64,000 nt of DNA, from positions 248,001 to 312,000 of the forward strand of contig JAPDFW010000086.1 in NCBI GenBank assembly GCA_028826165.1, read 5' to 3'. The stretch comes from Anaeramoeba ignava BMAN (lineage: Eukaryota; Protista; Anaeramoebae). Below are positions 1 through 64,000 of this stretch, piece after piece. The stretch's first letter is position 1. Each line of letters opens with the position of its first letter. A program made the translations under genes and the position numbers. A model generated the notes under the pieces. That model had not been told where the DNA came from. It was given only the letters and a program-made list of their open reading frames with translations, and made no database searches.

Positions 1-2855
1 CCCAGCATTAGAAGATGATAAAGAAGATGTTAATCTTTTTGAAAAATTAAATAAATTCAAAGAGGATGTAAATTTATTAAAAGAATTTTTTTTAAAGAAA
101 AAGAAAAAATATTTATGAAAAATTTTCTTTTAAAATTATAATTGGTTTTTTTTTAGAAAAATGATAATGTTGTTGAAGAATTAGTTTTTGATGATGATGA
201 TGACGATGATGATGAAGATCCTGAAGATTTAAAAGCTAGAGATCGACAAACAAAATTATCAAATGATATTCTTAATTTAATTTCTAAACTTCAACCTGAA
301 GAAAAACCACAAACAATTTTATCAGTTTGCAATGATCTTGTACAATATTTCAATTCAAATTAAATTTAATTTAAAATTTAAAAAATATTTAAATTCAAAA
401 ATATTTAAATTCAAAAATATTTAAATTAAAAAATAATTAAATTCAATAAATAATTAAATTAAATTTAAAAATAATTAAATTCAAATTCAAAAAATAATTA
501 AATTTAAAAATAATTAAATTCAAAAATAATTAAATTCAATAAATAATTAAATTCAAAAAATATTTAAATTCAAAAATATTTAAATTCAAAAATAATTAAA
601 TTCAAATTCAAAAAATATTTAAATTCAATAAATAATTAAATTCAAAAAATATTTAAATTAAAAAATTTAAAAATATTTAAAAAAATTTTCAAAAAATTAA
701 ATTCAAAAATTAAAAAATATTTAAATTAAAAATATTAAATTCAAATTAAAAAAAATTTAGTACGAAATTTTCCAAAATAATCCAGAAACAAAAAATTACT
801 TAATCACTCATCATGGTGTAATTCCAATTATGGAAATGCTTGAATTATCCAATACGGAAGTATTACAAACAATATTAAAAGTAGTAAACAAAATCATAGA
901 AAACAACAACGTAATTCAAGAAAATTTATGTTTAATTGGAGGAATTCCAGCAATCATGAGGTTTTGCAGCAACGAATTCTCCAGTGATATTCGAGAACAA
1001 GCAGCTCAATTTGTTCATGAAATGTGTCACACAAGCAGAATGACACTTCAAATGTTTATTGCATGTCGAGGATTGCCAGTTTTAGTTGATCTTCTTGGAA
1101 TTGATTATCAAAAACAAAAGGAAATTATATTCAACACAATTATAGATATTGAGGCTGTTTTCCAATTAAAAAGTCCAACGCCTAAAAATGATTTTTGTAG
1201 ATTATTTGCTAAAGGCGGTTTATTATTACCTTTAGTTCGTGTTTTAAGAAAACTTAATTCAGATTTTTTATCTTCTTCAGGTCAAAAAGTTCAACCTAAA
1301 ATTGTCAAAAGATCAAATAGAAAAAAAAGTAATAAGAAATCTGTTGAATTATCTCAAGTTGTTTCTGATGATATTTTGAATAGTATTTTGAAAGATGAAA
1401 CTAAGCAGAAGTTTTTTAATTTTGAAAATAAAATTGTTGATTTATTTCTACTTTTTTCTCAAGCTGATTCTGCTGTTAAAAGGCAATTTGCGAAGATTAA
1501 AGTTTTAAAAAGTAAAAAATTTAAATTCAATTAAATTAAAAAATATTTAAATTAAATTAAATTAAATTAAAAAATATTTAAATTAAATTAAATTAAAAAA
1601 TATTTAAATTTAAATTAAAAAATATTTAAATTAAATTAAAAAATATTTAATTAAATTCAAAAATATTTAAATTCAATTAAATTAAAAAATATTTAAATTC
1701 AATTAAATTAAAAAATATTTAAATTAAATTCAAATTAAAAAATATTTAAATTTAAATTAAAAAATATTTAAATTCAATTAAATTAAAAAATATTTAATTA
1801 AATTCAAAAATATTTAAATTTAAATTAAAAAATATTTAAATTTAAATTAAAAAATATTTAAATTCAATTAAATTAAAAAATATTTAAATTAAATTCAAAT
1901 TAAAAAATATTTATTTAAATTCAAATTCAAAAAATATTTAAATTAAATTCAAAAAAATTAAAAAAATATTTAAATTAAATTAAATTCAAATTTTAAAGAA
2001 ATCATGAAAGTTTTACCAGAACTTCCAGATCAAATTGTAGCCAAAATGCTAAAATCAATCAAAAACATATCATTAGATCCAAACACATTATATGGACTTG
2101 AAAAATCATTTGCAATAGCAACACTAATCCCATTCCTTGCGCGAAGAGACGGAAACAAAACACTTCTTGGGGAAATACACAATCAAGTCTTAACAACATT
2201 ATATCATTTATGCCGAGTTAACAGAAATCGACAAGAAGAAGCAGCAGCACAAGGAATAATCCCGCATTTAAAAGAATTTATTCGGGAAAATTCGCCACTT
2301 AAACAATTTGCACTTCAAATTATTTGCGGAATGTCTCATGCTTCAAAAACAACAAGAAATCACTTGTGGAAAAATGATGGAATCAACTTCTACATGGAGT
2401 TGATGAATCTTCCTTATTGGAATACAATTGCATTGGATTCAATTTCAGTTTGGCTTGTTCATGATAAGCATCGCGTTGAAAATGCTTTGCTTCAAAAAAA
2501 TCATATTCAAACTTTGATTTCCTTATTTGATTCAACTAATGAAAGTTCTTTGAAATCAATGCTTGAATCTTTCGAAAGAATTTTGCGCAGTAAAAAAATC
2601 AATAAATTACTTGGTGAATTGGGTCTTGTTGAGAAAATTATTAAATCTTTATCTCATCCTGATGCGCAAGTTAGAATCAATCTTTTGAAAATGTTATTTT
2701 TGTTATATCAACATCATAATAATCCTTCAAAAATGATTTCGGATTATAATTTGTTGGAAATTATTAAGGATTTGAAAGAGAAAGATAATGGTGTTATTGT
2801 TACTGATATGGCTTCTAGATTTCTTAATGCTGCAAATTCTAATTCCATTTTATAA
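1..2855 (+). CDS. 3' part of Cdc15/SepH/MAP3K-epsilon-like protein (C-terminal ARM/HEAT region); 5' end lies outside the window
   Basis: Exons <1-67, 157-339, 761-1511 and 1999-2855 join in frame across GT-AG introns (68-156, 340-760, 1512-1998). Motifs QENLCLIGGIP, TLQMFIACRGLPVLV, TPKNDFCRLFAK and RQEEAAAQGIIPHL resemble the ARM region of fungal Cdc7/SepH and plant MAP3K-epsilon kinases. The kinase domain is not in the window. Confidence 0.8.
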
Positions 2856-2967
2856 ATTCTTTAAAACATTCAAAAAATTTTTTCAAAAAGAATCATTTCA
2901 AAATTTATTTCTTTTCCTTTTTTTTTTCTTTTTTTTCTCTCAATAATTCAAACTAAAAAAAGCATTT

Positions 2968-3290
2968 AATTTTAATTTTAAATTTAATTTTAATTTTAAT
3001 ATTAATTTTAATTTTAATTTTAATTTTAATTTTGATATTAATTTTAATTTTGATTTTAATATTAATATTAATTTTAATTTTTATTTTAATTTTGATTTTA
3101 ATTTTAATTTTAATTTTAATTTTAATTTTAATTTTAATTTTAATTTTAATTTTAATTTTAATTTTAATTTTAATTTTAATTTTAATTTTAATTTTAATTT
3201 TAATTTAAATTTTAATATTAATTTTATTTTTAATTTTAATTTTAATTTTAATTTTAATTTTAATTTTATTTTTAATTTTGATTTAAATTT
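2968..3290. repeat. (TTTTAA)n microsatellite
   Basis: Directly visible hexamer tandem run between convergent genes. Confidence 0.9.
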
Positions 3291-4339
3291 TAATTTTGTT
3301 TTTCATCTTGATTTGATTTTGATAATCTTTCCCATTTTGAAGTAAATTTAATTTTTGGATGAGTTCCAAACATATTAGTAATTGGACATGTTTTTTCAGC
3401 AAGATCCACAATTTCTTGAATTATTTTATCATCAGCTTCACATTCTAATTTAAGTTGAACTTCTATTGTTTGAAAACCTGAAAAAATTTCTAAATTTTCG
3501 AAAGCTTTTGGATCTAATTCTCCATTAACTTGAATTTTAACTTCTCCAATTTGAACATTCTTTTGTTTTGCAACAAGTCTAATAAGAATTACTTCACAAC
3601 CAGCTAAACTTGAAAGAAGAAGATAAATTGGACTTGGTCCTGTCTATTATTTTGATTAAATTTATATTTTGATTTAAATTTATATTTTGATTTAAATTTA
3701 TATTTTGATTTAAATTTATATTTTGATTTAAATTTATATTTTGATTTTAAATTATATATTTTGATTTAAATTTAAATTATAATTTGATTTTAAATTATTT
3801 ATATTTTATAATTTAATTTATAATTTTGATTTAAATTATAATTTGGATTTTAAATTATATTTTTTTGATTTTAAATTTATAATATTTTGATTTAAATTTA
3901 TATTTTGGATTTAAATTATAATTTTGATTTAAATTTATAATTTAATTTTTGGATTTTGATTTAAATTTATATTTTGATTTTTGATTTAATATTTATATTT
4001 TGATTTTGAATTATATTTTGATTTAAATTTATATTTTGATTTAAATTTATATTTTGAATTTAAATTTATATTTTGAATTTAAATTTATATTTTGAATTTA
4101 AATTTATATTTTGAATTTAAATTTATATTTTGAATTTAAATTATATTTTGAATTTAAATTATAATTTGATTTATATTTATATTTTTGGATTTAAATTAAT
4201 TTATAATTGAATAAGTGAATATATTTTATGTTCCTCCATATTTTTAGATTCATCAATATCAAATTGAAATTTTTGTAATTTATATTTTTTAAAGGTTCTT
4301 CTATTTGAGAAAATTATATTTACGATTTACAGGAAACAT
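3290..4339 (-). pseudogene. OsmC/Ohr family copy 1: intact exon 2, degenerate exon 1
   Basis: Exon 2 (3643-3290) is open: TGPSPIYLLLSSLAGCEV...CPITNMFGTHPK...stop. The exon-1 equivalent at ~4225-4340 retains FPV, EEPL, FDIDE and GGT traces but has frameshifts, stops and no GT donor. Confidence 0.65.
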
Positions 4340-4769
4340 TTTTGAATTTAAAAGAATTTAAAAGAAAATTTAAAAATATTTTGAATTTAAAATTTAGTTT
4401 GTTTTGATTATTTAATTTAATTTATTTTAAAAATTTTCAAAAATAATTGAATTTGAAAAATGAAAAAGAAAAATAAAAAAAGCAAAAAAAATTTGATTTG
4501 TGATTTAATTTGATTTTCAATTTGATTTAAATTTTGATTTAATTTAAATTTTAATTTGATTTTCAATTTGATTTTGATTTTGATTTTGATTTTGATTTTG
4601 ATTAATTTGATTTTGATTTTAATTTTGATTTAAAATTTTGATTTTGATTTAAATTTTGATTTTGATTTTGATTTTGATTTTGATTTGAATTTTGATTTAA
4701 AATTTTGATTTAAATTTTGATTTTGATTTTGATTTGAATTGTGATTTAAAATTTGGATTTGATTTTGAT

Positions 4770-5512
4770 TTAAAATTTTGATTTTTTTAATCTTTCCCAT
4801 TCATTTGTGAATTTAATTTTTGGATGTGTTCCTAACATACTTGCAACTGGACATCTTTGTCTTGCTGCTTCCATTACTTCATGTAATGTTTTATCATCAG
4901 CTTCTGATTCTAATTTAAATCGAACATCTATTGTTTGATATCCTGGATAAACATTTGGATCTCCATATAATCCTTTTAAATCAATTCCTCCATCAACTTC
5001 AACTTGAACTTCTCCTATTTTTACTTTTTTTTCTTTTGCAACAAGTCTTAAAAGAATCATTTCACAACCAGCTAAACTTGAAAGAACAACATAAAGTGGA
5101 TTTGGTCCTGTCTATTATTTTTATTAAATATTGAATTTGATTTGATTTGATTTGATTTGATTTGATTTAATTTGATTTAATTTGATTTAATTTGATTTAA
5201 TTTAATATTAAATATTGAATTGAATATTAAATATTGAATTGAATATTAAATATTAAATTAAATATTTAATTTGATTTAATTTGATTTGATTTAATTTAAT
5301 TTAATTTAATTTGGTTTAAAAAATACATTATCTCCACCTAATTTTTTGATCTCATCAATATCAATTTTAAAATCTGCTAATTGTAATTTTGTGTGTAAAG
5401 GTTCTTTTGGTTGAGAAACTCCACTTACTTTTATAGGAAACAATTTTGAAGCAGAACGAAGAAAAAGAGAAGAAAAAGATTTTGTTGGTTTAGCAGAAAT
5501 TGCACTTAACAT
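4770..5512 (-). CDS. OsmC/Ohr family peroxidase-like protein with N-terminal organellar presequence (copy 2)
   Basis: Exon 1 5512-5327 (186 nt), GT-AG intron 5326-5112, exon 2 5111-4770. DE..LGG..GPNP....SSLAGC and CPV motifs with both Cys. N-terminus MLSAISAKPTKSFSSLFLRSASK is Ser/Lys/Arg-rich with no acidic residues. Confidence 0.88.
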
Positions 5513-5697
5513 TTTAATTAAAAGAAAACTAATCGAAAAATAAATATTTTTTTTAATTCAAAAATTTTCTATCCCTTTTCTTTTTTTGGAAACATGATTT
5601 GGATTTTCTTTGTTGATGTGGAATTTTTTGTGTAAAATAATTAAGATTTGGGGTTTCAATTTTTGGATAAACCAATTTGGAAAAATGAATCACTTAA

Positions 5698-6800
5698 AAA
5701 ATTTTATTTACAAATTTATTTACAAATTTATTTTTAAATTTATTTACAAATCTATTTATAAATCTATTTACAAATTTAGTTACAAATTTATTTATAAATT
5801 TATTTACAAATTTATTTACAAATTTATTTACAAATTTATTTACAAATTTATTTATAAATCTTATTTACAAATTTATTTACAAATCTATTTACAAATCTAT
5901 TTACAAATTTATTTACAAATCTATTTATAAATTTATTTACAAATTTATTTACAAATTTATTTACAAATTTATTTACAAATCTATTTATAAATCTATTTAC
6001 AAATTTATTTATAAATCTATTTTAAATTTATTTATAAATTTATTTACAAATTTATTTACAAATTTATTTCTTTTTTTATTTACAAATTTATTTTATAAAA
6101 TTTTATTTATAAATTTATTTACAAATTTATTTAAAAATTTATTTACAAATTTATTTTACAAATTTATTTACAAATTTATTTACAAATTTATTTACAAATT
6201 TATTTATAAAATCTATTTATAAATTTATTTAAATCTATTTTTAAATTTATTTATAAATTTATTTACAAATTTATTTACAAATCTATTTATAAATTTATTT
6301 ATAAATTTATTTACAAATTTATTTACAAATCTATTTACAAATTTATTTATAAATTTATTTATAAAATCTATTTACAAATTTATTTACAAATTTATTTACA
6401 AATTTAGTTACAAATTTATTTACAAATTTATTTACAAATCTATTTATAAATCTATTTACAAATCTATTTACAAATTTATTTACAAATTCATTTTCACTCT
6501 ACTTACAAATTTATTTACAAATCTATTTACAAATTTATTTACAAATTTATTTACAAATTTATTTACAAATTTATTTACAAATCTATTTACAAATTTAGTT
6601 ACAAATTTATTTACAAATTTATTTATAAATCTATTTACAAATCTATTTACAAATTTATTTACAAATTTATTTACAAATTTATTTACAAATCTATTTATAA
6701 ATCTATTTATAAATTTATTTACAAATTTATTTATAAATCTATTTATAAATCTATTTACAAATTTATTTACAAATTTATTTACAAATCTATTTATAAATTT
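5698..6800. repeat. 12-bp satellite (AAATTTATTTAC/AAATCTATTTAC)n
   Basis: About 1.1 kb of tandem 12-mers, which produce the spurious ORF 5610-5930. Confidence 0.9.
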
Positions 6801-6995
6801 GTTGATAATTGTTTGAAGAATTTATTTTAGAATATAGTTGAAAAATTAATTTGAATTATGAATGAAAGAATTTATTTAAAAATGTAATTGGAATGAAAAA
6901 TCTTGAAGTAAATTTTTAAACTAAAATGTAATTGCTTGAATTTGATTTGGATTTTGATTTTGATTTTTGATTTTGATTTTGAATTGTGATTTAAT

Positions 6996-8785
6996 TTAAT
7001 TTTTTGATTTTGATAATCTTTCCCATTTTGAAGTAAATGTAATTTTTGGATGAGTTCCTACTATGCTAGCAATTGGACATTTTTTTTCAGCAAGTTCAAA
7101 AACTTCATGAATTGTTTTATCATCAGCTTCTGATTCTAATTTCATTTCAACTTCTATTTTTTGAAAACCTGGAAAAATATCAGGATTTCTAAATGATGTT
7201 GGATCTAATTCTCCATTAACTTCAATTTGAACTTCTCCTATTTGGACTTTCTTTTGTCTTGCAACAAGTCTAAAAAGAACTACTTCACAACCAGCTAAAC
7301 TTGAAAGCATAACATGAAGTGGACTTGGTCCTGTCTATTATTTTTATTGAATATTGATTTGAATATTGATTTGAATATTGAATATTGAATTGAATATTGA
7401 ATTGAATATTAATTTGAATATTGATTTGATTATTGAATATTAAATATTGAATTGAATTGATTTGATTATTTAATTGAATTGAATATTAAATTGGATATTG
7501 AATTGAATATTAAATATTGAATATTGAATATTGAATATTAAATATTAAATATTGAATTAAATATTGAATTGAATATTGAATTGAATATTGAATATTGAAA
7601 ATTGAATATTAAATATTGAATTGAATATTGAATATTGAAAATTGAATATTAAATATTGAATTGAATATTGAATTGAATATTGATTTGAATATTGAATATT
7701 GAATTGAATTGAAAATTGAATTGAATATTAAATCATTGCTGAATATTTAATTTGATTTGAATATTATTTTTGAAAAACCTGGAAAAAATATATTAAATTG
7801 AATATTAAATGAATATTGAATATTGAATATTCTCCATTGAATATTGAATTTGAATATCCTATTTTAAATACTGAATCTTTAAATATGAAATAACAAATAT
7901 TAAATTGAATATTTTGAATATTAAATTTGAATATTGAAATTGAATATTAAATATTGAAATGGATATTGAATTAAATATTAAAAATTGAATTGAATATTAA
8001 ATATTAAATATTGAATATATTAAATTGAATATTGAATTGAATATTAAATTGAATATTGAATTAAATACGAAATTAAATATTAAATATTGAATATTGAATA
8101 TTAAATATTAAATTAACTTGAATATTGAATATTGAAATTGAATATTGAATATTGAATATTAAATGAAATTGAATATTGAATATTGAATTTGAATGAAATT
8201 GAATATTAAATTGAATATTGAATTGAATAATTAAATATTGAATATTGAATTGAATATTAAATTGAATTGAATATTGAATTGAATATTAAATATTAAAAAT
8301 TGAATTGAATATTAAATATTGAATTGAATATTGAATTGATTTGATTATTTAATTGAATATTGAATTGAATATTAAATATTGAAAATTGAATTGAAAATTG
8401 AATTAAATATTGAATTGAATATTAAATATTGAAAATTGAATTGAATATTGAATATTAAATATTGAATATTAAATTGATTTGAATATTAAATTGAATATTG
8501 AATTAAATATTGAATTGAATATTGAATATTGAATTAAATATTGATTTGAATATTGATTTAAATATTAATTTGAATATTGAATTAAATTGATAAAAATACT
8601 TCTGTTCCTCCAATTTTTTTCGGCTCGTCAATATCAAATTGATATTTCTCTGCTTGAATTTTTATGTGTAAAGGTTCTTTTTGTTGTGAAACTCCACTTA
8701 CTTTTATAGGAAACAATTTTGAAGCAGAACGAAGAAAAAGAGAAGAAAAAGATTTTTTTGGTTTCACAGAAATTGCACTTAACAT
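6996..8785 (-). CDS. OsmC/Ohr family protein with presequence (copy 3)
   Basis: Exon 1 8785-8600 (186 nt), repeat-filled GT-AG intron 8599-7335, exon 2 7334-6996. DEPKKIGGTE|TGPSP..SSLAGC...CPI. Confidence 0.88.
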
Positions 8786-9044
8786 TTTAATTAAACCGCC
8801 AAATGAAAAATGAAAACAAAAAAATGAAAAAATTAAAGAAATTTTAAAAAAAAATTTCCTTTCAAAAATTAAATAAGATTTTGGAATAAGATTTTATTAC
8901 TCTTGTTGTTATTTGATTAACTTTTTTTTGGAAAGAAAATTTTGAAAGAAAATTGATTAAAAAAAATGGAAAAAACTTTTTTTTGGAATTGAAAAAGTGG
9001 AATTTAGAAAAGTGGAATTAGAGTTTGAAAATTGAATTAAACTT

Positions 9045-10464
9045 TTATAATCGTTCCCATTTTGTTGTGAATTTAATATTTGGATTAGTTGATAGCATCA
9101 TTGCAACTGGACATCTTTTTGAAGCAGCTTCAACTACTTCTTGAAGAAGTTTATCATCAGCTTTTGATTCTAATTTCATTTCAACTTCTATTGTTTGAAA
9201 ACCTGGGAAAACACTAAGATCTCCTTTTAAGCCACTTTTATCTAATTTTCCATTAATATTCATTTTTACATCACCAATCTCTACTTTTTTCTCCTTGGCA
9301 ATCATTCTCAAAAGAACTACTTCACAACCAGCTAATCCTGAAAGAGTAACATAAAGTGGATTTGGTCCTTTCTATTATTTTTATTAAATATTGAATATTA
9401 AATTAAATATTGAATATTAAATATTGAATTGAATATTAAATTGAATATTAAATTGAATATTAAATTAAATATTAAATTGAAAATTGAATATTAAATATTA
9501 AATATTGAATATTGAATATTGAATATTGAATATTAAATATTGAATTGAATTGAATATTAAATTAAATATTAAATTGAATATTAAATATTGATTTGAATTA
9601 AATATTAAATTGAATATTGAATTGAATATTTAAATTGAATATTAAATTGAATTGAATATTGATTTGAAATTAAAATATGAATAAATATTAAATATTGAAT
9701 TAAATATTAAATGAATTGAATTGAATATTAAATATGAATAAATGAATTGAATATTGAATTGAATATTAATTTGAATATTAAATTAAATATTAAATTGAAT
9801 ATTAAATTAAATATTAAATTGAAAATTGAAAATATTAAAATTGAAAATTGAATTGAATATTGATTTGAATATTAAATTATATTGAATTTGAATATTAAAT
9901 TGAATATTGAATTAAATATTAAATATTGATTTTGAATTAAATATTAAATTGAATATTGAATTGAATATTAAATTGAATATTGAATTGAATATTGAATTGA
10001 ATATTAAATATTGAATTAAATATTGAATTGAATATTAAATATTGAATATTAAATTAAATATTAAATTGAATATTAAATTGAATATTAAATTGAATATTAA
10101 ATATTGAATTGAATTAAATATTGAATTAAATATTATATTGAATATTAAATATTGATTTGAATTAAATATTAAATATTGATTTGAATTAAATATTAAATAT
10201 TGATTTGAATATTAAATATTAAATTGAATATTGAATTGAATATTAAATTAAATTAAATATTAAATTAAAAGAAATTACATTATTTCCTCCTAGATTTTTG
10301 GGTTCGTCACAATGAACCTGAAAATTTGCTGCTTGGGATTGTGTGTGTAAAGGCTCTTCTTTCTTTCCTATTGTGGATACTTTTATATTTACCCATTCTG
10401 AAGCAAACCTCGAAAAACTAGAAAGGAAAGGATTTTTTGGTTTAGTAAAAAAAGATTTAATCAT
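9045..10464 (-). CDS. OsmC/Ohr family protein with presequence (copy 4)
   Basis: Exon 1 10464-10279 (186 nt), intron 10278-9372, exon 2 9371-9045. DEPKNLGGNN|KGPNP..SGLAGC...CPV. Confidence 0.88.
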
Positions 10465-10892
10465 TGAAATAATTTCTTTGAAAGAAAGAAAAAATGAATT
10501 GAAAAAATTAAATGAATCTTAAGGGATAATTATTTTTGAAAAGATGATTTGGCAAGTTTTTTTTTGTAAAGATTTGTTTTTTGTTTTTAATTATTGACTA
10601 TACAAATGATCAAATTAAATAAAAAGTAAAAAGAATTGCTTCTTTAAATTTGAATGAAGAAATAAAAAGAAAAAAGAATAAGATTGAGTTAATGAATTTC
10701 GATTAACCAATTTGTAAAAAAAAAAGCAAAAATTGATCAATTTATAATTTCTCAATCAAACATTAGAAAATTGAAGAGAACTTTTCTGAGATAAATCCTC
10801 AACAAAAGTATTAAGATTTTTAATTAAATTTTGAATTAAGATTTTGAATTTAGATTTTATTACTCTTGTTGTTATTTGATTAACTTTTTTTT

Positions 10893-11850
10893 GGATTTGA
10901 TTTGGATTTGGATTTGGATTTGGAATGGATTTGAATTGGAATTGATTTGGATTTGATTTGGATTTGATTTGGAATTGATTTGATTTGAATTTTATTTTGA
11001 TTTGGAATTGATTTGGAATTGATTTGGAATTGATTTGGAATTGATTTGATTTGGAATTGATTTGATTTGAATTTTATTTTGATTTGGAATTGATTTGGAT
11101 TTGGATTTGATTTGGATTTGGATTTGATTTGGATTTGAAATTTGATTTGATTTGATTTGATTTTTGAAATTTGATTTGATTTTATTTAATTTGATTTTGA
11201 ATTTGGAATTGATTTTGATTTGGAATTGATTTGGATTTGGAATTGATTTTGAAATTGATTTGATTTGAATTTGAATTTGATTTGAAATTTTGAATTTGAA
11301 TTTGAATTTGATTTGAATTTGATTTAGGAATTTGAATTTGAATTTGATTTAATTTGAATTTGAAAATTTGAATTTGAATTTGATTAATTGAAGTAATTTT
11401 TTAATTGGAAATTTGATTTGAATTTGAATTTGATTTGATTTGGATTTGATTTGAAATTTGATTTGAATTTGAAATTTGGAATTGATTTGGATTTTGGAAT
11501 TGATTTGGATTTGATTTGATTGATTTGGATTGATTGGATTTGATTTGAATTTGATTAAATGATTGAATTAAATATTGATTTGAATTTTGATTTGATTTGG
11601 ATTTGGATTTGGAATTGATTTGGAATTGATTTGGATTTGATTTGGAATTGATTTGGAATTGATTTGGAATTGATTTGGAATTGATTTGGATTTGATTTGG
11701 AATTGATTTGGATTTGATTTGGAATTGACTTGGAATTGATTTGGAATTGTTTTGGAATTGTTTTGGATTTGGAATTGAATATTAAATATTGAATTGAATA
11801 TTGATTTGATTTGAATATTGAATTAAATATTGATTTGGATTTGGATTTTG
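10893..11850. repeat. Degenerate GATTT/GGAATT simple-repeat tract
   Basis: Visible tandem (GATTTG/GATTTGGAATT) units between divergent genes. Confidence 0.85.
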
Positions 11851-11985
11851 TTATTGATCATTTTATTGTTTTAAAAATATTTAAGAATAAAATGACGAAT
11901 AAAGAATAAAAGAAATCAAAAGGAAAAAACGTAATAAAAAAAGAAAAATGACGAATTTAAAACAAAATAGAAAAAAAACAGAATA

Positions 11986-12016
11986 ATTTTTTCATTTTTT
12001 TTTTCATTTTTTTTTT
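11986..12016 (+). promoter_or_regulatory. TTTTTCATTTTT initiator-like motif upstream of ATG (example of a recurrent element)
   Basis: The same motif, often in tandem, sits shortly upstream of the ATG on the coding strand of the cathepsin, ankyrin-BTB (16445-16463), TLDc (22320-22352), Rpn10 (41585-41635) and RCC1-BTB genes. Confidence 0.55.
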
Positions 12017-12028
12017 AAATTCAATAAA

Positions 12029-14274
12029 ATGAAAATTGCAATAATTCTTTCATTACTTTTCATTTTTGCAACAATTTATGCAGAAACTGATTATAAAGAA
12101 CTATTTCAACAATACAAACAAAAATACAACAAAAAATATGATTTAGAAGAAGAAAGTTTCCGATTCAGAATATTTCAAGAAAGAGTAAAGAAAATCGCAA
12201 AACACAATTCTGAAAACAAAAGTTATCGATTAGGAATTAATGAATTTAGTGATCAAAGTTATGAAGAATTGAGTCGTTATTTAATCAATGAAAAAACAGT
12301 TACAGAAAAGCCAACTCAACAAAAAGGTGAATAAAATAATTCAAATAATTTAATAAAATAATTAATAATTTAATAAATTTAATAAATAAATTAATTAATA
12401 AATAAATTAATAAATTAATTAATAAATAAATTGATAAATAAATTAATTAATAAATAAATTAATAAATAAATTAATTAATAAATTAATAAAAATAAATAAA
12501 AATTTCAATAAATAAATAATTTAATAAATAAATTAATAAATAAATAAATAAATAAATTAATAAATAAATTTAATAAATAAATAAATAAATTAATAAATAA
12601 ATTAATAAATAAATTTAATAAATAAATTAATAAATAAATTAATAAATAAATTAATAAATAAATTAATAAATAGAATTTAATAAATAAATTAAAAATTTAA
12701 TAAATAAATTAATAAATAAATTTAAATAATTTAATAAATAATTTAATAAATAAATTAATAAATAATTTAATAAATAAATTAATAAATAATTTAAATAAAA
12801 TAAATAATTTAATAAATAAATTAATAATTTAATAAATAAATTAATAAATAATTTTAATAAATAAATTAATAAATAAATTAATAAATAAATTAATAAATAA
12901 ATTAATAAATAAATTAATAAATAAATAATTAAATAAATAAATAATTTAATAAATAAATTAATAAATAAATAAATAATTTAATAAATAAATTAATTAATAA
13001 ATAAATTAATAAATAAATTAATAAATAATTAAATAAATTTAAATAAAATAAAAATTTAATAAATAAATTTTTATCCGATTTGAAATAAATTAATAATTTA
13101 ATAAATAAAATAAATAATTAATAAATAAATAAATAATTTAATAAATAAATTAATAAATAAATAAATAAATTAATAAATTAATTAATAAATAATTTAATAA
13201 ATAATTTAATCAATAATTCAAATAATTTAATAAATAAATTAATAAATAAATTTTTGAAATAAATTAATAAATAAATTAATAAATAAATTAATAAATAAAT
13301 TAATAAATAATTTAATAATTAATTAAATTAAAAATAAATTAATAATTAAATTAAAAATAAATTTTTATCCGATTTTGAAATAAATTAATAAATAAATTAA
13401 TAAATAAATTGATAAATAAATTAATAAATAAATTAATAAATAAATTAATAAATAAATTAATAAATAAATTTAATAAATAAATTAATAAATAAATAAAAAT
13501 AAATTAATAATTAAATTAATAAATAAATTTTTATCCGATTTTGAAATTAATAAATTAAATTATTGGAAAAAAAAAGGTGAAAAAAAAGAAAACTCAATAA
13601 AATCACCAGATTTATTTGATTGGCGAACAAAAGGAGTAGTTACACCAGTAAAAGATCAAGGATCATGCGGATCATGCTGGTCATTTGGAACAACAGGATG
13701 TTTAGAAGGATGTGCAGCTATTGACGCGGGAGAATTAATTTCATTATCAGAACAACAACTAGTGGATTGCGACTCAACCTGTTCTGGCTGTGGAGGAGGA
13801 CTTGCCTCTAATGCATTTGCATGGATCAAGGGAAATGGAGGAATTTGCTCTGAGAAGGACTATCCATATGTAGCAGTAGATCAAACCTGCAAAACAACAT
13901 GCAAACCAGTTGCTACACTTACTTCTGATACTCAATCAACTTATGGAGACGAAAACGCTCTTAAAGACAACTGCTACAATTACGGCCCAATCTCGGTCTC
14001 TATTTATGTCATGGGTGACTTTTATGATTACTCTTCTGGCGTCTATTATAATGCTAAATGCCCGAATACTACACATAATCATGCTGTCTTAGTCGTCGGT
14101 TATGGTCATGATTCTAATTCAGATATGGATTATTGGATCGTTAAAAATTCTTGGGGTGCTTCCTGGGGTTTGGCTGGTTATATTTTGATGGCAAGAAATA
14201 AAAATGGTATGTGTGCTATTGCTAGTAATGCTTATTATCTCGAGGGTTGCTCAATTATTAACCCAAGTCAATAA
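12029..14274 (+). CDS. Papain-family (C1A, cathepsin L/H-like) cysteine protease precursor
   Basis: Exon 1 12029-12326 (signal peptide plus I29 propeptide with an ERFNIN-like motif and GINEFSD), intron 12327-13576, exon 2 13577-14274 with DWR, QGSCGSCW, NHAVLVVGYG and YWIVKNSWG catalytic motifs. Confidence 0.93.
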
Positions 14275-14925
14275 TCAATTCAAATCAAATCAATTCAATT
14301 CAATTCAAATCAAATCTTTTTTTTTGAATTCTTTTCAAATCAAAATTAAATCAATTCAAATCAATTCTTTTTTTTTGAATTCTTTTCAAATCAAAATTAA
14401 ATCAATCCAAATCAAATGAATTCTTTTTTTTTTGAAATCTTTTCATTTCAAAATTAAATCAATTCAAATCAAATGAATTCTTTTCAATTCAAAATCAAAT
14501 TCAAATCAATTCAAATCTTTTTTTTTGAATTCTTTTCATTTCAAAATCAAATCAAATCAATTCTTTTTTTTTGAATTCTTTTCATTTCAAAATCAAATCA
14601 ATTCAAATCAAATCAATTCTTTTTTTTTGAATTCTTTTCATTTCAAAATCAATTCTTTTTTTTGAATTCTTTTCAAATCAAAATTAAATCAATCCAATTC
14701 AATTCTTTTTTTTTGAATTCTTTTCATTTCAAAATTAAATCAAATCCTTTTTTTTTGAATTCTATTTTTTGAATTCTTTTCAAATCAAAATCAATTCAAA
14801 TCAAATCAATTCTTTTTTTTGAATTCTTTTCATTTCAAAATCAATTCTTTTTTTTTGAATTCTTTTCATTTCAAAATCAATCCTTTTTTTTGAATTCTTT
14901 TCATTTCAAAATTAAATCAATTATA
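14275..14925. repeat. ~35-50-bp minisatellite derived from the 3' end of the ankyrin-BTB gene
   Basis: Unit TTTTTTTTGAATTCTTTTCATTTCAAAATYAAATCAA matches the last codons and stop of CDS 14901-16424. Confidence 0.8.
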
Positions 14926-16424
14926 GAATTTAAATTTAATTGATAATATTCTTTTATATCTAAATATTCTTCTTCAATTTCTTTCTTTTCAATATTTTTT
15001 GGGAATTCATCATGATAAAGAAAATAAATTAATTGTTGAATTGTTTCAAACGATTTTCCTGAATAATCATGAACTTGATTTGATGTATCTTCAACATTTA
15101 AAAACATCCCTTTATATAATTCACTTCTTAATATTAATATTAATTTATGAACTTTAATTTCTTTTTCTTTTGAAATTATTGTGAAATCTTTTGTTTCATT
15201 TTCTTCATATAATTTCGATAAATCTTTTATTATTCCTCTTCTTCCTTTTTTATTTTCAATCCATTTTGACTCTAACCCAATTTCTTGAAATAGTTTCCCA
15301 ATTTTTTCTTCTTTTTCTTCTTCTTCATCTCCAAGAATACTCAAAAAATTCGTATCGTAATTAACAATTAAATCTTCTAATTTCTCTTCATTTGGAATAT
15401 CGTTAATCTTCTTTTTTTGATTCAAACTTTGATAAATTTGTTGAAAATCAAAAAATCCTGTATAAAGAAAACTTAAAGCAATTTCAACTTCTTCTTTTGA
15501 TTTTTGTGAACAAATTTCAGAAAATTTTTGCAAAATCAAATCATTATAATCAAATCTTGTTGATAAAATTAACTTATGAACATTGAATTTAAATGAATCT
15601 TTTGATTTAATTTGATAATCAGGAAATTCATCTTGTGAATTCAATAACTTTTTCAGATCTTCATTAATCGAATAAATTTGGAAAAATAAATGAATAAATT
15701 CATTTGTAATTTCATCTTCTTGCAAAAGAAAAATATCAACATCATTCATAAGCATTAATTCAATTAAATCTTTTCTTTTTTTTTCGATTAATATCGAAAG
15801 TGCAATTTGATCTCCAAATCCACGAGCATTCAAATCAATTCCTTTTTCAATTACATATTTTAGCATTTCAAATGTTGAATTTTCATTGAGACAAAGAAGA
15901 TGCAGAGGTGTATCATTATAAAAATCAATTGTTGCATTGATATCACTTCCTTTTTCAACCAAATATTTGATAATCTCAAATGATAGATTTTCATTTTTGC
16001 AAACATAATGAAAAGGGGTTTGATTATAATCATCTGTTGTTGCATTGATATCACTTCCTTTTTCAACCAAATATTTGATAATCTCAAATGATAGATTTTC
16101 ATTTTTACAAGCTAAATGTAAACATGCTTCTTTATTTTTTGTTTTTGCATTGATATCAACTCCTTTTTCAATTAAAAGATTAAATATATCAATTCCTTCA
16201 TTATTTAGAATTGCAATATGAAAAGAATTCCTTCCTAAATTATCAGTCAAATTCGGATTCGCTCCTTTTTCAATCAAAAGATTTATCATTTTTTTTGAAA
16301 ATTTTTTTTCTATTGCAAAATTCAAAAGTGGTTTTTTTTCTTTTATTAATTCATTTTGTGGAATTCTTTCAATTTCTTTTAAGTAAGAAATGTTTTGATT
16401 TTGGATAACTTCCCAAATATCCAT
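14901..16424 (-). CDS. Ankyrin-repeat + tandem BTB/POZ protein
   Basis: About 6 ankyrin repeats (TPLHLLC, LVEKGSDINA), then BTB-like segments (DYQI..FNVHKLILSTR; KDFTII..IKVHKLILILRSELYKGMF). Confidence 0.88.
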   Translation of the reverse strand: MDIWEVIQNQNISYLKEIERIPQNELIKEKKPLLNFAIEKKFSKKMINLLIEKGANPNLTDNLGRNSFHIAILNNEGIDIFNLLIEKGVDINAKTKNKEACLHLACKNENLSFEIIKYLVEKGSDINATTDDYNQTPFHYVCKNENLSFEIIKYLVEKGSDINATIDFYNDTPLHLLCLNENSTFEMLKYVIEKGIDLNARGFGDQIALSILIEKKRKDLIELMLMNDVDIFLLQEDEITNEFIHLFFQIYSINEDLKKLLNSQDEFPDYQIKSKDSFKFNVHKLILSTRFDYNDLILQKFSEICSQKSKEEVEIALSFLYTGFFDFQQIYQSLNQKKKINDIPNEEKLEDLIVNYDTNFLSILGDEEEEKEEKIGKLFQEIGLESKWIENKKGRRGIIKDLSKLYEENETKDFTIISKEKEIKVHKLILILRSELYKGMFLNVEDTSNQVHDYSGKSFETIQQLIYFLYHDEFPKNIEKKEIEEEYLDIKEYYQLNLNSIIDLILK

Positions 16425-16463
16425 TTTTTTCTTTTTTTAAGGAAATGAAAAAAATGAAAAAAA

Positions 16464-18741
16464 TTAAAAATTTGATTTTGAGTTTGATTGAAAATTTAAG
16501 TTGTTCCAAATTGTTTCTTGTTTGTGAATTTTGGAAGAAGCAAATAAGAATTGATAGAAATCAAGAGATTTTAATCCAAAAATCTCTTCTTTATTAACCA
16601 AAATAACAGGATCTTTTGCAAATTGTGAAGTTGTTTCCAAATAATCTTGATGAGTGAAATAAAAATAATAATGATTTTTAGGAAGAATTAATGTTGATTT
16701 TCGAATTTTTTGGATTTCTTTGTGTGTTAAATGTTTCTCTTCATTTTCTTTTTGTTTTTGGTAAAGTTGCTTGATTTTTGCTTTTTGTTTTTTTTGTTCA
16801 GATTCAATTTCATTCCATTTTGGAATTGAACAATTCATTCCACTTAATTCAGAATAGTATTGTAAAATTGATGTGTTTGTTTGATTTTCGAAATCTCGAT
16901 CTTGGAATAAACTATCCACTTTTGAAAAATTTTCATTATAAATTTGAGTGGAAACTTGAATGAAAAATAATTCTTTTTCTTTTTTCTCGTTTTCTGATAA
17001 ACAAACAAAATCAATACGAGAATGTCCTTCAAAACAAACAATAAAATCTCCAACTTCCATTTTTTTTAATGGATTATCCTTATCTTGATAGATAATATTG
17101 CGAATCTTAATGTTGAAAGTGAAAGGATTTCTTTGCTTTCCTTGAAGACTCATATGGTTTAATTCAATTTTAGAACCTAAACTTCTTCGAAATATGTTCA
17201 AAACAACTAATTCAAAAGCTCTCAATTCATCTCCACTTTGGAAAAGAAATCGAAACAATGAAATTTGGGGTTTTTCAAAAGCTTCAAAAAACGCTTCTCG
17301 GATATATTTTGTTATTGGAACTAACTTCAAATTAGATTCAAAATAGGAAGTTGGTTGAATTTGTTGGTTGGAATTTGTTTTTTTCTCTTTCTTTTCATCA
17401 TTCTCTTCTTCAATTAATATTTCTTCAAATAATTCAGCTACTTCCCAAAAATCGGGTATAAAATCGGGATTTTCATTCAAACAAACCATTGTTGGAAATT
17501 CAATTTCTTGTCTCATACGATTTGGATCCCAAAGTTCTTGAATTTTTTCCAAAATAAATTCTATTCTTTTTTGATAATGTGAAATACAATTTTTTTGGGA
17601 TTGAATTAAAAATTTTCTTGTATCTCCTGAAAAAGTATTCAAATCATCATAAGTTTGTGAAATTATATAAAGCATTCTTGGTGATTTGTTTGTTAAATCT
17701 TCAAATTTTTCAATGGTTTGATCTTGAGGAAGTTTGTTTTCTTTTTGTTTCCATTTTGAAAGTATTTCAAATTCTTCTTGATTGTAAAAATATGATTTAA
17801 AACCTGATGTAATCAAATCAATATCCCGAATTGTGTTTCTATATTCAAAACTTGGACTTGTTGCTACAATAATTAATCCACTTTGAATTTCGCGAACTGT
17901 TTTAAAAAAATCCAAAATATGTTTTTGATTTTGATTTTGATTTGTTTCTCTAAAAAGATCATTGTAATTATCAAGCGCAATCAAAATTCTGAACTCATTC
18001 GTTTTCAATTTAATTAATTTTTGTAAAAATATTTTACATAATCCAACTTTTTTTTGTTCATCTTGTAAAGGATCATCTTCAAACCAAAATTTTTTATCAA
18101 AATTAAATTTGCATTTTTGAAACAATGATTCCCCATAATTTTGAAAAAAATATTCCATAATTTCTGAAGCAACATCATGACTTTCCTTTTTTAAAAAATT
18201 TTGTAAATTATTGAGATAGAAAACAACCCATTTTTGTTTTTTAGAAAATGAATTTGAATTTGAATTTGGTTGATTTGGAATTTGATCTTTTTGATTAATT
18301 TTCGGATCTTGAAGAAAAGGCTAAAAAAAATGGATGTAATTTTGTTTTAGATTTATTTTAATTTAAAATATTTTTGAGTTTTTTGAAAATTAATATTTAT
18401 TTCTTTCTTACATTAAATTGATAAAAATAAGCTGCTAAATGATAAAGAGAATAAGATTTTCCTGATCCATTTACTCCATGAAATACTCTAATTCCTGTTA
18501 TTCCTTCTTCAATTTTCTTCATAAAAATTTGATTTTGTTTTCTAATCAAGATTGGAGTTAAATTCCCATATTTTAACGAACCCATTTCTGAAGGTGAATC
18601 TATGAAAATATTAACAGGAATACCAGTGATTTTATTACAATTCTTTTTTTTTCTATGTTCTTCAATTCGGATTTTTGATAATTCTTCTTCAATTTGATTT
18701 CTATTCAAGTAATTTTCTGATTTTTCTTTTTTTGAATTCAT
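16464..18741 (-). CDS. P-loop NTPase + PD-(D/E)XK nuclease-like protein (Crinkler/RHS-type architecture)
   Basis: Exon 1 18741-18412, intron 18411-18321 (GTAAG...TTTAG), exon 2 18320-16464 in frame. Walker A GVNGSGKS, Walker B-like ILIALDNYND, C-terminal AFELVV...HSRIDFV...LFFIQVS. Confidence 0.7.
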
Positions 18742-19019
18742 AATTGCTAAAAAAATTTTTTTTGATAAAAAAAAAATGAAGAAATAATTTAAATTTTTGT
18801 TTCTTTTATCCTCTTTTTTTTTTTTTTTTGATCAAAAAAAAATTTTTTTTTTCTTGTTTTTTTTTGAACAAATTTGACATTGATTAGATCTTTTTTTTTA
18901 CAATTTGGAAAAAAGAAAATACTAAATTTTATCAATAATTTGAATAAAAGTAATCAAAAATTAAATAAAGAATATTAAATAATTAATTCAAATCAAATTT
19001 AAATAAAATTTTCATTTAT

Positions 19020-20575
19020 TAAATTAATATAAAATTATTCTCAATCATTTAATAACATTTAAAAGGAAATTGAAATATTTTAATAAAGATAAAAATTTAA
19101 TTTTAATAACTTTTAATAAGTGTTAATTTAGAATTAATTCAAATCAAATTTAAATAAAATTTTCATTTATTAAATTAATATTTTTAATTATTTATTAATT
19201 CAATTTTAATTATAATAAAATATATTAAAATTGAAATATTTTAATAAAGATAAAAATTTAATTTTAATAAGTTTTAATAATTATTTAATTTAGAATTATT
19301 TCAAGTCAAATTCAAATCAAATTTTCATTTATTAAAATAATATTTTTGATTATTTATTAATTCAATTTTAATTATAATAAAATATATTAAAATTAAAATA
19401 TTTTAATAAAGATAAAAATTGAATTTTAATAAGTTTTAATAATTATTTAATTTAGAATTAATTCAAATCAAATTTAAATCAAATTTTCATTTATTAAATT
19501 AATATAAAATTATTCTCAATAATTTAATAACATTTAAAAGAAAATTAAAATATTTTAATAAAGATAAAAATTGAATTTTAATAAGTTTTAATAATTATTT
19601 AATTTAGAATTAATTTAAATAAAATTCAAATAAAATTTTCATTTATTAAATTAATATTTTTGATTATTTATTAATCCAATTTTAATTATAATAAAATATA
19701 TTAAAATTAAAATATTTTAATAAAGATAAAAATTGAATTTTAATAACTTTTAATAATTATTTAATTTAGAATTATTTCAAATCAAATTCAAATCAAATTT
19801 TCATTTATTAAATTAATATTTTTAATTATTTATTAATCCAATTTTAATTATAATAAAATATATTAAAATTAAAATATTTTAATAAAGATAAAAATTTAAT
19901 TTTAATAAATTTTAATAATTATTTAATTTAGAATTAATTCAAATCAAATTCAAATAAAATTTTCATTTATTAAATTAATATTTTTAATTATTTATTAATT
20001 CAATTTTAATTATAATAAAATATATTAAAAATTGAAATATTTTAATAAAGATAAAAATTTAATTTTAATAAGTTTTAATAATTATTTAATTTAGAATTAT
20101 TTCAAGTCAAATTCAAATCAAATTTTCATTTATTAAAATAATATTTTTGATTATTTATTAATCCAATTTTAATTATAATAAAAATATATTAAAATTGAAA
20201 TATTTTAATAAAGATATATATTTAATTTTAATAATTTTTAATAATTATTTAATTTAGAATTAATTTAAATAAAATTCAAATCAAATTTCCATTTATTAAA
20301 ATAATATTTTTGATTATTTATTAATTCAATTTTAATTATAATAAAATATATTAAAATTGAAATATTTTAATAAAGATAAAAATTTAATTTTAATAAGTTT
20401 TAATAATTATTTAATTTAAAATTAATTCAAATAAAATTCAAATCAAATTTTCATTTATTAAAATAATATTTTTGATTATTTATTAATTCAATTTTAATTA
20501 TAATAAAATATATTAAAATTGAAATATTTTAATAAAGATAAAAATTTAATTTTAATAAGTTTTAATAAGTGTTAA
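19020..20575. repeat. ~162-bp AT-rich tandem array (about 10 units) downstream of BTB-TLDc gene 1
   Basis: AATAAAGAT marker recurs at ~19082, 19243, 19405, 19557, 19721, 19881, 20044, 20207, 20369 and 20531. Confidence 0.85.
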
Positions 20576-20819
20576 TAATCGATTTCTTTCTAAATTTATT
20601 TATTAATAAAGAATTTAAGTTTAATTATTATTAATTTCTATTTCCAATTTTTATTTTTGTTTATTATCATTTATTCCAAATTTTTAATAATATTTTTAAA
20701 TTAAATTTAAATAATTTAAAATTGGATTTGTTTCTTATTTATTGTTTTGAAGAATTTAATTTGATTGAAAGTAAATCAAAATAAAATTGAATTTTGAAAA
20801 AAAAATGAGAAAATAGTTT

Positions 20820-22300
20820 TTAAATGAAATAAGTTTCAAGTTCATCAACAACCCATTGATTAGGAGAACCAGCTAAATAACTTTTAGATTCATCTGTTCC
20901 AAAAGTAATTCCTTTAGGTAAATTGTAACAATGGCCAAAATCTGTCCAACCATGTTCCAATTGAGAATTGATTGCAATATCAGCTTGGCCATATCCTCCA
21001 AAATTTGAACCATTTTCTAAACCATACCAAAGAGCATATTTCTCTTTTCCTTTTTAATTCCAAATTTCTCTGGGTTTCGATCTCCTTTATCATTTCTTAA
21101 TGAAAAAATAAATGCATTTGAATCAATAATCCATCCATAATCATTAGCATTACTCGACCATTTTGATTTATCAGTTGTCCATCCAACTTGAGTAAAACCT
21201 CCAAAAATAAAATTATCTTTTGTTTTGATAATAACTAATGTTTTTCCTTTATCATCAACTGCTTTATGCCAATTTTGAGAATTAAATCCATCTTTTTTTG
21301 CTGAATATCCTTTTTTCATTTTAGAAAAGAATTCATCATCATTTATCCATTCTTTTAATTTCTTGAAATGTTCAGTTTCATTAAGGATGGATGATTGGAA
21401 TTTAATTTTGTCTCTTGATTTGAAAATTAATGAATTTTCTTCTTCAATAAATTGTTTTAATTTTTTTTGATTTTTTTGATTTTTTTCAAGTTTTTGGAAT
21501 TCAATTAATTTTTGTGAAATTTGATTTGGAATTAAATCTTTTTTCAAAGTATCTTTAAGTTCTTTTTTTGAAAAATCAATAAATCTGATTTTATCAATAA
21601 TATTTAAAATTTGAATTTGTAATTTTTCTTTTTCATTTTTATCAAGTTTTTGAGTTTTCTTTTCTTGATTAATATTTGATTTATGTTTTCCCCATTTTAT
21701 TATTGTTTGGAAAAGTTCAAATTCATTTGTTAGGATTTCATCATTTGATAAAATTAAATTTAAATGATTTTCTTCAAGTTCAAGAAAAAATAAAGTTTTG
21801 ATAAATTCATCAAAATTATCTAAAATAAATTTATAAGAAGAATCTATTAATTGATTGAAGTTCATTGTTTCAGATAATTTAAGAATATCAACAATAGTTT
21901 CAAATTGTAAATTATTTTTAATAAAATTTGAAGAAATTTCAATTAATTCATCAATTAAATATTTTGATGAAAAAAATAAAATTTCAACAACATTTTCTAA
22001 ATTAATTTCAATTTTTCCTGAATAAAAATAATTCAAAATTGGAGATAGAATCGAACTTGAAACATCTTGAAGAATTAATTTATTTTCTTGATATTCTTTC
22101 ATTTTAGATTTAAAAAGAGATTTAAAATAATGACTTCTTGATGAAAGAATTGATTTATGAGTTTTAAATGAAGTTTTATCTTGTTCACAAATTATTTCAA
22201 AATCAAAATAACTTTCTTCTTCTTTTTCATTTTGATTTTGATTTTTAAATAAATTTTTTAAATCATTTGAAAGTTTTTCTAAATTTGAATAAGTTTCCAT
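20820..22300 (-). CDS. BTB-BACK-TLDc protein (one frameshift near 21050, possibly a homopolymer sequencing error)
   Basis: BTB (FKTHKSILSSRSHYF), BACK-like helices, TLDc (GKTLVIIKTKDNFIFGGFT). The TLDc C-terminus ...YLAGSPNQWVVDELETYFI* continues in another frame to 20820. Confidence 0.8.
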
Positions 22301-22334
22301 TTTTGAAATAAAATTTGAAATGAAAAAAATGAAA

Positions 22335-22790
22335 AAAAAATGAAAAATGAAAATTATTTTGATTTTAATTTTAATTTCAAATTTTTTTTATTTTATACAT
22401 TTTATTAATATTTATTTATTTAAATTAATATAAAATTATTCTCAATCATTAAATAAAACTAATAAAATATTTTAATTAATTTATTTCAAAAATGGAATAA
22501 AGAATATTAAATATTTAATTTCAAATTAATTTTATTTTATACATTTTATTAATATTTATTTATTTAAAATAATATAAAATTATTCTCAATCATTAAATAA
22601 AACTAATAAAATATTTTAATTAATTTATTTCAAAAATGGAATAAAGAATATTAAATAATTAATTTCAAATTAATTTTATTTTATATATTTTATTAATATT
22701 TCTTTGTTTAAATTAATATAAAATTATTCCCAAAAATTTAATAACATTTAAAAGGAAATTGAAATATTTTAATAAAGATAAAAATTTAAA
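22335..22790. repeat. Non-coding block with ~157-bp internal repeats, duplicated at ~31255-31710
   Basis: Shared CAAAAATGGAATAAAGAATATTAAAT and ATTCCCAAAAAATTTAATA...AAAAGGAAATTGAAAT motifs in the same orientation at both sites. Confidence 0.75.
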
Positions 22791-23140
22791 TCTAAAACAA
22801 TAAATTATTATTTTAAACATAAAATTAAATATTAAATTAAATCTATTCTCTTTTTTTTTTTTTAATTTATGATTGACGCATCTTGGGAATTATTTGGAAA
22901 GAAAATCAAAACAAAACTTGAAAGAAAGAGGAATTTTTATTGATTTGAAAAAGAAAAAGAAAAAGTAAAATTCCTAAAGCTTCTGGAATTGAAGTAAGAA
23001 ATTTGATTGAAATCCAATCAATATGGATTTCGAAAGAAAATCAATGAAATTGGAAAATTGGAAATGAATTCTTTGCTTGTGATTTTTCCTAATATCATTT
23101 CTTGTGAAATCTGTTTCATTTGGGACTTTTGCTTTCCAGT

Positions 23141-26100
23141 TCAATCAGACTAAAAAAATGAAACAAAATTCATTGTAAATAAATTAATTAGTAAACAAGA
23201 AATATTCAAAATTTTGTTCAAATTTAATTATTTGCAACGTATTTATTAAATAATAAATATTATTTTTTATAATTTAAATTTAATTTTGACTTTGATAAAT
23301 ATTTTTAGATTGAATGATTTACAAACTTTTTATTAAATAATAAATATTATTTTAATTTTTAATTTAAATTAAATTTGATTTTAATAAATATTTTTTTGGA
23401 TTTAATTATTTACAACTATTTATTAAATAATAAATATTATTTTTTTAATTTAATTTCATTTTCATTTTGATAAACATTTTTGGATTTAATCATTTACATC
23501 TAATTATTAAATAATAAATATTATTTTTATAATTTAAATTAATTTTGATTTTGATAAACATTTTTAGATTTAATTATTTACAAACTATTTATTAAATAAT
23601 AAATATTATTTTTATTTGTTAATTTAAATTAAATTTGATTTTTATAAATATTTTTGGATTAAATTATTTACTCCCTAATTATTAAATAATAAATATTATT
23701 TTTAATTTAAATTAATTTTGATTTTGATAAATATTTTTGGATTAAATTATTTACAACCTATTTATTAAATAATAAATATTATTTTTATTTTTAATTTAAA
23801 TTAAATTTTGATTTTTATAAATATTTTTGGATTTAATTTACAATCTATTTATTAAATAATAAATATTATTTTTATAATTTAAATTAATTTTAATTTTGAT
23901 AAATATTTTTAGATTTGATTATTTACTCCCTATTTATTAAAAAAATAAATATTATTTATTAATTTAAATTAAATTTGATTTTGATAAATATTTTTGGATT
24001 AAATTATTTACAATCTATTTATTAAATAATAAATATTATTTTTATAATTTAAATTGACTTTGATAAATATTTTTAGATTTGATTATTTACAAGCTATTTA
24101 TTAATTAATAAATATTATTTTTATAATTTAAATTAATTTTGATTTTAATAAATATTTTTAGATTTGATTATTTACAAGCTATTTATTAAATAATAAATAT
24201 TATTTTTATAATTTAAATTAATTTTGATTTTAATAAATATTTTTGGATTTAATTATTTACAAGCTATTTATTAAATAATAAATATTATTTTTATAATTTA
24301 AATTAAATTTGATTTTAATAAATATTTTTGGATTTGATTATTTACAGCCTATTTATTAAATAATAAATATTATTTTTATAATTTAAATTAAATTTGATTT
24401 TAATAAATATTTTTGGATTTGATTATTTACAAGCTATTTATTAATTAATAAATATTATTTTTATAATTTAAATTAAATTTGATTTTAATAAATATTTTTG
24501 GATTTAATTATTTACAGCCTATTTATTAAATAATAAATATTATTTTTATTTGTTAATTTAAATTAATTTTGATTTTAATAAATATTTTTGGATTTAATTA
24601 TTTACAATCTATTTATTAAATAATAAATATTATTTTAATTTTTAATTTAAATTAAATTTGATTTTGATAAATATTTTTGGATTAAATTATTTACAAGCTA
24701 TTTATTAAATTATAAATATTATTTTAATTGTTAATTTAAATTAATTTTGATTTTAATAAATATTTTTGGATTTAATTATTTACAAGCTATTTATTAAATA
24801 ATAAATATTATTTTTATAATTTAAATTAATTTTGATTTTAATAAATATTTTTGGATTTAATTATTTACAATCTATTTATTAAATAATAAATAATATTTTT
24901 TATTTTTTAATTTAAATTAATTTTGATTTTAATAAATATTTTTGGATTTAATTATTTACAACCTATTTATTAAATAATAAATATTATTTTTATTTGTTAA
25001 TTTAAATTAATTTTGATTTTTAATAAATATTTTTAGATTTGATTATTTACTCTCTATTTATTAAATAATAAATATTATTTTTAATTGAAATTAATTTTGA
25101 TTTTAATAAATATTTTTGGATTAAATTATTTACAAACTGTTTATTAAATAATAAATATTATTTTTATTTGTTAATTTAAATTGATTTTAATAAATATTTT
25201 TGGATTTAATTATTTACAATCTATTTATTAAATAATAAATATTATTTTTTTTAATTTAAAATTAATTTTGATTTTGATAAATATTTTTGGATTTAATTAT
25301 TTACAAACTATTTATTAAATAATAAATAATATTTTTATTTGTTAATTTAAATTAAATTTGATTTTTAATAAATATTTTTGGATTTGATTATTTACAGCCT
25401 ATTTATTAAATAATAAATATTATTTTAATTTATAATTTAAATTAATTTTGATTTTAATAAATATTTTTGGATTTAATTATTTACTCCCCTAATTATTAAA
25501 TAATAAATATTATTTTTAATTTAAATTAATTTTTGATTTTAATAAATATTTTTGGATTTAATTATTTACTTCCTATTTATTAAATAATAAATATTATTTT
25601 TTTATTTTTTAATTTGAAATTAATTTTGATTTTGATAAATATTTTTGGATTTAATTATTTACAAACTATTTATTAAATAATAAATAATATTTTTATTTTT
25701 AATTTAAATTAATTTTGATTTTAATAAATATTTTTGGATTTAATTATTTACTCCCTATTTATTAAATAATAAATAATATTTTTATTTTTAATTTAAATTA
25801 ATTTTGATTTTAATAAATATTTTTGGATTTGATTATTTACAGCCTATTTATTAAATAATAAATAATATTTTAATTTATAATTTAAATTAATTTTGATTTT
25901 AATAAATATTTTTGGATTAAATTATTTACTCTCTATTTATTAAATAATAAATATTATTTTTATTTGTTAATTTAAATTAATTTTGATTTTGATAAATATT
26001 TTTGGATTTAATTATTTACTTCCTATTTATTAAATAATAAATATTATTTTTTTAATTTAAATTAATTTTGATTTTAATAAATATTTTTGGATTTAATTAT

Positions 26101-29100
26101 TTACTTCCTATTTATTAATTAATAAATATTATTTTTTAATTGAAATTAATTTTGATTTTAATAAATATTTTTGGATTTAATTATTTACAAACTATTTATT
26201 AAATAATAAATAATATTTTTATTTGTTAATTTAAATTGATTTTAATAAATATTTTTGGATTTAATTATTTACAAACTATTTATTAAATAATAAATATTAT
26301 TTTTAATTTAAATTAATTTTTGATTTTAATAAATATTTTTGGATTTAATTATTTACAACCTATTTATTAAATAATAAATAATATTTTTATTTGTTAATTT
26401 AAATTGATTTTAATAAATATTTTTGGATTTAATTATTTACAGCCTATTTATTAAATAATAAATATTATTTTTATTTTTAATTTAAATTAATTTTGATTTT
26501 AATAAATATTTTTGGATTTAATTATTTACAGCCTATTTATTAAATAATAAATAATATTTTTTTTAATTTAAATTAATTTTGATTTTAATAAATATTTTTG
26601 GATTTAATTATTTACAAACTATTTATTAAATAATAAATATTATTTTTTATTTTTTAATTTAAATTAAATTTGATTTTGATAAATATTTTTGGATTTAATT
26701 ATTTACAAACTATTTATTAAATAATAAATATTATTTTTTATTTTTTAATTTAAATTAATTTTGATTTTTAATAAATATTTTTGGATTTGATTATTTACTT
26801 CCTATTTATTAAATAATAAATATTATTTTTAATTTAAATTAATTTTGATTTTAATAAATATTTTTGGATTTGATTATTTACAATCTATTTATTAAATAAT
26901 AAATATTATTTTTAATTTTTAATTTAAATTAATTTTGATTTTAATAAATATTTTTGGATTTAATTATTTACAAACTATTTATTAAACAATAAATATTATT
27001 TTAATTTTTAATTTAAATTAATTTTGATTTTAATAAATATTTTTGGATTTAATTATTTACTTCCTATTTATTAAATAATAAATATTATTTTTTATTTTTT
27101 AATTTAAATTAATTTTGATTTTGATAAATATTTTTGGATTTAATTATTTACTTCCTATTTATTAAATAATAAATATTATTTTTATTTTTAATTTAAATTA
27201 ATTTTGATTTTAATAAATATTTTTGGATTTAATTATTTACAATCTATTTATTAAATAATAAATATTATTTTAATTTTTAATTTGAAATTAATTTTTGATT
27301 TTGATAAATATTTTTGGATTTAATTATTTACAATCTATTTATTAAATAATAAATATTATTTTTTTTAATTTAAATTAATTTTGATTTTGATAAATATTTT
27401 TGGATTTAATTATTTACTCTCTATTTATTAAATAATAAATATTATTTTATAATTTTTAATTTAAATTAATTTTAATTTTAATAAACATTTTTGGATTTGA
27501 TTATTTACAAACTATTTATTAAATAATAAATATTTTTGTTTTTAATTTAAATTAATTTTGATTTTAATAAATATTTTTGGATTTAATTATTTACTCTCTA
27601 TTTATTAAATAATAAATATTAATTTTTATTTTTAATTTAAATTAATTTTGATTTTGATAAATATTTTTGGATTTAATTATTTACTTCCTATTTATTAAAT
27701 AATAAATATTATTTTTATTTTTAATTTAAATTAATTTTGATTTTGATAAATATTTTTGGATTTAATTATTTACAATCTATTTATTAAATAATAAATATTA
27801 TTTTAATTTTTAATTTAAAATTAATTTTGATTTTAATAAATATTTTTGAATTTAATTATTTACAGCCTAATTATTAAATAATAAATATTATTTTTATTTT
27901 TAATTTGAAATTAATTTTGATTTTGATAAATATTTTTGGATTTAATTATTTACAATCTATTTATTAATTAATAAATATTATTTTTTTTAATTTAAATTAA
28001 TTTTGATTTTGATAAATATTTTTGAATTAAATTATTTACAAGCTATTTATTAAATAATAAATTTTATTTTTATAATTTAAATTAATTTTGATTTTGATAA
28101 ATATTTTTGGATTTAATTATTTACAATCTATTTATTAATTAATAAATATTATTTTTTTAATTTAAATTAAATTTGATTTTTAATAAACATTTTTGGATTT
28201 AATTATTTACAAACTATTTATTAAATAATAAATATTATTATTTTTAATTTAAATTAATTTTGATTTTGATAAATATTTTTGGATTTAATTATTTACAATC
28301 TATTTATTAAATAATAAATTTTATTTTTAATTTTTAATTTAAATTAATTTTGATTTTGATAAATATTTTTGAATTAAATTATTTACAAACTATTTATTAA
28401 ATAATAAATAATTTTTTTAATTTAAATTAAATTTGATTTTTGATAAATATTTTTGGATTTAATTATTTACAATCTATTTATTAAATAATAAATAATTTTT
28501 AATTTTTAATTTAAATTAAATTTGATTTTGATAAATATTTTTGGATTTAATTATTTACAAGCTATTTATTAAATAATAAATTTTATTTTTAATTTAAATT
28601 AATTTTGATTTTAATAAATATTTTTGGATTTAATTATTTACAAACTATTTATTAAATAATAAATTTTATTTTTAATTTTTAATTTAAATTAAATTTGATT
28701 TTGATAAATATTTTTGGATTTAATTATTTACTCCCTAATTATTAAATAATAAATATTATTTTTAATTTAAATTAATTTTTGATTTTGATAAATATTTTTG
28801 GATTTAATTATTTACAAACTATTTATTAAATAATAAATTTTATTTTTAATTTTTATAATTTAAATTAATTTTGATTTTGATAAATATTTTTGGATTTAAT
28901 TATTTACAATCTATTTATTAAATAATAAATATTATTTTTAATTTAAATTAATTTTGATTTTAATAAATATTTTTGGATTTAATTATTTACAAGCTATTTA
29001 TTAAATAATAAATTTTATTTTTAATTTAAATTAATTTTGATTTTAATAAATATTTTTGGATTTAATTATTTACAAGCTATTTATTAAATAATAAATTTTA

Positions 29101-31016
29101 TTTTTAATTTAAATTAATTTTGATTTTAATAAATATTTTTGGATTTAATTATTTACAATCTATTTATTAAATAATAAATATTATTTTTAATTTAAATTAA
29201 TTTTGATTTTGATAAATATTTTTGGATTTAATTATTTACAAGCTATTTATTAAATAATAAATATTATTTTTATAATTTTTTAATTTAAATTCAATGAATT
29301 GCGAACACAAATTTGATATATTTTTGTGTATTTTTTATCTCAAGAAAAATATTATTTTGTTGAAACATATTTGATCATGTATTCTCTTTCAAAATTTGTT
29401 TTATTTTTTGAAGAAAAGCATTTTAATGAGGACGTTTTGATTTTAATTATTTATATATGTATAATAATATCAATATATCAGAAAAAGGTTGAGAAATTTC
29501 CAGACATTTCCAAAAAGTGTTTTGATCTGAACCTATTAATTTTCTGATAATAATTGCCTTGAGAGTGAATTTTAAACAATTCAAAGAAAAAATTTTAAAA
29601 TGAATTTTATAAAACTAAAATTTCAAATATATGAAATCGATCAGAATCTTATCAAAATTAATTCTATTATTTCTATATCATTTCTCAAGATAATACTAAT
29701 ATCTTTTTTTTTATTAGAAATGGAATTTTTTAAATTATTCTAATCAATTTTTCTGATTTTTTATTTTAAATGATGAATATTCTATTTATTTTTGTTCTGT
29801 AATATATTTTCTTTTTTGTCAATTTGGATGTTTTATTCATAATTCCAAAGAGAAATAAGAAAACAAAGATCGAAACAAATCATAAAAAATATGTATAAAA
29901 GTTCCTTAGAATCTTCAACTTTATAAATTTTTTGAAAGAGAAAAAAATTTTTTTTTGAAATTAACTCAAAATTGTCCCTAGTTTGACTTTATAATATTAT
30001 TCTATTTAATTATTTACTTTCTATTTATTCAATAAAAAATTTTTTTTTTCAATTTTATAAATTTTAGAGTTCAATTATTTACCAGCTATTTTTTAAATAA
30101 TTTATTTGTTTTTCAATTTGAATATATTTTTGATTTTATAAATATTTTTTTTCCAATTTAATTATTTACTGCCTATTTATTAAATAATAAATAATTTTTT
30201 TTAATTTGATTTTATAAATATTATTTTTTTTCAATTTAATTATTTACTGCCTATTTATTAAATAATAAATATGAATTTTGGTTTAAATTAATTTGATTTT
30301 ATAAATATTATTTAGAGATTTAATTATTTACAAACTGGTTATTAAAATAATAAATATTAATTTGTTTAATTTAAATTCATTTTGATTTGATGTATATTTT
30401 TGGATTTAATTATTTACAATCTATTTATTAAATAATAAAAATTTTTATTCAAATGATTATTTTGAATTTGATAAATATTTGAGATTTTCATTATTTACAA
30501 TCTATTTGTAATAATTAATTTTAGGTTTCATATGAAAAATTTTATTAAGAACGGAAAATTATATGGAAAATCCAAATTGTATATTTGGAAATCAAAAAAT
30601 ATAAATAGAAAATAAAATGAAGAAATTCAAAAATAATTTATGAAAAAAAATGGTTATAAATAAGTACCTTTTTGGAGATTTGATTTATTTTTCGGTTTTG
30701 GTGATTTGGATTTTGATTTGGATTTTGATTTGGATTTTGATTTTGATTTGGATTTTGATTTGGATTTTGATTTTGATTTGGATTTGGATTTGGATTTAGA
30801 TCGTTCTTGTTTTTGTCTTTCTTGTGTCTTTCGATTAAATCTTGAATCTTTTCTTGTATTTCAGTATTTTGTTCTTGTATTTTCCTTATCTCTTCTTGTA
30901 TTTGATCTTGATTTGTATCTTTATGATGATGTTATTGAGAATTTTAATTTAAAATTGAATTTGAAATTGAATTTTAAATTTGATTTTGAATTCATTTATC
31001 TTGAAGGCTTACTCAT
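23141..31016 (-). CDS. Predicted membrane protein gene with about 76 single-codon microexons (coiled-coil/NQ-rich N-terminus plus two hydrophobic segments)
   Basis: Exon 1 ATGA 31016-31013, intron GTAAG...TAAAG 31012-30919, exon 2 30918-30668 (85 codons total, ends phase 0 at AAG|GTACTT). Then 7 microexons at 30501-30018, 69 microexons at 29242-23323, and a candidate last exon TTTTTTTAG|TCTGATTGA from 23149. Hand-derived; no transcript evidence. Confidence 0.65.
23225..29290 (-). repeat. Tandem array of 69 intron+microexon units (79-93 bp period) plus one degenerate terminal unit
   Basis: Minus-strand consensus GTAAATAATTAAATCCAAAAATATTTATTAAAATCAAAATTAATTTAAATTAAAAATAATATTTATTATTTAATAAATAG followed by a variable triplet. 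Confidence 0.92.
30005..30510 (-). repeat. Seven more diverged intron+microexon units
   Basis: AG|NNN|GTAAAT at plus-strand positions 30499, 30418, 30332, 30248, 30170, 30083 and 30018, giving ATT ATT TTT GCA GCA CTG AAA. Confidence 0.85.
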
Positions 31017-31674
31017 TTTTCTTTTTGTAATTTTTTTTATTAGAAAAGGAAAAAAAAAGGGAAAATTAGTTTTGTTTTTTGAATCGATAAAATAAATATT
31101 TTAAAAGTATAATGAATAAGTAATTAATAAGTATTTTATTTTTAAATAATTTATAATTTTTGTTTTTATTATTATTTATTATTAAATTTATATTTATTTT
31201 TTTAAAATCAAGAAAAATATTTACTTCGATAATTAAAAATTTGGAAAAAAAAAATGAAAAATGAAAAATGAAAAATATTTTGATTTAATTTTAATTTTTT
31301 TTATTTTATATATTTCATCAAATTTTCATTATTTAAAATAATATAAAATTATTCTCAATAATTTAATAAAATTAATAAAATATTTTAATTAATTTATTTA
31401 AAAAATGGAATAAAGAATAATTAATAATTAATTTCAAATTAATTTTATTTTATATATTTTATTAATATTTCTTTGTTTAAAATAATATAAAAATTATTCT
31501 CAATCATTAAATAAAACTAATAAAATATTTTAATTAATTTATTTCAAAAATGGAATAAAGAATATTAAATAATTAATTTCAAATTAATTTTATTTTTATA
31601 TATTTTATTAATATTTCTTTTGTTTAAATTAATATAAAATTATTCCCAAAAATTTAATAGTATTTAAAAGGAAA

Positions 31675-32385
31675 TTGAAATATTTTAATAAAGATAAAAA
31701 TTTAATTTTAATAAGTTTTAATAATTATTTAATTTAAAATTAATTCAAATCAAATTCAAATAAAATTTTCATTTATTAAAATAATATTTTTAATTATTTA
31801 TTAATCCAATTTTAATTATAATAAAATATATTAAAAATTAAAATATTTTTAATAAAGATAAAAATTTAATTTTAATAACTTTTAATAATTATTTAATTTA
31901 GAATTATTTCAAATCAAATTTAAATAAAATTTTCATTTATTAAATTAATATTTTTAATTATTTATTATTCAATTTTAATTATAATAAAATGTATTAAAAT
32001 TAAAATATTTTAATAAAGATAAAAATTTAATTTTAATAAGTTTTAATAATTATTTAATTTAGATTTATTTCAAATCAAATTCAAATCAAATTTTCATTTA
32101 TTAAAATAATATTTTTGATTATTTATTATTCCAATTTTAATTATAATAAAATATATTAAAAATTGAAATATTTTAATAAAGATAAAAATTTAATTTTAAT
32201 AACTTTTTAATAATTATTTAATTTAAAATCAATTCAAATCAAATTCAAATAAAATTTTCATTTATTAAATTAATATTTTTAATTATTTATTATTCCAATT
32301 TTAATTATAATAAAATATATTAAAATTGAAATATTTTAATAAAGATAAAAATTTAATTTTAATAAGTTTTAATAAGTGTTAATAA
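31675..32385. repeat. ~162-bp tandem array (about 5 units) downstream of BTB-TLDc gene 2
   Basis: Same unit as 19020-20575. Confidence 0.85.
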
Positions 32386-32627
32386 TTGATTTCTTTCTAA
32401 ATTTATTTATTAATAAATAATTTAAGTTTAATTATTATTAATTTCTATTTCCAATTTCTATTTTTATTTATTATCATTTATTCCAAATTTTTAATAATAT
32501 TTTTAAATTAAATTTAAATAATTTAAAATTGGATTTGTTTCTTATTTATTGTTTTGAAGAATTTAATTTGATTGAAAGTAAATCAAAATAAAATTCAATT
32601 TTGAAAAAATAAATGAGAAAATAGTTT

Positions 32628-34343
32628 TTAAATGAAATAAGTTTCAACTTCATCAACAATCCATTGATTATAAGAACCAGCTAAATAACTTTGAGCTTCA
32701 TTTGTTCCATAAGTAATTCCATTTGGAAGTTGATAAATATTTCCAAAATTTGAATAACCAGGTTGCAAATTAGAAAATAATCGAATATCTGGTCCTTTTC
32801 CTCTTCCTCCAAAATTCGGACCTCTTGATGGATGATAATAAATTGCAAATTCTTCTTTTCCTTTTTTTATTGGAAATTTCTTTGACCTTCTATCCCCTTT
32901 ATCATTTCTTAATGAAAAAATAAATGAATTTAGATCAATAATATATCCAAGTTCTTTCTCTTGAAAATCTTCATTCCATTTTGATTTATCAGTTGTCCAT
33001 CCAACTTGAGTAAAACCTCCAAAAATAAAATTATCTTTTGTTTTGATAATAACTAATGTTTTTCCTTTATTATCAACTGCTTTATGCCAATTTTTACAAT
33101 CAAATTCATCTTTTTTTGCTGAAAATCCTTTTTTCATTTTAGAAAAAAAATTATTATCATTTATCCATTCTTTTAATTTCTTAACATATTCAATATCTTT
33201 CACAATTTCTGAATCTGAAAATTGAGGAAAATTCTTTCTTAATTCAATCTCCATTTGATATTGATCAAAAATTGGTTTCATCTTCTCATTCTCTGTTTTC
33301 AAATCTTGATTCTCTTTCTTCCATTTTTCTTCAATTTCTTTGTTTTTATCTTCAATTTCTTTCTTCCATTTCTTTTCAATTTCAATTTTCATTTGTTGAT
33401 TTTCCTTCTCTTTATTTTCAACTTCTTTCTTCCATTTCTTTTCTTTTTCTTTGATTTTCTTTTCTTTTTGTTTATCTTTAATTTCAAAAATAGTTCTTTC
33501 AAAATGAATTAAAAAAGAATTTGGAAGAAAAATATCAAATTCTTTTAATTTATCAAAATCTTGTTTTGAAATTGAATCTTTATCAAATAATGAAAAAAAA
33601 GAATGAAATAATCTTTTCTTTTCAATTCCCTTTTCAATTTCTTTTTCTTTTTCTTTCTTTCCTTTTAATCTTTTAGTTCTTTTTTTAATCCAATTATTTA
33701 AAAATTGAAAAAAATCAAATTGAAAAATTTCTTTTTTTTCTTGTTTAAATTGAATAAATTTGATAATTTCTTCTTTAGTTAAATTGAATAAATTCTCATT
33801 ATTTTGAATTTGGGAAAAATTTTGATTTATTAATTCAAAACATTTTATTTCAATTTCATTTGAATTTAAATTTCGATTTTGGAATAAAAATTGGAAAAAA
33901 TTTGAATAATTAATTGAATTTGAAATTTTTTTTTGAATAATTTCTTTCAATAAATTTAATTTAAAATAAATTGAAATTTCCAATAATTGAATAAGATTTT
34001 CTTGATTCTCAAAAGAAATATTTCCATAATAAATATAACTCAAAATTGATTCCATTTCTTTTTTATTAAATTGATTTAAAGAAATAGAAAGAGATTCTTG
34101 CTTTAATGACTCATTAAAAAAAGGAGATCTTGAAGATAAAATTGATTTATGAACTTTAATTTCAAAAGGATTTGATTTATTCTCAACAAAAATTGAAAAA
34201 TCTTTAAATGAATTTCCATTTAAAAGGTTTGAATAATCTTTAATTAAATTTTTTGTTACTTTTTTTTCTAAATTTTTCATTTCATTTTCATTTTCATTTT
34301 GATTTGCATTTTCAATTTGGTTATTATTATTTTTATTATCCAT
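32628..34343 (-). CDS. BTB + coiled-coil + TLDc protein
   Basis: 571-aa ORF: KDFSIFV..IKVHKSILSSRSPFF (BTB), K/E-rich coil, TLDc with IFGGFT, SFIFSL, GPNFG and EVETYFI. Confidence 0.88.
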   Translation of the reverse strand: MDNKNNNNQIENANQNENENEMKNLEKKVTKNLIKDYSNLLNGNSFKDFSIFVENKSNPFEIKVHKSILSSRSPFFNESLKQESLSISLNQFNKKEMESILSYIYYGNISFENQENLIQLLEISIYFKLNLLKEIIQKKISNSINYSNFFQFLFQNRNLNSNEIEIKCFELINQNFSQIQNNENLFNLTKEEIIKFIQFKQEKKEIFQFDFFQFLNNWIKKRTKRLKGKKEKEKEIEKGIEKKRLFHSFFSLFDKDSISKQDFDKLKEFDIFLPNSFLIHFERTIFEIKDKQKEKKIKEKEKKWKKEVENKEKENQQMKIEIEKKWKKEIEDKNKEIEEKWKKENQDLKTENEKMKPIFDQYQMEIELRKNFPQFSDSEIVKDIEYVKKLKEWINDNNFFSKMKKGFSAKKDEFDCKNWHKAVDNKGKTLVIIKTKDNFIFGGFTQVGWTTDKSKWNEDFQEKELGYIIDLNSFIFSLRNDKGDRRSKKFPIKKGKEEFAIYYHPSRGPNFGGRGKGPDIRLFSNLQPGYSNFGNIYQLPNGITYGTNEAQSYLAGSYNQWIVDEVETYFI

Positions 34344-34486
34344 TTTGTTTTTGTTTGTTGTTTTGTGTTTTTGTTTTTTGTGTTTGTGTTTGTTTTTGTG
34401 TTTGTGTTTGTGTTTTTAAAAAAAAAGGAAAAAAATGAATTTTGCTTTTTTCCTCTTTTTTTTATTAATTTCTTTTTTATTTTTAA

Positions 34487-36031
34487 TTAATTATCGGAAA
34501 ATTCACTTTCAAGACATTTCTTAACGAATTTATGAGCATCAATTAAACCGAAAATATCCACGAACTCTTCTTCGCGATGAATATTACAAGCAGCAACAGA
34601 AATAGTAGCAGAATTAATAAAAGTAGACAAAACACGCGCATCATTAGAACCAGTAGAAAAATAAGAAGAATAACCGAAAGAAGATCCAATATTTGAGAGA
34701 AATAGATCCAAAGAATAAGGCCCGAATCCACTTTCGTAGCAGCGAATAACTCTTCTTGAACCACCACCATCAAGAATCAAAGCATAAGGAAGTTCGAAAA
34801 GTTTATAAGCATGGGAACTCTCGATAAATGCCTTTGCGCCAAGTAAATGTTTCTCTTCACCGCAAGTTAAAAGCCAGTTAAAATTCATTTTGTGATTGAG
34901 TAAAAGATCCAAAATTACAAAAACTCCGCATTTATCATCTGCTCCAATGATTCCTTGTCCTGAAATGATATTCCCAGTTCTTTTCACTGTGTCAATGTAG
35001 ATCACATCCTTCATTTGCTGGACAGTATCGATATGTGCGCATAATAAGGGTCGATTTGGGAGATTGAGTGAAAAAATGTTGCCGAAACTATCAGTTTCAA
35101 AAAGAATATCATTAGCTGTAAGAATATTCTTGCAAATGTAATCGCGAAGTCTTTTTTCATACCCAGTTGGCGAAGCAATTCTCATGAGATCCAACAGAAG
35201 ATCTGTGTTTAGTGATGGTTCTGCATCCGGAACCACATTCGGAGTTTCTTCATAAAAGGAAGTGTAGTGATATCTTGATCGATCCAAAAGTTCCAACATT
35301 CTCATAGTAATAACATAAACTTTTGATAAATCATTTAGTGAAATCAATGATTCTTTTTCTTGCATTTGCGAAATTGGGAAGCACAAGGGCAGAACTTCAC
35401 AATCATCGTCAATTTTCAAATTTACTAAACCAAATCGATTGTATTGCTCGTGCGAAATGAATTGGAACGGATTTGGATCGTATTCTTTTTCGGAAATTGT
35501 TTTAATCATGTTGTAAATTCTTTTGTGTGTATTTTCGTAAGAAATTGTTATTGTGACTGGTCCTTGATCCACATTTACGGTTTCTGAATAACCATGAATT
35601 GAGATGCAATATTTTTCTTTGAAATCGGCTTTTTTGAGAATTTCGAAAATGAGTTCATTTGCCTTTTTTGGATCTTTCATTTGTGAAATTCCTAAATAGA
35701 CAACTTGGATGTTTTTTGGATTGAATGCTTTAACAATTTCCATCATAATTGCTAATGAAGCTTGATTTTTCAAATTAACTCCTTGAATAGTTTGTTTTTC
35801 TTCATTTTTGGATGTTTTTGAGTTGATTTCTGATTCATCAAAATTATCAATAGCTGAGTGAATTATAACAATAGCTTTTGGTTCTTTTACTGATTTATCT
35901 CCAATAAAATTATTGGATTCATCAAATGAAAAAGAATCTAAAAATTGGTTTAAATTTGATTCAAGAAATTGAGGAATTGCGTTTTGGTTGAGTTCAAGAA
36001 ATTTAAATAAATTTTTTTCGATTGATTCCAT
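34487..36031 (-). CDS. Zinc peptidase of the M20/M28/M42 clan with an unassigned N-terminal region
   Basis: C-terminal half has SPTGYEK, LLCAHIDTV, GADDKCG, GEE, ILD and IHREEE metal-binding motifs. Intronless. Confidence 0.8.
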   Translation of the reverse strand: MESIEKNLFKFLELNQNAIPQFLESNLNQFLDSFSFDESNNFIGDKSVKEPKAIVIIHSAIDNFDESEINSKTSKNEEKQTIQGVNLKNQASLAIMMEIVKAFNPKNIQVVYLGISQMKDPKKANELIFEILKKADFKEKYCISIHGYSETVNVDQGPVTITISYENTHKRIYNMIKTISEKEYDPNPFQFISHEQYNRFGLVNLKIDDDCEVLPLCFPISQMQEKESLISLNDLSKVYVITMRMLELLDRSRYHYTSFYEETPNVVPDAEPSLNTDLLLDLMRIASPTGYEKRLRDYICKNILTANDILFETDSFGNIFSLNLPNRPLLCAHIDTVQQMKDVIYIDTVKRTGNIISGQGIIGADDKCGVFVILDLLLNHKMNFNWLLTCGEEKHLLGAKAFIESSHAYKLFELPYALILDGGGSRRVIRCYESGFGPYSLDLFLSNIGSSFGYSSYFSTGSNDARVLSTFINSATISVAACNIHREEEFVDIFGLIDAHKFVKKCLESEFSDN

Positions 36032-36192
36032 TTCAAACTTTTAATTTTTTAAAAAAAATGAAAAATGAAAAAAATTTTTTTTTTTTTTGCTTTTTATTGA
36101 TTTTGCTTTTTTTTTTTTTTGGAAAAGAAAAATTTTTTCTTATTTTTTGAGAAAGAGAGATTTTTTTTAAAAGAGAATTTAATAATTCTTTA

Positions 36193-39100
36193 TTATTTTT
36201 TCTCAATTTCCATATCTTGATTATCATTATTTTTTTCATCATCTTTTTTTTCATCATCTTCTTTTTTATCATCTTCTTTTTTTTCATCATCTTTTTTATC
36301 TCCATCTTTTTTTAAAGATTCAAGAGCAGATTTAATACGATCATCATTTGGATTAACACCTGGTAAACTTAATAAAACAGAATCAATTAAATCTTGATTT
36401 TGAAGAACATTTCCAAGATCAAATGCAGAATCGAATTGATTATCTTGATTTTGATTTGATTCTGTTTGTTTTTCTTTATCTTTTTCTTCATTTGATTTAT
36501 CTTGTGATTCGTTTATTGATCTTTCTAAAATTAATTTCATTTGTTCATCTTCATTTAATTCAGATATATTAACTTGATCTTGTTTTTCTTCTTGCATTTG
36601 TTGTTGTTCTTGTTCTTGATTTTGATTTTCATCATCATTTGTTTCTGAATTATCATCTCCACTAAATTCTGCAAGTGACATTTCGATTGCTCTTCTAGTT
36701 TCTTCATCATATTCCGAATCGTCTTAATTTTATAAATAATTTTATAAATAATTTTATAAATAATTTTATATTTAATTTTATAAATAATTTTATAAATAAT
36801 TTTATAAATAATTTAATAAATAATTTTATAATTAATTTTATAATTAATTTTATAATTAATTTTATAAATAATTTTATAAATAATTTTATAAATAATTTTA
36901 TTAATAATTTTATATTTAATTTTATAAATAATTTTATAAATAATTTTATAATTAATTTTATAAATAATTTTATAAATAATTTTATATTTAATTTTGTATT
37001 TAATTTTTGTATTTAAATTTTATAATTAATTTTATAATTAATTTTATATTTAAATTTTATATTTAATTTAATAAATAATTTTATAAATAATTTTATATTT
37101 AATTTTATAAAATAATTATTATATTTAATTTTATAAATAATTTTATAAATAATTTTATAAATAATTTTATAAATAATTTTATATTTAATTTTATAAATAA
37201 TATTATATTTAATTTTTATATTTAATTTTATAAATAATTTTATATTTAATTTTATATTTAAATTTTATAATTAATTTTATATTTAATTTTATAAATAATT
37301 TTTATATTTAATTTTATATTTAATTTTATAAATAATTTTTATATTTAATTTTATAAATAATTTTATAAATAATTTTATAAATAAATTTATATATAATTTT
37401 ATATTTAATTTTATATATAATTTTATAATTAATTTTATAAATAATTTTATAAATAATTTTATAAATAATTTTATATTTAATTTTATAAATAATTTTATAA
37501 ATAATTTTATATTTAATTTTATAAATAATTTTATAAATAATTTTATATTTAATTTTATATTTAATTTTATAAATAATTTTATAAATAATTTTATAAATAA
37601 TTTTATAAATAATTTTATAAATAATTTTATAAATAATTTTATAAATAATTTTATAAATAATTTTATAAATAATTTTATAAATAATTTTATAAATAATTTT
37701 ATAAATAATTTTATAAATAATTTTATAAATAATTTTATATATAATTTTATAATTAATTTTATAAATAATTTTATAAATAATTTTATATTTAATTTTATAA
37801 ATAATTTTATAAATAATTTTATAAATAATTTTATAAATAATTTTATAAATAATTTTATAAATAATTTTATATATAATTTTATAATTAATTTTATAAATAA
37901 TTTTATATTTAATTTTATAAATAATTTTATATTTAATTTTATAAATAATTTTATAAATAATTTTATAAATAATTTTATAAATAATTTTATAAATAATTTT
38001 ATAAATAATTTTATAAATAATTTTATAAATAATTTTATAAATAATTTTATAAATAATTTTATAAATAATTTTATATTTAATTTTATAAATAATTTTATAT
38101 TTAATTTAATAAATAATTTAATAAATAATTTAATAAATAATTTTATAATTAATTTTATAATTAATTTTATAAATAATTTTATAAATAATTTTATAAATAA
38201 TTTTATAAATAATTTTATATATAATTTTATAAATAATTTTATAAATAATTTTATAAATAATTTTATAAATAATTTTATATATAATTTTATAATTAATTTT
38301 ATAAATAATTTTATAAATAATTTTATAAATAATTTTATAAATAATTTTATATATAATTTTATAATTAATTTTATAAATAATTTTATATTTAATTTTATAA
38401 ATAATTTTATAAATAATTTTATAAATAATTTTATAAATAATTTTATATATAATTTTATAATTAATTTTATAAATAATTTTATATTTAATTTTATAAATAA
38501 TTTTATAAATAATTTTATAAATAATTTTTATATATAATTTTATATTTAATTTTATAAATAATTTTATAAATAATTTTATAATTAATTTTATAAATAATTT
38601 AATAAATAATTTTATAAATAATTTTATATTTAATTTTATAAATAATTTTATAAATAATTTTATATATAATTTTATAAATAATTTTATATTTAATTTTATA
38701 AATAATTTTATAAATAATTTTATAATTAATTTTATAATTAATTTTATATTTAATTTTATAAATAATTTAATAAATAATTTTATAAATAATTTTATATTTA
38801 ATTTTATAAATAATTTTATATTTAATTTAATAAATAATTTTATATTTAATTTTATAAATAATTTTATAAATAATTTTATAAATAATTTTATAAATAATTT
38901 TATAAATAATTTTATAAATAATTTTATATATAATTTTATAATTAATTTTATAAATAATTTTATATTTAATTTTATAAATAATTTTATAAATAATTTTATA
39001 AATAATTTTATAAATAATTTTATAAATAATTTTATAAATAATTTTATAAATAATTTTATAAATAATTTTATAAATAATTTAAATAATTTTATAAATAATT

Positions 39101-41554
39101 TTATAAATAATTTTATAAATAATTTTATAAATAATTTTATATTTAATTTTATAAATAATTTTATAAATAATTTTATATTTAATTTTATAAATAATTTTAT
39201 AAATAATTTTTATAAATAATTTTATAAATAATTTTTATATATAATTTTATAATTAATTTTATAAATAATTTTATATTTAATTTTATAAATAATTTTTATA
39301 TTTAATTTTATAAATAATTTTATAAATAATTTTATAAATAATTTTATAAATAATTTTATAAATAATTTTATAAATAATTTTATAAATAATTTAATAAATA
39401 ATTTAATAAATAATTTTATAAATAATTTTATAATTAATTTTATAAATAATTTTATAATTAATTTTATAAATAATTTTATATTTAATTTTATACTTAATTT
39501 TATACTTAATTTTATATTTAATTTTTATAAATAATTTTATAAATAATTTTATATTTAATTTTTATATTTAATTTTATAATTAATTTTATAAATAATTTTA
39601 TATTTAATTTTATAAATAATTTTATAATTAATTTTATAAATAATTTAATAAATAATTTTATAAATAATTTTATAAATAATTTTATAAATAATTTTATAAA
39701 TAATTTTATATTTAATTTTATATTTAATTTTATATTTAATTTTATAATTAATTTTTATATTTAATTTTATAAATAATTTTATAAATAATTTTATAAATAA
39801 TTTTATAAATAATTTTATATTTAATTTTATAAATAATTTTATATTTAATTTTATAAATAATTTTATAAATAATTTTATATTTAATTTTATAAATAATTTT
39901 ATAAATAATTTTATATTTAATTTTATTAATAATTTTATAAATAATTTTATATTTAATTTTATATTTAATTTTATATTTAATTTTATAAATAATTTTTATA
40001 AATAATTTTATAAATAATTTTATAAATAATTTTATAAATAATTTTATAAATAATTTTATAAATAATTTTATAAATAATTTTATAAATAATTTTATAAATA
40101 ATTTTTATAATTAATTTTATATTTAATTTTATAAATAATTTAATAAATAATTTTATAAATAATTTTATATTTAATTTTATAAATAATTTTATTAATAATT
40201 TTATATTTAATTTTATATTTAATTTTATAATTAATTTTATAATTAATTTTATAAATAATTTTATAAATAATTTTATATTTAATTTTATTAATAATTTTAT
40301 ATTTAATTTTATATTTAATTTTATAATTAATTTTATAATTAATTTTATAAATAATTTTATAATTAATTTTATAAATAATTTTATAAATAATTTTATAAAT
40401 AATTTTATAAATAATTTAATAAATAATTTTATAATTAATTTTATAATTAATTTTATAAATAATTTTATAAATAATTTTATATTTAATTTTGTATTTAATT
40501 TTGTATTTAATTTTGTATTTAAATTTTATAAATAATTTTATAAATAATTTTATAAATAATTTTATATTTAAATTTTATAAATAATTTTATAATTAATTTT
40601 ATAAATAATTTTATATTTAATTTTATAAATAATTATATAATTAATTTAATAAATAATTTTATAAATAATTTTATAAATAATTTTATAAATAATTTTATAA
40701 ATAATTTTATAAATAATTTTATAATTAATTTTATATTTAAATTTTATATTTAAATTTATATTTAATTTATATTTAAATTTTATAAATAATTTTATATATA
40801 AATAAAAACCTTCCATTTCTTGAGGTTGCTCATTAGAATCAGAAGACTGAGGTTTTGGAGTAGATTGAGAATCATTTCTCCTAGCATTTTCCTCCAAAGA
40901 AAGCCTCAAAGCCAAAGCCAATTCAGGATCAATATTTGGATCTACACCAAAATCATTAGAAAAATCTGAAGGATTAGCATCACCAAGAATAAGGGAGCCC
41001 TGAATTTGGTCCGAGAGGATAACGCCCGAAATTGGGGGGATATGGACAATATGGCTGTTATCGTTCTTATTAACGGTTTCTATAAGAGCGTCTAATTTTT
41101 CACGGTTTGAATCAGTTTCTCCAAAATTAACGATATCTAAAGCAACATTATTTTTTTTAAGCATATTTCCGACACGGAGAAGATCTTCGGAACTTGCTTT
41201 AACGGGGCTGCCGACAAACATTATAATGCGTTGAGCTTGTTGCCTGTTCATTCGATGTTTAAGTGCAAGTTGTGCAATATAAAGGCTTGTCACGTGATCT
41301 GAATCTCCTGCAATTTGCACCTCGTGAAGAGACGCTAAAATCTTGCCAACATCGCTTGTAGGCGCGATTACTAGTTTCGGTTGTGATCCTCCCATTGATA
41401 ATACTCCAACTGTGTTCTCAAAATTGCTGTTCGTTTTTCTTCCTGTTATTATGTTGACTGAATCTAATTGTGCTTCAAATCTTGTCGGTGAAAAATCAGA
41501 ATTTCGCATGTATTCGCTATTGTCAATACATATTAATGTTCCTTCTAATACCAT
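36193..41554 (-). CDS. RPN10: 26S proteasome ubiquitin receptor Rpn10/PSMD4
   Basis: Exon 1 41554-40810 (vWA domain MVLEGTLICIDNSEYMRN, UIM DPELALALRLSLEE), intron 40809-36723, exon 2 36722-36193 (further UIMs, SVLLSLPGVNPND). Phases match (G|AC); 424 aa. Confidence 0.95.
36725..40800. repeat. 4-kb (TTTTATAAATAA)n 12-bp satellite forming the Rpn10 intron
   Basis: Directly visible, almost purely A/T. Confidence 0.95.
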
Positions 41555-41661
41555 TTTTGTTTTTATTTTTGAAAAAGTGAAAAAAAAAAATGAAAAAATG
41601 AAAAAATGAAAAAAATGAAAAAAATGAAAAAAAAATTAATTTAAAGTTAGAATTTTCAATA

Positions 41662-42350
41662 AAATATTTTAATAAAGATAAAATTTTAATTTTAATAAGT
41701 TTTAATAATAATTTAATTTAGATTTATTTCAAATCAAATTCAAATCAAATTTTCATTTATTAAATTAATATTTTTAATTATTTATTAATTCAATTTTAAT
41801 TATATTTAAAATATATTAAAATTAAAATATTTTAATAAAGATAAAAATTTAATTTTAATAAGTTTTAATAATTATTTAATTTAGAATTATTTCAATTCAA
41901 ATTAAAATCAAATTTTCATTTATTAAAAATAATATAAAATTATTCTCAAAAATTTAATAAAATTTAAAAGAAAATTAAAATATTTTAATAAAGATAAAAA
42001 TTTAATTTTAATAAGTTTTAATAATAATTTAATTTAAAATTAATTCAAATCAATTTAAAATAAAATTTTCATTTATTAAATTAATATTTTTGATTATTTA
42101 TTAATCCAATTTTAATTATAATAAAATATATTAAAATTGAAATATTTTAATAAAGATAAAAATTGAATTTTAATAACTTTTAATAATTATTTAATTTAGA
42201 ATTATTTCAAATCAAATTTAAATCAAATTTTCATTTATTAAATTAATATAAATTTATTCCCAAAAATTTAATAACATTTAAAAGGAAATTGAAATATTTT
42301 AATAAAGATAAAAATTTAATTTTAATAAGTTTTAATAAGTGTTAATAATT
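41662..42350. repeat. ~152-163-bp tandem array (about 5 units) downstream of BTB-TLDc gene 3
   Basis: Same unit family as 19020-20575 and 31675-32385. Confidence 0.85.
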
Positions 42351-42589
42351 GATTTCTTTCTAAATTTATTTATTAATAAATAATTTAAGTTTAATTATTA
42401 TTAATTTCTATTTCCAATTTTTATTTTTGTTTATTATCATTTATTCCAAATTTTTAATAAATATTTTAAATTAAATTTAAATAATTTAAAATTGGATTTG
42501 TTTCTTATTTATTGTTTTGAAGAATTTAATTTGATTGAAAGTAAATCAAAATAAAATTCAATTTTGAAAAAAAAATGAGAAAATAGTTT

Positions 42590-44204
42590 TTAAATGAAAT
42601 AAGTTTCAACTTCATCAACAATCCATTTATTATAAGAACCAGCTAAATAACTTTGAGCTTCATTTGTTCCTTTTTTTATTCCATTAGGTAGATTATAACT
42701 AGAACCAAAACTTGAATGACCAGGTTGCAATGTTGATACAAGACCCCAATCCCAATTTCCACTATATCCAAAAATAGGACCATAACTCAAACCACAATGA
42801 ATTGCATAAGAACCTCCATTATGATTGAATTTTTCAGGATCTCTATCTCCTTTATCATTTCTTAATGAAAAAATAAATGAATTTGAATCATTAATCCATC
42901 CTGAATTTCCATTAAATCCAACTTGAGTAAAACCTCCAAAAATAAAATTATCTTTTGTTTTGATAATAACTAATGTTTTTCCTTTATTATCAACTGCTTT
43001 ATGCCAATTTTTGCAATCAAATCCATCTTTTTTTGCTGAAAATCCTTTTTTCATTTTAGAAAAAAAATTATTATCATTTATCCATTCTTGTAATTTCTTA
43101 ACATATTCAATATCTTTAATAATTTCTGAATCTGAAAATTGAGGAAAATTCTTTCTTAATTCAATCTCCATTTGATATTGATCAAAAATTGGTTTCATTT
43201 TCTCATTCTCTGTTTTCAAATCTTGATTCTCTTTCTTCCATTTCTCTTCAATTTCTTTGTTTTTATCTTCAATTTCTTTCTTCCATTTATCTTCAATTTC
43301 TTTGTTTTTATCTTCAATTTCCTTCTCTTTGTTTTCAATTTCTTTTTGATTATCTTGAATAACTTTGTTTTGAATATCAACTAAAAAAGATTTAGGAAAA
43401 AAATCAAATTGTTTTAATTTATCAAAATCTTGTTTTGAAATTGAATCTTTATCAAATAATGAAAAAAAAGAATGAAATAATCTTTTCTTTTCAATTCCTT
43501 TTCTTTTTCTTTTTCTTTTTCTTTTTTTCCTTTTAATTTTTGATTTCTTTTTTCAATCCAATTATTTAAAAATTGAAAAAAATCAAATTGAAAAATTTCT
43601 TTTTTTTCTTGTTTAAATTGAATAAATTTGATAATTTCTTCTTTAGTTAAATTGAATAAATTTTCATTATTCTGAATTTGGGAAAAATTTTGATTTATTA
43701 ATTCAAAACATTTTATTTCAATTTCATTTGAATTTAAATTTCGATTTTGGAATAAAAATTGGAAAAAATTTGAATAATTAATTGAATTTGAAATTTTTGA
43801 ATAATTTCTTTCAATAAATTTAATTTAAAATAAATTGAAATTTCCAATAATTGGAGAAGATTTTCTTGATTCTCAAAAGAAATATTTCCATAATAAATAT
43901 AACTCAAAATTGATTCCATTTCTTTTTATTAAATTGATTTAAAGAAATAGAAAGAGATTCTTGCCTTAATGATTCATTAAAAAGGAGATCTTGAAGATAA
44001 AATTGATTTATGAACTTTAATTTCAAAAGGATTTGATTTATTCTCAACAAAAATTGAAAAATCTTTAAATGAATTTCCATTTAAAAGGTTTGAATAATTT
44101 TTAATTAAATTTTTTGTTACTTTTTTTTCTAAATTTTTCATTTCATTTTCATTTTCATTTTGATTTGCATTTTCAATTTGGTTATTATTATTATTATTAT
44201 CCAT
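42590..44204 (-). pseudogene. BTB-TLDc paralog of 32628-34343, broken by several frameshifts (pseudogene or homopolymer errors)
   Basis: ORF pieces 43977-44204, 43734-43919 and 42590-43219 are near-identical to the intact paralog. Breaks fall in shortened A/T homopolymers (e.g. ~43980, ~43925, ~43797). Confidence 0.7.
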
Positions 44205-44574
44205 TTTGTTTTTGTGTTTTTGTTTTTGTTTTGTTTTTGTTTCAAAAAGGAAAAAATGAAAAAATTTAAAAAAATGAATAAAAAGTGGATTTTGAAAATA
44301 AATAAAAATATAAAAATAAGAATAAATTTAAATTAATAATTAATTTAATTTTCTTTTTAATTTATTATTTTAAATTAATTTATTAATAAATTATTATTTT
44401 TTATTAATTTTTTATTAAAAAAGGAAAATTATTTTAATTTAATTTTTAATTTAATTTTTGAATTTAAAAATTATTAATAAATTTAAATTTTAAAACAAAT
44501 TTCCAAATTAATATTAATTCAATTTAATTCAAAAAGATAAAATTTTAATTTCAAAAATCAATTTTCAAAATATT

Positions 44575-45410
44575 TTTAAATAATAAAATATTTAAATCTA
44601 AAACATTAAATTATTATTTTAAACATAAAATTAAATATTAAATTATATTTTTAAATTAATTTATAAATTAAATATTAAATTAAAACTATTCTTATTTTTA
44701 TATTTATATGTTAAATATTTAAATAATAAAATATTTAAATTTAAAACATTAAATTAATATTTCAATAATAAAATTAAATATTAAATTATATTTTTAAATT
44801 AATTTATAAATTAAATATTAAATTAAATCTATTCCCATTTTTATATTTATATGTTAAATATTTAAATAATAAAATATTTAAATATAAAACGTTAAATTAT
44901 TATTTTAAACATAAAATTAAATAATAAATTATATTTTTGAATTAATTTATAAATTAAATATTAAATTAAAACTATTCTTATTTTTATATGGTTAAATATT
45001 TAAATAATAAAATATTTAAATCTAAAACAATAAATTATTATTTTAATAATGGAATTAAATATTAAATTATATTTTTAAATTAATTTATAAATTAAATATT
45101 AAATTAAAACTATTCTTATTTTTATATTTATATGTTAAATATTTAAATAAAATATTTAAATATAAAACATTAAATTATTATTTTAAACATAAAATTAAAT
45201 ATTAAATTATATTTTTAAATTAATTTATAAATTAAATATTAAATTAAACCTATTCTTATTTTTTATATTTATATGTTAAATATTTAAATAACAAAATATT
45301 TAAATCTAAAACATTAAATTATTATTTTAATAATAAAATTAAATATTAAATTATATTTTTAAATTAATTTATAAATTAAATATTAAATTAAACCTATTCT
45401 TATTTTTTAT
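44575..45410. repeat. ~143-bp AT-rich tandem array (about 6 units)
   Basis: AAATCTAAAACATTAAATTATTATTTTAAACAT marker at ~44593, 44737, 44880, 45018, 45158 and 45302. A fragment also occurs at ~22788-22848. Confidence 0.85.
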
Positions 45411-45759
45411 ATTTCACTTAAATGAAAATGAAAAATATTTTATTATTGAAAGTAAAGAAAAACAATATAAATTTCCCAAATTAATATTAATAATGAGAAG
45501 TGAATTATATCGAGGAATGTTTTTATCTGTAACAAATGATACTTCTAATAAATTTACAGATTATAGTGAATTAAGTAATAAATCATTTCAAATATTTGAA
45601 TATTGGATTTATTCAAATCAAATTAAAAAAGAAATTCAAATTACAAAAGAAATAATTGATGAATTAGAAAGAGGAATTGATTATTTTCAATTAAATCAAA
45701 CAAATCCAAATTTATTTGATTTATTAATTAACAAATTTAATAATCAAAATCAAAATTAA
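45411..45759 (+). pseudogene. 5'-truncated RCC1-BTB paralog (last BTB only)
   Basis: Matches the C-terminal ~115 codons of the downstream paralogs and begins abruptly at the edge of the 143-bp array. Confidence 0.8.
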
Positions 45760-45823
45760 AATTAAAATTAAAATTAAAAATTAAAATTTAAATTTCATTT
45801 TTTCATTTTTTTCTTTTTTAAAA

Positions 45824-47599
45824 ATGAATGATTGTTTATTTTTTGGTCAAAATGAAAATCAAAAACTTATCAAAAATGAACCAGAAAGAATAACAAATCC
45901 AATTCAATTTAAATTTGAAAATGAAAATGAAAATGAAAATGAAAATGAAAATGAAAAACAAATTAAACAAATTTCATCAAGCCATTTTTCAACAATTTTC
46001 CTTTTTAAAAATGGAAAAGCAATAGAATATTTAAGTGAAAAAGATCCAAATCAAAATCCTTCAAAAATCCAAATTGAAAATATTCAAAAAGTAACTGTTG
46101 GTTTTGCAAATGAAGCTATTTTAACAAAAGAAGGAAATGTATTTGCCAAAGGATATGATATTAATCCAAAAAATCCAAAAGAATTTATCAATATTTCATC
46201 ATTAATTAAAGATAAAAAAGATAGAATAATTGAAGATATTGTTTCTGGATGGAATTCAATTTACTTATTAACTTCAAATCAAAATGCTTATGGAATTGGT
46301 TCAAATGGTTATGTTCAACTTGGAGTTGATTCTAAAAAACTTTCAAAAACAGAAAAACCAATTTTAATGATGAAAAATGTTTCTAAAATATTTTCAGGAA
46401 ACTCTTCAAATCATGTTTTTCTTTTAAATTCAAATCAAGAATTATTTGGATGCGGTAATAATTCTTATGCTCAACTTGGATTAGGATATACAAGAAAAGA
46501 AGCAAAAATCGATAAACTAACCAAAATTAAAATTATTACAAAAGGCAAAATAATTGATATTCAATCTGGATATGCTCATTCAATAATGTTGATTGAAAAT
46601 GAAAATGAAAATCCAAAAAGAAAACTTTATTCATGTGGAAGATATTTTTTTAATGGACTTGGAAAAAATGAAGATACAAGAATATTTACTGAAATCAAAT
46701 CATCTTTATTTAAAAATGATAATGATAATATTCTTGAATTTTCTGTTGGATGTTTTCAGAATTTGATTCTAACTTCAAATGGGAAATTAATTGGTTTTGG
46801 AGGAAATTTCTATGGAGAATTAGGAACTGGAGATACAAAACAACAAAAAATTCCAATTCAACTTGAACTTCCTGAATTAAGATTTAATGAAGATATTTCT
46901 AATTATCATATTTCTTGTGGATATTATAATTCATTTCTTTATTCTCCTTCTTTTTCCAATCTTGAAGAAGATTTGATAAAATTATTTAGAAGAAAAGAAT
47001 TTTGTGATATTTCATTTAAAACAGAAAATGGAGAAATAATTGAAGCTCATAAATTAATATTGAAATATAGATTAAATCAAAATCAAAATGAAAATCAAAA
47101 TGAAAAACTTCAAGAAATTATTTCAAAAAAATCAATTAAAGAATCAAATCAAATATTTGAAATGATTTATTCAAACAAAATAATAAATCCAAAATTATAT
47201 TCTGAAATTAAAGAAATTATAAATTCAAATGAAAAAATTGAAGAAACAATGAAAAGAATTTATTTAAATGAAAATGAAAAAGATTTTATAATTGAAAGAA
47301 AAGAAAAACAATATAAATTTCCTAAATTAATATTAATAATGAGAAGTGAATTATATCGAGGAATGTTTTTATCTGTAACAGAAGATAAATCTAATAAAGT
47401 TACAGATTATAGTGAATTAAGTAATAAATCATTCCAAATATTAGAATATTGGATTTATTCAAATCAAATTAAAAATGAAATTCAAATTACTCAAGAAATA
47501 ATTGAAGAATTAAAAACAGGAATTGATTATTTTCAATTAAATCAAACAAATCCAAATTTATTTGATTTATTAATTAGGAAATTTAATAATCAAAATTAA
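45824..47599 (+). CDS. RCC1-repeat + BTB protein (tandem copy 1)
   Basis: RCC1 blades (GSNGYVQLG, GNNSYAQLGLG, GGNFYGELGTG), BTB (FCDISF..IEAHKLILKYR) and a second BTB-like segment. Confidence 0.9.
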   Translation: MNDCLFFGQNENQKLIKNEPERITNPIQFKFENENENENENENEKQIKQISSSHFSTIFLFKNGKAIEYLSEKDPNQNPSKIQIENIQKVTVGFANEAILTKEGNVFAKGYDINPKNPKEFINISSLIKDKKDRIIEDIVSGWNSIYLLTSNQNAYGIGSNGYVQLGVDSKKLSKTEKPILMMKNVSKIFSGNSSNHVFLLNSNQELFGCGNNSYAQLGLGYTRKEAKIDKLTKIKIITKGKIIDIQSGYAHSIMLIENENENPKRKLYSCGRYFFNGLGKNEDTRIFTEIKSSLFKNDNDNILEFSVGCFQNLILTSNGKLIGFGGNFYGELGTGDTKQQKIPIQLELPELRFNEDISNYHISCGYYNSFLYSPSFSNLEEDLIKLFRRKEFCDISFKTENGEIIEAHKLILKYRLNQNQNENQNEKLQEIISKKSIKESNQIFEMIYSNKIINPKLYSEIKEIINSNEKIEETMKRIYLNENEKDFIIERKEKQYKFPKLILIMRSELYRGMFLSVTEDKSNKVTDYSELSNKSFQILEYWIYSNQIKNEIQITQEIIEELKTGIDYFQLNQTNPNLFDLLIRKFNNQN

Positions 47600-47858
47600 A
47601 AATCAAAATCAAAATTAAAATTAAAATTAAAATTAAAATTAAAATTAAAAATTAAAATTAAAATCAAAATTAAAATCAATATCAATATAAATATCAATAT
47701 CAATATTAAAATTAAAATTAAAATTAAAATTAAAATTAAAATTAAAATTAAAATTAAAATTAAAATTAAAATTAAAATTAAAATCAAAATTAAAATTAAA
47801 ATTAAAATTAAAATTAAAATTAAAATTAAAATTAAAATTAAAATTAAAATTAAAATTC
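47595..47858. repeat. (AAAATT)n spacer; similar runs at 49745-49880 and 51655-51727
   Basis: Hexamer runs separate the RCC1-BTB copies. Confidence 0.9.
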
Positions 47859-47892
47859 CAAAATCATTTTTTTCATTTTTTACTTTTCAAAA

Positions 47893-49749
47893 ATGAATGA
47901 CTGTTTATTTTTTGGTCAAAATGAAAATCAAAAACTTATCAAAAATGAACCAGAAAGAATAACAAAACCAATTCAATTTAAATTTGAAAATGAAAATGAA
48001 AATGAAAATGAAAATGAAAATGAAAAACAAATTAAACAAATTTCTTCTGGAAGATATTCAACAATTTTCCTTTTTAAAAATGGAAAAGCAATAGAATATT
48101 TAAAAGAAAATGATTCAAATCAAAATCCTTCAAAAACCCAAATTGAAAATATTCAAAAAGTAACTGTTGGTTTTGCAAATGAAGCTATTTTAACAAAAGA
48201 AGGAAATGTATTTGCAAAAGGATATGATATCAATCCAAAAAATCCAAAAGAATTTATCAATATTTCATCATTAATTAAAGATAAAAATGATAGAATAATT
48301 GAAGATATTGTTTCTGGAAGGAATTCAATTTACTTATTAACTTCAAATCAAAATGCTTATGGAATTGGTTCAAATGGTTATGTTCAACTTGGAGTTGATT
48401 CTGAAACACTTGAAAAAACAGAAAAACCAATTTTAATGATGAAAAATATTTCTAAAATATTTTCAGGAAATTATTCAAATCATGTTTTTCTTTTAAATTC
48501 AAATCAAGAATTATTTGGATGCGGTAATAATTCTTATGCTCAACTTGGATTAGGAGAATCAATAAAAGAAGAAATAAATATCCAAAAATTAACCAAATTA
48601 CAAAATATTCCAAAAGGCAAAATAATTGATATTCAATGTGGATATGCTCATTCAATAATGTTGATTGAAAATGAAAATCAAAATCCAAAAAGAAAACTTT
48701 ATTCATGTGGAAGATATTTTTTTAATGGACTTGGAAAAAATGAAGATACAAGAATATTTACTGAAATCAAATCATCTTTATTTGAAAATGATGATATTCT
48801 TGATTTTTCTGTTGGATGCTTTCAGAATTTGATTTTAGCTTCAAATGGGAAATTAATTGGTTTTGGAGGAAATTTCTATGGAGAATTAGGAACTGGAGAT
48901 ACAAAACAACAAAAAATTCTAATTCAAATTGAACTTCCTAAATTAAGATTTAATGAAGATATTTCTAATTATCATATTTCTTGTGGTGCTTCAAAATCAT
49001 TTCTTTATTATTCTCCTCCATCTTTTTCCAATCTTGAAGAAGATTTGATAAAATTATTTAGAAGAAAAGAATTTTGTGATATTTCATTTAAAACAGAAAA
49101 TGGAGAAATAATCAAAGCTCATAAATTAATATTGAAATATAGATTAAATCAAAATCAAAATCAAAATGAAAAACTTCAAGAAATTATTTCAAAAAAATCA
49201 ATTAAAGAATCAAATCAAATATTTGAAATGATTTATTCAAACAGAATAATAAATCCAAAATTATATTCTGAAATTAAAGAAATTATAAATTCAAATGAAA
49301 AAATTGAAGAAACAATGAAAAGAATTTATTTAAATGAAAATGAAAAAGATTTTATAATTGAAAGAAAAGAAAAACAATATAAATTTCCTAAATTAATATT
49401 AATAATGAGAAGTGAATTATATCGAGGAATGTTTTTATCTGTAACAGAAGATAATTCTAATAAAGTTACAGATTATAGTGAATTAAGTAATAAATCATTC
49501 CAAATATTAGAATATTGGATTTATTCAAATCAAATTAAAGAAGAAATTCAAATTACACAAGAAATCATTCAATTTGATGATTTTAATGAATTAAATGAAG
49601 AAAAATTTAAAAGAATAAAATATTCTGAAACTACAAAGAAAATTACACAAGAAATCATTAATGAAATTGAAATTGGAATTGATTATTTTCAATTAAATCA
49701 AACAAATCCAAATTTATTTGATTTATTAATTAACAAATTTAAAAATTAA
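47893..49749 (+). CDS. RCC1-repeat + BTB protein (copy 2)
   Basis: Paralog of copy 1 with a ~28-aa C-terminal insertion bounded by a repeated ITQEII. Confidence 0.9.
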   Translation: MNDCLFFGQNENQKLIKNEPERITKPIQFKFENENENENENENEKQIKQISSGRYSTIFLFKNGKAIEYLKENDSNQNPSKTQIENIQKVTVGFANEAILTKEGNVFAKGYDINPKNPKEFINISSLIKDKNDRIIEDIVSGRNSIYLLTSNQNAYGIGSNGYVQLGVDSETLEKTEKPILMMKNISKIFSGNYSNHVFLLNSNQELFGCGNNSYAQLGLGESIKEEINIQKLTKLQNIPKGKIIDIQCGYAHSIMLIENENQNPKRKLYSCGRYFFNGLGKNEDTRIFTEIKSSLFENDDILDFSVGCFQNLILASNGKLIGFGGNFYGELGTGDTKQQKILIQIELPKLRFNEDISNYHISCGASKSFLYYSPPSFSNLEEDLIKLFRRKEFCDISFKTENGEIIKAHKLILKYRLNQNQNQNEKLQEIISKKSIKESNQIFEMIYSNRIINPKLYSEIKEIINSNEKIEETMKRIYLNENEKDFIIERKEKQYKFPKLILIMRSELYRGMFLSVTEDNSNKVTDYSELSNKSFQILEYWIYSNQIKEEIQITQEIIQFDDFNELNEEKFKRIKYSETTKKITQEIINEIEIGIDYFQLNQTNPNLFDLLINKFKN

Positions 49750-49915
49750 AATTAAAATTAAAATTAAAATTAAAATTAAAATCAAAATCAAAAATTAAAA
49801 TTAAAATTAAAATTAAAATTAAAATTAAAATTAAAATTAAAATTAAAATTAAAATTAAAATTAAAATTAAAATTAAAATCCAAAATTTCATTTTTTCATT
49901 TTTTACTTTTCAAAA

Positions 49916-51661
49916 ATGAATGATTGTTTATTTTTTGGTGAAAATGAAAATCAAAAACTTATCAAAAATGAACCAGTTGAAATAAAAAAACCAATTCAAT
50001 TTAAATTTGAAAATGAAAATGAAAATGAAAATGAAAAACAAATTAAACAAATTTCTTCTGGAAGATATTCAACAATTTTCCTTTTTGAAAATGGAAAAGC
50101 AATAGAATATTTAAATGAAAATGATTCAAATCAAAATCCTTCAAAAATCCAAATTGAAAATATTCAAAAAGTAACTGTTGGTTTTGGAAATGAAGCTATT
50201 TTAACAAAAGAAGGAAATGTATTTGCCAAAGGAAATGATATTAATCCAAAAAATCCAAAAGAATTTATCAATATTTCATCATTAATTGAAGATACAAATG
50301 ATAGAATAATTGAAGATGTTGTTTCTGCTTCTGGTTCAATTTACATATTAACTTCAAATCAAAATGCTTATGGAATTGGTTCAAATGGTTATGCTCAACT
50401 TGGAGTTGATTCTAAAAAACTTCTAAAAACAGAAAAACCAATTTTAATGATGAAAAATGTTTCTAAAATATTTTCAGGAAACTCTTCAAATCATGTTTTT
50501 CTTTTAAATTCAAATCAAGAATTATTTGGATGCGGAAATAATGAATATGATCAACTTGGATTAGGAAAATCAAGAAAATATGAACAAATCAAAAAATTAA
50601 CCAAAATACAAAATATTCCAAAAGGCAAAATAATTGATATTCAATGTGGGTATGCTCATTCAATAATGTTGATTGAAAATGAAAAAAGAAAACTTTATTC
50701 ATGTGGAAGATATTTTTTTAATGGACTTGGAAAAAATGAAGATACAAGAATATTTACTGAAATCAAATCATCTTTATTTGAAAATGATGATATTCGTGAA
50801 ATTTCTGTTGGATGTTTTCAGAATTTGATTTTAACTTCAAATGAGAAATTAATAGTATTTGGTTTAAATAATTATGGTGAATTAGGAACTGAAGATACAG
50901 ACAATCAAAAAATTCCAATTCAACTTGAACTTCCTGAATTAAGATTTAATGAAGATATTTCTAATTATCATCTTTATTGTGGATATTACAACTCATTTCT
51001 TTATTATTCTCCTCCTTCTTTTTCCAATCTTGAAGAAGATTTGATAAAATTATTTAGAAGAAAAGAATTTTGTGATATTTCATTTAAAACAGAAAATGGA
51101 GAAATAATCAAAGCTCATAAATTAATATTGAAATATAGATTAAATCAAAATCAAAATGAAATTGAAAAACTTCAAGAAATTATTTCAAATAAATCAGTTA
51201 AAGAATCAAATCAAATATTTGAAATGATTTATTCAAACAAAATAATAAATCCAAAATTATATTCTGAAATTAAAGAAATTATAAATTCCAATGAAAAAAT
51301 TGAAGAAACAATGAAAAGAATTTATTTAAATGAAAATGAAAATGATTTTATAATTGAAAGAAAAGAAAAACAATATAAATTTCCAAAATTAATATTAATA
51401 ATGAGAAGTGAATTATATCGAGGAATGTTTTTATCTGTAACAAATGATACTTCTAATAAAGTTACAGATTATAGTGAATTAAGTAATAAATCATTTCAAA
51501 TATTTGAATATTGGATTTATTCAAATCAAATTAAAAATGAAATTCAAATTACAAAAGAAATAATTGATGAATTAGAAAGAGGAATTGATTATTTTCAATT
51601 AAATCAAACAAATCCAAATTTATTTGATTTATTAATTAACAAATTTAAAAATCAAAATTAA
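49916..51661 (+). CDS. RCC1-repeat + BTB protein (copy 3)
   Basis: Paralogous 581-aa ORF. Confidence 0.9.
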   Translation: MNDCLFFGENENQKLIKNEPVEIKKPIQFKFENENENENEKQIKQISSGRYSTIFLFENGKAIEYLNENDSNQNPSKIQIENIQKVTVGFGNEAILTKEGNVFAKGNDINPKNPKEFINISSLIEDTNDRIIEDVVSASGSIYILTSNQNAYGIGSNGYAQLGVDSKKLLKTEKPILMMKNVSKIFSGNSSNHVFLLNSNQELFGCGNNEYDQLGLGKSRKYEQIKKLTKIQNIPKGKIIDIQCGYAHSIMLIENEKRKLYSCGRYFFNGLGKNEDTRIFTEIKSSLFENDDIREISVGCFQNLILTSNEKLIVFGLNNYGELGTEDTDNQKIPIQLELPELRFNEDISNYHLYCGYYNSFLYYSPPSFSNLEEDLIKLFRRKEFCDISFKTENGEIIKAHKLILKYRLNQNQNEIEKLQEIISNKSVKESNQIFEMIYSNKIINPKLYSEIKEIINSNEKIEETMKRIYLNENENDFIIERKEKQYKFPKLILIMRSELYRGMFLSVTNDTSNKVTDYSELSNKSFQIFEYWIYSNQIKNEIQITKEIIDELERGIDYFQLNQTNPNLFDLLINKFKNQN

Positions 51662-51755
51662 AATTAAAATTAAAATTAAAATTAAAATTAAAATTAAAAA
51701 TTAAAATTAAAATTAAAATTAAAATTCATTTTTTTCATTTTTTTCATTTTTAAAA

Positions 51756-53552
51756 ATGAATGATTGTTTATTTTTTGGTTCAAATCATTATCCAATTCTT
51801 ATCAAAAATGAACCAGAAAGAATAATAAATCCAATTCAATTTAAATTTGAAAATGAAAATGAAAATGAAAAACAAATTAAACAAATTTCATCAGGAAATT
51901 TTTCAATAATTTTCCTTTTTGAAAATGGAAAAGCAATAGAATATTTAAAAGAAAATGATTCAAATCAAAATCCTCAAAAAATCCAAATTGAAGAAAATAT
52001 TCAAAAAGTAACTGTTTGTCATCAAAATGAAGCTATTTTAACAATAGAAGGAAATGTATTTGCAAAAGGATATGATATTAATCCAAAAAATCCAAATAAA
52101 TTTATCAATATTTCATCATTAATTGAAGATAAAAATGATAGAATAATTGAAGATGTTGTTTCTGGCGCAAATTCGATTTACTTATTAACTTCAAATCAAA
52201 ATGTTTATGGAATTGGTTCAAATGGTTATGGTCAACTTGGTTTTGATTCTGAAACACTTCAAAAAACAGAAAAACCAATTTTAATGATGAAAAATGTTTC
52301 CAAAATATTTTCAGGAGGTTTATCTTATATTGTTTTTCTTTTAAATTCAAATCAAGAATTATTTGGATGTGGTTTGAATAATTATGGTCAACTTGGATTA
52401 GGATATTCAATACATGAAAAAATCCAAAAATTAACCAAAATCCAAAATATTCCAAAAGGCAAAATAATTGATATTCAAGGTGGATTTTGGCATTCAATAA
52501 TGTTGATTGAAAATGAAAAAAGAAAACTTTATTCATGTGGAAACTCAGAATATAATGGGCTTGACTCCGTTCAAAATACTTATGAATTTACTGAAATAAA
52601 ATCATCTTTATTTGAAAATGATGATGATATTCTTGATATTTCTTGTGGAACTAATCATACTTTGATTTTAACTTCAAATGAGAAATTAATAGGATTTGGA
52701 AGTAACGGATATAGCCAAATAGGAACTGGAGATACAAATCATCATCCAATTCCAATTAAAATTGAACTTCCTGAATTAAGATTTAATGAAGATATTTCTA
52801 ATTATCATCTTTCTTGTGGTGCTTTCATTTCATTTCTTTATTATTCTCCTTTTCTTTCTCCTTTTTCCAATCTTGAAGAAGATTTGATAAAACTATTTAG
52901 AAGAAAAGAATTTTGTAATATTTCATTTAAAACCGAAAATGGAGAAATAATCAAAGCTCATAAATTAATATTGAAATATAGATTAAATCAAAATCAAATT
53001 GAAATTGAAAAACTTAAAGAAATTATTTCAAAAAAATCAATTAAAGAATCAAATCAAATATTTGAAATGATTTATTCAAACAGAATAATAAATCCAAAAT
53101 TATATTTAGAAATTAAAGAAATTATAAATTCAAATGAAAAAATTGAAGAAACAATGAAAAGAATTTATTTAAATGAAAATGAAAATGAAAAAGATTTTAT
53201 TATTGAAAGAAAAGAAAAACAATATAAATTTCCAAAATTAATATTAATAATGAGAAGTGAATTATATCGAGGAATGTTTTTATCTGTAACAAATGATACT
53301 TCTAATAAAGTTACAGATTATAGTGAATTAAGTAATAAATCATTCCAAATATTAGAATATTGGATTTATTCAAATCAAATTAAAGAAGGAATTCAAATTA
53401 CACAAGAAATTATTGATGAAATTAAAATTGGAATTGATTATTTTCAATTAAATCAAACAAATCCAAATTTATTTGATTTATTAATTAAAAAATTTAATAA
53501 TCAAAATCAAAATTCAAAACCAAAAACAAAATCAAAATGTTGTATTTTTTGA
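51756..53552 (+). CDS. RCC1-repeat + BTB protein (copy 4) with polybasic + CaaX tail
   Basis: Paralogous 598-aa ORF ending SKPKTKSKCCIF. Confidence 0.9.
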   Translation: MNDCLFFGSNHYPILIKNEPERIINPIQFKFENENENEKQIKQISSGNFSIIFLFENGKAIEYLKENDSNQNPQKIQIEENIQKVTVCHQNEAILTIEGNVFAKGYDINPKNPNKFINISSLIEDKNDRIIEDVVSGANSIYLLTSNQNVYGIGSNGYGQLGFDSETLQKTEKPILMMKNVSKIFSGGLSYIVFLLNSNQELFGCGLNNYGQLGLGYSIHEKIQKLTKIQNIPKGKIIDIQGGFWHSIMLIENEKRKLYSCGNSEYNGLDSVQNTYEFTEIKSSLFENDDDILDISCGTNHTLILTSNEKLIGFGSNGYSQIGTGDTNHHPIPIKIELPELRFNEDISNYHLSCGAFISFLYYSPFLSPFSNLEEDLIKLFRRKEFCNISFKTENGEIIKAHKLILKYRLNQNQIEIEKLKEIISKKSIKESNQIFEMIYSNRIINPKLYLEIKEIINSNEKIEETMKRIYLNENENEKDFIIERKEKQYKFPKLILIMRSELYRGMFLSVTNDTSNKVTDYSELSNKSFQILEYWIYSNQIKEGIQITQEIIDEIKIGIDYFQLNQTNPNLFDLLIKKFNNQNQNSKPKTKSKCCIF

Positions 53553-53648
53553 AAATTTATTTTATTAGAATATTAATTTGAAAAATAATAATAATAATAA
53601 TAAATCATTTGCTTAATAAAATTGTTGTTCCTGAATTCATTCTATTTT

Positions 53649-56600
53649 TCATTTAAGTGTTCTTGATAAATCATTGATGACTAATTTCAAATATGTTCTT
53701 CGGTGTAATTGGTAAAACTCTTCTGCATTTCTTAACTCTTCCAAAACTTGTTTGGTGATTTTTGATTTATCAACTTCATCATGATAAAAGAAATAAATTA
53801 ATTCATTCAAAGCCTCAAATGATTTTCCTGAATAATCATGAACTTGATTTGATGTATCTTGTACATTTAATTGGAACATGGCTTTAAATAAATCGCTTCT
53901 CATAATCAATATCAATTTATGAACGCGGATTATTCTTTGGTCTTCACAAATAATTGTGAAATCTTTGGTTGATTCATCATGATATAATTCTCTCAAATCT
54001 CTTGTCAATCCAAATCTTCCCGATTTTAATTTAATCCAATTTTGATTCAACCCAATTTCCTCAAATACTAATCTTATCGCTTCTTCCTGATTTGATCTCT
54101 TTTCTTCCTCTATTTTGTTGACAACTTTTTCTTGTTCGCTCCTCTCTTTTGTTGAAAAAAGATATCTGATAAAAACATCTTCTTTTTTCTTTGTTCGTGA
54201 AGCTTTGTGGATTTTTTGGAAATACAAAGCGGGATTATGACTTCCAGTGTAAAGAAAATTCACGCACCATTGAACAATTTCTTTGGGTTTTTGCTGGCAA
54301 ACATTGGTGAATTTTTGCAGAAGATCTTTGTCGTTATCGAATCTTGTTAACAAAATGGTTTTGTGAACAGGAATTGGTTCTGCATCTCTGTTTGGTATTT
54401 CGTAATCGGAAAACTCACTCAAATTCATCAACTTACTCATGTCTTGAATAAAAGAATAAATGAAACCAAGAAATTTGGCGGTTTTTTTTTGAATGCGCGA
54501 AGATTTGATATTCAAAAAATTTGCTCCGTTTAATAGCAAAAAATGAATGAGTTGCAAATGCCCTTTTCTAAATGCAAGTGAAATGGGGGTTTGGCCAGAT
54601 TTATCCTCAAGATTAATATCATTTCCTTTTTTGACCAAATAACCGATGATTCTGAAAGAGATCTGCTTGCGTCTCATTGCAAAATGGAGGGATGTTTGAT
54701 TGTCATTTGTAGTTGCGTGAATATCGGCTCCATGATCAACAAGGAATTTGAGAGTATCGAGTGATTTGAATTGGCAAGCCAAATGGAAGGGAGTTTCCAT
54801 ATTAGTGTTTCTTGCATTGCAATCTGCTCCATGTTCAACGAGGGTTTTGAGGATATCAAACGAGTTATATCTTGCCGAATAATGCAAGGAAATATCATTA
54901 TTGCTCAAGACTTCATTCACATTTGCGCCTTTTTCAATAAGTAACTTTACAATATCAAGCGAGTCTCTTTTCAAAGCAATATGCAAAGGAGTTGAACCAC
55001 TCAGTAGTTTATTCACATCATATCCTTTATTGATAAAAAATTTAACAACTTCCACAGTTGATTCCTCTAAAGCATATTCAAAAAAAGAAGTGTTTCGATA
55101 TTCTTCATTGATATCAACACCTTTATCAACGAAAAACTGAAGGATTTCTGCAAAACCACGAGTCACACAAAGATATACTAAAGGAGGCTTTCCTTTGCAT
55201 TTTTTATGAACATCTGCACCTTTTTCGACCATGAACTTGATAATTTCCATTGAGTTACTTTGGCATGCGTGATGCAAAGGCAATACGTCATACATTATTG
55301 GCTCGTTTAAATTGAAGCCATGCTCAAAAAGAAGTTTCACTAATTCAAACGAATCATTCCGCAAAGCAAGATCCATAGGAGAAGAAAAATCTTTCAGTTT
55401 TTGTTTTGGATTCGCGCCGTTTTCAAGGAGATACTTTGCAATCTCAATGGAATTTTTTCTGCACGCAATATGCAGAGGAGTATCCTTGTTATTATTCAGT
55501 ATATTCACATCAGCATGATTCTCAACGAGGATCTTGATAAAATCCATCATTTCCCTTTCACACGAAATATGAAGAGGTGTGTTTCTGTTTGAGTCGATCG
55601 CATTCACATCGGCTTTTCTTTCTACTAAAAAATCCAAAATTTCCCTTGATTGATGGACATTACAGACAGTGTGCAAAATTGAAGACAGTTTATTCCCCTT
55701 TGTTTTATTAATATCCACATATCTCTCGATTAATCTCACAATCGATAATGAAGCTTCAATTTCACAGGCAAAAAAAAAAATTGATTTGAGATGAGATTGA
55801 CTTGTTTTTGGGTATTTTTGGATCAGATACTGAACCAATTTGATTGAATTTTGAGCGATTGCAAGATGCAAAGGTGTTGATTCCTTTTCTCTCGAGTTTG
55901 CCTCAAGATCAGCACCATTAGTCAAAAGAAATTGAGCAATATCAAGAGAGTTTGGCTGTTTGCAGACAAGATGCAACGGGGTTAGTCCCATGAAATCTCT
56001 TGCGCAGACATCGAGTCTTTTGTCTACGAGAAATTTCACAGTTTGCAAATTGGTTGATTCTAAACAAGCATAATGCAAACAAGTTCTGTTCTGATTTGTT
56101 GTGATTGCGAAGAGATCTGCGCCGTTTTGAATAAGATATTTTGCCATATCAAGTGATTGGTTTGCGAAACAAAGATGCAATGGTGTTTCGCCGATGAAAT
56201 TATAAACATTCACTTCTGCTCCGTGACTAATCAAGTTCCGAATCACTTGGATCTCATTCTGTTGGCAGGCCAAATGCAAAGGTGTCTCATTTTGGTTATT
56301 TTTCGCATTCACTTCAACCCCTTTTCGGATCATTAAACCTGTCACTTTTTTCCTTTCATTTCCTTCTAAATGGAGAATAGCATAATGAAGTGGAGTTGAA
56401 TTTTTATTATCATTTGCTCCAATTCTCACTCCTTTATCTATTATATACAAAATCACTTCTATTTTCACATGATTTAATATTGCTGTATGAAGTGCATTTC
56501 TTTGCATTTTATCAGTTTCATTCAAATCTGCTCCATGTTCTACTAAAAATTTAATTGTTTCCAAAGAACATTGTTCTTCAATGGCATAAATTATCATTGG

Positions 56601-56693
56601 TTTTTGGTTCGATCTTTGTTCATTAAAACTTTTCACATTCATTGAACTAAGTTCTTTGGTATTATTTGTTTTGATTGCTTCCCAAATATCCAT
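53649..56693 (-). CDS. Large ankyrin-repeat (about 20 repeats) + tandem BTB protein
   Basis: Many TPLHxAC/GADVN repeats, then SDYEI..PVHKTILLTRF and KDFTIIC..RVHKLILIMRSDLFKAMF. Same architecture and MDIWE start as 14901-16424. Confidence 0.92.
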   Translation of the reverse strand: MDIWEAIKTNNTKELSSMNVKSFNEQRSNQKPMIIYAIEEQCSLETIKFLVEHGADLNETDKMQRNALHTAILNHVKIEVILYIIDKGVRIGANDNKNSTPLHYAILHLEGNERKKVTGLMIRKGVEVNAKNNQNETPLHLACQQNEIQVIRNLISHGAEVNVYNFIGETPLHLCFANQSLDMAKYLIQNGADLFAITTNQNRTCLHYACLESTNLQTVKFLVDKRLDVCARDFMGLTPLHLVCKQPNSLDIAQFLLTNGADLEANSREKESTPLHLAIAQNSIKLVQYLIQKYPKTSQSHLKSIFFFACEIEASLSIVRLIERYVDINKTKGNKLSSILHTVCNVHQSREILDFLVERKADVNAIDSNRNTPLHISCEREMMDFIKILVENHADVNILNNNKDTPLHIACRKNSIEIAKYLLENGANPKQKLKDFSSPMDLALRNDSFELVKLLFEHGFNLNEPIMYDVLPLHHACQSNSMEIIKFMVEKGADVHKKCKGKPPLVYLCVTRGFAEILQFFVDKGVDINEEYRNTSFFEYALEESTVEVVKFFINKGYDVNKLLSGSTPLHIALKRDSLDIVKLLIEKGANVNEVLSNNDISLHYSARYNSFDILKTLVEHGADCNARNTNMETPFHLACQFKSLDTLKFLVDHGADIHATTNDNQTSLHFAMRRKQISFRIIGYLVKKGNDINLEDKSGQTPISLAFRKGHLQLIHFLLLNGANFLNIKSSRIQKKTAKFLGFIYSFIQDMSKLMNLSEFSDYEIPNRDAEPIPVHKTILLTRFDNDKDLLQKFTNVCQQKPKEIVQWCVNFLYTGSHNPALYFQKIHKASRTKKKEDVFIRYLFSTKERSEQEKVVNKIEEEKRSNQEEAIRLVFEEIGLNQNWIKLKSGRFGLTRDLRELYHDESTKDFTIICEDQRIIRVHKLILIMRSDLFKAMFQLNVQDTSNQVHDYSGKSFEALNELIYFFYHDEVDKSKITKQVLEELRNAEEFYQLHRRTYLKLVINDLSRTLK

Positions 56694-56852
56694 TTAATTT
56701 TAATTTTAATTTTAATTTTAATTTTATTTATTTTTCTTTTGATAAACTTTTCAAAAAAAAAATGAAAATGAGAATTTCAAAATTTTATTTTTTTCCTCAA
56801 TTAATTATTAATTATTAATTTAAATTAAATTTAAATTAAAACAAATTAAAAA

Positions 56853-58895
56853 ATGATTCCTAAACCAAGTGCAATTTCATTAAAAATTTTTGAAGAAATG
56901 ACTAAAATTCCAATTACTATAAATCAACAAAAAGATGTTTTATTCCAAGATCTTTCTTTACATTCTTTAGAATCAAACTCTGAATTTTCTTTTGATTTGA
57001 ATTATTTTGAAGAACTTCCTGATGAACGTAAAAAGCAAATCAAATCAAAAAAAAAAAAAGCAAAATAATTCATTTCTTTATTTTTTCTCCATTTAGTTTT
57101 ATTATTAATTTTTTCTAAAATTCGAAAACCTTGTTATCTTGGTATTTGTTCTTGTGTAAATCATCAATTTTATCGTGTTTCTAATGACTGGACAATTTGG
57201 AAACAAGTTTTAAAAGATTATCAAGATTCATTAGATTTTCAAACTGTTCAACAAAATAAATACAATTCTACCATATCAGCATATGGTATTCAAAATCTAA
57301 ATCTTTAATGAAATATAAATATAAATATAAATCTAAATCTAAATCTAAATATAAATATAAATATAAATCTAAATATAAATCTAAATATAAATATAAATCT
57401 AAATTTAAATATAAATATAAATATAAATCTAAATATAAATCTAAATATAAATATAAATCTAAATATAAATATAAATATAAATATAAATATAAATCTAAAT
57501 CTAAATATAAATATAAATCTAAATCTAAATATAAATATAAATATAAATATAAATATAAATATAAATATAAATATAAATATATAAATATATAAATATAAAT
57601 ATAAAATAAATAAATATAAATCTAAAAATATAAATATAAATATAAAATATAAATTAAAATGAAATGAATCTAAATAAATATAAATAAATATAAATCTTTA
57701 ATGAAATATAAATATAAATATAAATCTAAATATAAATATAAATCTAAATATAAATATAAATATAAATATAAATATAAATATAAATATTTAAAATAAATTT
57801 AAATATAAATATAAATCTAAATTTAAAATTCAAAAAGGTCAAATTGGATTGAGAGATTATTTTGCAAACAAATCATCAATCAATCAAGATTTTAATGAAA
57901 GTGATGATTCTGATCAAAATCTTATTGATCATACAGAACTTAAAATAAAAAAAATGGAAGAAAAATTTGCGAAAGAAATCAATACAAATCCAAAACAAAT
58001 ATTTGTTCAAAAAATCAATGAATTAAGAAAAGCAATCCAAATGGGAAATGAAAGAAAAAAAAGAGAATCTATTGCAAAAATTTATATGAATATTAATGAT
58101 GTTTTATTACATCCTTTATTTTTGATTCTGAGCTTTTTTATATTTCTTGTTTTGACTCCACTTCTAGCAGCTTTAAAACTTGAAAACAAAATCAAGAAAA
58201 GTTGGTTTTTAGTTTTGATTCCAACTTTTGTATCTTTAGTTTATTCTTCTGTTTCTGGATTTTGCTTGAAAGAAGAAAGTTATTTAGATTTTATTACAGA
58301 ATATTATTTAGGTTTTGGAATGTTATTTTCTCCACCTTTCATTTTGGTTTTTATTGTTCTCGTTGTTTTAAAGTTTGAATATTTTGATTCAATTTTGATG
58401 GTTTATTCTTTGATTCCTTTATTGTTTCTTGTTGTTTTTTTGGCTTATCCAAGTCTCAAGAATTTTTATGCTAAAAGTGATACTCAATTCAAATCTTCTT
58501 TTTATGAAGATCAATTGTTTTTTTTTGGATTTCCTGTTTCTGGAATTGTTCTTTTTATTGCAATGATTTTTTTTTCTATTGGGATTGATTTCAAAAAATC
58601 TGATAATGGATTAATTATTGCTGGATTTGCTATTTTAATGGGTTTTGGTTTATATGGTTTAATTGGGATGATTTTTGGCATTTTTTCTAAGAAAAGCAAC
58701 ATTTCAAAAACTTTTTATGTGATTTGTATTTTTGAATTTTTGTTTGCTTGTGTTTTTATTGCTTCTGAAGTGATGCTTATGTTGAATTTGGTTTTTAATT
58801 TTTCTATTTCTTATTTTTTTGTTTTTATTCCTTTTTTTATTGTTTTTGGTTTCACAACATTGTTTTTGTTAGGGTTTTGGTGGAAAAATTTTTAA
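56853..58895 (+). CDS. F-box + multipass transmembrane protein (TMEM185-like membrane region)
   Basis: Exons 56853-57027, 57097-57285 and 57838-58895 join in frame via GT-AG introns. The splice creates FEELPDELLLLIFSKI...VNHQFYRVSND..IWK (F-box pattern). About 8 hydrophobic segments with recurring W/F.VLIP motifs. Confidence 0.8.
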
Positions 58896-58919
58896 AACCA
58901 AATTAAAATTCAATCAAAT

Positions 58920-59600
58920 TTAATTTAAAATTAATTTAAAATAAAATAAATAAAAAGTGGAATTAATTTATAAAATATATTTTAAAATAAAAATATAAAT
59001 AAATTATTAATTAATTATTATTTAAAATATTGAAATAAATTTAATCAAAATTAATTTAAAATAAAAAGTGGAATAAAATAAATAAAAAGTGGAATTAATT
59101 TATAAATTATATTTTAAAATAAAAATATAAATAAATTATTAATTAATTATTATTTAAAATATTGAAATAAATTTAATCAAAATTAATTTAAAATTAATTT
59201 AAAATTAATTTAAAATAAAATAAATAAAAAGTGGAATTAATTTATAAAAATATATTTTAAAATAAAAATATAAATAAATTATTAATTAATTATTATTTAA
59301 AAATTGAAATAAATTTAATTAATTTATATTTTAAAATAAAAAGTGGAATAAATTAAATAAAAAGTGGAATTAATTTATAAATTATATTTTAAAATAAAAA
59401 TATAAATAAAAATTATTAATTTTAATTATTATTTAAAATAAAAATATGAAATAAATTATTAATTAATTAAAATAAATTTAAAATAAAAAGTGGAATAAAT
59501 TAAATAAAAAGTGGAATTAATTTATAAAATATATTTTAAAATAAAAATATAAATAAATTATTAATTAATTATTATTTAAAATATTGAAATAAATTTAATT
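58920..59600. repeat. ~135-bp minisatellite containing AAAAAGTGGAA
   Basis: About 5 visible tandem units. Confidence 0.8.
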
Positions 59601-60443
59601 AAAAAAATTGGAATAGAAATGAGTAAAAAATTAATAGAAATGAGTAATTATTAGTTTAAAAAAATTTTTTTTTTAATTTAAATAAAATTAAATTTCATTT
59701 TTTTATTTTAATTGAACTTATTTGAACTTATTTGAACAACATTAACAAGTTTACCTTTTTAAATTAAAAACAAAAAAAAAATAAAATTAAATTTATCAAG
59801 TTAAATTTTAAAAATTTTAATTTAAAATTTTATTGAAATCTAATTTAAATCTAATTTTAATTAAAAATAGAAATTGATTTAAAAATCCAATTAGACAATT
59901 AAAAAGAAAATCCTATTAGAAAATTGAATTAAAAATTGAATTACAAATTAAAGTTGTTGATTTATGTTCAATTCAATTCAATTCAATATTCAATTCAATT
60001 CAATTCAATTTAATTTAATTCAAAACAATAATAGAAAAAAATATTGTTTTTTAAATTATGAAACAAGTTAAAAAATAGAAATGATAATAATTTGATAAAT
60101 AAAAATAAAAAGAATGTTTAAATTTGATTTTATAATTTATTTTTTATTAATCTTTTTTTTTTGTTTATGTTTTTTTTTTGTTAAATTTTATTATTAAATT
60201 TAAAAATAATTTTAATAAACAATTTCTATTTAAAATTTTTAATTCGTTACTTTATTTAAATTTTTAAAGCAATTTTTAAAGCGATTTTCAAATAGAAATT
60301 TAGGATTGGAATCATTTAAAAAAACAACAAAAAGGAAAAAAAAAGAAAAAAAAATTTTTAAAAATAATAAGTCATTTTTACTTTTTAAATTAAAAAGATA
60401 AAGAATTTCTTAATTAAAAAAAGAAAAAATTTTATAAAAGAAA

Positions 60444-60465
60444 ATGCAACAAAACAATCAAAATC

Positions 60466-60499
<34 letters not shown>

Positions 60500-63400
60500 T
60501 CAAAACGAAAATGAAAATGAAAATGAAAATCAAACTAAAATTAAAAAAAAAGGTTTTGAAATTAATGAAGAAGCTGGACAAGTAATAACTTTTGAAGATG
60601 ATGAAAATTTTGTATTTGAAGATGCGATTGATTTTGGAGTTTTTGTTGTAAATAAATTAAAAAAAAATTTCAAATAAAAAATCAATTAAAAATTTAAATA
60701 AAAAAAAATTTTCAATTAAATTAAATTAAAAAGAGAGATGTTGCTAGAGGTGTAACTGATGAAGAATTTCGTAAAGCTTTTGAATCTATTGGTAATATCC
60801 ATAGTGCAAAAGTTGTTAAAGATAAAATTACTGGAAGAACAAGAGGTTTTGGATTTGTTCGTTTTTATGATAAAGAATCTGTTCAAAAATGTTTAGATAT
60901 GATTAAAAAACCAATTTTTCAAGATCAAATTACAGGAAAATTGTAAATAATATTTCTTATTGATGTTATTGGATTGAGATTTAATATTCAATTCAATTCA
61001 ATTCAATATTCAATTCAATTCAATTCAATTCAATTTAATTCAATATTTAATATTCAATTAATTCAATATTTAATTCAATTCAATTTAATTCAATTCAATT
61101 TAATTCAATTCAATTCAATTCAATTTAATATTCAATATTCAATATTCAATTCAATTTAATATTCAATATTCAATTCAATTTCAATATTCAATATTCATTA
61201 TTTATTCAATATTCAATTCCAATATTCAATATTCAATTCAATATTCAATTCAATATTCAATTCAATTCAATTCCAATTCATTTTAATATTCAATTCAAGA
61301 TTCAATATTCATTCATATTCAATTCAATTCAATATTCACCAATCAATTCCAATTCCAATTATACCAAATAATTTTTATTTTAATATTCAATATTCAATAT
61401 TCAATATTTCAATTCAATTCAATTCAATTTAAATATTTAATATTCCAATATTCAATTCAATTTAATATTCAATATTCAATATTCAATATTCAATATTCAA
61501 TTCAATTCAATTCAATTCAATTCGATTCAATTCAATTCAATTATTCAATTCCAATTTTCAATTCCATTTTAATTCAATTCAATTTTTTAATATTCAATTT
61601 AATATTTAATATTCAATTCAATTTAATATTCAATATTTTATTCCAAATTTAATTCATTCAATTTATTCAATTCAATTCAATATTCAATATTTAATATTCA
61701 ATTCATTATTCAATATTCAATATTCAATATTATTCAATATTTTATTCAAATTATTCAATATTCACCATTCCATTCAATTCAATTCAATTCAATTTCAATT
61801 CAATATTCAATTCAATAACTTCAATATTCGATATTATTCAATATTCAATATTCAATATTCATTCAATATTCAATATTCATATTATTCAATATTCCAATAT
61901 TCAATATTTAATTCAAATTTAATTAAATTTCAAATTTATTCAATTTCAATTTCAATTCCAATTTAATTCAATTCAATTTCAATTCAATTCAATTCAATAT
62001 TCAATATTTTAATATTCAAATTCATTCAATTCAATTCAATTATTCAATTTAATTTAATATTCAATTCAATATTCAATATTCAATATTCAATATTCAATTC
62101 AATATTCAATATTCAATTCAATTCAATTCAATTCAATTCAATTTAATTCAATTCAATTCAATTCAATTCAATTCAATTTAATTCAATATTCAATATTCAA
62201 TATTCAATATTCAATATTCAATATTCAATTCAATTCAATTCAATTCAATTTAATATTCAAATTAATTCAATTTAATATTCAATTCAATTTAATATTTAAT
62301 TCAATTTAATATTCAATTCAATTCAATTTAATTCAATATTTAATTAAATTCATTTTTAATATTTAATTAAATTTATTTTAAATATTATTTTCAATATTCA
62401 ATTAAATTCATTTTTAATATTATTTTTAATTAGCCAAGAAGTCCAAATCAATTTAATCGATCCAAAAAATAAACTTTTTATTGGAAAAATCCCTCGTAAT
62501 TTTACAGAAGAAGAAACTAAACAAGAAATTGAAAAAGTAGCAGGAGTTCCTTTAGAAAGTTTTGATCTCGCATACAGTAGTGATGGAAAATCTAAATCTT
62601 ATGGATGGGCAACATTTAAAACAAATAAATTAGCTTCACAAGCTTTAAAAAATATAACAAGATCAGCAACTCTTGGAATGTCTGATTTATTTGCCTCTTT
62701 TGCACAAATAAAAGCACAAGATCCAAGAATTGTGTATAATTTCAACATTAAGACAAGAACAGCAATTTGAATATTTATTTATTGAAGTTTTTTAATTTTG
62801 ATTTGGATTAAAAAAAAAATATAAATATAAAAATATAATTTTCAAACATAGTTTAAGTGTGAAAACTCTATTTATTAAAGGTGTTCCAGGAGAAACTCGA
62901 GAAGATGAAATATACAATCTATTTGGAGGATCAGTAACAGGAATTGAAAGAGTCAAAATTCCGCTGGACAAGTTAACATCAAGACCACTTGGACATGCGA
63001 TTATTAATTTTAAAACAAGAAAACAAGCCGAAGAGGCAATAGATAAATATCAAGGACATCAATTCAAAGGAAGAATGCTGAAAATTGAATGGTGTATTCC
63101 TCAAGATCAAAAACTAAAACAAAAACGATTTTCAAACTATTATCAAAATCAAACATTTGGAGCTCAGCAATTCCATCCCTATTCACCCTATCAAAGAAAT
63201 AGATACACACAACAAAATCCTGGGATGATGGGAATGAATCCAAATCAAAGTTACTATTATAATCAAAAGGGATATCAAAATTACAATCAATCTTATGGAA
63301 ACAATTATTATTCAAAATCTTCTAAAAATCAATACAATCAAAATTATCAATCAGCTTATCAACAACCAACTTATCATTCAAATTATCATCACTCAGTTTA

Positions 63401-63575
63401 TCCAAATCAGACTAGTTATCAACAAACTACTTATCCTAGTCAATCAAATTATCAACAATCAAATTATCAACAATCAAATTATCAACAATCAAATTTAAAT
63501 TCGCAAACTTCTACTTATCAACAATCATCAAATCAATCAACTTTTCAACCAAATTTTCAACCAAATCAAAGATAA
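60444..63575 (+). CDS. 3xRRM RNA-binding protein, hnRNP R/Q-like, with Q/Y/N-rich tail
   Basis: Exons 60444-60647, 60734-60942, 62434-62733 and 62852-63575 join in frame. RNP motifs TGRTRGFGFVRF, NKLFIGKIPR, KSYGWATF and VKTLFIKGVP. Intron 2 is an (ATTCA)n tract. Confidence 0.85.
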
Positions 63576-63758
63576 AATTTAAAATTTAAAATTTAAAAAT
63601 TTAAAATTTAAAATTTAAAAGAAAAGAAAATATTATTTTTCTTTTTTTCTTTTTAATTCATTTTCCAAAAACAAAATAAAAAATCAAAATTCAAAATTCA
63701 AAATTCAAAATTCAAATTTTAATTCTTTTTTTCTTTCTTTGATTGATTAATAAGAAAT

Positions 63759-64000
63759 TCATAAGAAAAGTAATATTATTTTTCCTTGTGAAGTTCCAAC
63801 CAAAATAAATCTCCAAACTTCATAAAAACGAAGTGAAATAACTGAATCATCAACTTCAAATGTTTGAATTAAAGAGAAATCATGTAAATTATACAAATGA
63901 ATATTCTTTTGTTCAGTTCCAACAACCAAAATTTTTGAATCATTTGAAACATCCAAACATTTAATATTTTCTAATAATTTCCTTTTCATTATCAAAGTAG
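63759..64000 (-). CDS. C-terminal end of a WD40-repeat protein (continues outside the window)
   Basis: IKCLDVSNDSKILVVGTEQKNIHLYNL and VISLRF..FILVGTSQGKIIL beta-propeller pattern. Confidence 0.65.
   Translation of the reverse strand, partial: TLIMKRKLLENIKCLDVSNDSKILVVGTEQKNIHLYNLHDFSLIQTFEVDDSVISLRFYEVWRFILVGTSQGKIILLFL

Follow-up and report, generated by a model that had tools for sequence, protein, structure and literature searches.

The locus examined here raises the question of whether an AT-rich tandem repeat with the appearance of a minisatellite is in fact the 3' half of a gene in which each exon carries a single codon. The repeat lies on the minus strand of contig C87 of Anaeramoeba ignava BMAN, and positions refer to the window, i.e., the whole 64,000-nucleotide stretch that was analysed (C87:248001-312000 in an assembly of 147 contigs and 42,843,398 bases). 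The sequence-only reading had proposed that the hypervariable triplets are phase-0 single-codon exons. This proposal received strong support from indirect tests, namely the codon-like composition of the triplets, the lack of stops, an excess of 3-nt units, diverged homologous copies and complementation in ankyrin genes, and we consider it likely that the 76-unit array at this locus consists of functional one-codon exons. We postulate a small, apparently unannotated gene with a 3' half formed by a chain of single-codon phase-0 exons, in which each repeat unit would consist of a single codon and a short spliceosomal intron of the ordinary type. Splicing, presumably by intron definition, would excise every intron and join the codons, so that an N terminus of 85 residues, coiled-coil-like and NQ rich, would be extended by up to 76 residues in a predicted protein of about 163 residues. 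With less assurance, we favour near-complete inclusion, in which the one-codon exons would be constitutive or mostly included.

The start, the 251-nt exon and the stop-bearing terminal exon were all found where they had been placed by the sequence-only reading. On the minus strand, the coding part of exon 1 (ATG plus A; 31013 to 31016) is followed by a GTAAG donor and by a putative 94-nt intron 1 (30919 to 31012) that runs from GT to AAG. Exon 2 (30668 to 30918; 251 nt) comprises a coiled-coil-like stretch, NP/NQ repeats and a basic end, and finishes in phase 0; exons 1 and 2 together encode 85 amino acids, with polar residues. Intron 2 (30502 to 30667; 166 nt) leads to the first 3-nt unit, with the first core of the array at 30501-30499. 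Units 1 to 7 (30018 to 30501), which are 3 nt each and read I-I-F-A-A-L-K, are separated by more diverged intron copies. They are followed by a 775-nt intron (29243 to 30017) that contains approximately 700 nt of nonrepeat DNA and was absent from the earlier reading; the insert showed no open reading frame, no terminal inverted repeats and, in the part of the genome sequence that was analysed, no second copy. The homogenised part of the array (units 8 to 76; 23323 to 29242; period, 79 to 93 nt) uses eight codon types (ATT, TTT, CTT, GCT, GAA, GGA, AGA and GTT). A 77th unit (23236 to 23238) reads AC..GC, having lost both splice sites, and is dead. The coding part of the terminal exon (23141 to 23149; Ser-Asp-stop) is in phase 0, and the 3' flank, which carries AATAAA (22898 to 23061), is 74 to 76% identical to the flanks behind two further arrays, on contigs C1 and C57, suggesting a probable shared 3' untranslated region.

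The claim that all 76 units keep AG and GT stood for 76 of the cores; the total, however, is 77 (30501 to 23236), and the enclosed sequence is 3 nt in only 73 (AG-NNN-GTAAAT). The exceptions with intact splice sites are a 4-nt unit with one extra G (25485 to 25488), which would be frameshifting if real, and, close to the 3' end, two units of 2 nt (23499-23498 and 23415-23414), which may be decayed. Since each of the three is one homopolymer base off the common core, they may also be assembly slips. Apart from the 775-nt intron, the array introns are 62 to 90 nt long (median, 83), and they match A. ignava introns in general (mode, 76 nt; 8% GC [PMC11550330 supplement]) in size and composition. 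The likeness of their donors and acceptors to those of ordinary introns in the window was borne out by sequence comparison. The units have AG and GT flanks, a host-typical context and a frame-preserving size, as spliceosomal GT-AG microexons do. The hypervariable bases are, as had been claimed, those between AG and GT, with between-unit differences at 54% of triplet positions and 5% of flank sites, a contrast that chance does not explain. We have dropped the further argument that AG and GT are better kept than their neighbours; it is weak inside arrays because the neighbouring bases are equally constant there (93 to 100%). The backbone of the array is 95% A+T and, outside the cores, includes only 20 G residues in 5600 bases. 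The other repeats in the window lack AG-NNN-GT cores, and a comparison of the region from 22500 to 31500 with Rfam gave no matches to a structured noncoding RNA family.

If the triplets are codons, their composition should be that of codons, and this was observed. Across the 238 canonical units of the four arrays that share this core, 23 triplet types specify 17 amino acids and no stops, and the GC content falls from 46% at the first triplet position to 32% at the second and 1.7% at the third. Only TGG, AAG and CTG have G or C as their last base, and 22 of the 23 types rank first or second in codon use for their own amino acid among the genes of the window. The log-likelihood of the types was -88 in frame 0, compared with -99.5 and -96 in the other frames and -131 under the array background. 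When types rather than copies were counted, the scarcity of G or C at third positions was significant (P = 0.004), whereas the absence of stops taken alone was not (P = 0.45). Neither stop triplets nor triplets that had drifted to A/T were found among the 73 units here or the 238 overall, despite the 95% A+T backbone. A neutral minisatellite would be expected to show background mutation at its variant sites and no reading-frame signal; the arrays depart from both expectations.

The proposed scan for tandem AG-NNN-GTAAAT arrays yielded three more in the genome. The exact 22-nt core has 210 genomic matches, compared with none for the reversed control, and the additional arrays (approximately 30, 35 and 105 units) have the same core and lie behind unrelated coding exons: those at C1:409.3-413.1 kb and C57:593.6-597.9 kb follow BTB/BACK plus coiled-coil exons, and that at C137:609.5-622.8 kb follows a RING-kinase exon and has a DDE_Tnp_4 transposon within it. 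The intron backbone differs from array to array (approximately 72, 76, 87 and 108 nt), the core being common to all four, and in every case the preceding coding exon ends in phase 0 and a short phase-0 stop exon is found at the finish. Each contains one to five dead units, and in the assembly the C1 and C57 genes carry frameshifts in exon 2. The composition of the arrays is locus specific, since the other arrays spell different tails, mostly acidic, basic or polar low-complexity sequences. When the pattern was relaxed to AAATAG-N3-GTAA, the genome contained 1184 occurrences, compared with 89 for N2 and 119 for N4, which indicates that about a thousand 3-nt units exist in the genome. The 1184 include further, irregularly spaced arrays, which were located from the pattern alone, and 12 stop triplets, a number about equal to the yield of roughly 100 chance matches. 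The corresponding scan for paralogues of exon 2 was unsuccessful: the genome contains no true paralogue, only low-complexity look-alikes (L045 was checked).

Units of the same kind also occur in non-repetitive introns, which provides evidence of splicing that does not depend on the repeats. A subtelomeric BTB family has six units (P-P-K-E-E-P and variants) in such introns between phase-0 coding exons, and units 1 to 4 of this family have homologues in units 1 to 4 of the C1 and C57 genes. Over four successive units in five BTB-family paralogues, the introns have diverged to 78% column identity, and every AG, GT and 3-nt spacing has been kept. In an ankyrin gene on contig C42 (L066), approximately 560 nt separate an exon ending in LNLQD from an exon starting with KTPF, and the only AG-N(1-9)-GT matches in this interval are AAA, TTT and GGA (K, F and G), which would give D-K-F-G-K-T-P. 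In the public model of a sister gene, KTP directly follows D, and comparison with an intronless ankyrin protein encoded in the window shows 3-residue gaps at this junction; the K, F and G units would fill these gaps exactly. Of 16 related ankyrin exons, 6 also have a GGA (Gly) unit 64 to 88 nt upstream, compared with 0.004 expected. The ankyrin evidence covers runs of two to three units. By homology, tandem one-codon exons are required in ankyrin runs of three, which is not proof for a run of 76, and the complementation offers indirect support for the view that such units enter mature mRNA.

Read in order, the triplets of the C87 array spell a hydrophobic stretch of 18 residues with no charge, then a loop with nearly all of the E and R residues, and finally another run of 18 residues. 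Two charge-free runs of this length were rare in shuffled orders (P = 0.003 to 0.008 in a post hoc test). Adjacent identical codons were not in excess (13 versus 10 ± 3), and the middle segment was not significantly amphipathic (P of 0.06 or more). The succession of hydrophobic run, charged loop and hydrophobic run suggests a membrane hairpin anchor, and a cytosolic N terminus plus a membrane hairpin may be the simplest reading of the predicted protein. Protein searches were run exon by exon. Exon 2 matched no Pfam family, and the protein collection held no protein of 54 to 170 amino acids for exon 2 or the C87 locus; searches with the BTB, kinase and ankyrin exons returned NCBI genome-derived models only and no transcript-derived proteins. 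These models either skip units or begin the last exon at a unit's acceptor and run on into the intron.

The array may have originated by tandem amplification of one intron-plus-codon unit of the kind present as short runs in non-repetitive introns, and the sixth unit of the BTB family, which matches the array core, is a likely seed. Minisatellite-like turnover would then follow, in which unequal exchange changes the number of residues and conversion between units replaces one whole codon with another, always in frame, with selection acting against stops and frameshifts alongside; dead units would simply be absorbed into longer introns. Flank variants are only loosely tied to triplet identity (6.09 differences between same-triplet pairs versus 6.49; P = 0.02), and many near-identical flanks carry triplets that differ at two or three bases. 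Furthermore, two copies of a 9-unit block in the C137 array have 2 substitutions between them over 612 intron bases, yet they show two 2-base codon changes. Together with the loose flank tie, this comparison is consistent with unequal exchange and short conversion between units. The three C87 units that are out of frame as assembled, and the one to five dead units per array, indicate that skipping or decay happens. It can be proposed, more tentatively, that the unit is portable, a protein-writing minisatellite that has been amplified behind unrelated genes at one residue per unit, with in-frame codon conversion, and that it has here built a complete membrane-hairpin domain de novo via approximately 77 splicing events per transcript.

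Several other explanations have to be weighed against functional one-codon exons. That the hypervariable spot of a neutral minisatellite fell between AG and GT by chance could be argued from the abundance of AT-rich tandem repeats in this genome and from flanking bases that, within arrays, are as constant as AG and GT themselves. It is contradicted, however, by the frame-0 codon bias and lack of stops, by a 10-fold genome-wide excess of 3-nt spacing, by the presence of the motif in non-repetitive introns and ankyrin hairpins, by the position of the four arrays read, only behind phase-0 coding exons, and by the lack of such cores in other repeats of the window; we regard it as very improbable. 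Even less credible is stepwise removal of one long intron through recursive-splicing ratchet points, which would leave no triplet in the mRNA. The acceptor and donor are almost back to back, as this idea would have it, but ratchet points are zero-length exons that have no reason for codon bias, unlike these triplets; introns of 83 nt need no stepwise removal, and the K-F-G complementation in the ankyrin gene also argues against it. A neutral repeat and a ratchet thus have very little probability even when taken jointly.

The remaining two alternatives accept that the units are, or once were, exons. Codon statistics reveal coding ancestry, not present expression, and the array could descend from functional microexons at a locus that is now silent, or in which the array is skipped, retained or truncated by polyadenylation at a place such as the 700-nt insert, with repeat dynamics alone maintaining it. 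The lack of any protein found for the locus or of a conserved domain in exon 2, the DNA inserted into the C87 array and the transposon in the C137 array, the decay at the 3' end, and the frameshifts of the sister genes would all fit such a history. Nevertheless, we think it unlikely, given the 73 triplets here and 238 overall with neither a stop nor drift to A/T within a 95% A+T backbone, both splice-site G bases intact in 76 of the 77 units, and a start, phases and stop that are mutually consistent. The units might otherwise form a combinatorial cassette of real exons, from which each transcript takes a different in-frame subset to give many protein variants. Since the units are symmetric and their splice sites near-identical, a donor would be free to splice to any of the acceptors downstream of it; dead units are tolerated, and the Tuber nank genes (PMC4986451) and the Schistosoma MEGs (PMC8293314), for which such variants are reported, provide a precedent. 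The order of the units, however, looks selected as a whole, with its two 18-residue hydrophobic runs, and the ankyrin hairpins need all three of their units, so that we also give this possibility little weight.

If the array is spliced as predicted, this would be among the most fragmented coding regions described, with approximately 76 exons of 3 nt in series here and approximately 105 elsewhere in the genome, and the spliceosome would have to join one codon-sized exon after another, where neither exon definition nor an exon-junction footprint has room. If so spliced, the arrays would provide a directly testable case of intron gain through tandem duplication, and of repeat turnover driving the evolution of a protein one residue at a time and safely in frame. 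In that case, the public A. ignava annotation would be short of roughly a thousand exons, and repeat-masked AT-rich minisatellites of other protists might conceal coding sequence.

Such arrays are reminiscent of several known systems. Minisatellites undergo variant-repeat turnover, with tandem units, interspersed variants, block duplications and patchwise exchange, and introner-like introns occur in many near-identical copies. In the A. ignava arrays, in contrast, the variant site is the codon and the constant part is the intron, and tandem duplication fits better than transposon insertion because there is an intron every three coding bases. Isolated microexons, such as the 3-bp exon of RPS24 (PMC12686416), the diglycine exon of cytohesin-1 (PMC6314551), the 1-nt exons of plant APC11/VPS55 (PMC8831610) and the 3-nt exons of Amphidinium (PMC12584245), show that spliceosomes can join exons of such sizes and that annotation pipelines miss them; they are single or paired, unlike the long homogenised arrays of A. 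ignava.

The closest parallels are found in two groups of genes. In Tuber melanosporum, the nank genes have tens of codon-sized exons in one gene and are alternatively spliced, according to a 2012 report as cited in PMC4986451 and PMC13449251. As far as these citing accounts describe them, they resemble the C87 gene, known from genomic evidence alone, in having many codon-sized exons in one gene, and A. ignava likewise has codon-sized exons in ankyrin hairpins. The lineage is unrelated, and by the same accounts the nank architecture is NACHT plus ankyrin; the C87 gene has neither domain, and its sister arrays follow BTB/BACK or RING-kinase exons. Furthermore, the 76 units at C87 follow one another without a break, have near-identical introns and would together specify an entire hydrophobic segment, whereas nank exons encode loop residues. 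The Schistosoma MEGs have 10 to 20 short exons per gene (3/6 to 81 bp, mostly 15), unrelated introns of 0.1 to 5 kb and a signal peptide (PMC10526429 and PMC8293314). They share with the C87 gene a coding region made mainly of short symmetric exons (73 of its 77 units are 3 nt and predicted to be phase 0), which hold most of the coding variation and could be dropped without a frameshift. Unlike the MEGs, the C87-type arrays have exons that are all 3 nt, up to 76 to 105 in a row; the C87 introns are short (62 to 90 nt) and clonal rather than long and unrelated, and the N terminus reads directly as polar, coiled-coil-like and N/Q rich rather than as a signal peptide.

Among the papers searched, none described a homogenised minisatellite of intron-plus-codon units that encodes an entire segment of a protein, and we found none combining Anaeramoeba with microexons, and PMC11550330 and its supplements make no mention of microexons. 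In conclusion, judged against the published accounts cited above, the C87 locus would work like the nank genes and MEGs in principle and would be a member of neither family, since it lacks NACHT and ankyrin domains, shows no evident signal peptide, and has short introns that are clonal. Codon-sized microexons are already familiar from those genes; what appears to be new, relative to the same accounts, is a homogenised intron-plus-codon minisatellite that would encode a whole segment of a protein.

The longest array seen of predicted one-codon exons, each a 3-nt core between AG and GT, lies on contig C137 of the A. ignava BMAN assembly (609.5-622.8 kb; stretches L038-L040), where about 105 units are placed behind a RING and protein kinase exon. 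Close to its 3' end, a 9-unit block has undergone a three-fold duplication, and one of its introns contains a 4.1-kb PIF/Harbinger-like transposon (L039:5222-9289, equivalent to C137:615.2-619.3 kb), which has short G/C-rich ends and carries a DDE_Tnp_4 transposase and a second ORF.

One-codon units were also found in nonrepetitive introns: six occur in a subtelomeric BTB/coiled-coil/ankyrin family (L036:3457-3999 on C28; copies on C25, C57, C138, C140, and C137 and at the end of C1). The BTB exon is absent from the C25 and C57 copies, and the genes seem to end after two more units. On C42 (L066:1-690), three consecutive 3-nt units split an ankyrin hairpin as D / K / F / G / KTP. The subtelomeric family copy on C25 is adjoined by a long ORF with reverse-transcriptase-like motifs (L035:6929-10000), a non-LTR-type element.

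Further, irregularly spaced runs of AAATAG-NNN-GTAA were observed at C1:1057924-1067996 and C1:942331-942796 (minus strand); their triplet set is different and hydrophobic (ATT, ATG, ATC, TTG, CTT, and GGG), with G/C third positions among the triplets. A three-unit cluster at C137:749067-749806 reads TGA, TGA, TGG and may represent another phase or a dead array.

The array gene of the window is bordered on both sides by intergenic tandem repeats of 144 to 164 nt (22370-22744, 31285-32375, and 18981-20568), which lack AG-N-GT cores. Elsewhere in the window, a 4-kb satellite of a 12-nt repeat with almost no G or C (36725-40801) interrupts an Rpn10-like gene (ORFs 41554-40646 and 36681-36193) and is apparently an intron of that gene.

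A 3' flank is shared by the window (22898-23061), C57:593294-593467, C1:408998-409166, and C13:460464-460535; read on the plus strand, all three copies examined (window, C57, and C1) give a similar yet frameshifted peptide. On C57 (L034:2850-2970), the public NCBI gene model P0001 is readable only via a TA..AG intron that ends at the acceptor of the first unit; the genome paper reports exactly one TA-AG intron for BMAN (PMC11550330).

Follow-up and report, generated by a model that had tools for sequence, protein, structure and literature searches.

In a 64,000-nt stretch of the genome of the anaerobic amoeba Anaeramoeba ignava BMAN (GCA_028826165.1 JAPDFW010000086.1:248001-312000; the window hereafter, with positions counted from its first base) we found 69 tandem minus-strand units spanning 29242 to 23323, each composed of a GT-AG intron-like spacer and then a triplet. 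On balance, the array is probably the 3' end of the coding sequence in a small gene of chimeric make-up, in which module copying and a selected codon order would have produced a tail of single-codon exons. If spliced as read, it would be an extreme of exon size and exon number, with about 76 consecutive one-codon exons encoding nearly half of a protein.

The array and its host gene

The spacers of the main array, with donors running from 29239 to 23322, were 76-90 nt long (mean 84 nt, 6.9% GC), and each began with GTAAAT and ended with AG. A clean triplet was present in 66 of the 69 units. With unit 44 taken as GGA, the codons of units 1-66 were ATT (15), TTT (14), CTT (11), GCT (7), GAA (7), GGA (5), AGA (4), and GTT (3). 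The window sequence thus confirmed what the earlier note had described: 69 minus-strand exons using eight codons, one A/T-ending codon per residue, and no stops. The Leu codon was CTT, while the genome prefers TTA. All 11 Glu and Arg codons were central, as that note had also stated (units 19-49, 27687-25051). It had given the uncharged flanks as 18 and about 20 residues; the first did have 18 codons but the second only 17 clean ones, and the last three residues of its peptide are underlain by two 2-nt units and one unit with a weak AAG acceptor. Also present, but absent from that note, were the flanking exons and an older block of 7 units (30018-30501). The features of the gene, from 5' to 3', are as follows.

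30919-31016, minus strand: ATG at 31016; the frame opens only with a 94-nt intron (GTAAGC..AAG) removed, and otherwise has a stop after six codons
30668-30918, minus strand: upstream exon, coiled-coil-like and then NQ/NP-rich, with a phase-0 end at a GT donor (30667)
30018-30501, minus strand: seven single-codon exons forming an older block (I I F A A L K); their diverged introns are 69-89% identical to the main unit
29243-30017, minus strand: intron of 775 nt in which about 715 nt of nearly unique DNA interrupts one unit
23323-29242, minus strand: main array, 69 putative single-codon exons and 68 near-identical 76-90-nt GT-AG introns
27774-29242, minus strand: units 1-18, uncharged run of L, I, F, one G, and one A
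25051-27687, minus strand: units 19-49, with all 7 Glu and 4 Arg codons and without Leu
25485-25488, minus strand: unit 44, 4 nt within a G run, a real frameshift or a homopolymer assembly error
23582-24962, minus strand: units 50-66, second uncharged run, 17 codons
23323-23499, minus strand: units 67-69, decayed array end, where two units have 2 nt and the other is a triplet behind an AAG acceptor
23150-23322, minus strand: final 173-nt intron; it has a T-rich acceptor, a branch-point-like TACTAAT at 23193, and a single dead unit with AC/GC ends, and C1 and C57 carry a homologous region
22900-23149, minus strand: final exon, encoding Ser-Asp-stop in phase 0 (23149-23141) and continuing as a 3'-UTR-like stretch

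Read literally, unit 44 shifts the frame and a stop follows soon after. All the off-size units of the main array, namely unit 44 (4 nt) and units 67 and 68 (2 nt each, at 23498-99 and 23414-15), were inside homopolymers, as were two 2-nt units of the related C57 array. One-base frameshifts were also present in a neighbouring BTB-TLDc gene and in a C1 kinase. The assembly (42,843,398 bases, 147 contigs) is a nanopore one, with polishing by Racon, Nanopolish, and Pilon, and because of the homopolymer settings and the similar frameshifts elsewhere, assembly error is a plausible source of the off-size units. The other 66 of the 69 units were 3 nt long, and both the upstream donor and the last exon fit phase 0. 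Rfam gave no matches in 22800-31200, and a known non-coding RNA was rejected as the identity of the array in that interval.

The unit family occurred at four loci, in the window and on C1, C57, and C137. At C1 and C57 the loci are BTB coiled-coil genes in which a phase-0 donor precedes three homologous single-codon exons that are un-cloned; the array follows, and after it a short last exon with a stop. The C137 array is downstream of a RING-kinase-like gene. The 3'-UTR-like stretch was found only in the window, C1, and C57, at about 75% identity. The host gene in the window appears to be a chimera of uncertain integrity, since its 5' region is similar to an NQ-rich BTB gene on C123. Its N-terminus is polar and has no signal peptide. 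The upstream exon (30668-30918) had no Pfam match, and a homology search with it gave one low-complexity match only. The older block used codons beyond the main set (GCA, CTG, and AAA), and the 775-nt intron also contains a possible alternative short last exon, with Gly-Gln-Phe-stop after a 40-nt intron.

Several other features of the window were recorded. Two AT-rich repeat families (about 163 and 144 nt) lie either side of the array gene, beside BTB-TLDc genes (19067-20568, 22370-22744, 31285-31659, and 31672-32375), and a related repeat flanks the C57 gene. A BTB-BACK-TLDc ORF (21017-22300) is cut short near 21050, where an A run holds an apparent frameshift of one base, with the TLDc part continuing in another frame. 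A 4-kb array of a 12-nt unit nearly without G or C (36725-40801) is apparently in an intron of an Rpn10-like (VWA) gene between 41554 and 36193. Four tandem RCC1-like/BTB ORFs with near-identical frameworks occupy 45824-53552. An intronless 514-aa ORF of higher GC with a sub-threshold peptidase M28 match (34487-36031) is a possible lateral transfer, and a 564-aa ORF (16464-18158) had no Pfam match.

Triplets as putative codons

Counted genome-wide, the acceptor-Nk-donor motif occurred 1427 times with k=3, 253 times with k=2, and 182 times with k=4. Exactly-3-nt AG..GT motifs were 6-8-fold enriched, an excess of about 1,200 in the genome. The 234 triplets of six array segments at the four loci used 23 codons for 17 amino acids with zero stops, and their GC by triplet position was 0.48/0.33/0.06, a gene-like gradient. 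The absence of stops is weak evidence when taken alone (P 0.01-0.05 by array types, 0.2-0.3 on distinct codons). The unit motif had no matches in metagenome contigs.

The spacers of the main array resembled the introns of the species in being GT-AG, 76-90 nt long, and 6.9% GC, where A. ignava introns have a mode of 76 nt and 8.14% GC (PMC11550330 Table S3A). The donor GTAAAT was invariant, and intron identity was 88-93% inside the main array and 71-78% to C1, C57, and C137. Exon diversity in the array units was 0.75/0.53/0.36 compared with 0.05 in introns, with triplet positions 7-15 times more variable than spacer positions. In a recent 9-unit duplicate on C137, 5 of 8 substitutions fell within the 27 exon bases, two of them as double changes; counted by events, 3 of 6 were in exon bases (P about 0.001).

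The related arrays showed rearrangements of their own. At C137:620,340-622,500, nine-unit blocks were duplicated three times, with near-identical introns and exchanged codons. The C137 array is interrupted by a 4.07-kb element of PIF/Harbinger-like appearance (C137:615,221-619,287), which has a transposase-like ORF, terminal inverted repeats that are imperfect, and an AAT duplication of 3 nt. About 1 kb of (ATT)n has expanded within one intron of the C1 array (C1:410,900-411,900), and a similar (TAAA)n run is present in the C137 array.

Four BTB-TLDc genes (C1:1,057,900-1,069,300 and C1:942,300-942,800) contain arrays of 7-28 three-base exons in a variable loop after GPxFG, and these arrays follow a phase-1 donor. 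The public gene models that we inspected for them skip the arrays or end before them. In these phase-1 arrays the A/T-only base was the middle one. Read across their junctions, the arrays gave Tyr/Asp-rich loops free of stops, flanked by the conserved GPxFG and DI motifs, while a frame-0 reading gave a false hydrophobic peptide. The wobble position thus appears to move with intron phase, a pattern difficult to account for if the triplets are not translated and one suggesting that they behave as codons.

Phase 0 gave a GC3 of 0 in the main array; the one other frame that stays open gave 0.43, and genes have 0.15. Frame +1 was stop-free in the first 43 units and frame +2 had 7 stops, and both frames were rejected, the former on its GC3 and the latter on its stops. 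From GC3, the phase-0 donor of the upstream exon, and the phase-0 paralogues, we read the main array as phase 0.

Codon order and the origin of the array

The earlier note had proposed that codon order is constrained at the protein level, as two transmembrane segments around an amphipathic loop, and had suggested a permutation test and a tandem-duplication null for the clustering of charged codons. The order tests were post hoc, with a pattern picked after being seen and with simple nulls. By shuffling, both flanks had at least 17 uncharged codons with P=1.4e-4, and Leu was missing from the middle with P=0.0035. Adjacent identical codons numbered 10 against 9.5 expected, and local conversion or block duplication, simulated to match composition and short-range identity, reproduced the uncharged flanks in about 0.3% of runs at most. 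Simple tandem duplication was rejected as the cause of the order. The introns showed weak local homogenisation (Mantel rho 0.14). Those of the middle were about as close to the 5' flank as the 5' flank was to itself, which is against the middle being a separate intron lineage, and the two uncharged flanks were not each other's nearest intron group, though both contain Leu.

The eight codons split into two single-step networks, NTT/GCT and GAA/GGA/AGA. The sorting into zones cuts across both networks, because GGA was found in the flanks but GAA and AGA never (P=0.018), and CTT was absent from the middle unlike its network neighbours (P=0.004). The hydrophobicity of the product may be partly built into the genetic code and this alphabet, since four of the eight codons are NTT. 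Mean hydropathy of the uncharged runs was 3.1, and their 19-residue sums, on a separate scale, were -4.7 and -4.0. A two-pass hairpin is expected to have two hydrophobic segments of about 18-20 residues, and runs of 18 and 17 were found. A membrane-anchored hairpin would be the simplest reading of two such runs round a charged middle. The claim of constrained order stood in so far as shuffling, simulated local duplication or conversion, and intron lineage failed to explain the order. The amphipathic loop was not supported, as the helical moment of the middle was not above shuffles (P=0.5 for the whole, 0.15 for the best window), and an amphipathic connecting helix was rejected on this result. 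The earlier note had also pointed to other arrays as a place where stop triplets might appear. None were present in the related arrays, but their decoded tails were Arg/Asn/Asp-rich, Lys/Asp/Pro-rich, and acidic peptides with no likeness to a hairpin. The hairpin is thus not conserved, because three related loci decode to unrelated polar peptides.

In the reading that we consider probable, each unit would be a minimal spliceosomal intron plus one phase-0 codon. Introns would be removed one after another by intron definition, each step leaving one codon, to give a product of about 160 residues (an 85-residue coiled-coil/NQ head, 7 and then 69 single-codon residues, and Ser-Asp-stop). The use of one codon per residue (log10 P = -12 under gene codon usage) and the intron variants that travel with GGA indicate the copying of whole intron and codon modules. 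This copying is visible in the array, and its route may have been unequal crossover. Codons may have been swapped between units by gene conversion through the identical flanks, and module copying together with such swapping would leave one codon per amino acid. Selection on the peptide would keep several codon types and sort two membrane-length runs round the charged middle. Against this reading, the assembled frame is broken by the off-size units, the start of the gene depends on an unusual intron with an AAG acceptor, the gene looks chimeric, and the paralogues have no hairpin.

The units could instead be real exons forming a combinatorial library, with each transcript taking a subset, the zones biasing composition, and no single full-length product mattering; the outcome would be a family of peptides, diversified much as in micro-exon genes. 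All units are frame-neutral with near-identical splice sites, as such a library would have, and the full decode of the TLDc arrays (7-28 residues) exceeds the 1-12-residue hypervariable loop of most annotated paralogues. However, the membrane-length runs of 18 and 17 fit full inclusion and the sequence carries no mark of alternative units, and we regard a library as unlikely. A neutral minisatellite, grown from one intron and microexon in a dead or irrelevant gene tail, would owe its zones to drift and homogenisation and its hydrophobicity to two founder codon lineages. The two single-step networks fit this, as do the sign of copying in the use of a single codon for each residue (P about 1e-12 given the codon usage of genes), the weak intron homogenisation (again rho 0.14), the off-size units, decayed ends and uncertain start, and the transposon that splits the related C137 array. 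It is nevertheless distinctly unlikely: the greater variability of triplets than of spacers (7-15 times) is unlike neutral drift, the wobble signature follows intron phase, matched simulations of local copying gave zones in about 0.3% or fewer runs, and the flanks have Leu in common without a common intron lineage.

The triplets might also be absent from the mRNA, through recursive-like stepwise removal or one-intron skipping, or be read in another phase. An acceptor and donor 3 nt apart come near to the geometry of a ratchet point, frame +1 is open through the first 43 units, and the phase-1 TLDc arrays demonstrate that a false hydrophobic frame-0 peptide can arise. However, skipping would put no selection on a length of exactly 3 nt, on sense codons, or on a wobble position that depends on phase, and another phase is opposed by the GC3 of frame +1 and the stops of frame +2. 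We consider this highly improbable. Beyond the probable reading of the array as a selected coding tail, a broader proposal is possible but doubtful, namely that A. ignava builds protein segments from a pool of introns and codons. Each codon would carry its own homology arms, residues would be gained, lost, and swapped as whole codons without frameshift or stop, and selection would have arrived at a functional two-pass anchor de novo through about 78 consecutive introns.

Comparison with known systems

Ratchet points of recursive splicing have a juxtaposed acceptor and donor, are removed stepwise, and leave no sequence in the mRNA, whereas here each step would leave one codon. Introner elements are many near-identical introns of recent origin inserted at scattered sites in existing genes, and the main-array introns are alike in number, near-identity, and recent origin. 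Introner insertion into a pre-existing ORF would keep normal synonymous use, and it was rejected because the host codons lack ordinary synonymous usage, with one codon per residue (log10 P = -12).

A literature search found no paper joining Anaeramoeba with microexons, and the intron note of the genome paper does not mention tiny exons (PMC11550330). The Schistosoma MEGs have mostly 15-bp symmetric exons, 10-20 per gene, with introns of 0.1-5 kb, a signal peptide, and hydrophobic products (bioRxiv 10.1101/2023.06.21.545858). They resemble the present locus in coding mostly on tiny symmetric exons, in being missed by annotation, and in their hydrophobic products. The present locus instead has 76 exons that are each only 3 nt long, separated by 84-nt introns that are clones of one another; it lacks a signal peptide and belongs to an unrelated lineage. 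Isoforms in the MEG family come from alternative splicing of central exons, which would be hypothetical here. Membership of the MEG family was rejected on the Metamonad genome, the polar N-terminus, and the 84-nt introns.

Microexons of 1-15 nt are known in plants (APC11, VPS55), animals, and fungi, where exons of 1-3 nt are spliced in and missed by annotation (PMC8831610). Those are single or paired in conserved genes, whereas the present locus has dozens one after another, their introns homogenised and their content hypervariable. In the Argiope MaSp2 spidroins, and in tenascin-X as cited there, introns are near-identical within a gene and differ between genes, a pattern linked to unequal crossover and conversion (PMC9779670). 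The introns here are likewise more alike within the gene than between genes (88-93% compared with 71-78%). However, spidroin exons are long and homogenised together with the introns, while each exon of the present array is a single codon, which varies more than any other part of the unit (exon diversity 0.36-0.75 compared with 0.05 in introns).

If spliced as read, the array would make the spliceosome cope dozens of times in succession with an acceptor and a donor separated by 3 nt, which would directly test sequential intron definition. It would further amount to mutagenesis by codon cassettes in nature, with paralogous tails diverging into unrelated peptides, giving a visible route to de novo protein sequence. 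No compared system has dozens of consecutive one-codon exons varying between cloned introns, and the locus adds length and protein-like order to micro-exon gene architecture.
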